Of a stretch of 64,000 nucleotides of DNA, positions 1 through 64,000 are shown piece by piece. Where the stretch lies: assembly GCA_947625255.1 (NCBI GenBank), contig CANQNT010000014.1, positions 5,977 to 69,976 on the forward strand, in the 5' to 3' direction. The stretch is from an uncultured Acetatifactor sp. GTDB lineage: Bacteria; Bacillota; Clostridia; Lachnospirales; Lachnospiraceae. Numbering within the stretch: position 1 is the stretch's first letter; each line of letters opens with the position of its first letter. A program made the translations under genes and the position numbers. The notes beneath the pieces were generated by a model. That model had not been told where the DNA came from and searched no databases. It was given only the letters and a program-made list of their open reading frames with translations.

Positions 1-595
1 CATCGTCATTGATATACAAAACCGGTTTGATATTGGCTACCGTACCAAGAACCGCCGAGGTTTTGGACAGACGTCCTCCCCGATACAGATACCCCAGATC
101 ATCCACCGTGAACTGCACGCATAAGTTAGGCACCAATCCCCGCAGAATATCGGCGGTTTCCTCCAGAGACTTTCCTTCCTTTTTCAAAGAAAGAGCCTTC
201 ATGATCAAAATTGCCTCGCCCAGGGACGCGGACAGAGTATCCACTACCTCTACACGGAAGTCGGGAATTTCCTCCATCATCTGCCTCCCAACCATCTGCA
301 CGTTGCCGCAGCCTCCGCTTAAGGCGGAAGAAAAGCTGATGTGAAGCACATCCTTGCCCTCTGCGGCGTACGCGGCGAACATCTCCTCAATAACGGCAGG
401 ATTGCTCGCCATAGTTCCCACTTTCTTCTGAGCCCTCATGGCAGCATAAAACTCCCGAATGGACATCTCCCGATCGGCGCCATAGACCTCCTCTTCCACC
501 GTATAATAATGCGGAATCACCCCAATTTCGTTTTCCAGGATAAACTCCCGGGGCAGATCTGAATTACTCTCCGTTGTGATAACAAAATCCCTCAT
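1..595 (-). CDS. DegV family fatty-acid-binding protein (3' end runs off window)
   Basis: Manual minus-strand translation from ATG at 595: MRDFVITTESNSDLPREF...HISFSSALSGG...VVDTLSASLGE...DDLGYLYRGGRLS, typical DegV motifs. GGAGGAG RBS upstream. Not in the ORF track. Confidence 0.88.
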   Translation of the reverse strand, partial: MRDFVITTESNSDLPREFILENEIGVIPHYYTVEEEVYGADREMSIREFYAAMRAQKKVGTMASNPAVIEEMFAAYAAEGKDVLHISFSSALSGGCGNVQMVGRQMMEEIPDFRVEVVDTLSASLGEAILIMKALSLKKEGKSLEETADILRGLVPNLCVQFTVDDLGYLYRGGRLSKTSAVLGTVANIKPVLYINDD

Positions 596-684
596 GAATA
601 CAACTCCTCCTTAGATCCTTGATTGCCTGTACCTGCAATCATTATTGTACCCCATTTTGAGGAATTCCGCAATTGGGTTCCTGG

Positions 685-745
685 AAAAAAGGCTGTCGCA
701 GAATAGCTGAGTAATCACACCGTTATTCTGTCCAGCCCTCTTTTT
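685..745. terminator. Long imperfect hairpin flanked by A and T tracts
   Basis: GGCTG(691-695)/CAGCC(733-737) plus CAGAATA(699-705)/TATTCTG(724-730), with AAAAAA on the left and TTTTT on the right. Confidence 0.5.
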
Positions 746-813
746 ATTTCACACCTTTGTTGCATAATTTCTCTATAATTTACACACCATAATCCCGGAA
801 AGGAAGGTATGCC

Positions 814-987
814 ATGTCTGACAAAAAATATACGAACCTTTATGACGATGGGAACATCCCAAACGAGGATCTTCCACAAAACAGCACTGATGACGCCGCC
901 AGCGATTCCGCCGGGTCAAAATATGACAACGTGGAACCGTTGCCGGAATCATCACGACCTCGGAAAGATGGACCGGGAGGGGATTAA
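814..987 (+). CDS. Small acidic 57-aa hypothetical protein
   Basis: ATG at 814 with GGAAGG RBS at 802-807, TAA at 985-987: MSDKKYTNLYDDGNIPNEDLPQNSTDDAASDSAGSKYDNVEPLPESSRPRKDGPGGD. Below the ORF-track size cutoff. Confidence 0.62.
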   Translation: MSDKKYTNLYDDGNIPNEDLPQNSTDDAASDSAGSKYDNVEPLPESSRPRKDGPGGD

Positions 988-1027
988 CCCCTCCTGGGTC
1001 TTGGCAATCATCTGGAAAGCGCCCTTT

Positions 1028-1606
1028 TCACACCTCCATGTCGATCCCGAGTCTGTCGAGCAGGGCCCTCTGCCCGGGGGCGATCTTCGACAGGACGGTT
1101 TCCCTTTCCAACACCACCAGATAGATCGTCTTCAACGCTTCGAGATCCTTCAGCCCAACCCCGTGCTCCTTATAGAGCCGCCGGCTCAGTGACGCCGTCT
1201 GCGCCGGAAACCGGTACCGGAAGTCTTCCGCCGTCCTCCTTCCGGCCTCCCTTCCCAGATATGACGTCGGCGACTCTTTCAGGATGATGAGTCTCAGGAC
1301 GTCAGCCCAATCCTCCCCCAGCGGCTTCTTCCAGTCCTCCGGGCACAGTTCCCAAACGGCTTTCGAATAACCGTATTCCCAGACCCCCACGTCTGTCAAC
1401 GTCACTTTTTTTCTGTTGGTTTTCACGACGCCTTCGGGGGTAATAATGCCGATGTAGGTGTCAACCGGCTGGGGGTATTTTTTCCCCGGCACTCGCCTTG
1501 AAGTGCGCTTGTAAAGATAGTAGTTGTCCCCCTTCCTTTTGACGGTTGTTCCCCGTGTATGTTGCTTTTGTACCCATTCCGGGTAGGTTTTTTCTGATTT
1601 TGGCAT
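1028..1606 (-). CDS. Hypothetical 192-aa protein resembling the termini of IS1634/IS4-like transposases, no DDE core
   Basis: Strong RBS (AAGGAGGGA). N-terminal KKGDNYYLYKRTSRRVPGKKYPQPVDTYIGII and C-terminal LSKIAPGQRALLDRLGI resemble transposase termini (recalled similarity, not searched). Confidence 0.6.
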   Translation of the reverse strand: MPKSEKTYPEWVQKQHTRGTTVKRKGDNYYLYKRTSRRVPGKKYPQPVDTYIGIITPEGVVKTNRKKVTLTDVGVWEYGYSKAVWELCPEDWKKPLGEDWADVLRLIILKESPTSYLGREAGRRTAEDFRYRFPAQTASLSRRLYKEHGVGLKDLEALKTIYLVVLERETVLSKIAPGQRALLDRLGIDMEV

Positions 1607-1631
1607 AATGTCCCTCCTTTTCCGTATGGAT

Positions 1632-1664
1632 GGTATAATACCTATACTATAAAGGCATTATACC
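1632..1664. promoter_or_regulatory. Operator-like 12-bp inverted repeat overlapping the putative promoter of the 192-aa gene
   Basis: GGTATAATACCT-N9-AGGCATTATACC (1 mismatch). The right arm contains TATAAT on the minus strand. Confidence 0.5.
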
Positions 1665-1681
1665 TCTACACAAAAAAAAAG

Positions 1682-1724
1682 TCGAGAGTTATGGGCAATT
1701 TGGTATCGCATCCATAACTCTCGA
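1682..1724. repeat. Perfect 13-bp inverted repeat (terminator or element-end junction)
   Basis: TCGAGAGTTATGG-N17-CCATAACTCTCGA, followed on the minus strand by a 9-T run. Confidence 0.6.
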
Positions 1725-1866
1725 TAAAATCAAGTAGTCATACAATATCATTATTTACCTTAAATTTCAATTTTCATGGCATTGGTGGATAAATTTACTA
1801 TCCGGCATGGAAATTCAAATCTAGGGCAAATACTTCTTTGATTACCTTTCCATTTTTTAGAAAAAA

Positions 1867-1913
1867 TAAAAGCGCCAGGAACCGCATAAACAAGCCATTT
1901 CCAGGCGCTTTTA
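1867..1913 (-). terminator. Hairpin immediately downstream of tmRNA
   Basis: TAAAAGCGCC(1867-1876)/GGCGCTTTTA(1904-1913), followed by a T tract on the minus strand. Confidence 0.65.
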
Positions 1914-1917
1914 CAAG

Positions 1918-2259
1918 TGGAGTAGACGGGAGTCGAACCCGTGTCCAAAAGCCTATCCCCTGTCCTTCTACTATCATAGTCTGTGTTCGCGGTTTGCCCC
2001 ATTCCCTCCCGTGTCAGGAAACAGACAATCTGGCACGTTTAGTAGCTTCATAATACGCCCGCACGCGCAAAGCTTAGCGTGTGTCGTTTCTCACATCGTC
2101 GATGCCCGGATTCCAGAGTGTGAGTGCCCTGGAGCGGACAGCTGCCCTTAGGCAGCGAGTGCTAAATTATCTTCAGCGTTTATTTTTATTTTGTGATTAA
2201 CGTGTCACAACGGATAGCTTCTCCAGCTTCAAAGCCCCTGTCGAAACCTTGACTACCCC
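1918..2259 (-). ncRNA. ssrA: tmRNA; tag reading frame at 2148-2177 encodes AEDNLALAA*
   Basis: 5' GGGGTAG pairs with 3' CTACTCC(A), including the G3-U70 wobble. T-arm GGGTTCGACTCCC. Tag ends in LAA-stop. Adjacent to smpB. Confidence 0.96.
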
Positions 2260-2365
2260 TTGTCATAACACCAAAAACGGTGCATGTTCTAAGCATCTTA
2301 AGGCAAAAACAAGTATAGCCCAAACCCATGTATCTGTCAACAGGTTTTTTCTGTGCTTTTCATTC

Positions 2366-2842
2366 CTATATCCGGCTGGACTTAAACTCTCTTTGCGCCT
2401 CCCTCTCCTGGTCTTTCCTGGCGATGGATTCCCGTTTATCGTAGAGCTTCTTACCACGGGCCAGGCCCACCTCCACCTTTGCTCGGCCATCCTTAAAATA
2501 GACCTGGAGCGGAACCAGGGTATACCCTTTTTCCGCCACTTTTCCCGCCAGCTTGCGGATTTCGTATTTGTGCATCAAAAGCTTTTTCACCCGCAAGGGG
2601 TCCTTGTTAAAAATGTTCCCTTTTTCATAGGGGCTGATGTGCATTCCATAGACGAACACTTCTCCGTTTTCGATGCGAACGAAAGCTTCCTTGATGCTGC
2701 ATTTCCCCATGCGCAGAGACTTCACCTCCGTGCCATGGAGGGCAATCCCCGCTTCATAGGTTTCGTCTATGAAATAATCATGGTACGCCTTTTTATGATT
2801 GGCGACCAGCTTTTGTGATTCCTTTTTCACCATCATTTCCAC
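2366..2842 (-). CDS. smpB: SsrA-binding protein
   Basis: NKKA-like [26 protein letters not shown] and [13 protein letters not shown] motifs. Confidence 0.97.
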
Positions 2843-2972
2843 CTTTCCGCGGTATATTAATGACGCATCTCTCCCTCTATGCCAATCCGCGGGGTCATGC
2901 TCTCCCGCTTACCGTCCACGAACACAGTCAGTTTTCCCGCTTCTTCCCAACGGCTACGCCTTAGGCTCCTAC

Positions 2973-5069
2973 TCACCCATCCTTTTCCATCAACGAAAAC
3001 GTGTTCTCAGGCTCTTCTTCCGCCAGTTCAAACTCCACGCTTCTTGCGGCGCGGTCCGCGTCCACAACGCGCACCCGTACCGGCATCCCCAGCCTGTAGG
3101 TGATCCCGGTGGTTTCCCCTACCATTTCATAAGCGGCTTCATCAAAGACAAAATAATCCCCCGCAAGCCTGGACACATGGATCATTCCCTCTACCGTATT
3201 GGGCAATTCCACAAAGATTCCCCAGCTCGTAATGCCGGAAATAATTCCCTCAAAACACTGTCCGATCCGCTCTTCCATGAACTGTGCCTTTTTCAGCTTG
3301 TCCGTCTCCCGCTCGGCTTCGTCAGCCCGCCGTTCTGTCTGGGAGGATTGTTCACAGACCTGTGGCAAAATCGCCGCGTAATGGGCAATCCGCTCCTCCC
3401 CCAGCCGTCCCCGAAGCTGATCCTTGATGATACGATGGATCTGAAGATCCGGATACCGCCTGATCGGAGAAGTAAAGTGACAATAAAACTGGCAAGCCAG
3501 GCCAAAATGTCCCGTACTTTCCGTACTGTACCGCGCCCGCTTCATAGTGCGCAGGGTCAAGCGGCTGATCAGAGCCTCCTCTGGCGTTCCGGCAATTTTA
3601 TCCAAAAGCTTCTGAATCTCCTTGGGATGAATCTCCTGGTCGCTGACCCGGCTTCTGGCACGCCCGATGGACTTCATATAATAACCCAGATTATTAATGA
3701 ACGCGGAAAGCTTCATGATTTTCTTGGAATCCGGTACATCATGCACCCGATAAACAAAGGGCAGCTCCATCCAGTAAAAATGTTGCGCCACCGTCTCATT
3801 GGCGGCCAGCATAAAATCCTCAATGATGTCCGTGGCCACGTTCCGTTCATAGGGCTTCACTTCGAGAGGACGTCCCTTAGCATCCAACACAATCCTGCAT
3901 TCCGGAAAATCAAAATCCACCGCGCCGCGCTGCTTTCTCTTGGCCCGAAGTATTCCGGACAGCTTTGCCATTTGGCGGAACATGGGAACCAGCTCCCGGT
4001 ACGCCCGGAACTCCTCCCGCTCCACGATGGTTTCATCCTCGAGAATCGCTTTTACGGCGGTATAAGTCATTCTTTTATTCACGCGAATCACGGACTCACA
4101 GATTTCATAATCAACAACTTCTCCCCTGCCATCCACTGTCATCAGACAGCTTAAAGCCAGTCTGTCCTCGCCCTCGTTCAGCGAGCAGATTCCATTGGAC
4201 AGCGCATGGGGAAGCATAGGGATCACACGATCCACCAGATATACGCTGGTTCCCCGTTTCAGCGCCTCCTGGTCCAACGCGGAATTTTCCCACACATAAT
4301 TGGTCACATCCGCGATATGCACGCCCAAGTGATAATATCCATCCTGCAGAGAAAGGCTGACCGCGTCATCCAAATCCTTGGCATCCTCCCCATCGATGGT
4401 TACCATCGTCACGTCCCGCAGATCACGCCTGCCCGCCCGGTCCGCTTCTGAAACCTCCTGGGAAATCCTCTCCACTTGGTGCATGATTTTGTCACTGAAC
4501 TCCGCAGGCAGTTCAAATTCCCTCACAAGAGAAAGAATATCCACGCCAGGATCATCCATGTGGCCTAAAATCTCCACCACACGGCCTTCCGGATTCTTCC
4601 GGCCCGCTCCGTAATCCGTGATTTCCACCACGGCCTTGCTGCCGGTTACCGCTCCCCTGGAGCACTCCTTTGGCACGAAAATATCACGGGGCAGCTTCTG
4701 ATCGTCCGGCACCAGGAACCCATAATTCTCCCTGGAGCGGTCAAAAGTTCCAACCACCCGGCTCATTCCATGAGAAAGGATACGCAGCACCCGTGCTTCC
4801 TGACGTTTCCCGGACTTTCCGGTCAATACAACTTCTACCTCATCCTTATGAAAAGCGCCGCCCGTCTGGTCCTCCGGAATAAAAAGGTCATCGGGACGTC
4901 CTTCCACCTCCACAAAGCCAAAGCCTCTGGGATTGCTTAGAAAGGTGCCTTTCAGAACCTCTTGTTCGATTCTCTCCCGTGCTTTCGCAGCTTGCTTCCC
5001 TGACCCCGACACTTTCGTTTCCTGCTCCTTTTCCGCCCGCACCGCGTCACGTCTTACTTTTTCCAACAT
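2973..5069 (-). CDS. rnr: Ribonuclease R
   Basis: CSD GFGFV, RNB TIDGEDAKDLDDA and HFTSPIRRYPDL, C-terminal S1 domain; secG-rnr-smpB synteny. Confidence 0.95.
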   Translation of the reverse strand: MLEKVRRDAVRAEKEQETKVSGSGKQAAKARERIEQEVLKGTFLSNPRGFGFVEVEGRPDDLFIPEDQTGGAFHKDEVEVVLTGKSGKRQEARVLRILSHGMSRVVGTFDRSRENYGFLVPDDQKLPRDIFVPKECSRGAVTGSKAVVEITDYGAGRKNPEGRVVEILGHMDDPGVDILSLVREFELPAEFSDKIMHQVERISQEVSEADRAGRRDLRDVTMVTIDGEDAKDLDDAVSLSLQDGYYHLGVHIADVTNYVWENSALDQEALKRGTSVYLVDRVIPMLPHALSNGICSLNEGEDRLALSCLMTVDGRGEVVDYEICESVIRVNKRMTYTAVKAILEDETIVEREEFRAYRELVPMFRQMAKLSGILRAKRKQRGAVDFDFPECRIVLDAKGRPLEVKPYERNVATDIIEDFMLAANETVAQHFYWMELPFVYRVHDVPDSKKIMKLSAFINNLGYYMKSIGRARSRVSDQEIHPKEIQKLLDKIAGTPEEALISRLTLRTMKRARYSTESTGHFGLACQFYCHFTSPIRRYPDLQIHRIIKDQLRGRLGEERIAHYAAILPQVCEQSSQTERRADEAERETDKLKKAQFMEERIGQCFEGIISGITSWGIFVELPNTVEGMIHVSRLAGDYFVFDEAAYEMVGETTGITYRLGMPVRVRVVDADRAARSVEFELAEEEPENTFSLMEKDG

Positions 5070-5152
5070 ATCATTACTACTCCTGCCTTAATCGAATCCC
5101 ATTGATGCGGCGGCGAAAAACACCACAAGTCAAAAAAACTCTGAATATGAAA

Positions 5153-5176
5153 AAAGCACTCTAACCAGAGTGCTTT
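5153..5176 (-). terminator. Intrinsic terminator after secG
   Basis: AAAGCACTCT-AACC-AGAGTGCTTT with a T tract on the minus strand. Confidence 0.75.
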
Positions 5177-5188
5177 GTCTAATGCGCC

Positions 5189-5428
5189 TTAGAATATACC
5201 CAGATTCAGTATCACCGCGATCAACATAAAGGATACGGCTAAAATCTTGGTAAGTTTCACCAGAAGGCCCTCCATGGAACGTCCCTTGTTCTTGCCCCAG
5301 TAGGACTCCGCCGCCCCGCTGATGGCTCCAAGTCCCGCGGACTTGCCCTCCTGCATCAGTACCAACACAACCAGTGCTATACACACCAATATGAAAATAA
5401 TCGTCAAAACAATCTTAAGTGCTCCCAT
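5189..5428 (-). CDS. secG: Preprotein translocase subunit SecG
   Basis: Two TMs, LVLMQEGKSAGLGAISG motif. Start at MGALK with a GGAGG RBS. Confidence 0.93.
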   Translation of the reverse strand: MGALKIVLTIIFILVCIALVVLVLMQEGKSAGLGAISGAAESYWGKNKGRSMEGLLVKLTKILAVSFMLIAVILNLGIF

Positions 5429-5525
5429 TTCCACACCTCCTAATGTCACACAACAGTGATTGTACCACATATAGGAAAATATTTCAACTACTTTTTTCTT
5501 TACCGTGCAAAATCACAAAACCGAA

Positions 5526-5891
5526 TCACAAAACCGCTATCAGAAGAGAAATCCCAAGAAATCCAAGCCCGGTCAAAAGGAAAGGCAATAAAACGCTGCT
5601 CTGTCTCCCCCGTTTTTCCTGTTTCCGGCTGCTGTATTCGTACAAATCCTTGTATTTCCTGTCCGAAAGCAGTGTGGAAAATCCATACCCTATTGTGTCA
5701 AAAGCGCCCGCCCACGCGACCCAGGCAAGCAGCCCCACCAATATGGAGACCGCTCCGGCCACACTGAGTGCATCCACATAATAGATTTTCCGGTCAAAAC
5801 CTTTCAGAAACAGCACAAGCAGTGTAAACCCGACATTGACGAGCAGCGCCGCCACATATCTTTTCCATGACCCCATAGTCACGCTTTCCAT
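5526..5891 (-). CDS. DUF3899-like membrane protein at the end of the opp operon
   Basis: Three hydrophobic segments and GAFDTIGYGF; overlaps the oppF stop. True start may be 5876. Confidence 0.7.
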   Translation of the reverse strand: MESVTMGSWKRYVAALLVNVGFTLLVLFLKGFDRKIYYVDALSVAGAVSILVGLLAWVAWAGAFDTIGYGFSTLLSDRKYKDLYEYSSRKQEKRGRQSSVLLPFLLTGLGFLGISLLIAVL

Positions 5892-7159
5892 TCTTTCATG
5901 TATTTCTCATACTCGGCATTGTTGCAATATACAAAATGATTCTCCCAAAGCTCCCTTAAGCTTGGCTCATCTCCATGCCCATAGTCATGCACCTTGTCAG
6001 GCTCATAGAGGATACGCTTCCTCTTCCTTTCCGACCTCGGATTCGGCTTCGGAATCGCGGAAAGCAACGCTTTTGTATAAGGATGGGTGGGATGGGCAAA
6101 GAGCTCCGCGCTGGATGCTTTCTCCACCACCTTGCCAAAGTACATGACGACAATGGTATCGCAGAAATACCTGACCACCGAAAGATCATGGGCAATGAAA
6201 ATAATGGAGAGATTCAACTCCTCCTGCAGTTCATTCAGCAGATTGATCACCTGGGCGCGTATGGACACGTCCAACGCGGAAATCGGCTCATCACAGATCA
6301 AAAGCCTCGGATTCATGATAAGCGCTCTTGCGATACCGATTCTTTGTCTCTGACCGCCGGAAAACTCATGAGGATAACGGGAAGCGTGTTCCTCCACAAG
6401 TCCCACTCGGTTCAGCATCTCCACTACCTTTTTATGATTTTCCTCCTTATTGCGAAAGCCCTGGATCCGCAGTCCTTCCTGGATAATATCCTCCACGGTC
6501 ATACGAGGATCAAGGGAATCCACCGGATCCTGGAAAATCATCTGAATCTCGTTCAGCAACTTTCTGCTCGTGTGTTCATTGTCATATTTAATCTGTTTGA
6601 TCTTATCGGTCTGTTCTTTTCTGATTGTATCGATTCTTGTCTTGATCGCGGCAATCGCCTGATCCGCCTCTTCCTTGAGCTGGGAAACCCTCGTCTGATA
6701 ATTGGCGCCGCTTTGATCCAACGCCGCAAGATCCTGATTCAGCTTTTCTCTGATTTCCTTGATTTCCTGATTGCCGCGGATCTTGGACCATTTGATTTCT
6801 TTTTTATTCCACCTGGATCCGGCACTGATCCGAACGCCCTTATAATAAACCGCTCCAGAAGTAATGTCATAAAGACGGATGATGCTCCGTCCGGTAGTCG
6901 TCTTACCGCAGCCGCTCTCACCTACGATGCCAAGACACTCTCCCTCTTTAATATCAAAAGAAACGTCAGAAACCGCCTTCAGCTTCTGGCGATTCACACC
7001 CTTTCCAAAAAAGAAGAACTGCTTCAGATGTCTGACAGAAAGAATGACGCCTTTTTCCCGAAGCTCAGGCTTCTGCTTCACCTTGGGGTTGATATTGTAC
7101 TGGCTGTTAAATTCCGCATCACCGGTATTTCCCTCATATTGGTTCTTCGTCACACTCAT
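5879..7159 (-). CDS. oppF: Oligopeptide ABC ATPase OppF with internal coiled-coil insertion
   Basis: Walker A GESGCGKTT, signature FSGGQRQR, Walker B ICDEP, oligo-HPY motif HPYTKALLSAIP. Start chosen from the GGAGG RBS. Confidence 0.9.
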   Translation of the reverse strand: MSVTKNQYEGNTGDAEFNSQYNINPKVKQKPELREKGVILSVRHLKQFFFFGKGVNRQKLKAVSDVSFDIKEGECLGIVGESGCGKTTTGRSIIRLYDITSGAVYYKGVRISAGSRWNKKEIKWSKIRGNQEIKEIREKLNQDLAALDQSGANYQTRVSQLKEEADQAIAAIKTRIDTIRKEQTDKIKQIKYDNEHTSRKLLNEIQMIFQDPVDSLDPRMTVEDIIQEGLRIQGFRNKEENHKKVVEMLNRVGLVEEHASRYPHEFSGGQRQRIGIARALIMNPRLLICDEPISALDVSIRAQVINLLNELQEELNLSIIFIAHDLSVVRYFCDTIVVMYFGKVVEKASSAELFAHPTHPYTKALLSAIPKPNPRSERKRKRILYEPDKVHDYGHGDEPSLRELWENHFVYCNNAEYEKYMKEWKA

Positions 7160-7181
7160 TTTTTCCTCCATTCCAAAGCGT

Positions 7182-8690
7182 CTAATATGCTCCCTGTTCT
7201 CCTTGTGCGTCCTCTTCAAGGGAAATCCGAATTCTTTCGCTCACGATCTTCGGCATTTCAACCTTAGGCGCATGGGGATCCAAAAGCCATGTAGCCGCAT
7301 AATGGGTATCGCTGACCTTGAACATCGGAGGTTCCTCCCTGTAGTCAATATTCATGGCATATCTGCTGCGGGCGGCAAACGCGTCGCCCTTGGGCGGGTA
7401 GATCATATTGGGAGGTGTTCCCGGAATCGCTTCCAGCTTCTCCTTGCTGTCCACGTCCGGAATGCTGGAAAGAAGCGCCCACGTATAAGGATGCTTAGGA
7501 TCATAGAAAATTTCTTCCGCCGTGCCATACTCCACGATCTTACCGGCGTACATGACGGCCACCCTGTCGGCCATATTGGCAACCACGCCCAGGTCGTGGG
7601 TGATAAAAATACAAGAGAGATTTCTCTCAGCCTTGATCTTATTGATCAGCTCCAAAATCTGGGCCTGAATGGTCACATCCAGCGCCGTCGTAGGTTCGTC
7701 ACAGATCAGGATCTCGGGAGAAGCCGTCAGGGCGATGGCAATAACGATACGCTGCCGCATACCGCCCGAAAACTCAAAGGGATACTGCTTGTAACGTCTC
7801 TCCGGTTCAGGGATGCCCACCTCACGCATGATCGCGAGAGCACGCCTTTTGGCCTCAGCCTTCGTCAGCTTCAGCTTGTTCGTATATTCCAGCTTCTCTG
7901 CCTCGATTTGCTTTTGGATATTTTCCTTTTCACTTCCCGAAGCCGCGGCCCGCTGCTTTTCAAGTTCGGCAAGACGTGCCTTATGCTCCGCGGTCGCCTT
8001 TTCCTTATATTCCTTTACCTGCCGTTTCGCTTTCTTTTCCGTCTCTTCCAATACCGCTTTCAGTTCTTTGGCCTTCTTCTCGTACTGCGCACGGGTCTTC
8101 TTTTCAAACTCCTGAAAAGCAAGCTTTTTTTCTTTCGCAGCCTTTTTATCAGCGGCTTTCTCTTCGGCGCTTACATTCTCCTTCGCCGCCAACTGCGACA
8201 GAAACGCTTCCAGTTTCCTCTTCTCACCAGCGATCTCGATGTTCATTTTCGACAAAGTATTCTTATAACGAATGAGATCATCACTGATCAGGTCATTATA
8301 CATGAGCTTCAGCTTATCTGAATTGATCAGCATGGCCTCCGTGATCTGCTTGCCGATACGGACGATGGGATTCAGGGAAGACAGCGGGTCCTGAAAGATC
8401 ATGCCGATCTTATGACCGCGGATCTTATAAAATTCATCCTCGGAGACTTCCAACAGGTTCTCGCCCCGATACATAATATTCCCGTTCTCTATAATGGCGT
8501 TATTGGCAAGAATCCCCATGATCGCCTTTGAAGTAACCGATTTTCCGGAGCCGGATTCTCCCACGATGCAAAGCGTCTCGCCCCGGTTTAAATCAAAGGA
8601 AATATCACGGACAGCCTTCAGTATGCCGTTATCCGTTTTAAAATTTATAACAAGATGATTTACCGATAAAACCTTTTCCTGTGAAGCCAT
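7182..8690 (-). CDS. oppD: Oligopeptide ABC ATPase OppD with large Lys/Glu-rich insertion
   Basis: GESGSGKS, FQDPLSSLNP, FSGGMRQR, ICDEPTTALDVTIQAQIL, HPYTWALLSSIP. Confidence 0.92.
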   Translation of the reverse strand: MASQEKVLSVNHLVINFKTDNGILKAVRDISFDLNRGETLCIVGESGSGKSVTSKAIMGILANNAIIENGNIMYRGENLLEVSEDEFYKIRGHKIGMIFQDPLSSLNPIVRIGKQITEAMLINSDKLKLMYNDLISDDLIRYKNTLSKMNIEIAGEKRKLEAFLSQLAAKENVSAEEKAADKKAAKEKKLAFQEFEKKTRAQYEKKAKELKAVLEETEKKAKRQVKEYKEKATAEHKARLAELEKQRAAASGSEKENIQKQIEAEKLEYTNKLKLTKAEAKRRALAIMREVGIPEPERRYKQYPFEFSGGMRQRIVIAIALTASPEILICDEPTTALDVTIQAQILELINKIKAERNLSCIFITHDLGVVANMADRVAVMYAGKIVEYGTAEEIFYDPKHPYTWALLSSIPDVDSKEKLEAIPGTPPNMIYPPKGDAFAARSRYAMNIDYREEPPMFKVSDTHYAATWLLDPHAPKVEMPKIVSERIRISLEEDAQGEQGAY

Positions 8691-8746
8691 AACTTCCACA
8701 CCTTTCCCTAGTCTGCGGATATCCCCAGTCCCAAATCCTTTTTACA

Positions 8747-10630
8747 CTATTCGCTTCCCTTCAAAGCAGGATTGATCGCATCCCGCAATCCGTTTCCGAA
8801 CAGATTGAAAGAAATCATCATCAGTGCCATAACAACCGCCGGAAAAATAACCAGATTGGGATAAACTCCCAGATACGGCTGGTTGTTGGACATCATAACG
8901 CCAAAAGACTGCCGGCCCTGAAGCCCCAGGTTCAGATACGCCAAGGTCGCTTCAGAAAAGATACCGCTGGGAATCATCAGCACGCTGGAGGTAACAATGG
9001 TTCCCAGGGAATTCGGCAGAATATGCTTGAAAATCAGCCTTGCATCCGAGGAACCAAGGGTTCTGGATGCCAGCACGTACTCCCGCCCCTTAAAACGATA
9101 GAACTGCGTTCTGGTTCTGGAAGCCGTTCCAATCCACCCTGTCAAACACAATGCCAGCACAAAGGTGAAAAAATTGTTTCCAAGATGCAGAATACATATG
9201 GTCATAACCACAATCCAGGGCACACCACCCAAAATCTCGCAGAACCTTTCCATCCAGATGTCCACGTTTCCGCCAAAATAACCGGAAACAGAGCCCCATA
9301 CCAGACCAAAGCAGAAGCAGAATATCGCCGTGCACAGGCCCAGGATCAGAGAAGTCCGAAGTCCCGCGAAAGCCCGCTTAAACAGATCAAAGCCGGAAAC
9401 ATCCGTTCCGAACAGGAACTTCGGCATTTTATCATAACCCATCTTCTTGTATCCCCAGCCCCTGGCGGCAATACTGGAAAGCTTCTTGGTAATTCCCATG
9501 ACCTCCTGACTCTCTACCACATCAATAGGGCAGTCATCCGTCAGCTTCACAAAGGATTCCGGTCCTACCTTGTAATCGTAGCTGCAATATCCGGCTTCCA
9601 CCCAACTGTTCAGTTCCGAAGCCGAATAGGTCACCAAATCCGCGTCACCATATACCAACGCATAGGTATCCAAGGTATAATCACAGTAATAAATCCTGGA
9701 ATTATGGATTCCCTTTCGTCCGGTACATGACCAGTAGGAAAGATCGCTGACATCGCTTATATTGACGAAATCCGTAGCGTCCGTGAAAGAAATCTGAGCC
9801 AGTTCCTCCGTATTTAGCGCGGATTCATCAGCACTCAGTACGGCGCTCTCGATCAGGATGTACTGAAAACCGGTTGTAGCGGACTTTACTTCAAACACAA
9901 TCTGTCCCCGGAAAGAATCCAGTCCCGCAGCCCGAAGCGCGTCGCTCAGATTCACGGACAAAGGACTATAATCCCTGGAAAAATCCCGGAGCAGGATTTC
10001 CTCTTCCCCGGATTTTAAATAAACGGCATACTCTCCCAGCTGGGAATCGCTGACTCCATCCTCCTCCTGAAAGACCACATCCAGCCTATAATTTTTCACA
10101 GTATCAAAGGCAGCCGCTTTCGATGACATCAGTGCGTTCTTATTATCGATCGCCGCATCCGTGGCCAGCACGACCACGCCTCCCTCCCCGTAAGGATTGG
10201 CCGCGTCAATCATGGTGGGTTCCGGGTCCACCGTAATCTTTACCAATGCGGCCCTGATAGCCGCATTGGAATATTTTTCGGACAAAGCGGGAATCTGGTT
10301 CTCCACATCATACACGACCCGCTTATATTTCCTCGTGCCGTCCCAGAAGCCCGTTCCGACCTCAAAAAGCTTGGGGGCCAGAAACGCTTCCGCAGAACGA
10401 ACCGTCGTTATGTTCGCTTTCGAAAGCAATGGTACAAAGATTGTCAGCAGGATCAACACGCCCAGAATATAGCTTCCAGCCACAGAGGCCTTATTCTTCC
10501 GGAATCGCCTGAGCGCGTCCCTGAAAAAAGTGGTGGGCTTTGTTTCCAGCTTTGTGTCAGTGACACGCTTGTCTTTCTGGATCAGGACGAAATCATCTTC
10601 CTGAAAGACTCTTTTCTTTTCATCATCCAT
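8747..10630 (-). CDS. oppC: Oligopeptide ABC permease OppC with a large extracellular insertion (627 aa)
   Basis: OppC N-terminus FRKNKAS, FGTDVSGFDLF, EAA loop EYVLASRTLGSS..HILPNSL. Confidence 0.88.
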   Translation of the reverse strand: MDDEKKRVFQEDDFVLIQKDKRVTDTKLETKPTTFFRDALRRFRKNKASVAGSYILGVLILLTIFVPLLSKANITTVRSAEAFLAPKLFEVGTGFWDGTRKYKRVVYDVENQIPALSEKYSNAAIRAALVKITVDPEPTMIDAANPYGEGGVVVLATDAAIDNKNALMSSKAAAFDTVKNYRLDVVFQEEDGVSDSQLGEYAVYLKSGEEEILLRDFSRDYSPLSVNLSDALRAAGLDSFRGQIVFEVKSATTGFQYILIESAVLSADESALNTEELAQISFTDATDFVNISDVSDLSYWSCTGRKGIHNSRIYYCDYTLDTYALVYGDADLVTYSASELNSWVEAGYCSYDYKVGPESFVKLTDDCPIDVVESQEVMGITKKLSSIAARGWGYKKMGYDKMPKFLFGTDVSGFDLFKRAFAGLRTSLILGLCTAIFCFCFGLVWGSVSGYFGGNVDIWMERFCEILGGVPWIVVMTICILHLGNNFFTFVLALCLTGWIGTASRTRTQFYRFKGREYVLASRTLGSSDARLIFKHILPNSLGTIVTSSVLMIPSGIFSEATLAYLNLGLQGRQSFGVMMSNNQPYLGVYPNLVIFPAVVMALMMISFNLFGNGLRDAINPALKGSE

Positions 10631-11667
10631 TATTTCTTCGCCCCCATTCTGATCCTCGGATCAATAAAGCCGTAGGACAGATCCAGCAGAATCCCCGCCA
10701 GAAGGCCTAACGTAGTGAAAATCGCCATATCCACAAACAGAATATCATAATCCTTGTAATTGAGTGCCAGAACAAAGAGCTTGCCGATTCCGGGGATGCT
10801 GTAAAGCTGCTCCAAAATCATGGAACCGCCCAGAATCCCGATAAACTCCGCCAGAATCGAAGGGAAAATCGGCACCATGGCATTTTTCAGGGCGTGGCGG
10901 ATGATCGCCTGCCGCCTTGTCAGCCCCTTGGTGCGGGCAAGCAACAGATAGTCGCTCTCCATGACCTCACACAGCTCCGCCCTGGTAAAACGGCAATAGC
11001 CGCAGATAGAGCCGAAAGACAAGCAAAATACAGGAATAATATATCCTTTTACTTTCATGAGCGTAGTGGCGGATTCCGTAGGCCACGCACTGGGGAGCCA
11101 GCCCAGATTATAGGCAAACACCCGCAGCACAAAGGAGATCAGTACAAAACTTGGTATTGAGATAAAGACCATGACCAACGTGGAAATCGTGTGGTCCGTC
11201 ATTGTATTCTTCTTCAGAGCCGCCCATATTCCCAGCAAAATGCCGATGGGCACGGAAAAAATCACGGAGAAAATATTCAGTCGGATGGAATATCCGATTC
11301 GGGAACCGATAATGACCGCGGCGGACACGTTCGGCTGAAAGGTTTTGCTGTAGCCCCAGTCCCATTTGGTAAGAATATTCTTCAGCCAGTTGACATACTG
11401 CGTCATCACCGGCACCTGATAATAGTAATTCGCGCGGCCATGATCCGTAGGCGACTTATACAGATAATCACCGTATTGGGGCTGTTCATGGTCCACCCGG
11501 TAAACATAGCCCAGAGCGTACTGCTTGTCAAAATAAGCGATCTGCTGGGCGTCTCCCCCGATCGGCCTGTTGAACGGGAGGAGCTTAACCATAATAAAGG
11601 TCAAGGAAAGTATGATGTATGCCGTCATAAACGCCAGGAAAATTCTTTTCGCTACATATTTCGCCAT
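10630..11667 (-). CDS. oppB: Oligopeptide ABC permease OppB
   Basis: DWGYS, EAA loop DYLLLARTKGL..HALKNAMVP, EQLYSIPGIGKLF. Confidence 0.9.
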   Translation of the reverse strand: MAKYVAKRIFLAFMTAYIILSLTFIMVKLLPFNRPIGGDAQQIAYFDKQYALGYVYRVDHEQPQYGDYLYKSPTDHGRANYYYQVPVMTQYVNWLKNILTKWDWGYSKTFQPNVSAAVIIGSRIGYSIRLNIFSVIFSVPIGILLGIWAALKKNTMTDHTISTLVMVFISIPSFVLISFVLRVFAYNLGWLPSAWPTESATTLMKVKGYIIPVFCLSFGSICGYCRFTRAELCEVMESDYLLLARTKGLTRRQAIIRHALKNAMVPIFPSILAEFIGILGGSMILEQLYSIPGIGKLFVLALNYKDYDILFVDMAIFTTLGLLAGILLDLSYGFIDPRIRMGAKK

Positions 11668-11700
11668 AGTTTTCCCCTTATTTCTTTATCTGTTTAAAAA

Positions 11701-11736
11701 GTAATGCGGCCGGCAGTCCAAGTCCAGCCGCATTAC
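11701..11736 (-). terminator. Hairpin between oppA and oppB
   Basis: GTAATGCGGC/GCCGCATTAC 10-bp stem followed by TTTTT on the minus strand. Confidence 0.65.
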
Positions 11737-11787
11737 CCTTGTGAAAAATGTCAAATCCTGTCGATCAGATTGATCCGAAGCCCGCGC

Positions 11788-14577
11788 TTACTCCACTACG
11801 AAATTATCATTGGTGGAATAGTAGTTGCCGGCGCTCGCCTTGCCAGCCAGCTCGTAATCATAGTAGAAGTCAAAGCCGGTAGCGCCCTGAGGATCCTCGG
11901 AGGTGCCGTTGCCGTTCACATAAGTCGCCGCCAATTCCGCGGGAACGGTAAAGGTTACATAGGTAACGCCGTTTCCTTTATCCTCGACAGTAAACTCAAC
12001 AGACTCTTCCTCGTACTCGCCGTCGCCGTTGTTGTAACGCTCATAGTCGCAGCAAACGACATCCGTTACGGTCAGGGTCGTATCATCAGGCAGAGCAGCG
12101 GTGATCTCCATGGCTCCGCTGTAGGTCCCGTCGTCATTCTTCTTGATCGGCTCATAATTGAACGCGAAGATATCCTTGCTGTCGCCATCGTTTACGATCG
12201 CCTGGGTATTGGCAGCCAGATAGAGCGCGTCAAAGGAGAAGCGCTGACCGTCATACACGATAGGATATGCGTTCGCATCGTTGGTATCGGTACCCCAGTT
12301 CAAAGTAAAGCTGTTGGACAGCTCCTGGTTGGAGGACAGAACGCTCATGAAATCCAGAGGATTCAGAGAGTTGCCGGTGACGGAACCGAAGCCCAGATCA
12401 AACTGTCCCACCATCATCTTGTTGTAGTAAACGTCAGACCACTCATTGCCTACCCAGAACTCAACGTTCAGCTTGTACTTTCCGCCGGAAACGCTGGCGT
12501 CATTGAACGCGGTCTCCAGATAAGCCTTGATCTCGTTGTGATAATTCTCTTCATGCTGAGGATACATCCACGCAACCTCAAGCTTGATCTCCGTAGGCGC
12601 ATCCGCCGTTCCGGGAGTATAAGCGCCGTCGGCCTCCAGCTCGGTAAGGGCTACACGGAAGTAATCTCTTGCAAGCTCCAGGGAGTAACCGGCGCCGTCC
12701 GTTCCCTCGGTCAAAGGAGCGATAACCTTGGCGTGTACGTCAGAGTTATCATAGGAAAGGCCCTCTTCCGGATCCCACAGATAGTTGGTAGAGAAATAGT
12801 TTACGGAAGCGATGCTGCCTCTGGCGTTGGCAAAGGTGTTGCGGTCAATGGAAAGAAGCAGACCCTGTCTGAAGTGAGAGTTGCCAAGAGCGGGCTCAAC
12901 CTCCCAATATTCAGCGGCGGGAGTCTGGGTCACGGTACCGTTCTCACCGAACATCTGCTCCCAGCCTTCCTCGTTCAGGGCGTTCATGTTCAGCTTAAAT
13001 ACGGAATCACCGGTGGTCTTTCTGGCACGGGGATCGTTGCGGAACTCATCCAGTCTGGTCTGAGGAATGCTCGCCACATCCGTATGACCCGCCAGGAACT
13101 CGTTAAAGGAAGCCTCGCTGTCCTCTGCGGCCGCAGGGAAGATACGGATATGCACGCCCTCGATGTTGTACTTGGTATCGGCGAACACATAGTTGGGATT
13201 CTTCTTATATACGATTTCCTGATCCTGGTTGTAAGCTTCCAGATAGTAGGAACCCAGAGCCAGGGAATTGTCCACAGGGGTCTCCGTCGCATCCAGATTG
13301 AAGCCCAGATAATTCTGTACGGTTACAAGATCCAGGAAATCCTGGGGGATCGGCATATACAAAGAACCGTTGCAGTAATACATGGCATAGAAAGGAGTCA
13401 TCTCCTGAGTGTACTCGATCTCCAGATAGCTCTTGCCATCCTCTTCGTAGGCCTTGATGCCTACCTTGTCCCACAGCTCCTGATTGAAGCCGTTGGCCGT
13501 ACCGTCATAGAACGCTTTCACGCCTACGATGGCTCCGGTGGTGTTGTTGGCCATCTCGGAACCACGGAACAGCTGATTGGACTGGGTAAGAAGCAGCTTA
13601 TAAGGGGTCAGGTAATCCTCCAGGGCAACCTCCCTGTTGTTGAACGCCTGACGGGACTCCAGCTGGGAACCGGTGGTATATTTCAAGCCTTCCTTACCGG
13701 TGCGGACCTGGAATCTCCACTTGGTGGCGGTGCCGTTGCCATCGTCATCGTTCAGAGCCACGGGCTTCTCCATAGCAAGTTCAGGCACCCAATCATATCC
13801 ATCCTTGGTCGCATTCATGAAATTCGTAAAGTAAGAGGCAGCGATATAGCTGTAGAAATCGCTTACCTCAGAACCCTGATCGTTCAGATAATTCAGGGTT
13901 CCGGGATCACTGGCGTTCAGAGTGTGATAATACCGTTTCCATGCGGCATTGCTCTCATAGTCCAGATCCGCCGTGATGCTGCCCTCTGCCAGCGTACCGA
14001 AACCGTAGCCGGGAATGTAGTTCTCCGTTCCCAGGGTCACACGCTCGTTGAACAGCTCGGTAACACCGTTTTCAAACAGAGGCAGACCGGCGGTACCGGT
14101 TCTGTACGCATAGGTCTCCAGAACGCCCAGCATCTCCAGACGCTCCTGGTTGTCTCTGTCGGAATAGGAAATCATGCCGTTCGCGGTGGGAATGCAGTCC
14201 AGGATCGCCTGGTACGCGGCATCATAAGCCTTCTGCACGTCCACTACCGTGCCGGCCGCAGCGATCGCTTCTTTTCCGGAAGCCACCGCGGCATCCACCG
14301 CCGTCTTCTCCTCCGCAGTCAGCTGTTCTGAAATGTCAGTAACAATCTGATCCAGATCGTTGCTGATATACGCCTTGTAATCGTCCGCGTCTATGTATGC
14401 GCCGTCCCAGGTGTCGTTTACCTCCGGAGTCGACTCGGACTCTGCGGGCGTTGAAGAAGGCGTAGACTCAGAACTTTCGGCAGACGACTGCTCGCTGCTG
14501 CCGTCGTTACCGCCGCACGCGGCCAGGCCAAAGACCATCGCAGCAGCAAGCAGTAAACACAATACTTTCTTCTTCAT
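11788..14577 (-). CDS. oppA: Peptide ABC substrate-binding lipoprotein (SBP family 5), 929 aa
   Basis: Lipobox LAAC, DPGTLNY, YDWVPELA, LALGSYYL..YKKNPNY, and position first in the opp operon. Confidence 0.82.
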   Translation of the reverse strand: MKKKVLCLLLAAAMVFGLAACGGNDGSSEQSSAESSESTPSSTPAESESTPEVNDTWDGAYIDADDYKAYISNDLDQIVTDISEQLTAEEKTAVDAAVASGKEAIAAAGTVVDVQKAYDAAYQAILDCIPTANGMISYSDRDNQERLEMLGVLETYAYRTGTAGLPLFENGVTELFNERVTLGTENYIPGYGFGTLAEGSITADLDYESNAAWKRYYHTLNASDPGTLNYLNDQGSEVSDFYSYIAASYFTNFMNATKDGYDWVPELAMEKPVALNDDDGNGTATKWRFQVRTGKEGLKYTTGSQLESRQAFNNREVALEDYLTPYKLLLTQSNQLFRGSEMANNTTGAIVGVKAFYDGTANGFNQELWDKVGIKAYEEDGKSYLEIEYTQEMTPFYAMYYCNGSLYMPIPQDFLDLVTVQNYLGFNLDATETPVDNSLALGSYYLEAYNQDQEIVYKKNPNYVFADTKYNIEGVHIRIFPAAAEDSEASFNEFLAGHTDVASIPQTRLDEFRNDPRARKTTGDSVFKLNMNALNEEGWEQMFGENGTVTQTPAAEYWEVEPALGNSHFRQGLLLSIDRNTFANARGSIASVNYFSTNYLWDPEEGLSYDNSDVHAKVIAPLTEGTDGAGYSLELARDYFRVALTELEADGAYTPGTADAPTEIKLEVAWMYPQHEENYHNEIKAYLETAFNDASVSGGKYKLNVEFWVGNEWSDVYYNKMMVGQFDLGFGSVTGNSLNPLDFMSVLSSNQELSNSFTLNWGTDTNDANAYPIVYDGQRFSFDALYLAANTQAIVNDGDSKDIFAFNYEPIKKNDDGTYSGAMEITAALPDDTTLTVTDVVCCDYERYNNGDGEYEEESVEFTVEDKGNGVTYVTFTVPAELAATYVNGNGTSEDPQGATGFDFYYDYELAGKASAGNYYSTNDNFVVE

Positions 14578-15040
14578 AACTTTGTTCCTCCTTTTTGGAA
14601 TCTACATATTTTCGGAATCCTCAGTTGTCCGCCGGCCATATCATACAGGAACTGGCGCATTCTTTTCCCATACAATATTCAGTTATGAAATTTCCTTAAG
14701 GCTCTTCCCAAGGACTTCGAAAACATATACTATGTATCTTTAACCCATAAAACGCGCCATCACTTTCTGATTATATGAAAAAAAGCAACATTTTATCGGG
14801 TTAAATTCAAATAAATGTTAAACTCTTGTGACGCGGGAAAAATACTTGTCCGAGATTCCCCACCCCACTAGGTTATTATTATAAAGACAATAAAAACGAT
14901 TGTCAAGACGTTTTATCATTTTTTATGCAAGAATGTCCGCGCTGCCCGATCGGATATGTCTGAAACGCGGACATTCTTGTTTTTCTATGAATTTATTATA
15001 AAATCGGCATGAAATTGGTATAAAATTCATATAAAATATT

Positions 15041-16474
<1,434 letters not shown>

Positions 16475-16499
16475 TCATGCAGCGTTTCCGGGGATGTTT

Positions 16500-17525
16500 T
16501 TATTCGTATGCTTTTCCCGCCAGAATCTCTCGGTAATCCTGATAGTTCTTCTGAAGCAGAGTCGGCGTGTCCAGACCATATGGGCATTTGGCTTTGCACT
16601 GGTTGCAGTGCAGGCATTTTTCAATCAGCTTCATTTTCTCCTGGGCCTGAGGTGTGAGCTGCGCCGCCGAAGGGGAACGGCGGATCAGCAGGCTCATACG
16701 GGCGCAATTGTTAATCTCAATTCCCACCGGACAAGGCATGCAATAACCGCAGCCCCTGCAGAAATCACCCAGCAGCTCCTGCCGATCCCTGGCAATCACC
16801 GCTTCGAGCTCGTCCGTCATGACAGGGGGATTGTCAATATAGGAAAGGAACTCGTCCAATTCCTTTTCCCGCTGGATACCCCAGATGGGCAGCACATTAT
16901 CATACTGGGCCAAAAAGGCATAGGCCGCGGCGGAATTGGTGATCAGGCCGCCGGATAAGGCTTTCATCGCCACAAAGCCCATATTGGCCTTTTTACACTT
17001 ATCCACCAGCTCCAATTCCTTTTCCGTGGCCAGATAGCAGAACGGAAACTGCAGCGTCTCATACAAACCGCTGTCGACAGCCTCATGGGCTACGTTCAGG
17101 CGATGATTGGTGATACCGATATGGCGAATCTTCCCCTGAGCCTTAGCCTCCAGCATGGCTTCGTATAAACCGCTGCCATCTCCCGGCTTTGGGCAAAAGG
17201 CAGGATTATGGAACTGGTAAACATCAATATAATCCGTTCTTAAATTGCGCAGGGAAGTCTCCAAATCTTTCCAAAATCCCTCCGCCGTGACAGAGCCGGT
17301 CTTGGTAGCGATATAAACCTTTTCTCTCATCCCGTCAAAGGCTTCTCCCAACTTTTCCTCGCTGTCCGTGTACCACCTGGCCGTGTCATAATAGGTGATG
17401 CCATGGGCATATGCCTTGCGCAAAAGTCCTACGGCCGCCTCTTTGGAAATGCGCTGAATGGGCAGCGCCCCAAAGGAATTCTTTTCCACCGTGATTCTGG
17501 TAGAACCCAATGTAACCATCGTCAT
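16500..17525 (-). CDS. Aldo/keto reductase with C-terminal 4Fe-4S dicluster domain
   Basis: FGALPIQR, YDTARWY, ATKTG, plus CRGCGYCMPCP and CLHCNQCKAKCP. Confidence 0.88.
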   Translation of the reverse strand: MTMVTLGSTRITVEKNSFGALPIQRISKEAAVGLLRKAYAHGITYYDTARWYTDSEEKLGEAFDGMREKVYIATKTGSVTAEGFWKDLETSLRNLRTDYIDVYQFHNPAFCPKPGDGSGLYEAMLEAKAQGKIRHIGITNHRLNVAHEAVDSGLYETLQFPFCYLATEKELELVDKCKKANMGFVAMKALSGGLITNSAAAYAFLAQYDNVLPIWGIQREKELDEFLSYIDNPPVMTDELEAVIARDRQELLGDFCRGCGYCMPCPVGIEINNCARMSLLIRRSPSAAQLTPQAQEKMKLIEKCLHCNQCKAKCPYGLDTPTLLQKNYQDYREILAGKAYE

Positions 17526-17800
17526 CTGATCTTACTCCTAACTAATTTTGCTTTCATTATACTTTAATTTTACTTTAACGCCGGCAGGGACCTGCCGGTC
17601 ATCTCCGCGGCAGCGCGGAGCCCGGCCCTTGTCCGAGTCGCTTTTTCATTATACACTTAAACCAGGATAGGCGCAAGAGCCAAATCAGGATTGGGGGAGA
17701 ATCTGAAATTTAGGGGTTGTAATTTATAGACGAAAGTCATAAAATAATGGGAACACGCTGAAATACATAGTTATTTTACAGGTATCGGCAAGGAGGAATT

Positions 17801-18961
17801 ATGGTTGATTTGTTGGCGCGTTTCCTGATCCGAAACAAAGATGATGTGTCCTCGCCGCAGGTGCGGCAGGCTTATGGTTTTTTATGCGGAGCCGTCGGAA
17901 TCGGACTTAATCTGCTTCTGTTTCTTGGAAAGTTTCTTGGAGGCATACTGAGTCATTCGATTGCCATTACGGCCGATGCCTTTAACAATCTGTCGGATGC
18001 CGGTTCTTCCATAATTACGATGATCGGATTTCATATGGCAGGACAAAAGCCGGATCCGGACCATCCCTTTGGGCACGGGCGAGTGGAATATATTTCCGGC
18101 CTGCTGGTGTCAGTAGTGATTCTGATCATGGCATTCGAACTTTTGAAATCTTCCGTGGGAAAAATCCTGCATCCGGAGCAGCCGGAATTCTCGCCCCTGC
18201 TTTTAGGAATTTTGGCGGCTTCCATCCTTGTAAAATGTTACATGGCGTATTACAACAGGAAAATCGGGGACAAAATCAATTCTGCGGCCATGAAGGCAAC
18301 GGCCGTTGACAGCCTGAGCGATACCGTGGCGACCGGAGTGGTGCTGCTTTCCACCATCGTGGGACACTTAAGCAATTTGCAGATCGACGGTTACTGCGGC
18401 GTCATCGTGGCGCTTTTTATCGGCTACGCAGGAATTGACGCAGCCAAGGACACCATCAGTCTTCTGGTAGGGCAGGCACCGGATCCCCAGTTCGTTGCCC
18501 AGGTGCGCTCCCTGGTGCTCTCCTATCCCAATATTCTGGGAGTTCACGATTTGATCGTGCATAATTACGGCCCTGGACGTACCCTGATTTCCCTTCACGC
18601 GGAAGTCCCCTCGGACGGAGACATGCTGAATCTCCACGAAACCATCGACGGCATTGAACACGATCTGCTCAATCGCCTCCATTGTCACGCGGTCATCCAT
18701 ATGGACCCCGTCCGCGTCGGAGATGAGGAAACGTCGCAGGTAAAAGGTTGGGTACAGGATATTTTGACAAATCTGGATCCCGCCATCACCCAGCACGATT
18801 TCCGGCTGGTCAAATGTACCTCTCACACAAAGGTGGTTTTCGATATTTCCGTGCCCTATCGGGTGAAGTTGTCGGACGAAGCGCTCATAGAGGCGATTTC
18901 CTCCCAACTTTGCAGGGAGCATCCCCATTACCTCGCCAAAATCGACGTGGATAGAGTATAA
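17801..18961 (+). CDS. Cation diffusion facilitator (CDF) family transporter
   Basis: ADAFNNLSDAGSS, PDPDHPFGHGRVEY, DSLSD, HDLIVHNYGPG. Confidence 0.92.
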   Translation: MVDLLARFLIRNKDDVSSPQVRQAYGFLCGAVGIGLNLLLFLGKFLGGILSHSIAITADAFNNLSDAGSSIITMIGFHMAGQKPDPDHPFGHGRVEYISGLLVSVVILIMAFELLKSSVGKILHPEQPEFSPLLLGILAASILVKCYMAYYNRKIGDKINSAAMKATAVDSLSDTVATGVVLLSTIVGHLSNLQIDGYCGVIVALFIGYAGIDAAKDTISLLVGQAPDPQFVAQVRSLVLSYPNILGVHDLIVHNYGPGRTLISLHAEVPSDGDMLNLHETIDGIEHDLLNRLHCHAVIHMDPVRVGDEETSQVKGWVQDILTNLDPAITQHDFRLVKCTSHTKVVFDISVPYRVKLSDEALIEAISSQLCREHPHYLAKIDVDRV

Positions 18962-18976
18962 TACAAAGGAGTCTCT

Positions 18977-19408
18977 ATGAAAAAAACAGAAGAAAACAGG
19001 CTCAGGGAAGCTGAGCGGCGACGGCTGGCCGCCTTGGAAAAGCGTTATCGAGAGGCCGCCAGAACCTATTTTACGGCAAGAGTCGCTTATTATCATACCC
19101 TGACGGGAGGCCAATATACCTCTATCACCATCCGGGATCAGAAAAGCCGCTGGGGAAGCTGCTCCTCCCGGGGAACCCTTTCCTTTAATTACCGTCTCCT
19201 TTTCGCCCCTCCCAGAGTGCTGGATTATGTGGTGGTTCATGAACTCTGCCATCTGACCCATATGGATCATTCCAAAAACTTCTGGGCCATGGTAGAACGG
19301 ATCATGCCGGACTACCGCGTCTATCGGGACTGGCTGCGCGATCACGGCCAGGAACTGACTCTGGAAAAATATCTGCAGCGAAAGGGGATTCCCCACAGCC
19401 TGTCGTAA
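18977..19408 (+). CDS. YgjP/DUF45-like M48 family metalloprotein
   Basis: QKSRWGSCSS and VVVHELCHLTHMDHSKNFW (HExxH). Confidence 0.85.
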   Translation: MKKTEENRLREAERRRLAALEKRYREAARTYFTARVAYYHTLTGGQYTSITIRDQKSRWGSCSSRGTLSFNYRLLFAPPRVLDYVVVHELCHLTHMDHSKNFWAMVERIMPDYRVYRDWLRDHGQELTLEKYLQRKGIPHSLS

Positions 19409-19452
19409 CAAACAGCGGATGCCGCCAGGCGCGGTATCCGCTGTTTGTTACG
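19404..19452. terminator. Bidirectional terminator between converging genes
   Basis: Perfect 17-bp stem CGTAACAAACAGCGGAT/ATCCGCTGTTTGTTACG. Confidence 0.75.
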
Positions 19453-19557
19453 ATCTCTGATGCTGTTTTCTCCAGTGCTATTTTCTCAGATGCCATTTTC
19501 CCGGCTATCTGTCAGGCACTTTCATCCGTCATCCGCCGGGCACTATCACCGACAGAA

Positions 19558-22077
19558 TTATCTGCTCTCATTGACGAAAATCTGCACCCTGCTCTGGATG
19601 ATATGCGCCACTTCCTCCGCGCTCTTCTGTCCGCTAAAGAACGGCGCCGTTTCCTCCTGAATGATATCCAAGATATCCTGATTATAATAAGCAAGCCGGT
19701 CAACAGATTCTATAAAGTTCAGCATCTCGTCAACCTCTTCCTGGGTAGATGGAGGAATGATCACATCTTCATCATTGAAGTAATAGGTATCGTCATAATA
19801 CTCGCGATTACCGTCCTCGTCTTCCCAATAAGGTCTTTCCGTAGCTTCCTGGGCCACCTCCAGCAAACACTTTTTGTCCACCGGGAACCCGTAATTCGAC
19901 TTCATTTGCTCCTGATATTCATCACCCAAATAGTACCGCACAAACTCCCATGCGCCATCCAGCGCCACACTTCTGGACGAAAGAGCGAAAAGCATATTGC
20001 CGCTGACCACGGAACCGCTTCCCTCCTCCGTCGGGAAACCGATACAGGTGATATCTTCTCCAAACTGAGCGTACTGTATCCGATGCCAGCTGCGGAAATT
20101 GTACAAAGTCATAGGCATCAGCAAGGTCCTGTTTTCCCGATACTGGGTCTCATACATACTCCAGTCGTAGTCGTCGTCATAATTAATTTCCTCGGGCAAT
20201 GTCTTGGCGAATTCCATCAGATTCATAAATTCCTCTGACTCAAAATGACATTCTCCCGTAGACTGATCCACAAACTGCGTACCACAAAACTGAAGGATAG
20301 AGTTAAAGAACGACCCTCTGGTCATATCACCGTAAGCCACGGTTCCCTCCGGCAAAGATGCCATCACCTCATTGAACTGTTCCGTATTCCATTCCGTCCG
20401 ACCGCCCAGCAAAGACGTTTTCGCCGCCCAGGTATTGATGGTAAAGCTGGGAACGACATAATACAAGGTTCCATCGATGGAATAGGCGTCAAACACATTC
20501 TGCAGGAATTCTTTCTGGGACAGTTCCCCGTCCTTCTCCAACAGCGCGCCAACATCCGCGATCAAGCCTTTTGCAATGTAGTTTTCCACCGGAATGTTTC
20601 CGTCCACCACCAGAATATCCGGCATATTGCCCGAAATGATATCATTATTCAGCTGCGTATATCCGGCCATATAATCATCCATGGTCTCATACTGGGAATA
20701 ATCCTTTACTGTGATGCGGTAGCGTTCATTGGTCTTATTAAAATCAACGATCTGTCTGCGGATATTGCTGTTCAGGTATTCACAGCCCAGAATCAGCACA
20801 ACCTTGTCCGGAATATCCTCGGGATTGACCTTGTTAAAGACCGCTACCACCGTATTATAATCCTCATCATAATAGGTGCCCGCGAAATGCTCCTTGTCAA
20901 TAAAGCATAAATTATTCAGCCAGGAAACGGACAAGTCAGAATTCACAAAGCTCATAACCTGCTCGATCTCACCGGCGCTTTCGTTGTAAGTAAAGATGCC
21001 GTTGTTGTTGGCAAGCATCATACTGCCATCCGCCCCGCCATACATACTATAATACATGACGTTATCCGGAAGCGGTACCTTTTCGGATATGGTACCCGTC
21101 TTGGGATCAAAAACACTGTAGAACATTTTGGTGTACTCATTATTATAAGTGACAAACGTCATCGTGCCATCGCTATTCATAAAGCTGGTGGACAAATTCT
21201 CAATATCGAGAGACGCGGTATCCAGTTCCTTGGACTGCTGCAGAACGCCATCCTCGCCAATCATAAGGACTCGATAAGACTGTCCCTGCATAATGACGGT
21301 GGCAACGCCATCTTCTCCCACACTCAGACTGCTCACATAACTATACTCATCCTCAGGAATATCCTCATCCAGGGGAACTTTCCACTTCTCCTTACCGTCC
21401 ATCCCCCAACAGACCAAATAGATGTTTTCCTCATAGATCGGATTGTCCGGATCAGAATAGTCATTAAAATTAACCGTCTGGACCCCATAAAGCAGTCCAT
21501 TCAGGCCGACGCCAATTCTATTATACCAGAAATTAGTGTTCTCATCGCTCTCCTCCATCTCCAGATCATAAACCTGCAGATTGCCGCCGTCCAAATCCAT
21601 GCTCAAAAGCTTGTTTACTAAGACAGGGGGCACATACTCTTCCACTGCGTCGACGGGAATCTCATGGGCGGCGACACCGACAGCGGCCATCACATCCTGC
21701 GTATCACCCTCCGTCTCAGTACCATCCTCCGCATCATCACCCTCCGTCTCAGTACCATCCTCCCCATCATCCCCGTTCGTCTCAGGATAAATATAGGACT
21801 CTGTAACTATGTAAAGCTTGCCGGCCGCATAGGACATTCCCTGGATGTAATAATCATCTCCCAGCTCCTCTGACGGCAATGAAATCTCATTGCCGTGGAA
21901 AACAAACTGTTTCGCCAGACCCACGTTGGGATTGTTTTTCCCGCCGGACGGAATGGACGCGTTGCCGTCCGGTCCGTTTCCCGATTCATCTCCACCCTTA
22001 CCGCAGGCGGCCAGGCCAAGCACCATCACCACTGCCAATAAGAGAGAAATGATTTTTTTCCATGAACCCTTCTTCAT
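19558..22077 (-). CDS. Large extracellular solute-binding lipoprotein (839 aa; CUT1-type C-terminal SBP domain)
   Basis: Lipobox LAAC. C-terminal half has DFNKTNERYRI, GNMPDIL, IGFPT and GAWEFVRY, typical of SBP family 1. Confidence 0.8.
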   Translation of the reverse strand: MKKGSWKKIISLLLAVVMVLGLAACGKGGDESGNGPDGNASIPSGGKNNPNVGLAKQFVFHGNEISLPSEELGDDYYIQGMSYAAGKLYIVTESYIYPETNGDDGEDGTETEGDDAEDGTETEGDTQDVMAAVGVAAHEIPVDAVEEYVPPVLVNKLLSMDLDGGNLQVYDLEMEESDENTNFWYNRIGVGLNGLLYGVQTVNFNDYSDPDNPIYEENIYLVCWGMDGKEKWKVPLDEDIPEDEYSYVSSLSVGEDGVATVIMQGQSYRVLMIGEDGVLQQSKELDTASLDIENLSTSFMNSDGTMTFVTYNNEYTKMFYSVFDPKTGTISEKVPLPDNVMYYSMYGGADGSMMLANNNGIFTYNESAGEIEQVMSFVNSDLSVSWLNNLCFIDKEHFAGTYYDEDYNTVVAVFNKVNPEDIPDKVVLILGCEYLNSNIRRQIVDFNKTNERYRITVKDYSQYETMDDYMAGYTQLNNDIISGNMPDILVVDGNIPVENYIAKGLIADVGALLEKDGELSQKEFLQNVFDAYSIDGTLYYVVPSFTINTWAAKTSLLGGRTEWNTEQFNEVMASLPEGTVAYGDMTRGSFFNSILQFCGTQFVDQSTGECHFESEEFMNLMEFAKTLPEEINYDDDYDWSMYETQYRENRTLLMPMTLYNFRSWHRIQYAQFGEDITCIGFPTEEGSGSVVSGNMLFALSSRSVALDGAWEFVRYYLGDEYQEQMKSNYGFPVDKKCLLEVAQEATERPYWEDEDGNREYYDDTYYFNDEDVIIPPSTQEEVDEMLNFIESVDRLAYYNQDILDIIQEETAPFFSGQKSAEEVAHIIQSRVQIFVNESR
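21703..21768. repeat. Two tandem 33-bp copies encoding GDD(G/A)EDGTETE
   Basis: ATCACCCTCCGTCTCAGTACCATCCTCC(G/C)CATC x2. Confidence 0.85.
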
Positions 22078-23201
22078 TGAAACTCCTCCTCATCATCAAA
22101 TCTGTCTTTATACTTCTTCCTGCGTTTTCTGCGCGCCCGCGCCTTATCCATCTGTCTCTGAGCCTTGTCAGTCAACGCCATGTAAACGCTCCTGGCCGTC
22201 CAGGTCTTATGCTTCCACCAAAGGACGATCGCGATCAATACCAGGACTGTTGGATAAACCAGAAAAACCATTGCCCAAAGCGTGAGCACCCCCACAATGT
22301 CTTCATATCCCCTGGCGATATTTTCCCAATAAGGATAAATAATCGCCTTACCGCTCATGGAACGCACGCCAAAGGACATAATCAATTTAAACCGTTCTGC
22401 CAGATCATACCTTGTGGTGTTTTCCACCACTACTCTGTCCGCCTCGCTCACTCCGATATGGTCACTCACATAATTATAAGCAAACTTCTTGACCGGATTG
22501 GGCATGACCACCTCGTAATGATTGATCCCGTTGTTGGTGCCGTACTTCTGCAGCGTATCATAGGACACATACACGATGGAAGAATCCAGTCCCGCCGCCT
22601 CTTGAAGCCGCCCTTCCTCTCTATGTACCACGCCGGCTACCACATGAGGCCTTCCCCCGATAGATACGATCATTCCCGCTATGTTGTTAGAGCCGAAGAG
22701 CTGCCAGGCACCCACCTCGTCCAGAATGCAGTAATCGCTGTTTAAATCACTCTCCGAGAAATAAGCGCCATCCAAAAGCTGCAAGGGGTGAAAGAGGAAA
22801 AAGTCCCCGCCGACCCCAAGAGCGTTGGCAGTAAGATTGCCTCTGTCGCTCACCACTGTGATCCGTCCGCCGGCACTGTAAGCGTCCGCCCAAAGCCTGG
22901 CAGACGCGTTCGGGGAATCCTGTACCACGGAAGCCTCCTGCAGGCCTCCGTCAATGGAGTGCCGAAACGCCTCCAGCGTATCCAACGAAACATTGGCATT
23001 TTGGGAAAAAAAGCAGCTGATCTGCGCCATCTCTCCATTCTCACCCCAACGTTCGGCCATTTGCTGCGAAACCTGCTGTCCTATCATCAGCTGCGCCATT
23101 CCCAACAGCAGCAGACATACCATAAGGGAAAGAAAACCGCTGATTCCCAAAACCATCTGCCTGACAGACAAGGAATGTAAGAATTTCTTCATATTCATCA
23201 A
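22074..23201 (-). CDS. MacB-like periplasmic-core protein with only two TMs (truncated permease)
   Basis: N-terminal TM, GVGGDFFLFHPL..G..F..D, CILDEVGAWQLFGSNNIAG (MacB PCD-like), one C-terminal TM and a basic tail. Confidence 0.72.
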   Translation of the reverse strand: MMNMKKFLHSLSVRQMVLGISGFLSLMVCLLLLGMAQLMIGQQVSQQMAERWGENGEMAQISCFFSQNANVSLDTLEAFRHSIDGGLQEASVVQDSPNASARLWADAYSAGGRITVVSDRGNLTANALGVGGDFFLFHPLQLLDGAYFSESDLNSDYCILDEVGAWQLFGSNNIAGMIVSIGGRPHVVAGVVHREEGRLQEAAGLDSSIVYVSYDTLQKYGTNNGINHYEVVMPNPVKKFAYNYVSDHIGVSEADRVVVENTTRYDLAERFKLIMSFGVRSMSGKAIIYPYWENIARGYEDIVGVLTLWAMVFLVYPTVLVLIAIVLWWKHKTWTARSVYMALTDKAQRQMDKARARRKRRKKYKDRFDDEEEFQ

Positions 23202-23206
23202 CCTTT

Positions 23207-25063
23207 CTAGTTATCAGCCAGTCTCACTAATTGTCCCGCCGTCACCGGCTTGTCAGAAGTGGTAATCACGTAACTGCTATATGTATACAAGGCTCCCGTA
23301 ACCGCGGACTGTGTATCATCACTGGCTACCACTTCCACGTCCACGCGGACCGCGGTGTATCTGGTCCCCAGCGGGCTGGACTTGGATTCCACCTGAAGCA
23401 CAAAGGTACCGTTGCTGTCTTCACGGATCGCGCTGTTAGGAACCACCATGTCGTAATTGGCGCTTCTGTCGCCTACAGACACGCTTAAGCTCTGCCCCGC
23501 GGTAACATCGCCCTCCACGTCAAACACCAAAAGCCTGTTGGTGGACGGGTTCTGGGGATCAGGGCGAATGGCAGACAACGTAATTGTCATGTCCCCGTAT
23601 CTCCAGGAGTTGACCAGATCGGCCTGAATCCCGGGATTCAATTGCCGCGCCTGGTCGTTGGTGACGCTGAAGCTCATGGTAAAGCCCGCGCCCTCAGGCA
23701 GCATGGTTGCGATAGCACTGCCTGCCGTGGTGTCATTGCCGGCAACAATGTTAATATTGGAAATGGTTCCGGAAATCGGCGCTTCAATCGTCAAGCCAAG
23801 AGCATTCTCCTCTTCCTTACGCACAACCTCCATCTGCTCCGATACTTCTTCCTGCCGCTGCGCCACGTCCTCACGAAGATTGGCAATCTCCTTACGGATC
23901 GCGTTCATCCCACGGGTGGGATCGCTCATGTCCATCTCCCAGGAAATATCCGCCAGCAGCTGTGCCTTGGCCTCCCTGGCATCTTCCAGGGCCTTATTCT
24001 TCTCATCCAGTTCCAGACGCATATTGCTAATGTTCACCGCGATAGAATTCTTGTGGTTCTCTACAGAATTGCGCGCGTCCTCCAGCGCCTTAACGGCATC
24101 GCTGTATTCCTTATATTTCTTATCGTAAGCCTCCTTGGCCTCCTTGTTGTCCACGATCTTCTGCTGCTCTCTTTTCAGCTCGTTGTATCGGTCCAGATTG
24201 GCCTTGGCCAGCTCGAAATCCTCATCGGAAACACTGTAAATGGGAATCGCGTCGCCGCCGGACACTTCCTGCCAGCCCACGATCCGTCCCTCATTTCTTT
24301 CAGCGATGGTGGCCTCATATTCCGCGATTCTTTCATTGTACTGGCTGATTTTATCCAGGGCGTTCTTCACCGGATCAGCGTTCAGTTCCCTTTCGGCCTT
24401 ATTTAACCGATCCTGCTGTTCATTGGTATCCGGGAAAGCGTAATTGAGCTGATTGTTTAAGGTGTCCAGCTGGGAAATCTGCAGATTCAGATCATCCACG
24501 GCCTTCTGGTACTTGGCCACCTCCGCATCCGCCGCGTCAATCCGGCTCTGATACTCCGCCATGGAAGCGGATACACCGTTCTGAGCGTTCTGGATCGCTT
24601 CCTGGGAATGGGTGGTGTCTGAAAGCCCCAGGATCTCTTTCTGCAGACTAATCATCGCGGAACTCAACTCGTCATACTTCGCATTCAGACTGTCCTTGGC
24701 CGTTTCCAGCGCCTCTTCTCTGGTCTTTAGTTCGTTCTTGACCGCCTCCAGCTCAGTGCTCTCCTTTTCGCTCATCAGGAACAGAGGATCGCCCTTCTGC
24801 ACCACATCGCCTTCCCGGACCAGAACGCTTTCCACCTTACGGGTCTCGTTCACCTTGATCTCATAAGGATCATCACTTTCCACTGTGCCCGTACCGCGGA
24901 TCTGCGCCGTGATGCTTCCGGACTGCACATACTTCACCGCCACCTCCGGCAGCGAATAGTTCATAATCGTGTTGGAGAAAAAAGTCAGAAGCAACATCAC
25001 CGTCAGGAAAATGATGGCCGCGTTTTTTACCCATTCTCTTCTCTTGTTTCCATTCTCGTTCAT
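23207..25063 (-). CDS. HlyD/RND-type membrane fusion (adaptor) protein with long coiled coil
   Basis: N-terminal TM, split lipoyl motifs VLVREGDVVQKGDPL and IEAPISGTISNINIVAG, VVPNSAIRED membrane-proximal motif. Confidence 0.85.
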   Translation of the reverse strand: MNENGNKRREWVKNAAIIFLTVMLLLTFFSNTIMNYSLPEVAVKYVQSGSITAQIRGTGTVESDDPYEIKVNETRKVESVLVREGDVVQKGDPLFLMSEKESTELEAVKNELKTREEALETAKDSLNAKYDELSSAMISLQKEILGLSDTTHSQEAIQNAQNGVSASMAEYQSRIDAADAEVAKYQKAVDDLNLQISQLDTLNNQLNYAFPDTNEQQDRLNKAERELNADPVKNALDKISQYNERIAEYEATIAERNEGRIVGWQEVSGGDAIPIYSVSDEDFELAKANLDRYNELKREQQKIVDNKEAKEAYDKKYKEYSDAVKALEDARNSVENHKNSIAVNISNMRLELDEKNKALEDAREAKAQLLADISWEMDMSDPTRGMNAIRKEIANLREDVAQRQEEVSEQMEVVRKEEENALGLTIEAPISGTISNINIVAGNDTTAGSAIATMLPEGAGFTMSFSVTNDQARQLNPGIQADLVNSWRYGDMTITLSAIRPDPQNPSTNRLLVFDVEGDVTAGQSLSVSVGDRSANYDMVVPNSAIREDSNGTFVLQVESKSSPLGTRYTAVRVDVEVVASDDTQSAVTGALYTYSSYVITTSDKPVTAGQLVRLADN

Positions 25064-25080
25064 AATCTTTTCATCCTCTC

Positions 25081-26031
25081 CTATCCTTTTAAACCGCCCT
25101 GAGACGTGATTCCATCCACCAGATATTCTTCACCGTAAAGGAACACCAACAGAGTAGGCACCATGTAAATGGTCGCCACCGCAAAGGCCAGACCGATTTC
25201 TCCCTCATTGATCCTGCTTAAGAATACCGACAAGGGGTGCGTTTCCGAATCCGACAACAAGATCAAAGGCTGTTCCACCATGTTCCAATAATCGATAAAT
25301 ACCAGAATGGCCGCCGAGCAGAGCGTTCCCCTGCACAGAGGCAGACAGATTCTCCGGTAAATCTGCCATTCTCCCGCGCCGTCGATCTGCGCGGCTTCAA
25401 TGGTCGAAACCGGAATCCTGCGCATGAACTTCGTCAGTAAAAAGACCGCGAAAGGAGAGAAAATTCCAGGCAGCCATATGGCCCATTTCGTATCCAACAG
25501 ATTCAGCCAGTCCGAAACCAGATAGTTCGGCACCAGTGTGACCTGATAAGGCATCAGCATCAATATTATGTATACAAAGAAAATGATCTCCCGCAGCCGC
25601 CCGCGGTATCTGGCAAACCCATAGGACGCCAGCGAGGCCACGATCAGCTGGAACAGCACGATAGGTCCAACCAGAATCACGGAATTCCAAAACTTTAACA
25701 GGTATTGGGGACTCCGAAGCAGCACCGTGGCATACTGACTGAAAGATACCATGTCCGGGATGAACTTCAGGTTCACTTTTTCCGAAACAAAGACCCTGCC
25801 GCCCGAGTCGGAGCTTGCGAAAACGGAACCATAATTGGCCGAAATCTCCGCGGAACCCATGAACGAATTAGTGATGGTCAATACGATCGGCATCAGAAAC
25901 AGAAAAGCGAACACGGCTGCCAGAAGCGTCGCCGCCAATATCTTCGTCGTTTTCCACAAGTGCTTTCCCCTGATCCTGCCCTTGGTATACTTGCGGTCGA
26001 TGGCATCCTTCTTAGGGCGTTTCCCGCTCAT
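25081..26031 (-). CDS. Carbohydrate (CUT1) ABC permease, MalG-like
   Basis: KFWNSVIL, ASYGFARY, MLMPYQVTLVPNY, EAAQIDGAGEWQIY, WNMVEQPLI. Confidence 0.9.
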   Translation of the reverse strand: MSGKRPKKDAIDRKYTKGRIRGKHLWKTTKILAATLLAAVFAFLFLMPIVLTITNSFMGSAEISANYGSVFASSDSGGRVFVSEKVNLKFIPDMVSFSQYATVLLRSPQYLLKFWNSVILVGPIVLFQLIVASLASYGFARYRGRLREIIFFVYIILMLMPYQVTLVPNYLVSDWLNLLDTKWAIWLPGIFSPFAVFLLTKFMRRIPVSTIEAAQIDGAGEWQIYRRICLPLCRGTLCSAAILVFIDYWNMVEQPLILLSDSETHPLSVFLSRINEGEIGLAFAVATIYMVPTLLVFLYGEEYLVDGITSQGGLKG

Positions 26032-26981
26032 CCTTCCACATCCTTTCCGAACCGGTCTTCCACGAGAAACAGAATCCCGATAATTACAATCATGACCAAA
26101 GACATCAGTATGGCCGCGGCTGACAGTCTCTGGTAATCAAGCGACGCAAACGCATTGTTCATCAAATGCTGCATCATATAGATGGTATCGTAAGGGTGAT
26201 CTCCGGTCAACAGGTAAATCTCCCGGAACACCTTAAAGGAACTGATCAGGGACATGATCGTCACGAACAAAAAGGTAGAGGACAAGTATCTGGTCTTAAT
26301 GTGGATGAAAATCTGCCAGGGAGAAGCGCTCTCCAGCTTCGCCACCTCTATGATATCCCTGGGAATGCTCCCCAGGGCCGCCATGAACAAAATCATGTTA
26401 TAGCCCAGATTCTTCCACAGAAACAAAATCACAATCACAATCTGGGAATAACCGGACTTGAGCCAGTCGATCTTGGACCCTCCAAACGCCATGAGCACCT
26501 CATTTATGGCGCCGTTAAAATCGAACATCACGCGCCAGATCAGCACGATGGACGCCACCGGCACCATCATGGGGCTTAAGAAAAAGGTCCGAAACTGACT
26601 CTTAAAAGGAATCTTTGCGTCCAGCAGCAGGGCCAGAAGCAAAGACAAGATCACAGCCAGCGGAACCGACACCACGGAAAAACCCAGCGTGTTGGAAACG
26701 GCTGTTTTAAAGGAAAGATTATTCAATAATCTATTGAAATTATACAAACCCACGAAATTCCCGCTGATAGGATTATCCACCATAGAGTAATAAATGATGA
26801 CAAAAAACGGGAGAATGAAAAATGCCATCACCCCCAAAAAACTGGGCGCAATATACAAACTGGACACCACCTGCGTTTTACGCCTTGTCTTCGTCATCCT
26901 ATTGCCGCGCTTCTTTAAAAGCCTGATCTGCTTTTTCTCGGCACGCAGCGCCTTTCGTTCCTCTTTACCGCTCTTCTTCAC
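26028..26981 (-). CDS. Carbohydrate (CUT1) ABC permease, MalF-like
   Basis: APSFLG, FVGLYNF, FFLSPMMVP, WKNLGYNMILFMAAL, EVAKLESAS. GTG start chosen from the GGAGG RBS; could be further downstream. Confidence 0.88.
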   Translation of the reverse strand: MKKSGKEERKALRAEKKQIRLLKKRGNRMTKTRRKTQVVSSLYIAPSFLGVMAFFILPFFVIIYYSMVDNPISGNFVGLYNFNRLLNNLSFKTAVSNTLGFSVVSVPLAVILSLLLALLLDAKIPFKSQFRTFFLSPMMVPVASIVLIWRVMFDFNGAINEVLMAFGGSKIDWLKSGYSQIVIVILFLWKNLGYNMILFMAALGSIPRDIIEVAKLESASPWQIFIHIKTRYLSSTFLFVTIMSLISSFKVFREIYLLTGDHPYDTIYMMQHLMNNAFASLDYQRLSAAAILMSLVMIVIIGILFLVEDRFGKDVEG

Positions 26982-27130
26982 CAAGGTTTCACACCCTCCC
27001 GGACATTCCAATCTTCCTTGCCGGACCATCCGCGCAGTTTCCGTGATTCGGCCTGTTTGCTCCGAATCACTCATCCCGCTCCGCCGAAACGTTTCCAACA
27101 AGGTTTCGCAAGGCAACCCCCCACGCGATC

Positions 27131-27174
27131 ATTATATAACAAAACCCCACAAAATGCATCTTAAGATTTTATGA
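27131..27174 (-). promoter_or_regulatory. Promoter with TATAAT -10 and tandem-repeat regulator site
   Basis: Minus strand CTTCA-TAAAAT-CTTAA-GATG, then 20 nt, then TATAAT (27131-27136). Confidence 0.6.
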
Positions 27175-27231
27175 AGAAAAATGCGGTTTTGCTTCCAGCT
27201 TAGCTTCCTTCCCACGCCATCCCATGACAAA

Positions 27232-27272
27232 CGGTCCGGCCCTGCGGACACATTTCCCGCAGGGCCGGACCG
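27232..27272 (-). terminator. Terminator after the 800-aa lipoprotein gene
   Basis: Perfect 16-bp stem CGGTCCGGCCCTGCGG/CCGCAGGGCCGGACCG. Confidence 0.7.
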
Positions 27273-27287
27273 GCCTTCCTAAATTCA

Positions 27288-29690
27288 TCAGCTATTTTCA
27301 CTGATATAGATTTTCACTCTGCTCTGGATGATGCCCGCCACCTCATCCACGGACTTCTGTCCTTGGAAATAAGGTTCCGCTTCCTCCAGAATGATGTCCA
27401 TGACATCATCGTCAAGGCCGCTGGTGCTTACGGGTCTCGCCAAAGAAATCAGTTCCCGCACAGTTTCGATCTCCTCCGGCAGGGGTACATAACTGTACAG
27501 ACGGAAACCGTCCTCACTCTCCGACCATCCAAAGGATTGTCTGGCAGGCTTCCCGTTCTCGTCCAATATGATGTCGCCGTTCTCATCCGTCTCGTAAGGA
27601 TTTCTGGAATCCTCCGAAAGTCCGCTTTCCAGAGCTTCCTTATTGGATTCAAAGCCAAATCCCCATCTGTTGGAACCGTATGCCGACTCTAACACATATT
27701 CGATAAAGGACCACGCGCCCTCCTTATTGGAGGACTTGGAAGCTATGGCCAGGGAATCGCCCGATGGCTGCAGCATACACCCCACGCTTCCGTCCATGGT
27801 AGGATAACCGATATAGGTCACATTTCCCTCTCCGTAAATCTGCTCCGCATCGGTAATGGCGTCCGCCTGATACAGATTCACCTCATAAAGAAGAACCTTT
27901 CCATCCTGAATCTTCTTTCCCGTGGACTGGCCGTCATACTCCTCGTATTCCGCCGGGAAACGATTGACGAATTCCAAAACCTTCTTAAAATCATCGGAAT
28001 CAAAATGACATTCTCCGGTCTCATAGTCGATAAACATTTCCTGGTTAAAGGCAAGGCACATATCCAGCATATCCGACTGAATCATATTGTCAAAAGGCTT
28101 GATGTCGGGATTGGCATCCAACACGGCCATCATTTCATCCAGGGTCCAGCCCATGTCCTCGCCCACCAGGGATTTGGGGCCCGCCACCGTCTGTACGGTA
28201 AAATAGGTGGGAATGCAGACAAGAACTCCGTCATAGGTAAAGGCATCGATAACCGTCTCCACAAAATCTTCCCTGCTCACCTTATCACTGGCATCCAGAT
28301 AGGGCGTCAGATCCTCCAGCGCTCCTTTTCTCACCAAATTGGCAATATTCACATAATAGGAACTCAGGGAATAAATATCGGGCCCGTTTCCGGACGTCAT
28401 CTCATTGTTCATGGCGGTTACGGCACTATCGTAAACTTCCTGATAATTATCCGACGTAATACTGTTGTAATCATAATAAGACTTAATTGCTATGCGGTAT
28501 TTGTCATTCTGCTTATTGAACTGCACTGCCATCTCCTGCAGATCACTTCCGGTACTGAACGTACCAAGCGTGATAAGCTCCCGTTCCGGCATTTCGGATA
28601 CAGCTGTTTTGGTCAAAAGATACATTCCGGAATCATCATCTCCATAGCTGTATGTGACAACGGCGAGCCGTCCGTCCTCCAGAGGCGCGGTAAAGCGTAT
28701 CCGGTTGCCATACAGATCACTGTCCAGCCATTTCAGGATCGTTTTATGAGTCTGGGTGGCACAATCATATTCGTAGACATTGTCCGAATCATACATCATA
28801 AAATCTCCGTCGATTCCCGGCACCAGACAGTCCCCATTGACACTGGGAACATTCTTATAGGAATCTCCCAGCTTTTTGCCCGTATAATCCACGGGAAATA
28901 ACTCATAGCCGTTTTCACCGTACATCATGCAGTAAACCCTGCCGTCCTTACCGGTTCCCAGGGAAGAGATGTAATTTGCCGCATCGATCTTGCCCGCCGC
29001 CTCGCCATTTTCATCAAAAAGGTAAATTCCGGAGTCCATATTGACATACAGGTGATTCTCAGGGTCCGTCGCCGCGCCCTGCACATAGGCATAGCTCTCA
29101 TCCTTGAAAACTTCCGTCAATTCTTTCCAGAACAGCTCGTTCCCCTGACCGTCATATTTAGCCATAAACGTAGGGCTTATCGACATACCGTCCGCGTTCG
29201 TAATCTGCTGGGAATAGTCCATGAAAAAGAAGATCAGATTTCCCTCCGCATCCGGAAGAAAGCGCATCATGCTCAAACTTTCCCCATGCTCAGAATAATC
29301 CACGTTCAAAGGCTCCGCTTCCCCGCCCTCGACCAGATTCACGCGCCAGTAATCCTCATGTGACTCATAGGTCTCCTCGTTCCAAGTATAAACACTGTAA
29401 TAAAGGTAGTTCCCGCTGATCACCGAATCATTCAGGTTCCCGCCCCCCAAGTCAATATTGACGGGCTTCGCCTGGTAGACATAACCGTCAATCCCCAGTG
29501 AAACGGAAGCGGCCTCCTGCGCGCCGTCCGATTTGCCGCCTTCCCTGTCTCCCGAAGAGCCGCAGCCTACAACGGACAGCCCCAGAACCAGACTCAAGGC
29601 AAAAGCCGCCAGGCGTCTGCAGCGCCCACTCCAAAGTGTTCCCCTGCTTCCTTTCATATGCTTCATTTTACCCATCCTTTCTTCCCTCAA
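27288..29690 (-). CDS. Large extracellular solute-binding lipoprotein (800 aa), paralog of 19558-22077
   Basis: Lipobox VVGC, QFNKQNDKYRI, GNGPDIY, IGYPT, GAWSFIEY. Both paralogs end in near-identical IIQSRV sequences. Confidence 0.8.
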   Translation of the reverse strand: MREERMGKMKHMKGSRGTLWSGRCRRLAAFALSLVLGLSVVGCGSSGDREGGKSDGAQEAASVSLGIDGYVYQAKPVNIDLGGGNLNDSVISGNYLYYSVYTWNEETYESHEDYWRVNLVEGGEAEPLNVDYSEHGESLSMMRFLPDAEGNLIFFFMDYSQQITNADGMSISPTFMAKYDGQGNELFWKELTEVFKDESYAYVQGAATDPENHLYVNMDSGIYLFDENGEAAGKIDAANYISSLGTGKDGRVYCMMYGENGYELFPVDYTGKKLGDSYKNVPSVNGDCLVPGIDGDFMMYDSDNVYEYDCATQTHKTILKWLDSDLYGNRIRFTAPLEDGRLAVVTYSYGDDDSGMYLLTKTAVSEMPERELITLGTFSTGSDLQEMAVQFNKQNDKYRIAIKSYYDYNSITSDNYQEVYDSAVTAMNNEMTSGNGPDIYSLSSYYVNIANLVRKGALEDLTPYLDASDKVSREDFVETVIDAFTYDGVLVCIPTYFTVQTVAGPKSLVGEDMGWTLDEMMAVLDANPDIKPFDNMIQSDMLDMCLAFNQEMFIDYETGECHFDSDDFKKVLEFVNRFPAEYEEYDGQSTGKKIQDGKVLLYEVNLYQADAITDAEQIYGEGNVTYIGYPTMDGSVGCMLQPSGDSLAIASKSSNKEGAWSFIEYVLESAYGSNRWGFGFESNKEALESGLSEDSRNPYETDENGDIILDENGKPARQSFGWSESEDGFRLYSYVPLPEEIETVRELISLARPVSTSGLDDDVMDIILEEAEPYFQGQKSVDEVAGIIQSRVKIYISENS

Positions 29691-29729
29691 AAAATTTCTT
29701 TACAGTTCTTTCAACATACCTCACCACCC

Positions 29730-29773
29730 ATTTTACACGATACTTTCCAAAATGTCATCTTAAGATTTTCTTA
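29730..29773 (-). promoter_or_regulatory. Promoter with TAAAAT -10 and the same tandem-repeat site
   Basis: Minus strand CATAA-GAAAAT-CTTAA-GATG, then 20 nt, then TAAAAT (29730-29735); -35-like ATGACA at 17-nt spacing. Confidence 0.6.
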
Positions 29774-29827
29774 TGATAGGTTTAAGAGATACAAAAAGCG
29801 GGGATTGCTCCCCGCCTGATCCGCGCC

Positions 29828-30661
29828 TTACTTATACTTGTCATATAAAAAACGTTCCGGAAGCTCCAGATGAAACCCCTTGGCCAGATCCCGCAGGTTA
29901 TCCGCCGTAATGGTCTGCAGCTTGTTGGGCGTCATGGCCATCACCTTGCAAAGGATCTCCGCGGATTTCTCCACCGTGTGCATCAATCCAAAGGTATGGT
30001 CATAATTCTCTCCGGAGCAGAACATCCCATGATGGGCCCAGATGACCACGTCATATTTCTCCATCAGCTTGCTGGTTGCAATCGCAATCTCCTCTCCGCC
30101 GGGAACCATCCATCCGATCACCCCTACGCCGTCCGGGAATACGACGGGACACTCCGTTGCCATTTCCCACAGCTCTCTGGTAAAGACCTCGTCGCTTAGA
30201 GGAAGCACGAATGTCAGAGCAATGATATTGGTAGTATGCGCATGGTAAATGACACGATGCTGTCCATTGGTAACACGCTTTTTCACCTCATGATTCATCA
30301 GATGGGCAGGAAGCTCGCTGGTCGGTCTTCCCCCCTCCACCAGCCCCCAACGGATCCGGTAGTTTTCCCCTACCTCGTCCAACTCAATAATGGCCAAACA
30401 AGCCTCCGGGTCAGACACGATATTACGGAAATACTTGCCGCTGCCGGTCACCAGGAAAAATTCTCCCGCCAGTCCGGGTACATGGGCCCCGATGGGCGTC
30501 CACTCCCCGGGCGCGTTCAGACGGGAACGAATGCTCTCCACCTCCACCGGAGTCAGACGATAGGAAAGATTTCCGCCATTGCGCTCATGCCAGCCCTGCT
30601 GAAAGCCATCGTCCGCCATCTTGACAAAGCCCCTTACAAATCTTGAATCCAAAATCTTCAT
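29828..30661 (-). CDS. rhaD: Rhamnulose-1-phosphate aldolase (class II)
   Basis: GWHERNGGNLS, PTSELPAHL, HAHTTN, WAHHG. Start MKILDS with a GGAGG RBS. Confidence 0.9.
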   Translation of the reverse strand: MKILDSRFVRGFVKMADDGFQQGWHERNGGNLSYRLTPVEVESIRSRLNAPGEWTPIGAHVPGLAGEFFLVTGSGKYFRNIVSDPEACLAIIELDEVGENYRIRWGLVEGGRPTSELPAHLMNHEVKKRVTNGQHRVIYHAHTTNIIALTFVLPLSDEVFTRELWEMATECPVVFPDGVGVIGWMVPGGEEIAIATSKLMEKYDVVIWAHHGMFCSGENYDHTFGLMHTVEKSAEILCKVMAMTPNKLQTITADNLRDLAKGFHLELPERFLYDKYK

Positions 30662-30885
30662 TGAAATACCTCCTCTCCGCCCGCCCCCTGCGGGCATACA
30701 ACCACGCCGGCCGCCAACCGAATCCACCGATTCATCCTCTTACGGTTGTTTGTTCTTGTGGTTTCTTGTTGTTTTTATTTGTTTTATTATTTTAAATCAT
30801 GTGGTTTTAATTGGCAATAGCTTGTTCAACAAAAAACGGATCTACTTTTATCCCTTTTTCGTCAGATTGCCCACTTTTTACGGGA

Positions 30886-33800
30886 TCAATCCACGGATTT
30901 CAAAGATTCCGTCATGCTGACCTCTTCCAGCTTTTTACCCATGACCTTGTTCACAAACCAGGAAAAAGCAAATGTAAGCACAACACTGTACAAAAAGCTT
31001 AAGGGCTTGATTTTTATCTGGAAAGCCACCATGTCGACCCGAATCTGGTCCATCACGAACCGATGCAGGAAGATCCCCAAAACCAGGCCTCCCAGCGCGC
31101 CAAATAAGGTCAGCACCACGTTTTCCCGGAACACATAAGCCTCCGTTTCATGCTGATAAAAGCCCAGGACCTTGATGGTGGCAATTTCCCGGATACGTTC
31201 CGTAATATTAATATTGGTCAGGTTGTAAAGAACGATAAAGGCCAATCCGGCGGCGCAGAGGATTACCACCAGCACGATCAGATCCAGACTCTGCATCATA
31301 CTTCCAAACCGTTCCCGGGTATCCGCGTTCACCGTGACATTGGTCACCTGGGACAAACGCATCAGCGAGGCAGACAACAGATGAGGATCCACTCCCTCGG
31401 CCAAATTCACATAAGCCTCCTTACACTGTGCCGGCTCACCCAGCAGACTTTCATAGGTCTGAAGAGTGACATACGCATAGTTATAAACAAAATTTTCATT
31501 AATACCGGCCACGGTCAGTTCCATGGAACGGCTTTCGTTTTCCCGCAGGATGACTGTGTCTCCCACCTCCACATGGTAGTCTTCAGCCAACTTCTCATTC
31601 AGGATGCATTCGCCTCTGCCAGGCAGCGGCAGCAGCTCTCCCCGGGGAGTATGCAGTCCCAAATAAGGCGAGATATCCGCATTCTCATCCATGGCCACCA
31701 GATTCACGGACTTCACACGGTCATCCACCACCAGATCCATGGCGGTCTCCATGACGGTAACGTAGCTTTCCGCGCGCTCTCCCAGCGTTTCTTCAAATTT
31801 CTTCAGCAATCCCTCGTCCGCCTCGTCACTAAACGTCACGCCGATATCGTAAAGCAATACCCTTTCAAACTGATCGTTTGCCAGGTCCGTAATGGAATCC
31901 TTGATGCCAAAACCGGTGAGCAAAAGCGCAGTACAGCCGCCAATACCGATGACCATCATGAAAAACCGCTTTTTATAACGGAAAATATTCCGGTAAGAAA
32001 CCTTGTACAAGAACTTTAGACGGCTCCAGATCAGGGGAATATGCTCCAACAGGACCCGCTTGCCGGCCTTGGGAGACTTGGGACGCATCAGCTCCGCCGC
32101 CACCTCCGCCAGTTCATACCGGCAGGAAAGCCAGGTTGTGCCCAGGGAACAGGCGCAGGACACGATCAGGGAAATCAGCGCCAGCTTCCAGTTAAAGACA
32201 TATTGCAGCGACGCCACCTTGTACATGATGCCATAAGCCGTCCAAATGACCCGGGGAAACAGCCAGGTCCCCACAAAGAAGCCCGTCACGCAGCCAATAA
32301 CGGCCGCGGAACCCGAATAAAACAAATACTTCCCCATAATCCTGCCGCCGCTATAGCCCAGGGCCTTGAGCACGCCGATCTGGGTCCGCTGCTCCTCCAC
32401 CATGCGGTTCATGGTCGTGATACAGACCAAAGCCGCCACCGCAAAGAAAAATACGGGGAAAATATTGGCAATTCCATCCACAATGCCGGAGTCGCTTTCA
32501 AAGCATACATAACCCACGTTGGTATTGCGGCCCAGAAGATAACCATCCGCCTCCTCCATATCCGCCAGCTGCTCTTCGGCATCCGCGATCTCTTCCTCCG
32601 CGTCCGCGATTTCCTGCAGATATTTCTGACGGGCATCCTGATATTCCGCAAGACCATCCTGGTATTCCTGACGGCCTTCCTGCAGGGAGGCCTCTCCGTC
32701 CAGAACCTCCTGCTGCCCTTCTTCCCACTCTCTCCAGCCATCTTTCAACTGGTTACGCCCTTCCGCCAGATCGGCCTTGGACTGGCCGATCTGCACTTTA
32801 CCGTCCGATATCTGTCTGCGGGCATCCTCGATCTGGGCCCAGGCCTCTTCCAACTGTCTTTGGGCATCCTCCAGCCGCGCTCTGCCCTCATCGATCTGAG
32901 CCTGATAATCATCCATGGTCTCCAGGCCTTCCTGAAGCTGACTCCGACCGTCCAAAAGCTCCAGATACTGCCTGTTGACCTCTTTTCTGGACTCCGCGAC
33001 CTTTTCTCTGTCCTCCGCGATCTTCTTTCTGCTTTCTTCCAGGGCGGCCAGATCGCTCTCCCGCTTTTTCTCCGCCTCGGGAAGAGTGGCCGTCAGATAC
33101 CGATCCACTTCCGCCTTGGCGCTTGCAATAAGGGATGCATAAACATCGGGCACCTCTCCGTATTGCTCCTTTAGAGAAGCCTCCCAGGCCTCCAGCTCCT
33201 GCTTCCTGGCAAGCTGCCTTTCCTTTTCCGCCTCATTCATCGTCCCCTCATTCGCCAAAAGGTCTCCCTGTCTGTTCAGCTGCACCTCCTGCAGATCCAA
33301 CAGGCGGTCCTGCTGATCAAGACTCTGGGAACTGGAAATGAGTTGGGACATAGCCGTGTCCATCATGTTCCATTGTATCTCCAAGGGAGACCTCTGGGCA
33401 TCCAATTCCGCCTGATTGGCATTCAGCTCCTCAAGGGCCTCCCGCACCGCGGCATTCTGTTCCTCCCACAAAGTCTCCTTTTCCGCCAGCTCCGTTTCTC
33501 CGTCCTCAATACGCCTTTCTTCCCTGGCAAGGGTCTCCTCGCCGTCCGAAAGCTTCCGTTCCGAATCCAACAGCTCCTGACGTCCCTTTTCCAATTCTAC
33601 TCTGGCATGCGTAAGTTCGGCCTCACCGTCCTCAATTTCCTGCCAGGCATCCGCCAGCTCATCTGCCGCATCCGCCAGCTCCCTCTCTCCCTCTTCACGC
33701 CCATCCTCCAGTTTACGACGCGCATCGGCTAATTTTTCCTGAAAAAGGGTCTGTACCTTATCATACCGACCGGCAGCCAAGGTGTCTGTAAGGCGCTCCC

Positions 33801-34509
33801 AGTGAGCTTCCTTTTCCTCCAAAAAGGCATCATATTCCTCGCTATAAAGGTCAAAGTCCCGGTCAAACTTCACAAAGGCCTCCGTATAATAATCGGAAGA
33901 AAAGCCCTCCGGCAGCAGGTAGAAAAACCCGCTGATCCGACCGTTTCCCAGAGAGGTATTGCCCCGTTCAAACTGTATGTAAAAGGAGGACTGAACCAGC
34001 CCAACCACGGTATATTCTTCATAAGCGAAATTAGCTTTATCCGCTTTGTCATTGGTGGAAGATATCACGATTTTGGTCCCCAACTGGGAGTTCCCAAACA
34101 GGTTGTTGTCAACCACGCACTCATTCGCCGCCTCTGGCATCCTCCCTGCTTTCAATTCCACTCCGTTAATCCGCTCCATCAGACTGTGGGCCCGCAAAAC
34201 CATTTCCCCGCTCCCGCCATCGGTACAGAGAATATCAAACGTATAGGAACCCTCCGCGGCACGCACCCCTTCCTGAGCCGCCAAAAGCTCCACGTCCTCC
34301 TGGTCCAGGCCCAGGGTGGTCACCACACGGTAATCGTAAAACTGCTTCTCTGTCAAATATGCCTGTGTGGTCTTCACCATGGCGGCCCTAGTTACTTTAA
34401 GCCCCGCAAAAAAACCTACCCCAAGGGCGACAATCGCCAGAATCGCCAGGTAACGTCCCAGACTGCTTTTGATCTCCCGAAATGTGGTCTTCCACATCAT
34501 TGAATTCAT
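30886..34509 (-). CDS. Fused double FtsX-like ABC exporter permease with long coiled coil (1207 aa)
   Basis: Two FtsX modules (MNRMVEEQRTQIGVLKALGY and NITERIREIATIKVLGF) flanking a heptad region. Confidence 0.9.
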   Translation of the reverse strand: MNSMMWKTTFREIKSSLGRYLAILAIVALGVGFFAGLKVTRAAMVKTTQAYLTEKQFYDYRVVTTLGLDQEDVELLAAQEGVRAAEGSYTFDILCTDGGSGEMVLRAHSLMERINGVELKAGRMPEAANECVVDNNLFGNSQLGTKIVISSTNDKADKANFAYEEYTVVGLVQSSFYIQFERGNTSLGNGRISGFFYLLPEGFSSDYYTEAFVKFDRDFDLYSEEYDAFLEEKEAHWERLTDTLAAGRYDKVQTLFQEKLADARRKLEDGREEGERELADAADELADAWQEIEDGEAELTHARVELEKGRQELLDSERKLSDGEETLAREERRIEDGETELAEKETLWEEQNAAVREALEELNANQAELDAQRSPLEIQWNMMDTAMSQLISSSQSLDQQDRLLDLQEVQLNRQGDLLANEGTMNEAEKERQLARKQELEAWEASLKEQYGEVPDVYASLIASAKAEVDRYLTATLPEAEKKRESDLAALEESRKKIAEDREKVAESRKEVNRQYLELLDGRSQLQEGLETMDDYQAQIDEGRARLEDAQRQLEEAWAQIEDARRQISDGKVQIGQSKADLAEGRNQLKDGWREWEEGQQEVLDGEASLQEGRQEYQDGLAEYQDARQKYLQEIADAEEEIADAEEQLADMEEADGYLLGRNTNVGYVCFESDSGIVDGIANIFPVFFFAVAALVCITTMNRMVEEQRTQIGVLKALGYSGGRIMGKYLFYSGSAAVIGCVTGFFVGTWLFPRVIWTAYGIMYKVASLQYVFNWKLALISLIVSCACSLGTTWLSCRYELAEVAAELMRPKSPKAGKRVLLEHIPLIWSRLKFLYKVSYRNIFRYKKRFFMMVIGIGGCTALLLTGFGIKDSITDLANDQFERVLLYDIGVTFSDEADEGLLKKFEETLGERAESYVTVMETAMDLVVDDRVKSVNLVAMDENADISPYLGLHTPRGELLPLPGRGECILNEKLAEDYHVEVGDTVILRENESRSMELTVAGINENFVYNYAYVTLQTYESLLGEPAQCKEAYVNLAEGVDPHLLSASLMRLSQVTNVTVNADTRERFGSMMQSLDLIVLVVILCAAGLAFIVLYNLTNINITERIREIATIKVLGFYQHETEAYVFRENVVLTLFGALGGLVLGIFLHRFVMDQIRVDMVAFQIKIKPLSFLYSVVLTFAFSWFVNKVMGKKLEEVSMTESLKSVD

Positions 34510-34675
34510 GCCTTATCCTCCATCCGTAGCGCCTTGCTCCGATAACACCCAGCCCGCAAACCGGCCATGACAGTCCCACAGCAGGCAAGCCGGCTCTCCT
34601 GCCGCTATGCCGCAGCCGGGCGCCGTCGCCATTCCGCGGGCGTCCCAGGCCGCCGCACCTACACGTCGGAACAAA

Positions 34676-35380
34676 CTACCATTCAATGTCCGCCACGTCC
34701 ACAATGTTGCGGTTCTTCACCATATTCGTCACGGTGCCGCTTTTTACCGTAATAACGCGGTCCGCCATGGCAGTCAGCGCCTGATTATGGGTAATGACGA
34801 TGACCGTCTTGCCTTTCTGACGGCAAGTATCCTGCAGCAGCTTCAGCACGGCCTTACCCGTATTATAATCCAAGGCCCCCGTAGGCTCGTCACAGAGCAG
34901 AATCTTAGGATTCTTGGCCAGGGCTCTGGCAATCGCCACTCTCTGCTGCTCGCCGCCCGACAGCTGGGCCGGGAAATTCTGTAAGCGCTCGCCAAGGCCT
35001 ACCTCCCGAAGCACCTGCGCCGCGTTCAAAGGATCTTTGCAAATCTGGGCGGCCAATTCCACGTTTTCCAGCGCGGTCAGGTTCTGTACCAGGTTGTAAA
35101 ACTGAAAAACGAAGCCGATATCATAGCGCCGATAAGTCGTGAGCTTATGCTTGTCATAGGCGGAAATTTCTTTTCCGTCCAGGTAAACGTGTCCCTCCGT
35201 CAGCGTGTCCATGCCGCCCAGGATATTCAAAATCGTGGTCTTGCCCGCGCCGGACGCCCCCACGATCACACAAAATTCCCCTTTATCGATCTCAAAATTC
35301 ACATCATGCAGGGCAGGAATTTCCACCTCACCCGTCTTATACACCTTTTTCACATGATCAAACGTAACAAACGCGCTCAT
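34676..35380 (-). CDS. LolD/MacB-type ABC ATPase
   Basis: [41 protein letters not shown]. Confidence 0.93.
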
Positions 35381-35569
35381 TTTCCGCCTCCTGACGTTCT
35401 TCCCGGCACTTCCAACACGCCACCTGAAAATTATAACATAATTCTTCCTTCCATGAAAAGCCTATTTCCGGATTTCACAGTATTTTAAGAAATTTATGAT
35501 TATGATTCCGATGATAAACGAACAATAACCAATTCCTTAAGTTTTCATAAATTTTTCTGTCGAAATATA

Positions 35570-35598
35570 TTGAAAACACGAATTCACAATGCTATAAT
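35570..35598 (+). promoter_or_regulatory. Sigma-A promoter for the NCS2 permease
   Basis: TTGAAA-N17-TATAAT with an extended TG at 35590-35591. Confidence 0.7.
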
Positions 35599-35645
35599 TC
35601 CTTTGTCACAATATCTAATTATTTCCACCCCAAAGGAGGGTCATC

Positions 35646-37067
35646 ATGGAAAAACTATTTAAGCTCAAAGAGAACGGCACGACAGTCCGAACAGAGATCA
35701 TCGCCGGTCTCACCACCTTTATGACCATGGCGTACATCATCGCCCTCAATCCCAACCTGCTGACCAATTTTGATACCGGCAGCAGCCTTTGGAACGGCGT
35801 GTTCATGGCCACCTGTATCGCTTCCGCCGTTGGTATGTTTGTCATGGCTTTCGTCGCCAACAAACCTTTTGCCATGGCACCCGGCATGGGGCTGAACAGC
35901 TTCTTTGCCATCGTTGTCACCAACATTACCGCCCTCACCGGTATGTCTTATCTGGCGAGCTTTCAGGCGGCACTGTGCATCATCCTGGTAGAGGGTATCC
36001 TTTTCATCATTCTCTCCGTATTCAATATCCGTGAGCAGATCGTGGATGCGATTCCCCTGGGTGTCCGGCTTGGTATCTCCCCTGCCATCGGTTTGATGCT
36101 GATGAACATCGGCTTCGGTTCCAACGTGGGACTTTACTCCGAAAACGGAGGTCCGTTCTATGTGATGCGTGATTTCTTCGGCGCACTGACCCCCAAGGTT
36201 GCTTCAGACCAGATGGGCAGCGCTTACGCGGAAATGGTGCTGACGGTCGTGACCATGTTCATCGGACTTTTCGTCATCGTTGTTTTAAACCACAAAGGGA
36301 TTAGGGGATGCGTTCTGCTGGGCATGCTGGTTGCTTCCGTGATTAACTGGGTTGGCAAAGCCGTGTTCCTGCATACCAATCCTTTTGCCTCCCTGGCAAA
36401 CGCTTCTTTTATTCCCCCCGTCAAGGATATGGCGGAAACCACATTGTTTAAGCTGAATTTTTCCGGACTTGTTGATGTGGGCTGGTTCACGGTCATCACC
36501 CTGATCATCACGTTCTGCATCATCGATATGTTCGATACCATCGGCACTCTGGTAGGCACCGCCTCCCGCGCCGGTATGCTGGACAAGAACGGAAAGATGC
36601 CCCAGATGAGAGAAGCCCTGCTGGCTGACGCCATCGGCACCGTGGCCGGTTCCGTAACCGGCACTTCCACCGTAACCACTTTCGTGGAATCCGCCGCCGG
36701 CGTGGAGGCAGGCGGACGTACGGGACTTACCGCCCTGACCACAGGCCTTCTGTTCCTGGCTTGTATGTTCCTTTCTCCCATTGCGGCCATCATTCCCGCA
36801 GCCGCGACCTCTTCCGCTCTGATTTATGTGGGCGTGCTGATGTTGTCCGGCCTGAAGAACGTGAACTTCAGCGACCTGAACCAGGTAGTTCCCGTGGCAG
36901 TCATGTTGATCGCGATGCCCATCTCCGGCTCCATCGGCCACGGCATCGGTCTTGGCCTGATCATCTACACCGTTATGAAAGTGTTCACCGGCAAGGCGAA
37001 AGAGGTTTCCGTCCTTACGTATGTGATTTCCGCTCTGTTCCTGATCAAGTTCTTCCTGGTAGCGTAA
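35646..37067 (+). CDS. NCS2/AzgA-family purine permease
   Basis: EIIAGLTTFMTMAYII, AMAPGMGLNSFF, DMFDTIGT, TTFVESAAGVEAGGRTGL. Confidence 0.92.
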   Translation: MEKLFKLKENGTTVRTEIIAGLTTFMTMAYIIALNPNLLTNFDTGSSLWNGVFMATCIASAVGMFVMAFVANKPFAMAPGMGLNSFFAIVVTNITALTGMSYLASFQAALCIILVEGILFIILSVFNIREQIVDAIPLGVRLGISPAIGLMLMNIGFGSNVGLYSENGGPFYVMRDFFGALTPKVASDQMGSAYAEMVLTVVTMFIGLFVIVVLNHKGIRGCVLLGMLVASVINWVGKAVFLHTNPFASLANASFIPPVKDMAETTLFKLNFSGLVDVGWFTVITLIITFCIIDMFDTIGTLVGTASRAGMLDKNGKMPQMREALLADAIGTVAGSVTGTSTVTTFVESAAGVEAGGRTGLTALTTGLLFLACMFLSPIAAIIPAAATSSALIYVGVLMLSGLKNVNFSDLNQVVPVAVMLIAMPISGSIGHGIGLGLIIYTVMKVFTGKAKEVSVLTYVISALFLIKFFLVA

Positions 37068-37096
37068 TTGTAAGACTAAGACAAGCTATGATTTCG

Positions 37097-37182
37097 AAAA
37101 ACGGATGCTCCATTGCGGGGACATCCGTTTTTTTACGAAAAGGAGGCAGTTCCCGGATTCATTCCGGGTCCTGCCTCCTTTT
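37097..37182. terminator. Two adjacent terminator hairpins between converging genes
   Basis: AAAAACGGATG/CATCCGTTTTT (37097-37132) and AAAAGGAGGCAG/CTGCCTCCTTTT (37138-37182). Confidence 0.7.
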
Positions 37183-37229
37183 CATAATGAAACATTGGAA
37201 CTTGAGTGAGTCTTCCGCAAATTATGAGA

Positions 37230-39650
37230 CTACGCCTCCTGCCGATACCACCCTATAAACATACGAATTCGATACGACAATACCGCCGCCATTCCCTTTT
37301 CCTTTTTTATCAGCATCCAAAACTGTTTCCGTTCTGTCCCGGCCCGCTGCAGCATATCCTCCGCAGCGCTTTTCCCTCCGTAAAAAACATCCTCATAATC
37401 TTCCAGCGATCCAAGTCGGCCTATCCCCAGCCGTCCTGATCCTCTCTCCCGCAGTTCCTGCAGCGTTTCCCATGTTTCTCTTTTCACGCCCAGCCAGGAA
37501 AGTATGCGCAAATTTCTGGCGACCTCCACCCGCAGCCGCTCCTGGGGACTCATTTTCCGATAACGAAGTCTGCCAAGGAAATGATCACAGACAATTACCA
37601 GTAAAATCCCCGTCATCAAAAGCGGCAGTCCATACAAAAGCAGACCGCGCAGCCAGTCCAGACCCAGATTCCTTTCTTCTTCCAAGGGTAATTCCTCTTC
37701 CGGCATGGGCGCCTCTTCCTGGAACTCGGGAACTTCCTCCATGGGCTCCTGGGGTTCTAAAGACGGCATCTTCTCTTCCCTTCGTACGGTCCAGGGGTGA
37801 TAACGAAGCGAACCATATCCGGGCGTCGGCTCAAAGGGAATCCACCCGACGCCTTCCAAATAAGCTTCCGGCCAGGAATGGGCCATGCTTGACATGACCG
37901 CCGCGGTTCTGTCCTGCCCTACCGGAGCGCAGAAGCCCTGAACATATCGGGCCGGAATGCCCAGGGCTCGGGCCATCAGAACAAAGGCAGTAGCGAAATA
38001 CGTACAGTAGCCTTCTTTGCTTTCCAGTAAAAAGAAGTCCAAAAAGCTGCCAGCGTCTGTCACCGTTTCCGGGAGACTGCCGGGGGAATCGGAATACGTC
38101 ATGGAAGCCAGAACCTTTTCCAGTGCCCGCAGCTGATCGATCTTTGTGGTACAATCCGCCAAAATGGCCGACAGGAAACGCTCCGTTTTGTCAGAAAGCG
38201 TCACCTCCCCGAGAAACCTTGCCCGGATTTCCTCGCGATGCGCCTCCAGGTCCTCCAAAGAAAGCCCCTCTCCAGGCCCTCCGGAAAAACCATCCGTAAT
38301 CTGTTTCCAAAGAGCTTCCTCATCCCAGGGCGCAAGAGACGCGCCCGCAGATTCGGACAAGTCCGAGGAGCCCTCCAAACCGTCAGCCGATGCCTCCAAC
38401 AACTCTTCAAACACGTCCGCCCCCAGGTTCAGTTGATCATACGAAACCCAATAACTGGTTCCGGAGGCTGCTTTCCCATTCCAGCGCAAATCCCCATTCT
38501 GAAAATAAAATTCTTCACCGGTTTCCGTTTCGACAGCCCCGCCGTTTTCCACTTTCTCAATCCTCTGAACCGCGCTTGTTTTCAAAGGCGCAAATAAATA
38601 TTCGCTCTGAAAATCCTCATACCGGATGGTGGTACTGATTTCCCGAATATAATCCTCCTGACCAAACTGATCATAGCGTCTGACGGCATACAAGGTTTCC
38701 ATGGCATCGATCAGACGATCCCGATCCTCCCAGGCGTCCGTCTGCAGCCACTGCCTGCCGTCAAACGTATCAAACACCTTTCCAATTAAATAAACACTTC
38801 CCACGGGATTGACCTGTCCGCTAAGAGTCATCACATTCCGATCTTCTTCCCGAACGCCGCCGCCCAGGCGTCCGCCTTCTGAAAAGCCGCTTAAAAACAA
38901 GTCAAAATCCTCGTTTCCCGGCCCAAATCCTCCGAACCAATTTTCCAGGGCTTCTTTCATCCGCAAATAAACATTTTTGACTCCCTGCCAATCATAAGGG
39001 GCATCAGGCGCGGGCATAAGGGCCGACAAAAGCAGAAACAACACCAGAAAGGGCGATATCCATACCATTTGTCCTTTTAAACTCCCGCCCCGTTTTTTTT
39101 TCCATCGCCTCTGTACGCCCTCCAGGTATACCACCACAAGGAACCCAAAGAGAAACACCACGCCCAGGTGCCCTATTTCTCTTCTGGTAAACAAAGCAAC
39201 AAGCATCCATACACAAAAGCCTGTCGCCAATACTTCCCGCAGTCCCCGAAGCTTCTCCAGAAAAATTTCAAGCAAATAGGCCCCCGCGCCGATAGCGGCC
39301 GTCTGTAAAAGCCGAAAGCCCCTGATCCATTCCGGTTCTTTGGCAGGGTCTCCCATACACCAGCGCACATAAGATTGTGAAAAAAGGAAAATCGTTTCCC
39401 ATCCGATGACAATCAAAGTCACACAGGCGACAGCCAGAACCGTCAGGATACAAAAAACCCGCCCTTTCCCCGGTAAATTCTCCAGGGCGGCCCAAAAGAC
39501 GGGCACAGCCGCCAGTATAAGGAAATTGTCACGATCCACCGGCCCCACCCCAAGAACGTTTCCCAGGACAAGCAAGCCGATCCCGGCCAGCAAGAAGGCA
39601 TATAAAAGCCGGTACAAGCCATTTTCCTTTCGGCGCAGCAGCTCCCTCAT
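37230..39650 (-). CDS. Membrane-anchored transglutaminase-like domain protein (TgpA-like)
   Basis: Multiple N-terminal TMs; GYCTYFATAF..RALGIPARYVQGF..AHSWPEAY..WIPFEPTPG. Confidence 0.88.
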   Translation of the reverse strand: MRELLRRKENGLYRLLYAFLLAGIGLLVLGNVLGVGPVDRDNFLILAAVPVFWAALENLPGKGRVFCILTVLAVACVTLIVIGWETIFLFSQSYVRWCMGDPAKEPEWIRGFRLLQTAAIGAGAYLLEIFLEKLRGLREVLATGFCVWMLVALFTRREIGHLGVVFLFGFLVVVYLEGVQRRWKKKRGGSLKGQMVWISPFLVLFLLLSALMPAPDAPYDWQGVKNVYLRMKEALENWFGGFGPGNEDFDLFLSGFSEGGRLGGGVREEDRNVMTLSGQVNPVGSVYLIGKVFDTFDGRQWLQTDAWEDRDRLIDAMETLYAVRRYDQFGQEDYIREISTTIRYEDFQSEYLFAPLKTSAVQRIEKVENGGAVETETGEEFYFQNGDLRWNGKAASGTSYWVSYDQLNLGADVFEELLEASADGLEGSSDLSESAGASLAPWDEEALWKQITDGFSGGPGEGLSLEDLEAHREEIRARFLGEVTLSDKTERFLSAILADCTTKIDQLRALEKVLASMTYSDSPGSLPETVTDAGSFLDFFLLESKEGYCTYFATAFVLMARALGIPARYVQGFCAPVGQDRTAAVMSSMAHSWPEAYLEGVGWIPFEPTPGYGSLRYHPWTVRREEKMPSLEPQEPMEEVPEFQEEAPMPEEELPLEEERNLGLDWLRGLLLYGLPLLMTGILLVIVCDHFLGRLRYRKMSPQERLRVEVARNLRILSWLGVKRETWETLQELRERGSGRLGIGRLGSLEDYEDVFYGGKSAAEDMLQRAGTERKQFWMLIKKEKGMAAVLSYRIRMFIGWYRQEA

Positions 39651-40807
39651 AATCTTTCCTCCAGTTTAGCCTCTACGGGAAGAAGCACGATCCGCCTGCG
39701 GGCGCTGATCTGTTTTGACCAATCGGCAGGCGGTTCGTCCGTAACCAGATAGAGCACCGTGATTCCTCCTCCGACAGTCACACGTTCCGTCATTTCCAGA
39801 AGCTCGGGATCCAGCTGATGAACCACGCCCAAGACCAGACTGCCGCTCAAAAGCCCTTCGTCCAACGCCTGCTTCATCGTGGTTGAGACGCGCTCTTTGC
39901 TGTCAAAGACGATTTCCGACACATTGGCATACAAACCGTCAAACGCGACAAGGTTCGGCACATCCGTACGAATAAGCTTGTTTTGGCCATAATAAGCGCT
40001 GAATTCTTTATTTCGCTCCGCGAAAAAATAACCGATTGCCAAAAACGTCTCCAGAATTTTGTTTTCCAAAGGCAGATATTCCGCCATTTCCCCGCTAAAA
40101 CGTCTGGTATCGCAGAATAGGGCGATGCTTCGGTTTTCCTTACCCGTCGTCAGTCTGGTTTTCAGCTTCTGTTCCCTGGCCGTCGCTTTCCAATGAATCC
40201 GCTTCAGCTCGTCTCCCGCCTGGTAATCCCGCACCAGAAGATCCGGCTCCGTACTCCCATACGCATCCCGCTGCAGAAGCATCGGCAGGTCCGCAACGCT
40301 CTTTAACTCCGGGACCTGTACGATACGCGGAGAAACCAGGGCCTTAATCTGACCGGACACCTTATAACGAAAACGAAAAAGACGAAAAAAATCCGTGATC
40401 AAGACTTCTTTCACCCCGATCTCATATTCTCCGCGATATTTGCACACGATTTTCGTTTCATAAGCAGAACTGTCCCCGGGGAACAACTCGTATTCCACGT
40501 CTTCAAAGGAATCTTCCGCATAGGAAAAAGAAGAATGCATCCGGACGCTGACCGCGGTATAAGCAAAATAGTCCTCATTTTGCAGCACGAAAAAGTACGG
40601 TTCCGGCTGCCCGCAAACCAGATTCCTTTTGGTCGTTTCCTGATAAATTTTGAACCGCGAATAAACGCACGACAAATAAATCAGCGACACCAGGGGAATC
40701 AGGGTCACCCCGAAAAAAAAGCCATAGCTGACGGCCCCGCCATAAAAGCTAATCCCTACGAGAGATAAAACCCACAAACCTCCATAGAGGCACCTGCGCT
40801 TCTTCAT
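39647..40807 (-). CDS. DUF58 domain protein
   Basis: N-terminal TMs, YRGEYEIG, VRDYQAGDELKRIHWKATAR. Confidence 0.88.
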   Translation of the reverse strand: MKKRRCLYGGLWVLSLVGISFYGGAVSYGFFFGVTLIPLVSLIYLSCVYSRFKIYQETTKRNLVCGQPEPYFFVLQNEDYFAYTAVSVRMHSSFSYAEDSFEDVEYELFPGDSSAYETKIVCKYRGEYEIGVKEVLITDFFRLFRFRYKVSGQIKALVSPRIVQVPELKSVADLPMLLQRDAYGSTEPDLLVRDYQAGDELKRIHWKATAREQKLKTRLTTGKENRSIALFCDTRRFSGEMAEYLPLENKILETFLAIGYFFAERNKEFSAYYGQNKLIRTDVPNLVAFDGLYANVSEIVFDSKERVSTTMKQALDEGLLSGSLVLGVVHQLDPELLEMTERVTVGGGITVLYLVTDEPPADWSKQISARRRIVLLPVEAKLEERL

Positions 40808-40817
40808 AAATCCGCCC

Positions 40818-41753
40818 TCACGCCACCGGCACCGGTATCTTTTGCAGCAACCCCTTCAAAATATCAGCCGCCCTTTCTTTTCGCATCCTGGCCTCGGAAG
40901 AAAGCACCATTCTATGCATAAGCACCGGGACGGACACTGCCTTGACATCGTCCGGTTTCACATAATCCCGACCCTGCAGGAAAGCCCTCGCCTGAGAAGC
41001 GCGAAGCAGCGCCAACAGGGCTCTGGGACTGGCGCCCAACAGAAACCGCTCCTCCTTTCTGGTGGCAGCGACAAGATCCTCCAAATATACCAGCACAGGC
41101 TCTCTGACTGTCACGGCGGAAACTTTCCCGCGAATATCCAGCACTTCCTCAGCAGTACAGACCCTTTCCGCAGTGTCCGGCGTCTGCCCTGTCAAGAACT
41201 GTACAGCCATCCGAAGCTCTTCTTCCCGCTCAGGATATCCCAGGGACAATCGCATCATGAAACGATCCAGCTGCGCCTCCGGCAGAGAATAGGTTCCAAG
41301 AAACTCGATGGGATTTTCGGTGGCAATGACCATAAAGGGTTCCGGCAGCCTATGCACCAATCCGTCCACTGTCACCTGCCCCTCGGCCATGGCCTCCAGC
41401 AGGCTGGCCTGGGTCTTGGGCGAGGTTCTGTTGATTTCATCCGCCAAAAGGATTTTGTTCATAATCGGCCCCGGACGATATTCAAAATCATTGGTTTTGC
41501 GGTTATAAATTGATACTCCCGTCACATCTCCCGGCAATGTGTCCGGTGTAAATTGTATTCTGCCGAAGCTTCCTCCCATGCTCCGCGCAAGGACCTTCGC
41601 CAAAGTCGTCTTCCCCACGCCCGGCACATCCTCCAGAAGCACATGACCTCCCGCAAACAGGCAGATCAATAAATTTTCCACCACATCCGCTTTCCCCACA
41701 AAGACACGGCTGATATTCTCTTTTAAGCCTTGGGCCAGTTCAAATTCTTTCAT
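40818..41753 (-). CDS. MoxR family AAA+ ATPase
   Basis: LLEDVPGVGKT, RIQFTPDTLPGD, LADEINRTSPKTQASLLEAM, LPEAQLDRF. Confidence 0.95.
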   Translation of the reverse strand: MKEFELAQGLKENISRVFVGKADVVENLLICLFAGGHVLLEDVPGVGKTTLAKVLARSMGGSFGRIQFTPDTLPGDVTGVSIYNRKTNDFEYRPGPIMNKILLADEINRTSPKTQASLLEAMAEGQVTVDGLVHRLPEPFMVIATENPIEFLGTYSLPEAQLDRFMMRLSLGYPEREEELRMAVQFLTGQTPDTAERVCTAEEVLDIRGKVSAVTVREPVLVYLEDLVAATRKEERFLLGASPRALLALLRASQARAFLQGRDYVKPDDVKAVSVPVLMHRMVLSSEARMRKERAADILKGLLQKIPVPVA

Positions 41754-42067
41754 TTATTTTCCCCTATCATCGGACACCTCTCTTTGACCACGTCAAAGTC
41801 TTCCTTGGGCCTCCGGTATTCACGCCATTTGCAGTGCCCTGATTCCGATAACCGGTTTAAGATCTTTCTTTTTATTATATTTTTATTATAAAGGAAGCCT
41901 TTCTGTACGTCAATTATAATCCTTGGTAACTTTAGGAATTTTCTTTCCTGTCCCCATTGCAAAAAATAAGCGGCCATACAATTACTGCATGACCGCTCAT
42001 ATTTCCGGATTTCAATTTTCTCAAACAACGAAGAACGTACGCTTCACGAACTTCCTATGATCACAGA

Positions 42068-43003
42068 TCACATACCCATCTGCTTGGCCACTTCGGCCGC
42101 GAAGTCTTCGCTCTTCTTTTCAATTCCTTCTCCGGTCTCGAAACGAACGAAGCTCTTAACGCTCAACTTTGCGCCGGTTTCCCTGGCAACCTGAGCAATA
42201 TACTGGGATACGGTCTGCTTGCCATCCTCAGCTTTTACATAAATCTGATCAAGCAGACAAACCTCTTTCAGCTCTTTGTTCAGTCTGCCCATGATCGCGC
42301 CCTCGACCACCTTTTCGGGTTTGCCGGCCATTTTGGGATCCTGAGCAATCTGCGCCGCGATAATCTCCTTTTCATGAGCCTTGTACTCTTCGGATACATC
42401 CGCAGTGGAAACATACTTGGGATTCAAAGCCGCAACCTGCATGGCGATATTGGTCATTGCCTCTTTCACCGCATCGTTCACCACATCGGAAACCGCCTCG
42501 ACAATAACGCCGATTCTGCCGCCGCCATGTACATAGGTGGCAACAAAACCGTCCCTGGCAACAACCTTGGCAAATCTTCTGATGTTCAGATTCTCACCGA
42601 TCACGGCAACCTTTTCCACCAGAGCTTCCTTTACAGTCTTTGTAGGATCACCGATCCATCTTTCCGCAAGGAACGCATCGATCTCAGCCGCATCGCTCTC
42701 AACAGCCTGCGCCGCAACCGCTTCTACATACTTCTGGAAATCCTCGTTCTTTGCTACGAAATCCGTTTCGGAATTCACCTCCACCACTGCCGCGGTGTCA
42801 ACGCCCTTAACGGCGATACGGCAGATTCCCTCCGCAGCGATTCTGCCGGCTTTCTTCTCAGCCTTAGCCTGTCCATTCTTTCTCAGATATTCAACAGCTT
42901 CGTCCATGTTTCCATTGGTCTCTGACAAAGCTTTTTTACAATCCATCATACCCGCGCCGGTCATCTCGCGCAGTTCCTTTACCATTGCTGCTGTAATAGC
43001 CAT
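42068..43003 (-). CDS. tsf: Elongation factor Ts
   Basis: VKELREMTGAGMMDCKKAL, VEVNSETDFVAKN. Confidence 0.97.
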   Translation of the reverse strand: MAITAAMVKELREMTGAGMMDCKKALSETNGNMDEAVEYLRKNGQAKAEKKAGRIAAEGICRIAVKGVDTAAVVEVNSETDFVAKNEDFQKYVEAVAAQAVESDAAEIDAFLAERWIGDPTKTVKEALVEKVAVIGENLNIRRFAKVVARDGFVATYVHGGGRIGVIVEAVSDVVNDAVKEAMTNIAMQVAALNPKYVSTADVSEEYKAHEKEIIAAQIAQDPKMAGKPEKVVEGAIMGRLNKELKEVCLLDQIYVKAEDGKQTVSQYIAQVARETGAKLSVKSFVRFETGEGIEKKSEDFAAEVAKQMGM

Positions 43004-43044
43004 TTTATATCTCTCCTTCCATGGTCTTGCAATCAATCGCCTGA

Positions 43045-43827
43045 TTATTCCGCGTCATCCTCCGCCGCGGCAGCCACTTCCTCGATGTCGGCAGACTCGA
43101 TATCCGCAGCTTGCAGAGCCTGCTGTTCTTCAACATCAGTCGCTTCGCCCTGATGCGCCTCGATCACGGCATCAGCCATCTTGGAAACAATCAGCTTCAC
43201 GGCTCTGATCGCGTCATCATTGCCGGGAATGATGTAATCCAATTCCTCAGGATCACAGTTGGTATCGCCGATACCGATCAGGGTGATCCCCAGGGTATGC
43301 GCTTCCTGTACACAGATTCTCTCTTTCTTCGGATCAACCACGAAAATCGCATCGGGCACTCTGGTCATTTCCTTGATGCCGCCAAGGTTCTTCTCCAGCT
43401 TATCCCATTCCTTCTTCAGGGCAATAACTTCCTTCTTCGGCAGCACGTCAAAGGTACCGTCCTGGGACATCGTTTCGATCTTGTGAAGTCTGTCGATACG
43501 GGAACGGATGGTCTTGAAGTTGGTCAGCATACCGCCCAGCCATCTCTCATTTACATAATACATACCGCAGCGCTCCGCCTCGGTCTTCACGGCATCCTGG
43601 GCCTGCTTCTTGGTTCCTACGAACAAAATCGTACCGCCCTGGGCCGCGATCTCGGAAATCGCGCGATAAGCCTCATCCACCTTGACAACAGATTTCTGCA
43701 GGTCGATGATGTGGATTCCATTCCTCTCGGTGAAGATGTAAGGAGCCATCTTAGGGTTCCATCTTCTCGTCTGGTGTCCGAAATGAACACCCGCTTCCAG
43801 CAACTGCTTCATAGAAATAACGCTCAT
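43045..43827 (-). CDS. rpsB: 30S ribosomal protein S2
   Basis: [35 protein letters not shown]. Confidence 0.98.
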
Positions 43828-43834
43828 GTCAATC

Positions 43835-44020
43835 CCTCCATTTGGTTAATCTGGACCTTTGGTCCCTCTTCCGCGTTCCTTTTCTGTCATATCCGCGTTA
43901 AGAATCCGACAAACTCCGCCGCCAATTCCCGATCATGCCATTCCGCGGCCAACCGCCGCGATCATAGGCCACTCTATCAGCAACACCGACAGCGAATCAG
44001 AACGCGTGTTTTGTAGTCAC
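43835..44020 (-). promoter_or_regulatory. Putative S2 autoregulatory leader of rpsB
   Basis: Roughly 190-nt structured 5' UTR starting AACACGCGTTCTGATT..GGTG, resembling Firmicute rpsB leaders from memory. Boundaries approximate. Confidence 0.45.
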
Positions 44021-44029
44021 AACGGGGAA

Positions 44030-44058
44030 ATTATAACATAAGAAAACCCCTCTTGCAA
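44030..44058 (-). promoter_or_regulatory. Sigma-A promoter of rpsB-tsf
   Basis: TTGCAA(44053-44058)-N17-TATAAT(44030-44035) with an extended TG. Confidence 0.7.
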
Positions 44059-44121
44059 GGGGTTTTCTGAAAAAATTGACACAAATCCTCTTTCAGTAAA
44101 TCCTCTTTCCTGACGGCGGAA

Positions 44122-45609
44122 TTATGTCAGCTTCATTTTAAATACGATGGGATCCTCGCTTCTGAATCCGGTCGTCAGATGCAAGCCCTCTTCGTCCCTT
44201 TTCCATACAGGTTTCTCTTCGCACCCCAGCACTTCAATATCCGTGATCATTCCATGGAAATTGGCCTGTCTGGAAGCATCCTGTTCCCCCAGGGTGGTGA
44301 TGCAGTATTCGCCATTTTCGCTGCACTTCAATGCGATGGCATACAGACAGCCGTTTGCCATAGTGAAGCGAAAATCCTTAGAAGTGAAATTCTTCTTGAT
44401 CCCATCGGAGAACTGGCCGTCTACAACCCGGGTAGGCCCTTCTCCATATTTACGGTACACCCTCGAACCATAAATGGCTTCCCCATTGATCTCCAGCCAC
44501 TTTCCGATATGCAGAAGCACATCCGTATCTTCTTCCGTAATCGTTCCGTCAGGCTTCGGACCCACATTGAGCAGGAGACAGCCATTCTTGCTGACGATGT
44601 CCGCCAGGTCACAGATGATATCCGTAGCGGGACGGAACTGGTTATGATCTGTATATCCCCAGGAATTCAGGGCAATGGCCGTATCCGTCTGCCAGAAGTA
44701 GGGCTTCACATCCGCAAACTGTCCTCTTTCCACGTCAGGCACGGCCGTTCCGAACAAAAAGGCATCATGCTTGTAATTGATCGCCACTTCTATGCCCCAT
44801 TCCGCGGCCCTGTTATAATAATAAGCAGCCAGCTTTTTCAGATACGGCTTGCAGGCGCTGTGCTGAATCCACCAGTCAAAATAGAGGACCTTCGGCTGAT
44901 AACGGTCTATGATCTCGCAGGTGCGCACCAGCCAATCCTGTAGGTATTCTTCCGTCGGCATCGGCTCACTGAAAATATCCTGATGATCCCGCTCCGGCAT
45001 CGCCGGCCAATAGAAATCTCCTCTTTGCATCGGCTCCTTGATATCGCTGTCGAATTCCCTTCCATGGGACATGAAAAACCAGTGCTCCACTCTATGGGAA
45101 GATGCGCCGATCAGCATTCCTCTGCGTTCACACTGCTCTTTCAGCTCGCCTAAGACATCTCTCCCGGGCCCCATCTCAAAGGCATTCCAATGAGAAATTT
45201 CACTCTTGTACATCTGGAAACCGTCATGATGCTCCGCTACCGGCACCACATATCTGGCGCCAGCCTTTTGAAACAACTGGGCCCATTTATTCGCATCAAA
45301 CCGTTCCGCCTTGAACATCGGAATGAAATCCTTGTAGCCAAATTGGCTGTGCTTTCCGTAAGTCTGAATATGATGTTCATATTCACGGGAACCCTGTATG
45401 TACATATTCCGGGAATACCACTCGCTGCCAAAGCCCGGCACGCTATAGATTCCCCAATGAATAAAAATACCAAACTTGGCCTTCCGATACCATTCCGGTA
45501 CCTGGTAAGAGGACAAAGACTCCCACGTATCCGTATAGGGTCCCTGAGCAATCACTTTGTCGATGGTCTCCAAATACGGTTTCATATCATATAACTTCTG
45601 CCTGCTCAT
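44122..45609 (-). CDS. GH29 alpha-L-fucosidase
   Basis: KFGIFIHWG, AEHHDGF, LYFDWW, DIVSKNGCLLLNVGP, WLEINGEAIYG. Confidence 0.92.
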   Translation of the reverse strand: MSRQKLYDMKPYLETIDKVIAQGPYTDTWESLSSYQVPEWYRKAKFGIFIHWGIYSVPGFGSEWYSRNMYIQGSREYEHHIQTYGKHSQFGYKDFIPMFKAERFDANKWAQLFQKAGARYVVPVAEHHDGFQMYKSEISHWNAFEMGPGRDVLGELKEQCERRGMLIGASSHRVEHWFFMSHGREFDSDIKEPMQRGDFYWPAMPERDHQDIFSEPMPTEEYLQDWLVRTCEIIDRYQPKVLYFDWWIQHSACKPYLKKLAAYYYNRAAEWGIEVAINYKHDAFLFGTAVPDVERGQFADVKPYFWQTDTAIALNSWGYTDHNQFRPATDIICDLADIVSKNGCLLLNVGPKPDGTITEEDTDVLLHIGKWLEINGEAIYGSRVYRKYGEGPTRVVDGQFSDGIKKNFTSKDFRFTMANGCLYAIALKCSENGEYCITTLGEQDASRQANFHGMITDIEVLGCEEKPVWKRDEEGLHLTTGFRSEDPIVFKMKLT

Positions 45610-45685
45610 CCGGTTATCGTTCCTTTCTTTTGATCCCTGCAGCAGCCGTACCATACCTTTTCCATACAGGCACTGGCGCCGGCAC

Positions 45686-46711
45686 TTATTCCGCTTTCCA
45701 GGCAGCCCGGCTGCCATCCACGTCCCACAGGTCTTCCCAGCCATTAGCGCCTTCCCAGAGGAACACCTGCCCTTTCACCAGCCGGCAATTGCAGTCCTCT
45801 TTCTCAATGGCCGCCATCTCCTCTTCCGATAACGGATCTTCCGTCACACACGTCAGATTGGAAACATATTGAGGTTCCTTCACAGAGAAAGGAATGGGAA
45901 CCTGACCGCGCTGTACCGCCCATTTCAGGCATACGAGAGCGGGATGTATTCCATGAGCCCTTGCCGCGGCTGTTATCGCGGGCAATTCCCCATCCGCCAC
46001 GTCATCTGCCGTCCTGTCCCTCTCCGGTCTGGACGGAGAACCAATGGGACAATACCCAATGGGCAGCAGCTCATGAGCCACCGCGTAGTCAAATAACTCA
46101 GGCTGTTGGAAAGAAGGGTGCAATTCCATTTCCAGCGCCGCCGGTTTGATTCTGCACAAAGGCAATACCGCCTCCAGCTTCGGGATCGTCATGTTGCTCA
46201 TGCCGATGTAACGAACCAGCCCCTTATCGACCAATTCCTCGCACTGTCTCCAGGCCGCCATGAATTCTTCCACGGAAAAAGGCCTGGAATCCGGATTTCT
46301 GGCATCCTTGCCACAACCAGGCGCGTGATAGTTAGGAAAAGGCCAGTGCACAAAATAAAGATCGATCCTGTCAAGACGCAAATCCGCCAGACTCTTTTTG
46401 CAGGACTCCATTACCTTGCCCTGTCCGTGCATATCATTCCATACTTTGGAGGTAATGAACAACTCTTCCCGTTTTACCACGCCCTCCCGCATCACTTTCC
46501 GCAATACCTCGCCGATCTTATCCTCATTTTGATAAACCGCGGCACAGTCGATCATCCGATAACCGAATTTGATCGCCCCATATACCGCTTCCGCAATCTG
46601 TTCCGGGCTATATTTATCCGATCCAAAGGTTCCCAGACCTATACAGGGTATCCGCTCCCCCGTATAAAGCGCCCTTGTAGGAACCAGGCCTGCATTCATT
46701 TTCTCCGCCAT
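45686..46711 (-). CDS. Aldo/keto reductase (aldose-reductase-like)
   Basis: IGLGTFG, GYRMIDCAAVYQNE, FITSKVWN, DLYFVHWP, IGMSN. Confidence 0.9.
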   Translation of the reverse strand: MAEKMNAGLVPTRALYTGERIPCIGLGTFGSDKYSPEQIAEAVYGAIKFGYRMIDCAAVYQNEDKIGEVLRKVMREGVVKREELFITSKVWNDMHGQGKVMESCKKSLADLRLDRIDLYFVHWPFPNYHAPGCGKDARNPDSRPFSVEEFMAAWRQCEELVDKGLVRYIGMSNMTIPKLEAVLPLCRIKPAALEMELHPSFQQPELFDYAVAHELLPIGYCPIGSPSRPERDRTADDVADGELPAITAAARAHGIHPALVCLKWAVQRGQVPIPFSVKEPQYVSNLTCVTEDPLSEEEMAAIEKEDCNCRLVKGQVFLWEGANGWEDLWDVDGSRAAWKAE

Positions 46712-46721
46712 CCGTTTCTCC

Positions 46722-47786
46722 TTACTGTTCGCCGAACACTACGGCAACCTTACCGCACTGACCGCCGGCCATCAGACGATATGCCTCATCGGCCCGCTCA
46801 ATCGGGAATTCATGAGTGATCAAATCCTCGGGATGAATTCCCCAGCGTACCAGACGCTCCACCAGCTCTTCCATTCTCCACAAGGAGGTAACCCAGGAAC
46901 CGTAGATCGTCTTCTGTCCATGAATGATGTCAGGGCTGGGATTGAATGTACAGGTTCCGCCTTCTCCCACAAAGGCGATCTTGCCCCATTCTCTCGCCGC
47001 GCGGATCGCCAGCTGCCTGCCCGCATCGCTGGCGCTGGCATCAATGGCTCTCTCCACGCCATTTCCAGCGGTCACTCCCATGATTTTATCCAAAGTATCC
47101 TCGCCGGGTTTGAATACATAATCCACAAGGCCGAGCTTCTTGGCCAAGTCAATCCGATAATCGTTCATCTCTACGCCAATCAGCATATTAGCGCCCATAC
47201 TCTTAGCCAACATCAGGGCTGCCAGGCCTACAGGGCCCAAACCCGTTACCAGGACCGCGTCATTGCCGCAGATTCCGATCTTTTCAATCGCCTCATAGAC
47301 TGTGCCAAAACCGCATGCCACCTGGGCGCCATCCTTATAGGTCAGTTCATCCGGAAGGGCGATCAGATCCTTTTCTTCCGCTAAAATGTAAGGCGCCATG
47401 CCGCCGTTACGCTGCCAGCCATAAGCCTGACGGAATTTGCTCTTGCAGGAAATATAATAACCTCTTCTGCAGTCATTGCAGACACCACAGCCGGAAATAT
47501 GATACACAATCACCCTGTCACCTTTTTTGAAACGCCTCAGGCCCTCGCCCTCCTCTACAATGACGCCGCAAGGCTCATGACCCGCTACCATACCGGGAAT
47601 ATATCCTTCCGGGCCTTTTCCTACATGCTCTCTATAGATACAGCGGATATCACTGCCACAGATCGTGGTCGCTTTGGTCTGTATCAGAACCTGACCGTGT
47701 TCCGGCTTCGGGATTTCAAAATCTTTCAATTCAACCGTACTGTTACCGGGTAAGATAGCACCCTTCATCATCATTTTTACCGCCAT
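46722..47786 (-). CDS. Zinc-dependent MDR dehydrogenase, E. coli YphC-like
   Basis: LPGNSTV, CGSD, GHEPCG, YHISGCGVCNDCRRG, AYGWQRNGG, LAEEKDLI and GSWVTSL match my recollection of YphC. Confidence 0.85.
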   Translation of the reverse strand: MAVKMMMKGAILPGNSTVELKDFEIPKPEHGQVLIQTKATTICGSDIRCIYREHVGKGPEGYIPGMVAGHEPCGVIVEEGEGLRRFKKGDRVIVYHISGCGVCNDCRRGYYISCKSKFRQAYGWQRNGGMAPYILAEEKDLIALPDELTYKDGAQVACGFGTVYEAIEKIGICGNDAVLVTGLGPVGLAALMLAKSMGANMLIGVEMNDYRIDLAKKLGLVDYVFKPGEDTLDKIMGVTAGNGVERAIDASASDAGRQLAIRAAREWGKIAFVGEGGTCTFNPSPDIIHGQKTIYGSWVTSLWRMEELVERLVRWGIHPEDLITHEFPIERADEAYRLMAGGQCGKVAVVFGEQ

Positions 47787-47826
47787 ATGCCGCTCCTTTC
47801 TTGTTCCGGATAGTCGCCTTCTCAAT

Positions 47827-48615
47827 CTAATTTCTACCCTTCTGCTTCTTTAACTCTTCCACCTTTTCAAATACCACATCATTCAGCACCTTGATGTAGG
47901 TCCCTTTCATACCGGAAGAACGGGACTCGATCACACCCGCGCTTTCGAACTTGCGAAGCGCATTGACGATGACGGAACGCGTGATTCCCACCCGGTCAGC
48001 GATCTTGCTGGCAACCAGAATCCCTTCCATTCCATTAAGCTCGTCAAAAATATGCGTGATGGCCTCCATCTCAGAAAAAGAAAGGGTGCTGATGGCGGAA
48101 TTCACCACTTCTCTTTTACGGTTTTCCTCCGCGCTTTCCTCATTGACCGCGCGAAGCATCTCCAAACCGACCACCGTGCTGCCATACTCGCAAAGTATGA
48201 TATCGTCAATGTCATATTGCTCATTACACTTATATATGAACAGCGTTCCCAGCCGTTCCCCTGCAATCTCGATGGGCGTGACAATTGCCTGAAACTTCTT
48301 GATATCCGTACTTTCAAACCCCAATGTCTCCAAATTGACATTTTCCTTGGTGGAAAGCACTGCCAAAAGCCGCTCATTCAACATGGGATCAATAAAGCCC
48401 CCCACCGTGTCGGCCAACAATTCCCTGATCGTATCGATCCGCTCCATCTTGCCAATGCCCAGGACCTTTCCTTTCCGACTGATCACCAACACATTCGAAT
48501 TTAAAATCTCCCGCAGCACCTTGCAAATATCATTAAACACTACCTTACTGGAATTGTTATTATGCAATAACTTCCCAATCTTCCTCGTCTTATCCAACAA
48601 CTGTACACTACTCAT
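47827..48615 (-). CDS. codY: GTP/BCAA-sensing pleiotropic repressor CodY
   Basis: LLDKTRKI, GERLGTL, ASKIADRVGITRSVIVNALRKFESAGVIESRSSGMKGT. Confidence 0.97.
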   Translation of the reverse strand: MSSVQLLDKTRKIGKLLHNNNSSKVVFNDICKVLREILNSNVLVISRKGKVLGIGKMERIDTIRELLADTVGGFIDPMLNERLLAVLSTKENVNLETLGFESTDIKKFQAIVTPIEIAGERLGTLFIYKCNEQYDIDDIILCEYGSTVVGLEMLRAVNEESAEENRKREVVNSAISTLSFSEMEAITHIFDELNGMEGILVASKIADRVGITRSVIVNALRKFESAGVIESRSSGMKGTYIKVLNDVVFEKVEELKKQKGRN

Positions 48616-48804
48616 ACACATTCCTCCGTCCATTTTGTTGCACCATTCTTATTGTAACATAACCAATGTCAGATTACAATGCGCATAATACCAATTTTTC
48701 TGAACTTTTATCCCCAGTTCCGTCAGAAACGAAGCAGGTGCGAAAATTCGCGCAAGTACGAATTTTCACACCTGCTTCGTTTCTAGGAAAGCGCCCGTTT
48801 CCAT

Positions 48805-50886
48805 TCACGCACTCTCAACCACATCCCGTTTCACAGTCACATACCCGCATTGTTCATCCATGCACACCAGCTTATTTCCTTTTTCCAAAAGCATGGACCC
48901 GCACTTGGGGCATTGCTGTCCCGATGGCTTCTGCCAGGCCATAAAATCACAGTTGGGATTATCAATACACCCATAGTATTTTCTGCCTTTTTTAGATTTC
49001 TTCAACACGATATCCTTGCCGCATTTCGGGCAGGGAACCCCGATTTTTTCAAAATAAGGTCTTGTATTCCGACACTCAGGAAAGCCCGGACAAGCCAAAA
49101 ACCGTCCATGAGGCCCGTACTTGATCACCATACGTCTGCCGCACACGTCGCACACTTCATCCGATTCCTCGTCCGCAATTGTAACGTGCTCCAATTGCTT
49201 CTGTGCGGACTTGACCGCCTCGTCCAGATCCGGATAGAAATTGGAAACAATGGTCTTCCATTTCACGTTCCCGTCCTCCACCCCGTCCAGCAAAGCCTCC
49301 ATATTGGCAGTGAAATTCACATCCACGATTGAGGGAAAAGCCTCTTTCATAATGCGATTGACCACCTCTCCCAGTTCCGTCACATATAAGTTCTTATTCT
49401 CTTTCACCACATAATGTCTCGCCAGAATCGTAGTGATGGTGGGCGCATAAGTGCTGGGCCTGCCGATTCCAAGCTCCTCCAGAGCCCTTACCAAAGACGC
49501 CTCCGTATAATGGGCGGGAGGCTGGGTAAAGTGCTGCTTCGGATCAAAAGCCTCAAAATGCAGCACACTGTCCTTGTTAAGCTCTCCCGACAATCTGTTT
49601 TCCTCTTCCTTGTCCTCCTCCTGGGTATAGACGCTCATAAAACCGTCAAACAGCATATGAGATGCCGACACGGTGAAGATCTGGCCCCTGGCCTCCAGCT
49701 TTACGGCCGTGGTGCCAAACCGGGCCGGAGCCATGCGGCTGGCCAGAAAACGTTTCCAGATCAATTGATACAAACGGAATAAGTCTCTGGGAAGCTGATC
49801 TTTCAACGCATAGGGCGTACGGTTCAGATCCGTGGGACGAATGGCCTCATGAGCGTCCTGAATCTTCTGTCCGTTCTTTTTCTCCCTGTTTTCAACAGGA
49901 GCATACTGCTGCCCATAGTGGGCGTTCACATATTCCCGGGCCATATTTTCCGCTTCCTCCGAGATACGGGTGGAATCGGTACGAAGATAGGTGATCAGGC
50001 CCACCGTTCCCTCGCCTTTTACATCCACGCCCTCATACAACTGCTGCGCCAGCCGCATGGTCTTCTGTGTGGAAAAATTCAAGACCTTGCTGGCCTCCTG
50101 CTGCAAGGTGGAGGTGGTAAAAGGCAGTGGCGACTTCTTGGTGCGTTCCCCCTTTTTCACTTCTGTCACATGGTATTCAGCTCCCTCCAGGGAAGCCGTC
50201 AGCTCCTCTACCTGTTCCTTGCGGGTAAGAGCCACCCTTTCCTTTTCCGTGCCATAATAATGGGCCGTAAAGGGTTTCTTCTCTCCGTCCGCCCTGAGGC
50301 TGACATCCAGGCTCCAATATTCCTCCGGGATAAAGGCGTTGATCTCTTCTTCCTTATCACAAATAATCCGCAGTGCCACGGACTGCACCCGCCCCGCGCT
50401 TAAGCCCCGCTTCACCTTGGCCCACAGAAGAGGGGAAATCCGGTATCCCACCATCCGATCCAGCACTCTTCTGGCCTGTTGTGCGTCCACCAAATTCATA
50501 TCGATCTCACGGGCATGCTTCAGGGAATCCTTTACCGCGTTCCTGGTGATCTCGTTGAACGTGATCCGATAAACCTTTTTATCCTCCAATTTCAACGCGT
50601 AATACAAATGCCAGGAAATCGCCTCGCCCTCCCGATCAGGGTCCGTCGCCAGATAGATCTTATCCGCTTTCTTCACGGCCTTGCGCAGCGCCGCCAGAAT
50701 ATCACCCTTTCCGCGAATCGTAATATATTTGGGTTCGAAGTCATGCTCCACGTCAATTCCCAATTGACTCTTGGGAAGATCCCTGACATGGCCATTGCTG
50801 GCCATCACCTCATAATTCGCCCCCAGAATCTTTTTGATCGTCTTCACCTTGGCAGGTGATTCCAATATTACCAAATACTTCGCCAT
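48805..50886 (-). CDS. topA: DNA topoisomerase I
   Basis: ILESPAK, ATDPDREGEAI, SAGRVQS, ITYLRTDS, AHEAIRPT, C-terminal zinc ribbons. Confidence 0.97.
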   Translation of the reverse strand: MAKYLVILESPAKVKTIKKILGANYEVMASNGHVRDLPKSQLGIDVEHDFEPKYITIRGKGDILAALRKAVKKADKIYLATDPDREGEAISWHLYYALKLEDKKVYRITFNEITRNAVKDSLKHAREIDMNLVDAQQARRVLDRMVGYRISPLLWAKVKRGLSAGRVQSVALRIICDKEEEINAFIPEEYWSLDVSLRADGEKKPFTAHYYGTEKERVALTRKEQVEELTASLEGAEYHVTEVKKGERTKKSPLPFTTSTLQQEASKVLNFSTQKTMRLAQQLYEGVDVKGEGTVGLITYLRTDSTRISEEAENMAREYVNAHYGQQYAPVENREKKNGQKIQDAHEAIRPTDLNRTPYALKDQLPRDLFRLYQLIWKRFLASRMAPARFGTTAVKLEARGQIFTVSASHMLFDGFMSVYTQEEDKEEENRLSGELNKDSVLHFEAFDPKQHFTQPPAHYTEASLVRALEELGIGRPSTYAPTITTILARHYVVKENKNLYVTELGEVVNRIMKEAFPSIVDVNFTANMEALLDGVEDGNVKWKTIVSNFYPDLDEAVKSAQKQLEHVTIADEESDEVCDVCGRRMVIKYGPHGRFLACPGFPECRNTRPYFEKIGVPCPKCGKDIVLKKSKKGRKYYGCIDNPNCDFMAWQKPSGQQCPKCGSMLLEKGNKLVCMDEQCGYVTVKRDVVESA

Positions 50887-51149
50887 ACCCTCGCCTCACT
50901 TATTGATACTCAATCCCGCAACCCTTATCTTTCGTCAATCGCCAATCACTATACACCAAAATGAAAATCGATGCAAGAGGATTCCGAAAAAATAAACAGT
51001 AAAAATCATCGCGCGGCAAAGGGAACCGGCATCGCGGCCGCCCATTTTCGCGACGTCATGCCTCCTGCCCTTTTCCTCCTGCCAATTTTTGCGGCACACA
51101 AAAAGAGAGGTTTCGCAGCCTCCCTTTCGTTTTTCTCCAAATTCCGGTT

Positions 51150-51695
51150 TTAATCCTGAAAAGTCTTCAATGCCTCTAATGTCTGTTCAATCAATTCGTC
51201 CACGGTAATTCCCAGCATCTCGGCCCCCTGGGTGATCACCTCTCTGGAACAGCCCGCGGCAAAGCCCTTGGATTTAAATTTCTTCTTTACTGATTTTACT
51301 TCCAGATCCTGCACGCTCTTAGAAGGACGCATCAGCACCACGGCACCGATCAGCCCCGTCAATTCATCCACCGCGAACAAAACCTTTTCCATCTCATGCT
51401 CCGGCTTGATGTCTACCGTGATCCCGTATCCATGACTGGCAGTGGCATGAATCAGACGCTCGTCCAGACCTCTCTTGCGCATGATTTCCTGGGATTTGAT
51501 GCAGTGCTGATCCGGATATTTCTCAAAATCCAAATCGTGCAACAGTCCCACAATGCCCCAGAACTCCTTTTCCTCCCCGTAACCGCGCTTTTCGGCAAAA
51601 TACTCCATGGTCTTTTCCACGATCTGTGCATGTTCCAAATGAAACGCGTCCTGATTGTACTCTGTGAGCAGCGCCCACGCTTCTTCTCGATTCAT
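51150..51695 (-). CDS. HD-domain hydrolase
   Basis: GLLHDLDFE, DELTGLI, FAAGCSRE. Confidence 0.85.
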   Translation of the reverse strand: MNREEAWALLTEYNQDAFHLEHAQIVEKTMEYFAEKRGYGEEKEFWGIVGLLHDLDFEKYPDQHCIKSQEIMRKRGLDERLIHATASHGYGITVDIKPEHEMEKVLFAVDELTGLIGAVVLMRPSKSVQDLEVKSVKKKFKSKGFAAGCSREVITQGAEMLGITVDELIEQTLEALKTFQD

Positions 51696-51754
51696 TACCT
51701 TGTATCTCCTTTTTCCTTTTTCTAGAGACGAATCACAAACACATTTCCCAAAAG

Positions 51755-52666
51755 CTATAACAGGCCCTTATCCCGATACTTCGCGATTTCCTCCAGATAC
51801 TTTTGTCCCAGAGGACTGATCGCCACCCCCTTGCGCACAAGATAACCGATGGTCATGGTTTCCTTGGAAGCAAGCCTGACGGCCCGATATTCCGAACCGT
51901 TCAGTTCCTCGCAAATGATTCCGGAACAAAGCGTGTAGCCGTTTAAACCCACCATCAGGTTCAGCATCGTGGCCCTATCGTTTGCCTTGATCAGGCGCTT
52001 GTATTCATAAGTGCTGAGCACTTCCTCCGCAAAATAAAAAGAATTATGATCTCCTTGTTCAAAGGAAAGGCAGGGATACTCCGCCAGCTCTTCCAGAGTG
52101 ATTTCCTCCTGGTCCGCCAGCGGATGCCCCTTCCACAAATAAACATAGATCCCACATTGTAAAATCTCATGAAATTCCAGTTGAAACTCATGGAACAGCT
52201 TCGTCAGAACCTTTCGGTTAAAATCATTGAGATACAAAATCCCGATCTCGCTTCGGAAATCCCTCACGTCCTCAATCACGTCATGAGTTCTGGTCTCGTG
52301 AACAGCGAACTCATATTCATCCATACCGAACTGTTCCACCATCTTCACGAAAGCGTCCACCGCAAACGTATAATGCTGCATGGAGACGCTGAATTTCTTC
52401 TTAATTTTTTCCTTGGAGATGAATCTGGTTTCCAACAGCGCATACTGCTCTACCACTTGTCTGGCATACCCGATAAATTCCTCTCCTTCCGGCGTTATGG
52501 AGATCCCCCTGCTGGTCCGCCAGAACAATTCTATTCCGATTTCCGCCTCCAACTCATGGATGGAGGCGGAAAGACTGGGCTGGGCTATGTAGAGGCTGTG
52601 CGCGGCCTCGTTCATGGACTTGGCCCCCGCCACCGTGATCGCGTATTTTAACTGAGTCAGCGTCAT
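51755..52666 (-). CDS. LysR family regulator (MtaR/CmbR-like)
   Basis: MTLTQLKY..AAHSLYIAQPSLSASIHELE HTH; directly downstream of metY. Confidence 0.9.
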   Translation of the reverse strand: MTLTQLKYAITVAGAKSMNEAAHSLYIAQPSLSASIHELEAEIGIELFWRTSRGISITPEGEEFIGYARQVVEQYALLETRFISKEKIKKKFSVSMQHYTFAVDAFVKMVEQFGMDEYEFAVHETRTHDVIEDVRDFRSEIGILYLNDFNRKVLTKLFHEFQLEFHEILQCGIYVYLWKGHPLADQEEITLEELAEYPCLSFEQGDHNSFYFAEEVLSTYEYKRLIKANDRATMLNLMVGLNGYTLCSGIICEELNGSEYRAVRLASKETMTIGYLVRKGVAISPLGQKYLEEIAKYRDKGLL

Positions 52667-52705
52667 AAAGCCAGCCTTCCATTTCTTTATAATACATTCG
52701 GCTCA

Positions 52706-54016
52706 TCATGCTTCCACGGCGCGGAACGCTTCTTCCAAATCCTCCAGAATATCATCGATATGCTCCGTTCCAATGGAAAGACGAATGGTGTTAGGACGGA
52801 TTCCCTGATCCAGAAGCTCCTCCTCATTCAACTGAGAATGGGTGGTGGATGCGGGATGAATCACCAGAGACTTCACGTCCGCCACATTGGCAAGCAGGGA
52901 GAACAACTCCAGATTATCAATAAACTTCTTGGCTTTCTCCGCATCGCCCTTGATTTCAAAGGTGAAAATGGATCCGCCGCCGTTGGGGAAATACTTCTTA
53001 TAAAGAGCCTGTTGCTCCGGATCATCGCTGACGGCCGGATGATGCACCTTTTCCACCTGGGGATGCTTGTTCAGGTACTCTACCACTTTCAACGCGTTCT
53101 CCACATGACGCTCCACACGCAGGGACAAGGTCTCAAGGCCCTGGAGGAAGAAAAACGCGTGGAAAGGAGATATGGTCGCTCCCGTATCACGCAGCAAAAT
53201 CGCCCGGATCTTGGTCACAAAGGCCGCGGGACCAACCGCCTTGGTAAAGCTTACGCCATGATAGCTGGGATTGGGCTCCACCAGAGAAGGGAACTTTCCA
53301 CTGGCTTCCCAGTCGAACTTTCCGCTGTCCACGATCACGCCGCCAATGGTGGTTCCATGACCGCCAATGAATTTGGTGGCGGAGTGAACCACGATATCCG
53401 CGCCATATTCAATCGGGCGCACCAGATACGGAGTCGCGAACGTATTGTCGATCACCAACGGAATCTTTTTGGCATGGGCGATCTTGGCCAGGCGCTCGAT
53501 ATCTACCACGTCGGAATTGGGATTCCCCAAAGTCTCGATGAAAACCGCCTTGGTATTCTCCTGGATAGCCCCTTCCACTTCTTCATAATCAAAGGGATTC
53601 ACAAACGTGGTCTTAATACCGTACTGGGGAAGCGTATGAGCCAGCAAATTGTAGGTTCCGCCATAAATATTCTTGGCCGCTACGATATGATCACCGGCCT
53701 GGGCCAGATTTTCAAAAGTATAGGTGATGGCTGCCGCACCGGATGCCACCGCCAGGGCCGCCACGCCGCCCTCCAGCGCAGCAATCCTCTTCTCGAAAAC
53801 ATCCTCCGTAGGATTGGTCAGTCTGCCATAGATATTGCCGGCATCGCTTAAATTGAATCTCGCGGCCGCGTGTTCACAGTTACGAAAAACATAAGAAGAT
53901 GTCTGATAAATCGGCACCGCCCTGGCATCCGTCACCGGATCCGGCTGCTCCTGCCCCACATGAAGCTGTAATGTCTCAAATTTCAACGCTCTTTCTGAAT
54001 AGGATTTCTTGCTCAT
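52706..54016 (-). CDS. metY: O-acetylhomoserine sulfhydrylase
   Basis: IYQTSSY, YGRLTNPT, HSATKFIGGHG (PLP lysine), LANVADVKSLVIHPASTTH. Confidence 0.92.
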   Translation of the reverse strand: MSKKSYSERALKFETLQLHVGQEQPDPVTDARAVPIYQTSSYVFRNCEHAAARFNLSDAGNIYGRLTNPTEDVFEKRIAALEGGVAALAVASGAAAITYTFENLAQAGDHIVAAKNIYGGTYNLLAHTLPQYGIKTTFVNPFDYEEVEGAIQENTKAVFIETLGNPNSDVVDIERLAKIAHAKKIPLVIDNTFATPYLVRPIEYGADIVVHSATKFIGGHGTTIGGVIVDSGKFDWEASGKFPSLVEPNPSYHGVSFTKAVGPAAFVTKIRAILLRDTGATISPFHAFFFLQGLETLSLRVERHVENALKVVEYLNKHPQVEKVHHPAVSDDPEQQALYKKYFPNGGGSIFTFEIKGDAEKAKKFIDNLELFSLLANVADVKSLVIHPASTTHSQLNEEELLDQGIRPNTIRLSIGTEHIDDILEDLEEAFRAVEA

Positions 54017-54146
54017 TTCTAACCTCTTTCCGCGGGAATGCCCCGCTCATTCTTTCGGACGGCCAACTTACGCGGCTCACCTCTTTGCTAATGGCATCAT
54101 AACACAAGAGAATCCATCCGTCCAATACATGATAACATAAGCTGGT

Positions 54147-54163
54147 TATAGTTTCAAGCTATA
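54147..54163. promoter_or_regulatory. MetR/MtaR/CmbR-type LysR operator upstream of metY
   Basis: TATAGTTTCAAGCTATA versus the streptococcal consensus TATAGTTTNAAACTATA; centre about 66 nt upstream of the inferred start (TATGAT -10 at 54096-54101). Confidence 0.7.
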
Positions 54164-54201
54164 GCTTTACTATTTTCTCTAAAATTCTATGATCCGATCC
54201 C

Positions 54202-55644
54202 TCACCGGGCCTGCAGCTTAATGACCACGTCCCCGTTCTCCTCGATTTCCAGATGCATGGGCTTGATAAAACGGTTATAAAACTGCTGCCGTTCCGCCTC
54301 CGACATGACTACCCGCGTGGAATCAAAAGCCGCATCCAGCATCTCGTTGATATTGAGCCGGACGGTCTGGTCCAGATAACGATAAATCTCCCGCACTAAG
54401 GCGCTGATCTTAATACCGTTGCTGTTGCCGGAATAGAAATCATCAATATAGCAGAAAAAAATACCGGAATTCACCAATGCCGCCTTGATATCACTCCCGC
54501 ACTTCTCATGCTCCACCATGACCAGGAAATGGGCTTCCGGCAGCGAGGAAATCAACCCCCAATAATCGGAATCACTGGAAACGATAATGAAGGAATCCAC
54601 ATCATTTTGATAGAATTCCCTGCAGGCCCCCGCGGTCAGACGGATGTCCACCAACGATTTGCTCTGCTTGATCCGCTCAATCATCACATGCTCCACGGGA
54701 ATGGACGTATAGGTATCCAGAATCTTCCATGCGCTGGCAGTGTGAATGTCGTCAAAAAGAATGATCTTCACAATCTTTTGCAGCGTATCGGAGCTTAGAT
54801 TATTCAGCGTTGCGCAGAGCTTGTAAGGATCCGAATTTTCACAGTCCACCACGATCACGGTCCGTTTACTGTCATCCAGGAAGTCATAAATACTGCTCTT
54901 GGTAAAATTCCCCACGTCCGATACCTTGCTCAGATCCGTAAATTTATCATGATTCCATTCATACAGCAGCGTAACAAACTTCAAATCATGAAATAAAATA
55001 TTACCCTGATCCGACGCGGGCCAATTCATATAAACCTGATACGGATAAAATGAACGCTTTGCATAATATAAATTGGCTGCCTCCCGGGTGCCCGCCTCGG
55101 TCAGGCCCTTGGGCATGATAAAAATATCTCGTATATATTGCCAACTGATCCATAAGGGGAATAATTCTTTACAATTATTGATTCTGTCCGAAATATAACG
55201 ATTAATTTCCACCAGATGCTGAACCAGACTCTTTCTGGAACCGCCAAACCTGATACCATCCTCCGAAAGCTGATAAATCGATTCCTCGGGAATGAGGTCC
55301 GGCACTGTCATAATACTCTTGTATTCATAATTGATGCGGTCGTTGATCGCTTTAAAATTCCGCTCAATCGAAGTGCGCAAAATGCAGAGATTACGAATGA
55401 TTCTGGCATTTTTGTTCTTTTCCAGCCGAACGAAAACATCCATTTGCGGTGGTTCATGATCATTTTCGAAAATGCGCTTGGGAACGCCAAGTAAATATGC
55501 GGTAAGCGATATCAAGGAATATGTATATTTTGTTCTCGTCTCTGGTTCGTCCCTTTTCTCTCCCGGAACGGAAGCCGGATTCTCTTCTGTAGCTTCCAGA
55601 TGCTTTTCATCCTGTGCATAATGATCCATCCATTCTTCTGCCAT
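54202..55644 (-). CDS. NYN/PIN-like domain protein with uncharacterised N-terminal region
   Basis: C-terminal VIVVDCENSD...FIIVSSDSDYWGLI, the acidic NYN/LabA pattern. Confidence 0.7.
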   Translation of the reverse strand: MAEEWMDHYAQDEKHLEATEENPASVPGEKRDEPETRTKYTYSLISLTAYLLGVPKRIFENDHEPPQMDVFVRLEKNKNARIIRNLCILRTSIERNFKAINDRINYEYKSIMTVPDLIPEESIYQLSEDGIRFGGSRKSLVQHLVEINRYISDRINNCKELFPLWISWQYIRDIFIMPKGLTEAGTREAANLYYAKRSFYPYQVYMNWPASDQGNILFHDLKFVTLLYEWNHDKFTDLSKVSDVGNFTKSSIYDFLDDSKRTVIVVDCENSDPYKLCATLNNLSSDTLQKIVKIILFDDIHTASAWKILDTYTSIPVEHVMIERIKQSKSLVDIRLTAGACREFYQNDVDSFIIVSSDSDYWGLISSLPEAHFLVMVEHEKCGSDIKAALVNSGIFFCYIDDFYSGNSNGIKISALVREIYRYLDQTVRLNINEMLDAAFDSTRVVMSEAERQQFYNRFIKPMHLEIEENGDVVIKLQAR

Positions 55645-55947
55645 AGGCTGCTCCTTTCCTCAAATGATACAAACTTTTCTCTTATATACATATCGTTCCC
55701 GTCCCTCTTTATGATAGACGAAACGCAAACATTTTGCAATCCTTTATTTTTAACCGATTCTTTTGGATATATTTCACGAATCATGAATTTTATCATTTTC
55801 CCATTCTTCTGACAGCAATAAAAAAGGCGGACTTGATTTTGCCAGTACTCCGGATCCACCTTAACATGAGCCAGGGATCAAAAGTCTGACAGAACCAGTC
55901 CGCCGTCGATGAAAAAACAGAACGACAATTTCCAATGAAATGAGTTC

Positions 55948-56391
55948 TTACTTCTCGTCCAATTGGGAAGTACAATGCGGGCATCTCACCGCATCGATAG
56001 CGATCTCACTCTTACAGAACGGGCAGATCTTCGTCGTAGGCGCTGCCGGCGCAGGCGCTTCTTCCTTATGTTTGAACTTCTCATTGAGCGCGTTCAAACC
56101 CTTGACAATACAGAAAATCACAAAGGCGGTAATCAGAAAATTGATAACAGCCGTAATAAAGTTACCGTAGGTTAACACCGGGGCATTCTCTCCACTTCCC
56201 AAAACCACTACCAGATTGGAAAAATCCGTTCCGCCAAAGATACCAAGAATGGGGGTCAGGATGTCCTGATTCAGACTGGTAACGATGGATGTAAAGGCTC
56301 CGCCCACGATCACACCGACGGCCATATCCATAACGTTTCCTCGCATAATGAATTTCTTAAACTCGCTGAAAAAACCATTTCCCTTGCTCAT
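55948..56391 (-). CDS. mscL: Large-conductance mechanosensitive channel
   Basis: FKKFIMRGNVMDMAVGVIVGGAF, YGNFITAVINFLI; C-terminal CPFC..CPHC. Confidence 0.96.
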   Translation of the reverse strand: MSKGNGFFSEFKKFIMRGNVMDMAVGVIVGGAFTSIVTSLNQDILTPILGIFGGTDFSNLVVVLGSGENAPVLTYGNFITAVINFLITAFVIFCIVKGLNALNEKFKHKEEAPAPAAPTTKICPFCKSEIAIDAVRCPHCTSQLDEK

Positions 56392-56528
56392 ATGTTCCTC
56401 CTATTCATCCTTGAATGGTCCGAATCAGAAAATCGGGTCAACCATCAAGGGATATTCTTATGATCTTCTTAAGTATAACAAACTTATATCCCAGAAGCAA
56501 CTGAGAATTCATTTTTTCTCCGAAAATT

Positions 56529-57644
56529 TCAAGGTGTAATAATCTGCCTTGCCATTTCCGCCCCGGCCGCATGGGGCGTGAACAAGTCTTCCGCACCCGG
56601 CGTCAGATAAATCTCGCCCTCCCGCGTCACAAGCACCATCTCAAAATCCTGATGTGCGCGCCAATAAGCGGAGGCTTTTTCCAGCCCCATGACATAAAGC
56701 GCCGTAGATAGCGCGTCACACAGTTTTCCCTCGGACGAAATGACCGTGACGGAAGCCAGGCCGCTTTGAGCGGGACAACCGGTGGCGGGATCAAGGATAT
56801 GACCATATTGCCTGCCGTCTTCTCCTGTAAAATAGCGTTCATAGGCTCCGGAAGTGACTACTGCCGCATCCCGCACCTCCACGACTCCATAAAGATCCTG
56901 GGAAAAAGGATCCCGCAGCCCCAACCTCCAGGGGGTCCCGTCGGGTTTGGAGCCTAAAGTCTGAATATTGCCGCCCAGATCCAAAATGGCGGAAGTGACA
57001 TTTCTTTCGCGCAAAAAATCAATCAGCAGATCTCCCGCCCAACCTTTTCCAACCGCACCAAGATCCAGCATCATGCCCGGTTCCAGCCTGACCACATTTT
57101 CCTCCAACCGCACACGCGCATACCCCACTCGCTCTAAAAGTCCGGCAATTTCCTCCAAATCCGGAATACGGTATTCTCCGGTGGTAAAACCCCATGCCCG
57201 CAATAACGGATAAACCGTGGGATCCAATGCTCCGTCCGTTTCCCTGGCCATCTCCAGGGCAAATCGGATAATGTCGGCAGTCTCAGCGCTGACTGAAACC
57301 TCCCGGTCAAAATTCCTATCCGTCTCACCGGCTGTCTCCATCGCGCCGGCATTTACCGCGTATATCTCGCTCTTTTCCTCCGTGACAGACCAGAGAGCTT
57401 CCCATGCGAGGACCCGATCTCTGGCTTCTTCCAGAATTTCATCCATCCCATCTCCGTAAGCGGTCAGGGTCATCCGGGTATCCATGGCGAAAAAAGTTAC
57501 CACGGATTTCTCCGTGTTTTGCCGCTCACAGCCCGTGAGCACCACAGCGAAAGCGGTCATGCTCAAAATAATATATAAGAGCGCTTTCAAGATCCCGCTC
57601 CTTACACAGCGCGGCTTTCTATGTACCAACCCATAAGCTTTCAT
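56529..57644 (-). CDS. apbE: FAD:protein FMN transferase lipoprotein
   Basis: Lipobox LTGC, FAMDT, DLGAVGKG, LDLGGNI, VTSGAYER, HILDP, DALST. Confidence 0.92.
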   Translation of the reverse strand: MKAYGLVHRKPRCVRSGILKALLYIILSMTAFAVVLTGCERQNTEKSVVTFFAMDTRMTLTAYGDGMDEILEEARDRVLAWEALWSVTEEKSEIYAVNAGAMETAGETDRNFDREVSVSAETADIIRFALEMARETDGALDPTVYPLLRAWGFTTGEYRIPDLEEIAGLLERVGYARVRLEENVVRLEPGMMLDLGAVGKGWAGDLLIDFLRERNVTSAILDLGGNIQTLGSKPDGTPWRLGLRDPFSQDLYGVVEVRDAAVVTSGAYERYFTGEDGRQYGHILDPATGCPAQSGLASVTVISSEGKLCDALSTALYVMGLEKASAYWRAHQDFEMVLVTREGEIYLTPGAEDLFTPHAAGAEMARQIITP

Positions 57645-57896
57645 AAAATCCTTTCTCCTCGCCTGGTTCTTGCAGGAATTCAGAAAACCAGGGGCCGTCC
57701 CTGCATGACAGTCCCTGGTTCCTGATTCCTATAAGCAACGATTTCCTACGAAATACTTCCTTATATAAAATATATAACACCGAATTTCTTTTTACAAACT
57801 TCTTTTTTCTAACTTTTTTTGCAAACTTTTTTTACATATTCTGGAATCATGAACGATACCTTCACAGGCATCTTAGCCTCTGCAGAATCTCCTGTC

Positions 57897-60800
57897 TTAT
57901 TTTCGGATTCTTCTGCTTCCAAGGGCGGCAGCACTCATCAGAACCGCCAACGCAAGGATCAACGACCATAGAAGCAGATTCGCACCATCTCCAGTTGCCG
58001 GAGACGCAAATCCATCCGTTTCCATCGTTTCCGCAGAAGCGGATACAGACCCTTCCGCAGACTGGTTCGTTTCCGTAGACGGAGCAGAAGCAGACTCCTC
58101 TCTTTCACTATCCGAAGACTGAGACTCCTCCTCTTCGCCGGGGTTCCCGGACTCTCCGGGATTCTGTTCCCCGCCGGGGTTCCCGGACTCTCCGGGATTC
58201 TGTTCCTCGCCGGGGTTCCCGGACTCTTCCGACTGCGCCGCCACGAGGAACGTGGACAGGCGATCGACAACAATCGTCACACTTCCGTCCGCGCCAACCT
58301 TTTGACTGCCATGATCGATCACTTCTCCATCATGAAGCTGGTATACGATCACTGACTTACCCGCATACTCCGTTCCCACAAGCAGGTTCAGATGAACAGA
58401 ACCAAAACCCTCTTTCAATTCCGAGGTTTCTTCGCCATCCACATGTAAAAGCATTCGGATTTCATAGCTTCCCAGAGGCTCATATCCGGTTTCAACTTTC
58501 TCCTGCAGCTTGCCGACATTTTCCTCGGATGTTTCTTCCTGCGTGATCACAATCTCAATCGACCGGCCTGAAAAATTCTTAACGATATCGTTCAAATCCA
58601 GACCGCTCATATCCACTTTTACATTGGTCTTAGTGTCATCTGTAATGACAATGTCCGTATATCTGGTATTAACCTGGTCACAGCGGTCACATTTCGCGGT
58701 TTCGCTTCCATCACCGTTCAAAACATAATGCGTAAAGCTGTGACCAAGCGCCGGAATCACGGTACTATCCTTTACAGCGTTACAGTTGCGGCAATGGATG
58801 GACTTACTTCCATCCTCCAGGCAGGTAGGCGCTTTATCAACCGTGTAATTTTCCTCCCAGGCATGACCAGAAGCCGCCACGCCGCGGGTTTCCACGAAAC
58901 CACAAACCTCGCAAACGCGCTGTTCTCCGCCATCCGCGTCACAAGTAGGGGTATTCACATACGTCCAATCCCCAAACTGATGACCAAGGGCAGGCAAGTT
59001 CTCCACTTCCACCGATTCCGTATATACCTCTCCGCTTGAAAGCGTGACCGTGGCAGTGTAGGTGGTCTTTCCAGGCTCGGCACAAGTGGCCGGCATCACA
59101 TCAGCAGTCACCAAAACATCATTTTCATACTGAACATGAGACGCGTCATTTTCACACAGCTGTATCAAAACCGCGGCAGAATAATCTTCCGCCCACTGAA
59201 GTTCCGGATCCGACCACGCATGGCCGATTGCCTCGATGATGCGTGACTCTATTTCGTTACATACAGAACAGCTGCGGGTCTCGCTTCCCTTTTCCTCGCA
59301 CCCGGGAGCCTTTGCCACCGCCCATTCAGTCCACTGATGACCGGGAGCTGCTACTTCCGTTTCCTGCACTTCCCCGCAGAAATTACAAGTTTCGATGATC
59401 CATCCGGGTATCAGGCAATCCGGTTCCACTTCCTCGCTCACTCTGAAATCATGGCCAGTGGCAGGAATTTCATTGATCTCAATCAGGTTACAGGTAGCGC
59501 ATCTGCGAGCCTCACTTCCCACTTCCGTACAAGTAGGAGACTCATAAATATCCCAACCGGACATCTGGTGCTCCAGCATCGTACCCGGAGCCGGAATCGT
59601 GTGCTTCACTCCGCATCCATTCTCACAGGGAGCCGTTTTGCTGCCGTCCTGGGTACAAGTGGCACTGCCCACGTCATAAACATAGTTCGTAAACTGATGA
59701 CCAAGAGAAGGAATTGACTCAACGCTGCCCGGCTTCACGGCTTCACAATTCTTACAATGGATGGATTGACTTCCTTCCAAGGTACAAGTGGGCTCCTGAT
59801 CGATCGTAGATTCTTCCTTCCAATCGTGCCCATTTGGATTGGAAATTATCTCATCAATTGCTCCGCAGACCGTACAACGACGCTCCCGCACCCCCGTGTC
59901 ATCGCAATCAGGAGCAGTAACATCTTTCCATTCCGTCCAGGTATGCTCTTTGGGAGCCGTCAGTACCTCTTCCTTACTGCTGTCGCAAATTTCACAATGG
60001 TATTCAATATATCCATCCTCAAAACAGCTTGCCGGATTCCTAAATTCCTCCACCCAGCTATGTCCAAGAGCATCGGTAAATTTGGTCTCTCTCGAAAGCT
60101 CCAGGCCGCATTCCGTACATATGATAAGTTCCTCGTAGGAACCGCCATCTTCACAAGCAGCGAATACTTCATTCACCCGAATCGGTTCGCCGGGGGTATG
60201 ACTCGTCAGCGAATCTTTCACCTGACAATCCGGATTCAGACAGGTATGCCAGTGACTATCTTTATCATGCTCCCAATTCGCGGCAAACACATGAGCCGAC
60301 TGCGCGGGAACAAGCACATATCCACACTCACACTCTACCCCGGTGAGGCAGTTATGATCGTCATTTTCAGGAAGTGTATGCGCGGCTCTGCTCGTTTCAT
60401 CCACATATCCGCATACACCGCAGGCTTTCCAATGTCCGGCATCATCCCTCAGGGGTTCCATATCATGTAACACCCTGCCGCTTGTATAGCCGCATTCGGT
60501 ACATTCCTGCCAATGATAGTTCTCATCGGACCGCATCTCCATATTATGAGGGGCCGTTTCCCGATACAAACACGCAACACATTCGTGATAATGACCCCCT
60601 GCCCCATTCGAGATCCAGCCCTTGCCATATCTATGGGAAGCAGCATATGCAATTACTTCACAGCCATCATTTGTACATATAAGAACATGCCGCGTTTCTG
60701 TCAGCTCCCATTGATTGCCATACCATGGCTGAGGCGGAGTGACATGGCTTCTCTTTGCCTCCTTGATCCTCCAGCCGCAAACGCAATACAGCGCGGTCGT

Positions 60801-62666
60801 ACAGTCACCATCATCCTCCGCATAGTGTGCTTCCGCTTCACTGACTGCCTGACACCCGGGATTGACGCATTTACGGCTGTGACCGGCCTCCGTCGTCACA
60901 TATTCCCCCGTAAAATTATGCGACAACTGCGCATCGGACAGTTTCTGATGACAAACCGAACATTCTACCGCCGTGGTACAATCATGATCCTCCGCATAGG
61001 GAACATGCGCCGTCTTGGGCAAAGCAATAGAACGAGTATCGCCGCATTTTGTACAAGTATAGGCGGCCGCACCTTCTTCTATACAAGAGGGCTCTTTCGT
61101 AATCTTTTCCTCATAGTCATGCCCCGTGGGATCCAACTCTTCTTTATAACCATTGCCACAGACGGAACAGGTATAGGTTCTTTCTCCTTCTGCCGTACAG
61201 GTAGGCTCTTTCGTAACCTGCGCCTGATAATCATGCTGCCCCGTGGCGGGAATAACCTCCCGCTGAACTTCCGTACAATTGGCGCATTTTCGCTCTTTCA
61301 ATCCAGGCTGGCCACAATCAGGCTCCTTGATTACTATCCAATTATCCAGCCACTTATGAAAAGTAACCATACCATTTCCCCGGTTCCAATACTCCCGATA
61401 GCCACAGTCCCGACATACACGGGAATCATAGCTGGGTGTCACACAAGTGCCGCGCTGGGAATTGGTGCCCCAGTTGCCGAATCGATGTTTATGCTCCAAA
61501 GCCTGGGGATACTCGGCAATATTCTCCACGACTTCCACAAAACCGCAATCCTTACACCTCTTATAAGTATAGCCCTCTTTGTAAATATACTTATTATCAT
61601 CGCCGACCGCGCTGACCGGATCCACCGTAACTGTCTCATAATTATGAACGCTTTCGCTTTCCGCCAGCATTGTCGTCAGCTCAAAACCACAGGTTTGGCA
61701 TACCTGTTTCCGGTATGTACCGTGAATGGTTGCCTTGATTTCTCCCCCATCCACAAAATGATGCCCCAGGGCACTATACCCTTGCCCCTGGACGACGCCG
61801 AATTCCGCTCCGCAATATTTACATATATAGGCGCTCTCGCTTTCTCCGGGAAGATTACAAGTGGCCTGCTTAGTCACACGCCTAATAGGAATGGTCTCTC
61901 CCACGCTGGACGTATTGGCATGCTTCCAGATCTTCAGGGAGGTTGTCTTGCCATAGCTGTTTTCCGCTACGACACGCATGGAAAGCACATCCTTGAAGTC
62001 TCCGTCAAAATCCAGCAGAAATGTATACTCCGTCTCTGACTGGGGACTGAGCTCCCTCTCTATGCCATTGACAGTCACCTTGGCCAGGGTTCCGCTCTGC
62101 GCGGTAATCGTGATGGTAGGCGACTTACAATAACTGGATGCTATATCCCTGCTTATGGTCGGCCAATAGGAATGCATCGTGGCATCTCCCTCCGCGCGCT
62201 TGACCGTAATTTCCGGGGCCAGGATCACCTCCCGGACAGACTCGGAAGGTTCCTCCGTCCCTCCCGCGTCACCGAAAGGAACGCCGGACGGATCCTGGTC
62301 TTCCCCGGACGGACCGCCGGACGGATTCCGGTCTTCCCCGGACGGACCGCCGGACGGATTCCGTTCTCCCCCGGACGGACCTCCGGACACTTCCCCATCC
62401 CCCGAACTGACGGAAACATTGGACACTTCTGTCTTCCCGCCGTTCACAACCGCGTCTTCAGAATTTCCCGAGGTCACCTCTGTATCAGACAAAAATACAA
62501 TGTCCCCGTCCGCGGTATGGACATGGTCATCATGTACATAGGACTCCCCCTTCTCCTCTTCCTCGTACCCATCCTCCTCTGCAAAGGTTGGCGTTACAAC
62601 ATTGGTAAACACCAGGACGCCGCAAAGAAGCAAGGCTACCAATCGGGCATTTTTCAACCCTACCAT
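57897..62666 (-). CDS. 1589-aa cell-surface protein with Cys/His-rich repeat array and sortase-type anchor
   Basis: Signal peptide, 21 CxxC plus about 7 variant Cys modules, C-terminal SPATG + hydrophobic segment + RRIRK. Confidence 0.85.
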   Translation of the reverse strand: MVGLKNARLVALLLCGVLVFTNVVTPTFAEEDGYEEEEKGESYVHDDHVHTADGDIVFLSDTEVTSGNSEDAVVNGGKTEVSNVSVSSGDGEVSGGPSGGERNPSGGPSGEDRNPSGGPSGEDQDPSGVPFGDAGGTEEPSESVREVILAPEITVKRAEGDATMHSYWPTISRDIASSYCKSPTITITAQSGTLAKVTVNGIERELSPQSETEYTFLLDFDGDFKDVLSMRVVAENSYGKTTSLKIWKHANTSSVGETIPIRRVTKQATCNLPGESESAYICKYCGAEFGVVQGQGYSALGHHFVDGGEIKATIHGTYRKQVCQTCGFELTTMLAESESVHNYETVTVDPVSAVGDDNKYIYKEGYTYKRCKDCGFVEVVENIAEYPQALEHKHRFGNWGTNSQRGTCVTPSYDSRVCRDCGYREYWNRGNGMVTFHKWLDNWIVIKEPDCGQPGLKERKCANCTEVQREVIPATGQHDYQAQVTKEPTCTAEGERTYTCSVCGNGYKEELDPTGHDYEEKITKEPSCIEEGAAAYTCTKCGDTRSIALPKTAHVPYAEDHDCTTAVECSVCHQKLSDAQLSHNFTGEYVTTEAGHSRKCVNPGCQAVSEAEAHYAEDDGDCTTALYCVCGWRIKEAKRSHVTPPQPWYGNQWELTETRHVLICTNDGCEVIAYAASHRYGKGWISNGAGGHYHECVACLYRETAPHNMEMRSDENYHWQECTECGYTSGRVLHDMEPLRDDAGHWKACGVCGYVDETSRAAHTLPENDDHNCLTGVECECGYVLVPAQSAHVFAANWEHDKDSHWHTCLNPDCQVKDSLTSHTPGEPIRVNEVFAACEDGGSYEELIICTECGLELSRETKFTDALGHSWVEEFRNPASCFEDGYIEYHCEICDSSKEEVLTAPKEHTWTEWKDVTAPDCDDTGVRERRCTVCGAIDEIISNPNGHDWKEESTIDQEPTCTLEGSQSIHCKNCEAVKPGSVESIPSLGHQFTNYVYDVGSATCTQDGSKTAPCENGCGVKHTIPAPGTMLEHQMSGWDIYESPTCTEVGSEARRCATCNLIEINEIPATGHDFRVSEEVEPDCLIPGWIIETCNFCGEVQETEVAAPGHQWTEWAVAKAPGCEEKGSETRSCSVCNEIESRIIEAIGHAWSDPELQWAEDYSAAVLIQLCENDASHVQYENDVLVTADVMPATCAEPGKTTYTATVTLSSGEVYTESVEVENLPALGHQFGDWTYVNTPTCDADGGEQRVCEVCGFVETRGVAASGHAWEENYTVDKAPTCLEDGSKSIHCRNCNAVKDSTVIPALGHSFTHYVLNGDGSETAKCDRCDQVNTRYTDIVITDDTKTNVKVDMSGLDLNDIVKNFSGRSIEIVITQEETSEENVGKLQEKVETGYEPLGSYEIRMLLHVDGEETSELKEGFGSVHLNLLVGTEYAGKSVIVYQLHDGEVIDHGSQKVGADGSVTIVVDRLSTFLVAAQSEESGNPGEEQNPGESGNPGGEQNPGESGNPGEEEESQSSDSEREESASAPSTETNQSAEGSVSASAETMETDGFASPATGDGANLLLWSLILALAVLMSAAALGSRRIRK
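58137..58227. repeat. 36-bp tandem repeat, about 2.5 copies (ESGNPG(E/G)EQNPG)
   Basis: GCCGGGGTTCCCGGACTCTCCGGGATTCTGTTCC(C/T)C units starting at 58137, 58173 and 58209. Confidence 0.9.
62284..62382. repeat. 33-bp tandem repeat, 3 copies (GGPSG(G/E)xxxPS)
   Basis: Units start at 62284, 62317 and 62350. Confidence 0.9.
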
Positions 62667-62791
62667 ACAATTTCCTCCTCTACCTGTTTTAATGTGGTAA
62701 AACTAATCAACTGCCGTTTTCAGTATAGCAAAATCCAGGACCAAATGCCACATACTTTTCTTTCCAAACCCGCCCGATAAGAATAATTCCC

Positions 62792-64000
62792 TCAAATCAC
62801 ATTTTCTGGTACTTTCGGGAGACCGTTAAAGCCAACCTGAAGCTCCTCGTCCGTAGGAATATGGTCATCCATTTCCCCGTTATTGTATTTTTCATAGGCC
62901 ACCAGATCAAAATAGCCCGTACCCGTAAGGCCGAAGAGAATCGTTTTTTCCTCGCCGGTCTCCTTGCACTTCAACGCCTCGTCAATGGCCACGCGGATCG
63001 CGTGGGCGCTTTCCGGCGCGGGCAGGATGCCCTCCACCCTTGCGAACATTTCCGCCGCTTCAAACACGGAGGTCTGCTCCACCGCCCTGGCCTCCATCAG
63101 GCCGTCATGGTAAAGCTGGGAAAGTATGGTGCTCATGCCATGGAAACGCAGGCCTCCCGCATGGTTCGGGGATGGAATGAACCCGCTGCCCAGAGTGTAC
63201 ATCCTGGCCAAAGGACAGATCATACCCGTATCGCAGAAATCGTACGCGAATTTTCCCCTTGTAAAGCTGGGACAGGAAGCCGGCTCTACGGCAATGATGC
63301 GATAATCCTCTTCCCCTCGCAGCTTCTCACCCATAAACGGAGCGATCAGGCCGCCCAGATTGGAACCGCCGCCCGCGCAGCCGATAATGAGATCCGGCTT
63401 GATACCGTATTTGTCCATGGCCAGCTTGGATTCCAGACCGATCACGGACTGATGCAGCAGGACCTGGTTCAGCACACTGCCCAGCACATACCGATACCCC
63501 TCGTTGGTGGCGGCAACCTCCACCGCCTCCGAAATGGCGCAGCCAAGGCTGCCGGTGGTACCGGGAAACTCAGCCAGGATCTTGCGGCCCACATTGGTGG
63601 TGTCGGAGGGAGACGGCGTCACGGACGCGCCATAGGTGCGCATCACTTCGCGGCGGAAAGGCTTTTGCTCATAGGATACTTTTACCATGTAAACCTTGCA
63701 GTCCAGTCCCAGATAAGCACAGGCCATGGAAAGCGCCGTGCCCCACTGTCCCGCTCCGGTTTCCGTGGTCACGCCCTTGAGCCCCTGCTTCTTGGCATAA
63801 TAGGCCTGGGCAATGGCCGAGTTCAGCTTGTGGCTGCCGCTGGTATTGTTTCCTTCGAACTTATAATAAATCTTGGCCGGGGTCTGCAGCTTTTCCTCCA
63901 GACAATACGCGCGTACCAAGGGTGACGGACGATACATTTTATAAAAATTCCGAATCTCCTCAGGGATCTCTACATACGCCGTCTGATCATCCAGCTCCTG
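62792..64000 (-). CDS. trpB: TrpB2-type tryptophan synthase beta-like PLP enzyme (5' end outside window)
   Basis: KFEGNNTSGSHKLNSA, TETGAGQWG, GCAGGGSN, HAGGLRFHG, PAPESAHA. The frame stays open to the window edge. Confidence 0.9.
   Translation of the reverse strand, partial: QELDDQTAYVEIPEEIRNFYKMYRPSPLVRAYCLEEKLQTPAKIYYKFEGNNTSGSHKLNSAIAQAYYAKKQGLKGVTTETGAGQWGTALSMACAYLGLDCKVYMVKVSYEQKPFRREVMRTYGASVTPSPSDTTNVGRKILAEFPGTTGSLGCAISEAVEVAATNEGYRYVLGSVLNQVLLHQSVIGLESKLAMDKYGIKPDLIIGCAGGGSNLGGLIAPFMGEKLRGEEDYRIIAVEPASCPSFTRGKFAYDFCDTGMICPLARMYTLGSGFIPSPNHAGGLRFHGMSTILSQLYHDGLMEARAVEQTSVFEAAEMFARVEGILPAPESAHAIRVAIDEALKCKETGEEKTILFGLTGTGYFDLVAYEKYNNGEMDDHIPTDEELQVGFNGLPKVPENVI

Follow-up and report, generated by a model that had tools for sequence, protein, structure and literature searches.

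In the stretch of Acetatifactor DNA that we analyzed (64,000 nucleotides, referred to here as the window), the gene that we call orfA is flanked upstream by the genes for tmRNA and SmpB and downstream by a DegV-type gene (Table 1). The original prediction described this gene as an intact 192-residue reading frame with a strong ribosome binding site, and we were able to confirm this, as the frame runs from ATG to TGA on the minus strand and contains no frameshift and no internal stop.

The gene is also equipped with start signals of its own. The promoter matches the sigma-70 consensus at 10 of 12 positions and is placed within a segment derived from an insertion sequence (IS), and a leader block that lies 3' of the promoter (TATAGTATAGG) is invariant across the copies of this IS. 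The 13-bp hairpin with its run of nine T residues is likewise conserved in IS copies, where it is found on the inner side of the left end, and it looks like an intrinsic terminator, which would block read-in transcription. On the other side of the gene, the GC-rich hairpin may terminate transcription of both orfA and a convergent putative ORF. The latter encodes 57 residues of low-complexity acidic sequence (814-987, plus strand), and its stop codon falls in the loop of the hairpin.

Table 1. Features at and around orfA in the window
Feature	Position	Strand	Remarks
DegV-type gene	2-595		Downstream of orfA
GC-rich hairpin	975-994		GGGAGGGG / CCCCTCC; non-IS DNA just past the right break point; read from sequence
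Whole IS-derived segment	1011-1733	-	Equivalent to nt ~43-765 of the intact 2.2-kb IS
orfA	1028-1606	-	Intact CDS of 192 aa (ATG to TGA)
Shine-Dalgarno sequence	1612-1619	-	AAGGAGGG; 6 nt before the orfA ATG; kept in IS-borne copies
Sigma-70-like promoter	1657-1685	-	-35 TCGACT (1680-1685), 17-nt spacer, -10 TATAAT (1657-1662)
Perfect 13-bp hairpin followed by T9 on the minus strand	1672-1724	-	Arms 1712-1724 and 1682-1694
Repeat common to tRNA gene 3' trailers	1752-1946		Includes terminator hairpin 1867-1913; abuts the left break of the IS remnant
tmRNA gene (ssrA)	1915-2259	-	Directly upstream of the IS remnant
smpB	2366-2842	-	Upstream of orfA, same strand

The repeat next to the left break point, about 200 nt long, takes in the terminator hairpin that follows the tmRNA gene and adjoining sequence. 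Other copies, 76-85% identical, follow the genes for tRNA-Pro, tRNA-Thr, and tRNA-Val or lie at two further sites; these copies, on contigs C3, C96, C76, C12, and C11, carry an insert of about 60 nt that the window copy does not have. The repeat is not IS sequence. A candidate left inverted repeat at about 1755-1775 was rejected because it is part of this tRNA-trailer repeat, and we also rejected the notion that the tmRNA 3' end had been duplicated as an att-type site, the mark of an integrated island, since the seemingly duplicated sequence is a generic trailer repeat found at several tRNA genes.

A family of proteins of about 190 residues

A word-indexed search with the protein encoded by orfA (OrfA) returned 1105 clusters (90% identity) at E<=1e-3, nearly all of them 189-195 residues in length and aligned over 100% of the query. 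With so many matching clusters, nearly all at full length, the reading frame is no product of chance. Using HMMER, we searched 1.8 billion representatives exhaustively (a library clustered at 50% identity) and found 459 members, with full-length homologues reaching down to 29% identity. Against the family as a whole, the window protein has 100% coverage at 90-29% identity, and its full-length alignment includes the conserved motifs YP.WV, G..YYLY..TS.RVPGKK.PQP...YIG.IT..G, EYGFS, and SP.SYL. In an alignment of 58 members, the most conserved block comprises residues ~18-62, which is where the N-terminal motif singled out in the original prediction sits. The nucleotide sequences of the window orfA and of its closest IS-borne copy, L004, are 86% identical (90% for the proteins), with a dN/dS of 0.09. 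The 190-residue form is therefore a conserved family with dN/dS below 1, a point that the original prediction had proposed to check. One variant of the protein is found on at least 1000 contigs, and a protein identical to that in the window is found on just 2.

All of the source names for family members are "hypothetical protein" (for example, WP_204864275.1 and WP_018596975.1). We found no credible match for the window protein in scans with Pfam, NCBIfam, and PHROG models, and scanning 58 family members with Pfam gave only scattered chance matches, none of which was to a DUF4338 or Mom-like model. In a profile search against PDB sequences the best match, at E 0.18, was noise, a plasmid search had no match, and an ESM Atlas search returned only unnamed clusters. 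We also noted two longer proteins, P0269 (989 aa) and P0249 (335 aa), in which only the N-terminal domain of OrfA (residues ~3-68, at 55-58% identity) is present, fused to unrelated longer sequence that in P0269 has a weak DUF4062 match; these could be cases of domain reuse or artefacts of gene calling.

The protein had originally been read as the two ends of an IS1634/IS4-like transposase lacking the catalytic core. IS1634-family transposases (NF033559) do have, like OrfA, a basic beta-hairpin-like motif near the N-terminus (Y-x-[YV]...R...G-K...[IL]-G), but OrfA has no DDE domain and no other region in common with them, and the likeness of the motif is statistically unsupported. When the OrfA family was compared by hhalign with five IS1634 transposases from relatives, the sole stretch to align, 31 columns long, was the hairpin motif Y-x-Y...G-K...G at the N-terminus, an alignment that is not significant (E 0.12, probability 0.5%), and the C-terminal 30 or so residues, also thought to resemble a transposase, had no match. 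NF033559, DDE_Tnp_1, and similar models had no match to OrfA at E<=10 and none among the 58 family members.

The parent element and its two-gene junction

Most of the OrfA matches are on contigs of 1-2.5 kb, which suggested that the gene is part of a repeat. By comparing copies at different sites, we defined an intact element of 2222 bp whose ends are inverted repeats of 18 bp without mismatch (CAGGGTTGTTTCATGAAG); target duplications of 10 bp were seen at two places (L024/L025 and L026). The order within the element is left inverted repeat, terminator-like hairpin, promoter, strong ribosome binding site, orfA, transposase, and right inverted repeat, where orfA encodes about 192 residues and the second gene, located about 38 nt downstream in the +1 frame, encodes an ISAs1-type DDE transposase of about 416 residues. 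The transposase matches NF033564 at 223-241 bits, compared to a cut-off of 70, and PF13808+PF01609, so it belongs to the ISAs1 family and not to the IS1634/IS4 group. An hhalign comparison of the OrfA family with these cognate transposases was not significant.

The transposase is directly downstream of orfA in L008-L011 and L022-L030. Among 80 genome loci drawn from one-genome-per-species contigs, it begins 38-50 nt after orfA in 77, and orfA orphans are rare (3/80). The same arrangement is found in all five of the distant relatives (P0239, P0255, P0227, P0174, and a paralogue on contig C17 of the window's own genome), where an ISAs1-type transposase follows or overlaps an orfA whose product is 29-35% identical to the window OrfA. 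A pairing this old and conserved argues for a functional partnership between the two proteins.

The hosts of the element are mostly Lachnospiraceae, and a complete Sellimonas genome contains four copies or more (L043, L045, L046, and L056). In other Lachnospiraceae, we observed derivatives with internal deletions (L065:3838-4758, L067:3838-5515, and L069:3839-5162) that retain both ends and an intact orfA, with most of the transposase gene gone; in L065, nt 1-837 of the IS are fused to ~2066-2133. These three are candidate non-autonomous elements.

In 43 distinct junctions, the transposase is read in the +1 frame with respect to orfA, and a conserved peptide in that frame (F-x-T-K-P-L-...-Y-M/F-...-P-D-P/Y-R) starts 7, 10, or 13 nt past the orfA stop; examples of junctions are at L004:2242-2290, L024:1521-1560, and L047:~4520-4620. 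In a test anchored on the downstream transposase alignment only, the ten codons upstream of the usual transposase ATG have a pN/pS of 0.55, compared to 0.85-1.19 in the other frames and 0.37 in a known coding region used as a control. The transposase frame thus bears a coding signature over the whole interval between the orfA stop and the annotated ATG. Depending on the lineage, ordinary transposase starts that overlap orfA occur as ATG or GTG at -53, as TTG at -11 or -5, or as ATGA-type overlaps (-1), and at 18 loci there is no canonical start upstream of the ATG at +37. There is no slippery site at the orfA stop, and the last sense codons vary among junctions. A search for longer forms found no fused OrfA-transposase protein, which is weak evidence, and no long fused form is present among the best 150 HMMER matches. 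The simple reading is that the two genes would be translationally coupled with variable start sites. Recoding of some kind, such as a programmed +1 frameshift where orfA stops, is also conceivable.

The window copy and its origin

Homology between the window and the closest intact copies (L004-L007, 86%) is confined to 1733-1011. The remnant retains the internal hairpin with T9, the promoter, the leader, the ribosome binding site, orfA, and about 20 nt past its stop, and it is missing the first ~42 nt with the left inverted repeat, the transposase gene, and the right inverted repeat. Allowing 3 mismatches, we found no IS inverted repeat anywhere in the window, and unlike in 77/80 relatives, no transposase gene is found downstream. 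The window gene is a full-length member of the OrfA family but an orphan, and none of the defining parts of the ISAs1 family (an NF033564 / PF13808+PF01609 transposase, the ends, the target duplication) is left at the locus. In the sister species that we examined, only the tmRNA and smpB genes are shared at this site and orfA is absent, and when 80 further species in the genus were searched, an OrfA homologue turned up in only 2.

As to copy number, which the original prediction had also marked for checking along with the flanks, the genome of the window (98.7% complete) has one orfA paralogue, the 35%-identical gene on C17 that is located beside a transposase containing stops, plus one orfA fragment. 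Its cognate transposases are all fragments or contain stops. The orfA fragment is accompanied by a transposase fragment (C2:51035-51678), and a transposase C-terminal half with two stops is present at C56:16378-16977. We rejected the C56 fragment as the missing half of the window copy: limited to residues 218-418, at 61% identity and with two stops, it is not contiguous with that copy. Every copy of this ISAs1-type group that we found in the assembly is dead. An intact partner transposase could be hidden, because draft assemblies frequently miss IS copies. Beside the C17 paralogue (L002, C17:57567-61130), we noted a 289-aa ORF and the start of another ORF (L002 2276-3145 and 3308-3562), the second of which has an N-terminus resembling reverse transcriptases of the retron/group-II type, so this region may be a defence locus.

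In our view, the window very probably preserves, as an immobile orphan remnant, orfA from a two-gene ISAs1-family IS that has decayed. A copy of the IS would have landed downstream of ssrA and would later have lost its first ~42 nt and everything beyond ~20 nt past the orfA stop. What was left over would be an immobile orfA, still equipped with a promoter, in a genome without a working partner transposase. Most likely, this orphan gene is a relic of recent age and not a gene of the host. Continued use by the host is possible, since the ORF is intact and has its own promoter and ribosome binding site.

Such use could take the form of domestication, which was also part of the original prediction. 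The host would then retain orfA because its product binds DNA and regulates in trans, for instance by repressing incoming related IS, in the way that truncated transposase inhibitors damp related IS copies. The intact ORF, promoter, ribosome binding site, and conserved leader are in keeping with this, as are the low dN/dS relative to the nearest relative and the presence of degraded related IS copies in the same genome. However, a low dN/dS is expected from the time that the gene spent in an active IS lineage and is silent on the period after truncation. Domestication is unsupported because orfA is absent at this site in all of the sister species examined and its homologues are sporadic in the genus, being found in only the 2 of 80 species mentioned above; orphans are also rare among the 80 loci, and the identical protein is on just the 2 contigs. 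We therefore regard domestication as improbable.

It is still less likely that the segment is a non-autonomous mobile element, that is, an orfA-only deletion derivative with both inverted repeats that is moved in trans. Derivatives of this kind do exist elsewhere (L065, L067, and L069), but the window copy is not mobilizable because it has no inverted repeats; it also has no target duplication, the genome has no intact transposase, and we found neither diverged inverted repeats nor a target duplication around 1011-1775 nor further copies of the 0.7-kb unit in the genome. Of the internally deleted or non-autonomous relic originally proposed, what stands is that the sequence is transposon-derived and that the catalytic transposase is missing at the locus. 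The weakest explanation, that an internal deletion brought together the two termini of an IS1634/IS4-type transposase, is hardly credible despite the N-terminal motif, since the protein aligns end to end with a separate gene whose normal full length is 190 residues, which is encoded upstream of a complete transposase, has no similarity to that transposase, and matches no transposase model.

Possible role of OrfA and significance for ISAs1 elements

Using AlphaFold2 with the family alignment, we obtained a confident model of OrfA with a pLDDT of 92 and a pTM of 0.68. It has an N-terminal four-stranded basic beta-sheet domain (residues ~18-62), a helical middle (79-160), and a small beta-hairpin plus helix at the C-terminus (162-186). 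Residues 1-70, which have a pI of 10.3, are better conserved than the rest of the protein. Searches with Foldseek and VIA-align, using both the full model and a model of the N-domain, gave nothing better than E 0.4 or Z 3.5. Structural matches to known DNA-binding folds (HTH, AP2/integrase arm-type, zinc ribbon) stay at noise level (best Z 3.3-3.5) and include the C-terminal domain of topoisomerase I (1yua, Z 3.3-3.4), DnaA domain IV (Z 3.0-3.1), and the arm domain of the HPI integrase (Z 2.3). That DNA-binding modules keep appearing among these weak neighbors of a predicted model may offer leads only.

Given where the gene lies, how its product is charged, and how tightly it is linked to the transposase, OrfA most likely serves the transposase as a DNA-binding helper or regulator, and we would give this role about an even chance of being correct. 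Like OrfA, the IS3 OrfA, IS1 InsA, and IS911 OrfA proteins are small and basic, are encoded first, and are tightly linked to the transposase frame, and as in this IS, the transposase of two-ORF families is in another frame and has little or no ribosome binding site of its own. In contrast to those upstream ORFs, OrfA has no detected helix-turn-helix and no sequence or fold relation to them, and the element has no slippery frameshift site and no fused product that we could find. The comparison concerns a possible mode of action, not membership in those families. A more specific and rather doubtful idea is that OrfA could be a sequence-specific DNA-binding subunit with a new fold that is needed by this subgroup of ISAs1 transposases, made either by itself or, if the orfA stop is decoded in a non-standard way, as the N-terminal portion of the transposase; stranded copies would act as repressors of related elements in trans.

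Elements of the ISAs1 family are described as single-ORF elements of 1.2-1.5 kb; they are treated as single-gene IS, and their mechanism has barely been studied. The intact relatives of the window copy resemble members of this family (ISAs1, IS1358, and the E. coli H-repeat/ISEc1) in having a transposase with NF033564 and PF13808+PF01609, short terminal inverted repeats starting with CAGGG, and a 10-bp target duplication. They differ from the family in their length of 2.2 kb and in the extra conserved gene upstream. In the literature that we searched, we found no description of two-gene ISAs1 elements, although such elements may already be catalogued in ISfinder. The feature in the window is ordinary IS debris, and the gene family to which its OrfA belongs is an undescribed variant.

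A very abundant IS of gut Lachnospiraceae thus has a second conserved gene that has been overlooked by public annotation, one with no family, name, or recognizable fold, and the linkage of this gene to ISAs1-type transposases holds at identities as low as 29%. Knowing orfA would improve the annotation of IS in gut genomes, where orphan copies are now labelled hypothetical proteins, and a dedicated partner protein would alter the picture of how the ends of ISAs1 elements are recognized or how these elements are regulated.

Follow-up and report, generated by a model that had tools for sequence, protein, structure and literature searches.

Background

ABC transporters are taught either as importers, of type I or type II and dependent on binding proteins, or as exporters and extractors, and membrane fusion proteins (MFPs) and the MacB ectodomain are assigned to the latter. 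In the published record, MFPs and the MacB-type periplasmic core domain (PCD) are otherwise known from export or extraction systems alone (PMC5768738, PMC5985334, PMC4887032). On the import side, the sharing of an ATPase in the manner of MsmX is established in Firmicutes (PMC7658222; clo1313_2554 in PMC9601137).

Among the systems that resemble the locus described here, transporter C of C. thermocellum (Cthe_2125-2128 / clo1313_2783-2786, the cbpC operon) is the one to have been studied. It is given as a four-gene operon in the literature, and an mBio figure legend names 'acra' and 'hp' genes in the C. thermocellum clusters. Published work treats it as a putative cellodextrin importer, with MFP and PCD genes outside the analysis. 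Its binding protein, CbpC, bound none of the sugars tested and has a pocket reported to be blocked by an extra loop, and growth on glucose, cellobiose and Avicel was normal in a transporter C knock-out (PMC9601137). An earlier (2009) study, as tabulated in PMC11212667, credits CbpC with sub-micromolar affinity for glucose and cellodextrins. The data on sugar binding therefore conflict (binding in 2009, none in 2022; PMC11212667, PMC9601137), and because of this conflict, together with the normal growth of the mutant, a nutrient-sugar role is unproven and may be wrong.

Gene content and transcriptional organization

The window analysed, a 64,000-nucleotide stretch of DNA from an uncultured Acetatifactor sp., holds a block of six co-oriented minus-strand genes at positions 19558-29690, with every ORF present at the coordinates given here. 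In order of transcription they encode a giant propeller-SBP lipoprotein (SBP1, 27288-29690, 800 aa from a TTG start, lipobox VVGC), a MalF/UgpA-type permease (26028-27116 as the maximal ORF), a MalG/UgpE-type permease (25081-26031, 316 aa), an HlyD/MacA-type MFP (23207-25063, 618 aa), a MacB-PCD protein with two transmembrane segments (22074-23201, 372-375 aa) and a second giant propeller-SBP lipoprotein (SBP2, 19558-22077, 839 aa, lipobox LAAC). A preliminary description of this DNA had reported six co-oriented genes with the inner five tightly packed, and this is what we see: malF and malG overlap by 4 nt, as do the PCD gene and sbp2, and gaps of 17 nt and 5-14 nt separate malG from the MFP gene and the MFP gene from the PCD gene. 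The start of SBP1 is likely the ATG at 29675 instead of the TTG. The annotated start of MalF is probably too far upstream, because the RBS GGGAGGG precedes a TTG at 26984 and the resulting length of 318 aa agrees with that of MalF homologues. Apparent SBP1::MalF fusion ORFs (1038-1135 aa) were rejected as artefacts of ORF extension across tblastn HSPs, since stop codons intervene.

A promoter motif that occurs nowhere else in the genome is common to SBP1 and the five-gene operon. The first copy (AAAATCTTAAGATGACATTTTG, 29748-29769, minus strand), a promoter/operator motif, overlaps the -35 box of the SBP1 promoter, the -10 box of which is TAAAAT at 29735-29730. The SBP1-MalF intergenic region combines a strong terminator-like hairpin (27232-27272, minus strand; 17-bp stem with 14 GC pairs, 16 nt past the SBP1 stop) with the promoter of the malF-malG-mfp-pcd-sbp2 operon, in which the second copy (AAAATCTTAAGATGCATTTTG, 27150-27170, minus strand) keeps the same spacing to its -10 box (TATAAT, 27136-27131) as the SBP1 copy. 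A search of the whole 4.07-Mb genome found AATCTTAAGATG twice, both times within the locus, and thus never before the orphan SBP paralogues discussed below. The same AATCTTAAGATG stands upstream of the first SBP gene in the related loci L003, L046, L049, L071 and L083.

Permeases and the missing ATPase

Both permeases matched PF00528 (BPD_transp_1) in Pfam, and their best NCBIfam matches were to UgpA, UgpE, MalF, MalG, GlcT and GlcU, all under the equivalog cut-offs. The EAA coupling loop is canonical in MalG (EAAQIDGAGEWQIYRRICLP) and degenerate in MalF (EVAKLESASPWQIF). MalG is the most conserved part of the module, with ~75-87% identity among Acetatifactor-like loci and 58-80% in other genera; MalF is 59-78% identical to its relatives and is the one gene of its subtype in the genome.

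The six-gene block contains no ATPase gene, as the preliminary description had stated, but this literal absence appears to be an accident of lineage. A gene with ABC_tran, OB_MalK and TOBE_2 domains comes after the PCD gene, or overlaps it, in L097, L109, L110 and one JGI contig, and a putative MalK-type ATPase, known from a tblastn match alone, occupies the equivalent place in L096. A MalK/MsmX-type gene directly behind the PCD gene in Oscillospiraceae-like and other lineages would thus explain the missing ATPase. The post-PCD ATPase of the relatives scored 504 bits against the UgpC/MalK model NF008653, and the sole OB_MalK ATPase of the Acetatifactor genome, a stand-alone gene, scored 500 bits. 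That genome has at least 12 other CUT1 permease pairs besides the module's, with one OB_MalK ATPase for all of them, and we infer that this ATPase also powers the module in trans. The direction of transport, earlier called unknown, is consequently not wholly open: the ATPase is of MalK type in the relatives, the stand-alone ATPase of this genome is of MalK/MsmX type, and all energised parts are of the importer kind.

The adaptor and the MacB-type ectodomain protein

The MFP, encoded by a single-copy gene, contains HlyD_3, Biotin_lipoyl_2 and HlyD_D23 domains by Pfam, with RND_mfp and type_I_hlyD subfamily matches under the NCBIfam cut-off and a weak match to MacA; precomputed Pfam matches of homologous MFPs include BSH_YknX and YknX_C. 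An N-terminal transmembrane segment spans residues 12-30, and the lipoyl domain is interrupted by a ~330-aa coiled-coil hairpin with its tip near residues 258-282, each arm of which (~150 residues) would reach roughly 20-25 nm if fully helical. Beta-barrel and membrane-proximal domains are probably present, as in the rest of the family. That monoderms offer an MFP no TolC to reach, a point made in the preliminary description, does not set this protein apart, since MFPs of TolC-less monoderms have already been described (YknX; Spr0693, PMC5768738). There is a suggestive relation between adaptor length and SBP size: a short MFP accompanies a propeller-less SBP in L113-L115, in clear contrast to a long MFP with the propeller-SBPs, though these are only three loci of one clade, and within the propeller type the two lengths correlate weakly at rho 0.23 (p 0.036, uncorrected for phylogeny).

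The PCD protein matched PF12704 (MacB_PCD) at 1.4e-10 and had no match to PF02687 in Pfam. It runs from TM1 through a MacB-type periplasmic core domain into a long TM2 stalk and ends, on the cytoplasmic side, in a basic helix. It lacks both the FtsX four-helix bundle and an NBD, so the 'MacB-like protein' of the preliminary description is not a MacB core but a two-TM stalk with an ectodomain. Two TMs were found in all 80 of the family members compared (80/80), as well as in a hydropathy scan and in the AlphaFold2 model (pLDDT 88, TM1-PCD-TM2), for which the top Foldseek matches, with E of 1e-9 to 1e-10, were MacB (5gko, 5lil), Spr0695 (5xu1), 3ftj and the YknZ ectodomain (5f9q). The most conserved motif of the protein, YPYWEN.ARGYED, lies at the membrane-proximal end of the stalk, as would be expected of a protein-protein contact. 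PCD::propeller-SBP fusion proteins occur in two separate clusters, in one of which a plain TM takes the place of the lipobox; these are metagenome gene calls and could be frameshift artefacts, less likely so for P0279.

Giant solute-binding proteins and their paralogues

Pfam matches to SBP_bac_1/8 are confined to residues ~380-670 of 800 in SBP1 and ~445-737 of 839 in SBP2. An N-terminal all-beta propeller-like domain precedes the C-terminal CUT1-type solute-binding domain in SBP1, and SBP2 consists of a linker, a beta-propeller-like domain (~56-416) with an acidic disordered insert at residues 103-141, and a CUT1-type SBP domain (~426-839). The two proteins are 28.5% identical over ~515 aa. 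Aligned with 104 homologues into a 106-sequence giant-SBP profile, they retrieved CbpC (7x0o) from the PDB at E 5e-34, the next-best structure reaching 5e-14, with shared motifs that reach the C-terminus. The SBP2 model (pLDDT 89.6, pTM 0.86), which shows the lipoprotein signal, propeller and SBP fold, likewise had CbpC 7x0o as its top Foldseek match, and its nearest structures are oligosaccharide SBPs. The ~360-aa N-terminal domain matched no Pfam family and resembled designed Kelch-like, PQQ, WD40 and NHL propellers only weakly in sequence; Foldseek with the whole SBP2 model returned SBP matches alone and no propeller.

About 12 further orphan SBP paralogues are scattered through the genome, as against a single-copy module core, and multi-SBP arrays adjoin the module in L019, L045, L048, L050, L114 and L115; some 14 SBP paralogues (~14) appear to serve one translocator. 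The SBPs diverge fast, at 35-40% identity versus 65-85% for the permeases. Regulators lie near three of the nine orphan paralogue loci (RR-HK-SBP at C49, RR-ABC-HK-SBP at C3 and a LytTR regulator at C5). One orphan CbpC homologue adjoins a response regulator gene, and one orphan SBP comes after an ABC-2 transporter/TCS module resembling those that counter antimicrobial peptides.

Conservation and genomic context

The permease-permease-adaptor-PCD order did not vary in any of the ~105 related loci that have sequence in this part, which extend to other genera and families: 84 Acetatifactor/Lachnospiraceae loci, 13 of 14 loci from divergent genomes and further loci besides, with Oscillospiraceae-like and CbpC-type loci represented. 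Start/stop overlaps accompany the MalF-MalG-MFP-PCD order in related loci, and divergent genera and a second family keep it at PCD identities of 28-47%. The arrangement lies far beyond chance, and because the order is identical throughout, we treat the import-type and export-type parts as one module. The hybrid importer/exporter locus of the preliminary description is in this sense upheld, both kinds of part forming one conserved gene unit in which the MFP/MacB genes are linked to CUT1 permeases at every related locus examined. Ordinary sugar import has been demonstrated for none of the homologous operons, transporter C being the only relative studied (PMC9601137).

At E <= 1e-30 the PCD family comprises 488 clusters at 50% identity. 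The PCD module occurs in 28 of 251 Lachnospiraceae genomes and ~11% of the sampled Lachnospiraceae genera; the family extends to a second family in a phylum-wide genome sample and to MAGs labelled Oscillospiraceae, and the CbpC-type form of the module to Inconstantimicrobium (name from the record). Across the neighbourhoods examined, no consistent hydrolase, kinase or other effector lies in or next to the module and there are no conserved functional neighbours: the adjacent genes differ (rhaD-like aldolase, PHP protein, CDF transporter, YgjP-like protein) and yield no robust clue to the substrate. LysM-GH18 stands beside the module in two Oscillospiraceae-like loci.

A LolD/MacB-type ATPase (34676-35380) and a 1207-aa FtsX/MacB_PCD permease (30886-34509), both on the minus strand and not mentioned in the preliminary description, lie 1-6 kb upstream of the block, separated from it by an aldolase gene with its own terminator. 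Such a pair is also found upstream on the same strand in between about a third and a half of the Acetatifactor-like loci with enough upstream sequence, directly adjacent to the module in L004. The giant FtsX family is present in 179 of 251 Lachnospiraceae genomes, against 28 for the PCD module in the same set, and no member stands beside the module in the divergent loci L086-L098 and L109-L115. This phyletic pattern and the absence from divergent loci ruled the pair out as motor or partner; it is an independent, far commoner family.

Discussion

We consider it reasonably probable that the locus encodes one SBP-dependent type I transporter of the CUT1 kind, with a MalK/MsmX motor, an MFP/PCD accessory and interchangeable propeller-SBPs, and that it likely imports. 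The MalF-like and MalG-like permeases would form a translocator of the MalFGK2/UgpAEC kind, driven by a MalK/MsmX-type ATPase that comes from the single stand-alone gene here and from the cis gene after PCD elsewhere. The MFP and PCD protein would join it in a physical complex, building an extracytoplasmic assembly that rests on the MalFG core or next to it and extends into the wall or across it, perhaps with a stoichiometry analogous to MacA6-MacB2; that MalFG touches the PCD/MFP pair is suggested by their gene linkage and by the PCD::SBP fusions. Lipoproteins composed of a propeller and a CbpC-type SBP would bring the ligand, two of them from the locus and about twelve from elsewhere, presumably all to one translocator. 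The direction would most likely be import, and the substrate need not be a simple sugar. Only tentatively do we entertain a more specific and rather doubtful form of this proposal, by which the module would be the first MFP-dependent type I importer: a MalFGK2 core built into an assembly like a MacA hexamer with a MacB ectodomain dimer, with a hairpin tube of about 20-30 nm spanning the wall zone, interchangeable propeller-SBPs that capture and hand over ligands too large for the wall or otherwise kept out by it, or simply large, and an importer whose ATP-driven motions are coupled to an exporter-derived mechanotransmission stalk.

The alternative that we take most seriously, unlikely as we judge it, is a surface device for sensing or mechanotransmission with little or no net uptake, in which a MalFGK2-type core would use ATP to do work outside the membrane, as FtsEX, LolCDE and MacB do, or report ligand occupancy, the propeller-SBPs would be receptors and the MFP/PCD stalk would pass force or hold partners in the wall. 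It would accommodate the blocked pocket and lack of sugar binding of CbpC and the absence of a growth phenotype in the transporter C mutant (PMC9601137), and the PCD protein retains exactly the mechanotransmission elements of MacB, TM1, PCD and TM2 stalk (PMC5985334). The fast divergence of the SBPs relative to the permeases, the two-component systems that adjoin three of nine orphan loci and the response regulator beside the orphan CbpC homologue also favour it. Most SBP paralogues are away from regulators, however, and the module lacks a consistent hydrolase, kinase or effector partner; moreover, the TMDs retain importer coupling loops and the ATPase retains the regulatory OB/TOBE domain of MalK, a typical feature of nutrient importers.

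An exporter or extraction pump, with the MFP and PCD protein acting as MacAB or YknXYZ do to expel or extract peptides, lipids or glycans from the outer face of the membrane and the MalFGK-type core as an unusual motor, seems to us improbable. We know of no type I (BPD_transp_1) ABC transporter that exports, SBPs and a MalK-type NBD are hallmarks of importers, and the PCD protein lacks the coupling helix, the TM3-4 bundle and the NBD of MacB. What speaks for export is the company that MFPs and MacB-type PCDs otherwise keep (PMC5768738, PMC5985334, PMC4887032), the orphan SBP behind the ABC-2 transporter/TCS module, and bacteriocin/RiPP-like neighbours of some relatives, such as Bacteriocin_CLI3235 and radical SAM near L112 or Peptidase_S8 and small ORFs near L115, but these BGC-like neighbours are not conserved. 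Least probable of all, to the point that we would be surprised by it, is the chance juxtaposition of two unrelated systems, an ordinary CUT1 sugar importer and an MFP/PCD pair that serves the upstream MacB-type ATPase and 1207-aa FtsX permease. MacB-type permeases do usually partner an MFP, and the upstream pair is on the same strand here and recurs near the module in a good share of Acetatifactor-like loci. Yet the giant FtsX family has a far wider distribution than the module and is missing beside it in divergent loci, the aldolase gene and terminator part the two sets, and the MFP and PCD genes always lie between malG and an SBP or malK gene, their codons overlapping or nearly abutting those of the neighbours.

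The module thus couples importer-type and exporter-type parts in one conserved gene set. If these parts form one complex, as in the single-transporter reading that we prefer, thick-walled bacteria would be seen to have a new means of transporting or sensing substances through their wall, and mechanotransmission would become a concept for importer cores as well. The module could also account for the difficulty of assigning transporter C as a cellodextrin importer, a question that is directly testable because C. thermocellum is genetically tractable. The many fast-evolving propeller-SBP paralogues of gut Lachnospiraceae suggest a wide range of ligands, possibly in glycan or peptide foraging.

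Comparison with known systems

YknWXYZ (B. subtilis/B. amyloliquefaciens) and Spr0693-0694-0695 (S. pneumoniae) resemble the module in placing an MFP on the cytoplasmic membrane of a monoderm without an outer-membrane partner, and their ectodomain has the MacB PCD fold of the module's PCD protein. They are export systems with a four-TM FtsX-type permease and a MacB/LolD-type NBD, whereas the module has a two-TM PCD protein with neither FtsX domain nor cognate MacB-type NBD, set in an importer operon. Mce/Mla systems, which combine an ABC core with a multimeric, membrane-anchored, envelope-bridging tube and can serve import, are similar in concept only: they use MCE-domain proteins and another TMD fold, have no SBPs and share no homology with the module.

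With CUT1 importers (E. coli MalEFGK2, MsmX-dependent systems of B. subtilis, C. thermocellum transporter B with clo1313_2554) the module shares two BPD_transp_1 permeases with an EAA loop, an SBP_bac_1/8 lipoprotein and an ATPase of the MalK/UgpC/MsmX type, presumably in trans or, in module relatives, in cis (PMC7658222, PMC9601137). It differs in SBPs of twice the normal CUT1 size that carry an N-terminal propeller, and among the described systems that we found, none is a CUT1 system with an MFP and a MacB-ectodomain protein as obligatory parts. Literature searches for ABC importers with an MFP or MacB-PCD component brought up nothing relevant, and the system is not described in the literature searched.

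Transporter C belongs to the same type, in that its SBP domain is of the same subfamily as the giant SBPs, its cluster lacks an ATPase and there are several SBP copies. CbpC-type SBPs are ~455 aa long and lack the ~360-aa propeller, the corresponding MFPs are of 370-454 aa with a hairpin insert of ~65-140 aa versus ~330 aa in the Acetatifactor MFP, and the CbpC-type PCD is 27% identical to the Acetatifactor PCD protein over 84 aa. The CbpC-like loci L113-L115 nevertheless show the order of the module, SBP(s)-permease-permease-HlyD-type MFP-2-TM-like MacB_PCD, and by analogy with these loci of other species, together with the figure legend, the C. thermocellum locus itself probably holds the MFP and PCD genes as well.

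Conservation of the module

The gene order SBP-MalF-MalG-MFP-PCD-SBP is found in every sufficiently long locus of a tblastn survey made with nine window proteins. Contigs were scanned with a pattern of the PCD protein (the two-helix MacB_PCD protein of the module), taking one genome per species, which yielded 80 loci, and four more came from exact-protein look-ups; the nearest loci recovered with the PCD protein are all Acetatifactor or other Lachnospiraceae, from MAGs and isolates alike, and the genome of the window is itself Acetatifactor-like. Identity across the survey is graded, from MalG (~80%) and MalF (60-78%) through the PCD protein (~56%) to the MFP (~42%) and the SBPs (31-54%, mostly 35-45%). 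The PCD protein occurs in 27 of 250 genera of a family sample with one genome per genus, always as a single copy, and in 4 of 278 genera of a phylum-wide sample, a second family among them. Thirteen of 14 loci fetched from divergent genomes carry the module, with PCD identities of 28-47%, and all 13 keep MalF-MalG-MFP-PCD with one or two giant SBPs alongside. One candidate, locus L099, was rejected as a module member and is an ordinary MacB-type ATPase/permease pair. A protein search seeded from the second family returned proteins named as belonging to Oscillospiraceae MAGs, and their loci also carry the module. The preliminary description took inconsistent linkage of the MFP and MacB-like genes to the CUT1 permeases in other genomes as grounds for refutation; because gene order is constant in the surveys, in the divergent loci and in the Oscillospiraceae-named loci, we see no such inconsistency across the loci surveyed.

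Locus structure and regulation

In the window itself, an ORF check recovered six genes on the minus strand with the boundaries and spacing first proposed, and Pfam bore out their domain assignments. SBP1 (27288-29690) and SBP2 (19558-22077) match SBP_bac_1/8 in their C-terminal halves only. Between them lie two permeases with BPD_transp_1 domains, MalF-like (26028-27116; best NCBIfam match UgpA/MalF/GlcT) and MalG-like (25081-26031; UgpE/MalG/GlcU), an adaptor (MFP) of the HlyD family (23207-25063) and the PCD protein (22074-23201), in which MacB_PCD is the sole domain. malF and malG overlap by 4 nt, as do pcd and sbp2, with gaps of 17 nt between malG and mfp and 5-14 nt between mfp and pcd. 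The malF ORF is probably over-extended at its annotated start: TTG at 26984, behind GGGAGGG, is an alternative start giving 318 aa, a length that fits homologues of mostly ~285-340 aa.

SBP1 is a transcription unit of its own: its stop codon is followed by a hairpin with a 17-bp stem and then by a promoter. The SBP1 and malF promoters share a motif of 21-22 nt, AAAATCTTAAGATG(N)CATTTTG (29748-29769 and 27150-27170, minus strand), which overlaps the -35 box at equal distance to the -10 and contains the palindrome ATCTTAAGAT. Its core 12-mer has just these two sites in the 4.07 Mb genome, and five related species carry it 5' of their first SBP gene. The common motif supports a predicted co-regulation of the six genes. 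CodY is encoded within the window.

A MalK-type ATPase in cis in relatives and, putatively, in trans here

In relatives, a MalK-type ATPase is encoded in cis. The ORF after the PCD gene in locus L097, with which it overlaps by 41 nt, comprises ABC_tran, OB_MalK and TOBE_2 domains; its score on the UgpC/MalK subfamily model is 504 bits (cut-off 432). MalK-type genes also follow the PCD gene in L109, L110 and one JGI contig, and in L096 a tblastn match alone places an ATPase directly 3' of it. Because of these genes, the full form of the module is SBP-MalF-MalG-MFP-PCD-MalK, the last slot being filled in Lachnospiraceae by the second SBP. Here the ATPase would act in trans: the window's own genome has exactly one OB_MalK ATPase, a stand-alone gene of 370 aa (500 bits on the UgpC/MalK model), alongside at least 12 other CUT1 permease pairs. 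One ATPase for many pairs is the shared arrangement known in Firmicutes (PMC7658222), including clo1313_2554 of C. thermocellum (PMC9601137), and MalG retains a canonical EAA loop.

Directly after the in-cluster ATPase, L109 (11798-13078) and L110 (11467-12744) each have a LysM-GH18 gene of ~425 aa, and SLH-GH18 and Amidase_6 genes are also nearby in L109. The LysM-GH18 neighbours could point to glycans of the wall or chitin type, or could simply reflect synteny.

The PCD protein and the adaptor

Only two hydrophobic helices are present in the PCD protein (residues 16-34 and 308-326), a layout shared by 80 of 80 aligned family members. Its AlphaFold2 model (mean pLDDT 88, pTM 0.79) runs from an N-terminal TM helix through a mixed alpha/beta ectodomain and a 40-residue helix that includes TM2 to a basic cytoplasmic helix. 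Foldseek places it with MacB of A. baumannii and A. actinomycetemcomitans and with S. pneumoniae Spr0695 (E 1e-10 to 1e-8), a range that also covers isolated MacB and YknZ ectodomains. On this model and its placement, the protein is a MacB stalk and ectodomain without TM3-TM4 and without an NBD. A (near-)invariant block lies just outside TM2 (Y286-P287-Y288-W289-E290-N291, A293-R294, E297-D298). The family stands clearly apart from ordinary MacB/FtsX proteins: among 1.84 billion cluster representatives, only 953 score E <= 1e-3 and 488 <= 1e-30.

The adaptor combines an N-terminal TM helix with lipoyl half-motifs at ~76-95 and ~425. The ~330 heptad-rich residues between them, with a non-helical tip near 258-282, imply a predicted hairpin of ~140-155 residues per arm. 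The folds, domain types and invariant core gene order of the module are established.

Giant SBPs and their paralogues

The SBP2 model (pLDDT 89.6, pTM 0.86) leads from signal and lipobox through a disordered linker to an all-beta domain of ~23 strands (56-416), which carries an acidic disordered insert (103-141), and ends in a two-lobed SBP fold (426-839). We found no Pfam family for the beta domain, and at sequence level it resembles designed Kelch-like, PQQ, WD40 and NHL propellers only weakly. MalF, MalG, the MFP, the PCD protein and a giant FtsX permease encoded nearby are each single-copy in the window's own genome; SBP1 and SBP2 each match 10-11 other places there, representing ~12 distinct ORFs of 735-829 aa. 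These form a family of paralogues at orphan loci (L100-L108) on contigs C49, C5 (two loci), C33, C81, C16, C6, C52 and C3, with three in tandem plus a shorter 506-aa SBP on C16. No permeases of the module's subtype lie beside the paralogues in this genome; their neighbours are GH85, GH115 and GH3 genes, ABC exporters and housekeeping genes. Three adjoin two-component systems: RR-HK-SBP on C49, RR-ABC ATPase-ABC-2 permease-HK-SBP on C3, and one with a LytTR regulator on C5. Module-adjacent SBP arrays occur in other species as well. Two metagenomic cluster representatives, P0264 and P0279 (1089 and 1131 aa), are predicted fusions of a two-TM MacB_PCD protein to a propeller-SBP, with a plain TM helix in place of the SBP lipobox in P0279; though both are metagenomic gene calls, they argue for a physical relationship between PCD protein and SBP.

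Oversized parts also occur in an Opp-type locus elsewhere in the window (5879-14577, minus strand). It encodes a 929-aa SBP_bac_5 protein, a 627-aa OppC with ~350 residues between its OppC_N and BPD_transp_1 matches, and ATPases of 505 and 446 aa in which an insertion stretches the ABC_tran match (31-338 in one).

The neighbouring MacB-type pair

Upstream of the module (30886-35380, minus strand) lie a 234-aa ATPase of the LolD/MacB/DevA type and a 1207-aa FtsX permease with the duplicated layout TM-PCD-FtsX-TM-PCD-FtsX. A coiled-coil insertion of ~425 aa in the first ectodomain (residues ~230-655) has SMC/HmpF-like matches, which makes the permease a MacB-like protein that spans the wall on its own account. 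The pair was considered and rejected as a partner of the module: the permease family turns up in 179 of 251 sampled Lachnospiraceae genomes and the PCD module in 28 of the same 251, no giant FtsX permease lies beside the module in the divergent loci, and an aldolase-like gene with its own terminator separates the two. For these reasons the pair is an independent neighbour, and both this independence and the SBP paralogue family are established. The intervening gene (29828-30727) resembles rhamnulose-1-phosphate aldolase (NF002963, 321 bits); L005 and L006, the pair of loci closest to this one, have it at 95-96% identity, and a PHP-domain gene occupies its position in other species.

Interpretation

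We think it fairly probable that the module is an importer with an accessory assembly. The five or six proteins would form one complex, in which the MFP/PCD pair would assemble like MacA6-MacB2 and reach through the wall, transport would be inward, and all paralogous SBPs would dock to a single translocator. Sensing or mechanotransmission without nutrient uptake strikes us as unlikely; export is a good deal more doubtful, and that two unrelated systems merely share the locus is the least credible of these explanations.

MFPs in monoderms, which the preliminary description found surprising, are already known (PMC5768738, PMC4887032, PMC5985334). Full-text literature searches turned up no relevant account of an MFP or MacB-type part in a binding-protein-dependent importer.

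Relation to transporter C of C. thermocellum

The SBP domain belongs to the subfamily of CbpC, the binding protein of C. thermocellum transporter C. CbpC (PDB 7x0o) is the best Foldseek match of SBP2, and a profile of 106 giant SBPs finds it in the PDB at E 5e-34, the next structure being at 5e-14; the alignment reaches the common C-terminal motif G.KSA..VA..IQ.RV..Y.NE. Searching with the CbpC residues of this profile alignment recovered homologues of normal size. Their loci read SBP(453)-permease-permease-MFP(370)-MacB_PCD(399) in Inconstantimicrobium mannanitabidum (L113), six SBPs-permease-permease-MFP(433)-PCD(466) in L114 and two SBPs-permease-permease-MFP(454)-PCD(464) in L115, and the HlyD-family adaptors of L113 and L115 are homologous to the window adaptor at both ends. 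In an Acetivibrio MAG (L112, 9001-15661), a CbpC homologue with 86% identity to the C. thermocellum protein stands as an orphan; after it come genes for a LuxR-type response regulator, an ABC exporter, a Bacteriocin_CLI3235 precursor and a radical-SAM enzyme.

The transporter C operon, whose gene content we take from the literature alone, has four genes, Cthe_2125-2128 / clo1313_2783-2786 (PMC8303734, PMC11212667), and 'acra' and 'hp' are among the gene labels in a figure legend of PMC9601137. Genetic tools are available for strain DSM 1313 (PMC9601137). Growth of the transporter C mutant is normal on glucose, cellobiose and Avicel, CbpC bound none of the sugars tested by ITC or NMR, and an extra loop blocks its pocket (PMC9601137); an earlier study reported sub-micromolar sugar binding, as tabulated in PMC11212667. 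Every part of the module comes from known families, and published work already considers one relative a putative sugar transporter. The combination of importer and exporter parts crosses the divide between the two classes, and can be tested in C. thermocellum.

Follow-up and report, generated by a model that had tools for sequence, protein, structure and literature searches.

The minus-strand gene described here, in the window (the whole 64,000-nucleotide stretch of DNA that was analysed), probably encodes a sortase-anchored, zinc-stapled stalk that carries an N-terminal beta domain on a rod of 28 small modules, which is the best reading of the data. A preliminary description of the DNA had proposed an open reading frame at 57897-62666 made of Cys/His modules, and had offered a metal-stapled rod or stalk, a Zn/Fe sink or a redox-active filament as its function. 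The open reading frame is real, with a product of 1589 aa. The rod or stalk fits the four ligands predicted at each junction, the Cys-to-His swaps and the all-beta model of high confidence, and it also fits the homology to the ZBD regions of an IgA protease, one of which was read as a rod in SAXS (PMC12415215), and the sortase signal. The gene and its parts are the following.

57897..62666, minus strand: whole gene, 1589 codons plus stop
62722..62751, minus strand: promoter-like candidate, GTGGCA, 18 nt, TATACT with a TG extension (consensus match only; the number of such matches is not above that in shuffles)
62674..62680, minus strand: Shine-Dalgarno sequence GAGGAGG, 7 nt ahead of the ATG (62666), read off the sequence
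62580..62666, minus strand: putative Sec signal peptide, residues 1-29 (K5, R8, hydrophobic core, TFA-EE), assigned by reading the sequence rather than by a predictor
62235..62579, minus strand: acidic low-complexity tip, residues 30-144, with HDDHVH and three 11-aa repeats of the NPSGGPSGE(D/E)R type
62278-62388: 33-bp DNA repeat in the tip coding region (TRF)
61920..62234, minus strand: N-terminal 'cap' beta domain, residues 145-249, with a lone C180 ('YC') and a terminal H249 (AF2)
58662..61919, minus strand: array of 28 Cys/His modules, residues 250-1335 (motif counts, AF2, profile matches)
60201..61007, minus strand: central block of nine short (27-37 aa) modules, residues 554-822
58242..58661, minus strand: wall-proximal beta domain without Cys, residues 1336-1475 (homologues P0003 and P0004 by phmmer)
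58005..58241, minus strand: acidic Gly/Pro/Glu/Ser-rich linker, residues 1476-1554
58136-58227: 36-bp DNA repeat in the linker coding region (TRF)
57900..58004, minus strand: cell-wall sorting signal by sequence, residues 1555-1589 (SPATG, D, hydrophobic helix, RRIRK)

The array was cut at a recurring 'GH' into 28 units. A regex search found 21 CxxC, 2 CxC, 1 CxxxC and 3 CxxxxC knuckles, and an additional C-x5-H knuckle (C1171..H1177) brings the total to 28, exactly the 21 CxxC motifs and seven variants counted in the preliminary description. The knuckles span residues 267 to 1335, where Cys accounts for 6.9% and His for 4.4% of the residues. Each unit contains one knuckle. A His opens units 2-28, and unit 1, which has no such His of its own, uses H249 of the N-terminal domain. 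Both repeat types that had been described were recovered as unit consensuses, type A as H-x11-PTC-x3-G-x5-C-x2-C-x9-A-x-G and type B as H-x(8-13)-H-x3-C-x(2-4)-C. In the central block, type B units (H..H-x3-C-x2-4-C) are interspersed with H..C-x5-C-x(1-2)-C units.

Searches of Pfam and NCBIfam with the whole protein gave no family at E <= 1 besides a DREPP match that falls far below its cut-off, which agrees with the earlier statement that no catalytic or adhesin domain is recognisable. Phmmer with the whole protein against PDB sequences gave chance C2H2 matches only. The units are 17-45% identical in amino acid sequence, TRF on the gene DNA found two short linker repeats and no module-level repeat, and orthologues differ by one module. 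In contrast, periscope arrays are typically near-identical in DNA and variable in copy number; the highly identical DNA repeats by which they are recognised are absent from the module array.

All 75 Cys of the mature protein fit 28 predicted four-ligand sets, with one boundary His per unit, and the sole Cys outside the predicted sites is C15 in the signal peptide. Nineteen of these sites are predicted to be Cys3His and nine Cys2His2; none is Cys4. A survey of 134 related proteins found this ligand pattern again in 3236 consecutive modules, so that as a sequence pattern it is far beyond chance. In this set, a His lies between successive knuckles in more than 99.7% of cases, and 69% of the modules carrying the first Cys have it at position -10 from the knuckle. 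Where the Cys at -10 is missing, a His is found at -4 in 31% of the modules, versus under 4% otherwise. This exchange of Cys and His at one ligand position points to a metal ligand, since His cannot replace Cys in a disulfide.

The four ligands had first been taken as a set within one module, but they appear to come from two neighbours. Besides its knuckle, every unit has one further Cys or His except units 3 and 28, the latter being the last unit of the array. In 455 arrays of 272 proteins, the extra ligand was present in 94% of the first units, 90% of the internal units and 25% of the last units, and the next boundary His (455 arrays) in 96%, 97% and 36%, respectively. When the extra ligand was counted regardless of its position, the values were 98.6%, 94.8% and 58.6% (odds ratio 12.8); all these end-of-array tests ran on related sequences, and their p-values are inflated. 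In the AF2 model, the first Cys is located in the beta1-beta2 loop, a 7-residue strand away from the knuckle and at the opposite end. Because the extra ligand is rare in last units only, each site would span two neighbouring modules. The last-unit statistics and the strand topology thus indirectly support predicted sites that bridge adjacent modules, and a site with all four ligands inside one unit was dropped on the same two grounds. In the orthologue P0003, one site has no Cys or His at the ligand position of the upstream unit.

AF2 predicted residues 908-1109 as all-beta (pLDDT 94.9), each of the five units having three strands. Type B units were also modelled with three short strands each, at pLDDT of about 63-84; the model of the N-terminal domain plus the type B block had 7 sequences only and a pLDDT of 72. 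The AF2 models have low pTM values (0.56 and 0.34). Rods would be expected to score in this way, and the values lend no support to a fixed geometry between the modelled modules. The proposed end-to-end arrangement rests on the strand topology, the statistics and the published models. The predicted modules resemble the classical zinc ribbon (TFIIS C-terminal domain, RPB9, bL32) and the rubredoxin knuckle in their three-stranded antiparallel sheet, CxxC beta-turn knuckle and predicted tetrahedral four-ligand site. Membership in these folds does not follow, as there is one knuckle per module and not two per domain. The rubredoxin matches of the unit profiles span 10-13 knuckle residues only (E = 0.02-0.4), and the module model gave no zinc-ribbon or rubredoxin fold match.

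When the type A profile (13 own units) was searched against PDB sequences, the best match was 9qa6_A (E = 2.7e-5), with alignments to chain residues 942-978 and 1103-1132. The profile of type B/C units had the same best match (E = 0.0036), at residues 909-929 and 1075-1095 ('HWHEC'). Both matches fall within ZBD1/ZBD2 of the Thomasclavelia ramosa IgA protease (IgAse/ThomasA, UniProt Q9AES2; sequence of the construct in PDB 9QA6; PLoS Pathog 2025, PMC12237041), the regions named CTD2/CTD4 in PNAS 2025 (PMC12415215). On these profile matches, the modules are homologous to ZBD1/ZBD2. The ZBDs were predicted to be three-stranded sheets with putative Zn sites at subdomain interfaces (PMC12237041, PMC12415215), and ZBD1 subdomain I distantly resembles a TFIIS domain (PMC12237041). 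An EMBO J paper (PMC12402451) labels these regions beta domains and, in the passages searched, does not discuss their metal sites; the three papers (PMC12237041, PMC12415215, PMC12402451) report no metal analysis of the ZBDs. Foldseek with the module model matched no solved structure and did not return 9QA6, presumably since the ZBD region lies outside the deposited coordinates.

The module protein and the IgA protease share three-stranded up-and-down sheets, predicted Cys2His2/Cys3His interface sites, an extracellular location, an SPxTG end (SPQTG in the protease, PMC12237041) and a proposed role as a rod or 'periscope' spacer. They differ in several respects. The protease has 3 + 2 modules beside its metalloprotease, whereas the module protein has 28 uninterrupted ones and no enzyme domain. 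Cys2His2 dominates in the protease (4/5 sites) and Cys3His in the module protein (19/28). Unlike in the protease, the first site of the module protein appears to recruit a separate N-terminal beta domain.

The HMM survey suggested in the preliminary description placed both module types in thousands of proteins: the type A region has more than 3000 length-matched homologues, and the profile of the central type B block found 4047 representative proteins or clusters. In related proteins, the modules are joined to adhesin, enzyme and anchor domains (Flg_new, Big_2, LRR_5, cohesin, dockerin, CAP, SLH), the pattern that a spacer would be expected to show. The preliminary description had also held that a match to an already characterised family would speak against it. 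This is half the case: the modules match the ZBDs published in 2025, and these are themselves predicted only. The repeat is thus not new, having first been noticed in 2025 in a gut IgA protease, in predicted models only, and literature searches for a named repeat family gave nothing beyond the three 2025 IgA-protease papers. The protein plainly belongs to this module family, which is very large and barely studied, and is an ordinary representative of it.

The sequence has the marks of a sortase-anchored protein, namely a signal peptide, an xPxTG motif, a hydrophobic segment, a basic tail and sortases in the genome. It ends with SPATG-DGANLLLWSLILALAVLMSAAALGS-RRIRK, with 25 uncharged residues between SPATG and RRIRK. 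Six to seven ORFs of the genome carry xPxTGD, a W, a TM segment and a basic tail, and five sortase genes were found (PF04203, above cut-off). What had been called a sorting-like signal is borne out by these features, and the protein is presumably attached to the wall by sortase through its C-terminus. C. difficile SrtB substrates bear (S/P)PxTG sorting signals. The module protein is similar to them in having SPATG instead of LPxTG, with a hydrophobic helix and then a basic tail behind the motif, in a genome with several sortases.

At the other end, AF2 modelled the N-terminal beta domain with 6-7 strands (strand pLDDT near 80). The domain is kept in P0003, P0007, P0008, P0040, P0004, P0082 and P0125, with C180 invariant in 7/7 relatives, and a local HMM recovers it in about a dozen of the collected relatives. 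It matched nothing in Pfam and nothing informative by fold, and a database-scale homologue search with residues 140-345 gave nothing significant. AF2 of the tip region covered residues 139-144 only, at pLDDT < 50.

In the reading that we prefer, the protein would be secreted and joined through its SPATG end to the wall of a gut anaerobe of the Lachnospiraceae type. About 1070 of its residues would make up the rod, in which 28 small modules, each an antiparallel beta-sheet of three strands, are placed end to end; type A modules (Cys3His, about 39 aa) and type B modules (Cys2His2, 27-31 aa) would be the long and short forms of one module. Each module junction would be clasped by a single tetrahedral site, whose metal is most likely structural Zn(II). 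The upstream module would supply ligand 1, a Cys or His from its beta1-beta2 turn, ligand 2 would be the linker His, and ligands 3 and 4 would come from the CxxC-type knuckle in the beta2-beta3 turn of the downstream module. The first site would tie the N-terminal beta domain (C180, H249) to module 1. Scaling from the ZBD1 model (129 residues, reported length 110 Å) would put the length of the rod at ~80-90 nm, and such a stiff stalk could keep the N-terminal domain and the acidic His-containing tail far from the wall. The data directly show the anatomy of the sequence, its homology to the ZBD modules of the IgA protease, the beta topology in a confident model, the ligand statistics and a sorting signal in a genome that has sortases. 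From these we infer the identity and occupancy of the metal, the rigidity and length of the rod, its wall attachment and a binding role of the tip.

Such a stalk would resemble those of SasG/Aap (G5-E), Rib and SHIRT proteins in its C-terminal sortase anchor, long array of small beta modules, lack of a large hydrophobic core, rod-like shape and N-terminal functional tip (predicted here); a comparison with such stalks is also drawn in PMC12415215. In contrast, those proteins do not use Cys/His metal sites within the chain to stabilise their repeats, and the Zn of Aap works between chains, with acidic and His residues as its ligands. There is a small chance that the rod itself is the functional part, with exposed or half-filled sites that bind metal between molecules and zip rods of the same or neighbouring cells together, so that Zn-dependent aggregation or biofilm formation would result, as with the G5-E repeats of Aap/SasG. 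The lack of a recognisable adhesin or enzyme domain is consistent with this, as are the comparison of CTD2/CTD4 with the Zn-dependent Aap/SasG repeats in PMC12415215 and the HxHxH-type tip motif (HDDHVH here), which is also present in the orthologues P0007 and P0008. However, every predicted site is already complete with four ligands of one chain, the last-unit statistics fit intramolecular clasps, and isolated CTD2 was read in SAXS as a single extended rod fitting the AlphaFold2 model (PMC12415215).

It is improbable to a greater degree that the modules are metal-free, the Cys being free thiols, disulfides or thioether-type cross-links formed after export and the His being structural. The metal sites across the family are predicted only, and the IgA protease required DTT for monodispersity, which shows that its thiols are reactive. 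Odd Cys numbers (three per type A unit, 75 in the mature protein), the Cys/His exchange at the same ligand position and the nearly invariant boundary His argue against this explanation. So do the reducing habitat of the strict-anaerobe lineage to which the host belongs and the IgA-protease structures and models, in which no disulfides were seen (PMC12237041).

An ApbE lipoprotein gene sits 252 bp downstream of the module gene. The neighbours of the orthologues P0003 and P0008 are different (SpoIIR/Ddl and DUF1189/rubrerythrin), and neither has ApbE beside it. Near the module gene there is no metal-responsive regulator or transporter, and the gene was not found in 24 genomes of the same genus.

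The redox-active filament, in which rubredoxin-like Fe sites would serve as a relay in the rod that carries electrons to acceptors outside the cell, perhaps together with ApbE, is hardly credible. It could draw on the downstream ApbE gene and on the weak rubredoxin matches of the CxxC knuckle alone, but no site has four Cys or is otherwise Fe-S-like, and the ApbE neighbour is not conserved by the orthologues. Fast electron transfer is usually limited to roughly 14 Å; since each module of 27-45 residues has a single site, the centres would be roughly 20-37 Å apart, which counts against electron relay. There is also no [ST]GA[ST] flavinylation motif, no FMN_bind match in Pfam and no haem motif. 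An ApbE-flavinylated redox surface protein was rejected for the missing motif and the differing orthologue neighbours.

The metal sink, with sequestration or storage of Zn or other thiophilic metals (Cd, Cu) at the surface as the main task, found no support and has next to no likelihood: against the 28 predicted sites per chain and the His-rich acidic tails stand the thousands of proteins in which the modules act as spacers beside enzyme, adhesin or anchor domains, the absence of the gene from the 24 same-genus genomes, the lack of a metal-responsive regulator or transporter nearby, and the slow metal exchange of buried tetrahedral structural sites.

In the zinc-clasped stalk, the sites would be shared between modules, and folding would take place outside the cell after Sec export. 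On these grounds, the entire 80-90 nm rod, together with its connection to the tip domain, might exist only with extracellular zinc available and in reducing surroundings; this is unlikely, though less so than any of the rival explanations above. If true, thousands of gut-Clostridia surface proteins would be a metal- and redox-gated class of fibres, and zinc withholding by the host or oxygen would collapse them, altering adhesion and enzyme reach across gut species. For the bacterium's own biology the gain is modest, one accessory surface fibre. The module family is large, yet it is missing from Pfam and NCBIfam and no solved structure was matched by fold. With 28 modules of both length classes and a capped start and end, the near-pure array is a convenient model protein for defining the repeat for databases, for the structure of the junction and for testing zinc stapling of extracellular rods in strict anaerobes. 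The end-of-array statistic is a simple argument, from sequence only, for clasps between modules. A family model should allow for these inter-module sites, since what is naturally conserved as one unit reaches across the junction.

The wall-proximal beta domain has no Pfam match; it weakly resembles the C-terminal domain of the other module protein of the genome. An identical full product of the module gene is encoded on an ENA metagenome contig.

The giant protein is encoded by a single intact ORF of 1589 codons, which has a promoter-like site upstream and a strong Shine-Dalgarno sequence (GAGGAGG, with the ATG 7 nt further on). An identical protein is carried by an ENA metagenome contig. The gene, the regions of its product, its DNA-level repeats and its downstream neighbor are:

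57897..62666, minus strand: giant protein gene
residues 1-29: Sec-type signal peptide
residues 30-144: acidic low-complexity region
residues 145-249: N-terminal beta domain, roughly 105 residues
residues 250-1335: Cys/His-rich array
residues 1336-1475: beta domain without Cys
residues 1476-1554: acidic Gly/Pro/Glu/Ser linker
C-terminal tail: SPATG, D, hydrophobic W-containing helix, RRIRK
window 62278-62388: near-perfect tandem repeat encoding acidic linker, 33 bp x 3.4, 92% matches
window 58136-58227: near-perfect tandem repeat encoding acidic linker, 36 bp x 2.6, 98% matches
window 56529-57644, minus strand: ApbE-family FAD:protein FMN transferase, lipoprotein-like N-terminus (LTGC), Pfam E = 5e-83

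The array falls into 28 units of 27–80 residues when divided at the 'GH' that recurs along it, and His starts units 2–28. The knuckle count of the preliminary description was exact (21 CxxC, 2 CxC, 1 CxxxC, 3 CxxxxC and one C-x5-H, 28 in all), and its type A modules were recovered with the consensus H-x11-PTC-x3-G-x5-C-x2-C. Its central type B block (H..H-x3-C-x2-4-C) was also found, as nine short units in residues 554–822, but interleaved with H..C-x5-C-x1-2-C units. Pairwise identity between modules is 17–45%, so the modules are old and diverged. The only DNA-level repeats in the gene are those of the two linkers, and only there could copy number change easily. Unit 25 (window 59220-59222, residues 1149–1228) is 80 residues long, with a longer sheet and a C-x-N-D-x-S-H knuckle (C1171..H1177). 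This 'CxNDxxH' variant recurs in many fetched homologues (e.g. CKNDASH, CANDSSH) and therefore counts as the family's third standard knuckle type.

In the confident model of type A units, the beta1-beta2 loop of each unit bears its first Cys, and the CxxC sits at the beta2-beta3 turn, a seven-residue strand away; the boundary His is on the same side as the knuckle. A metal site within one unit was rejected, since in this model the first Cys and the CxxC are at opposite strand ends and could not share a metal. From this topology, the predicted site consists of the extra ligand of unit i, the linker His and the knuckle of unit i+1. The second model (residues 139–868) was built from 7 sequences only and reached a pLDDT of 72; it gives 6–7 strands for the N-terminal domain and three short strands per 27–31-residue unit of the type B block. 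Fold search with it returned uninformative matches. Because of these three strands, type B is predicted to be the type A module with shorter strands and not a different fold.

The inter-module sites were tested from sequence alone on 272 proteins, which together held 455 arrays with four or more units; a Cys at position -10 or -6, or a His at -4, was scored as the extra ligand. The extra ligand was present in 94% of first, 90% of internal and 25% of last units, and the following boundary His in 96%, 97% and 36%, respectively. Counting any Cys/His at -12..-2 gave 98.6%, 94.8% and 58.6% (odds ratio 12.8), with a p-value inflated by the relatedness of the sequences. Unit 28, the last of the giant protein, lacks the extra ligand. 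No module precedes the first knuckle (C282/C285); there the N-terminal domain would contribute its lone Cys, C180, invariant in seven relatives, and its terminal His, H249. Where upstream unit 3 lacks the extra ligand, the boundary bears two ligands (HKH, or CKH in the orthologue P0003). The rule places 75/75 Cys of the mature protein in 28 four-ligand sites, predicted as 19 Cys3His and 9 Cys2His2, and the sole Cys outside them is C15 in the signal peptide. What is new here is this argument for inter-module clasps, together with the predicted recruitment of a separate N-terminal domain by the same kind of site.

An intermolecular zinc zipper is unlikely, as the predicted sites are already complete in a single chain. 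Modules that are metal-free or disulfide-linked are more doubtful still. Among 3236 modules, His at -4 occurs in 31% of units without the -10 Cys versus under 4% of units with it; such fixed-position Cys-to-His exchange, the odd Cys count and the nearly invariant His favor metal ligation over disulfides.

The ApbE gene lies directly downstream after a 252 bp gap. It has its own promoter-like site, orthologues of the giant gene occupy other gene contexts, and no flavinylation motif was found in the giant protein sequence. The lipoprotein gene is therefore probably unrelated to the giant gene, and the giant protein is not its flavinylation target. An Fe-based redox wire is very improbable, since the motif and a conserved linkage to ApbE are both missing, Cys4 sites are absent and tens of angstroms separate one site from the next.

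The giant protein had no match in Pfam or NCBIfam, and phmmer against PDB sequences gave chance matches only. With profiles built solely from its own units, the best PDB match was the Thomasclavelia ramosa IgA protease (9qa6_A), within ZBD1 and ZBD2 (type A, E = 2.7e-5; type B, E = 0.0036, aligning 'HWHEC'). Modules of this kind were first described in 2025, as predictions, and from that protein alone; the searched passages of PMC12402451 do not discuss the metal sites of these regions. The preliminary description had raised a match to an already characterised family: the kinship holds, but the IgA-protease modules are themselves only predicted. The protease likewise has a sorting signal of this type, SPQTG (PMC12237041).

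The module is very common. A search of length-matched candidates with region 440–1340 gave 3034 significant proteins, in which the modules are joined to Flg_new, Big_2, LRR_5, cohesin, dockerin, CAP, SLH, fn3 and other surface-protein domains. The type B block profile retrieved 4047 representative clusters among 1.84 billion (1388 at E <= 1e-10), with B/C-type knuckles dominating the best matches. A metal sink is just as improbable as the redox wire, because thousands of unrelated proteins use the modules as spacers. Without an enzyme domain, the giant protein is a new and unusually pure family member: its 28 modules include both length classes, and the array is capped at either end. The only other genome ORF with these modules (G000:C1:41406-44834, plus strand, outside the window) consists of a DUF6273 domain, the family to which the N-terminal domain of the protease also belongs, about six modules, a Ser/Gly/Pro linker and a C-terminal beta domain weakly resembling residues 1336–1475 (E = 8e-5). 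It is anchored by a plain TM without sorting signal.

A zinc-clasped stalk is thus the probable reading, ahead of all four weaker alternatives. The protein would leave the cell unfolded and fold outside, binding one Zn per junction to become a stiff rod of roughly 80–90 nm, as scaled from the ZBD1 model (110 A per 129 residues). Sortase would attach the rod to the wall, and the rod would present the N-terminal beta domain with its acidic, His-containing tail; a binding role of this tip is conceivable. The acidic stretch with its His cluster (EEEEKGESYVHDDHVHTADGD) stands at the mature N-terminus (window 62490-62579, minus strand; residues 30–59) and may be a metal-binding tip motif. The orthologues P0007 and P0008 have EEEETEHIHTHD in the equivalent place and P0003 lacks it.

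Relatives sharing the N-terminal domain and module order differ at their C-terminal ends: SPKTD and TM in P0003, Lys-rich Big_2 in P0007 and P0008, CBM_X2 and fn3 in P0040, and LRR_5 in P0004. Such a pattern would be expected if the distal tip and rod are conserved while the anchors can be exchanged. The N-terminal domain, hence an orthologue, was not found in 24 same-genus and 16 same-order genomes, and type A modules occurred in 14/24 and 1/16 of them; the giant gene is therefore accessory.

The sorting-like C-terminus noted earlier was borne out as SPATGD, helix and RRIRK. Six to seven genome ORFs, the giant one included, carry signals of the class xP[KAE]TGD. Those besides the giant ORF, six in number and outside the window (contigs C8, C16, C18, C27, C32 and C1), end in xP[KAE]TGD or SPAAGD, a W-containing helix and an Arg/Lys tail; ORFs of 3902 and 6556 aa are among them. 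Five sortase genes of the genome score above the Pfam cut-off. A separate pilin-like cluster on contig C73 has LPxTG-type signals beside two sortase genes. From these ORFs and this cluster, the genome seems to have two sorting-signal classes.

Two other genes in the window were noted. An MscL mechanosensitive channel (55948-56391, minus strand) has an extra C-terminal CxxC...CxxC tail (KICPFCKSEIAIDAVRCPHCTSQL) with weak zinc-ribbon Pfam matches, an unusual fusion for MscL. A 480-aa protein (54202-55644, minus strand) combines an unassigned N-terminal half with a C-terminal half that contains an NYN (PIN-like nuclease) domain.
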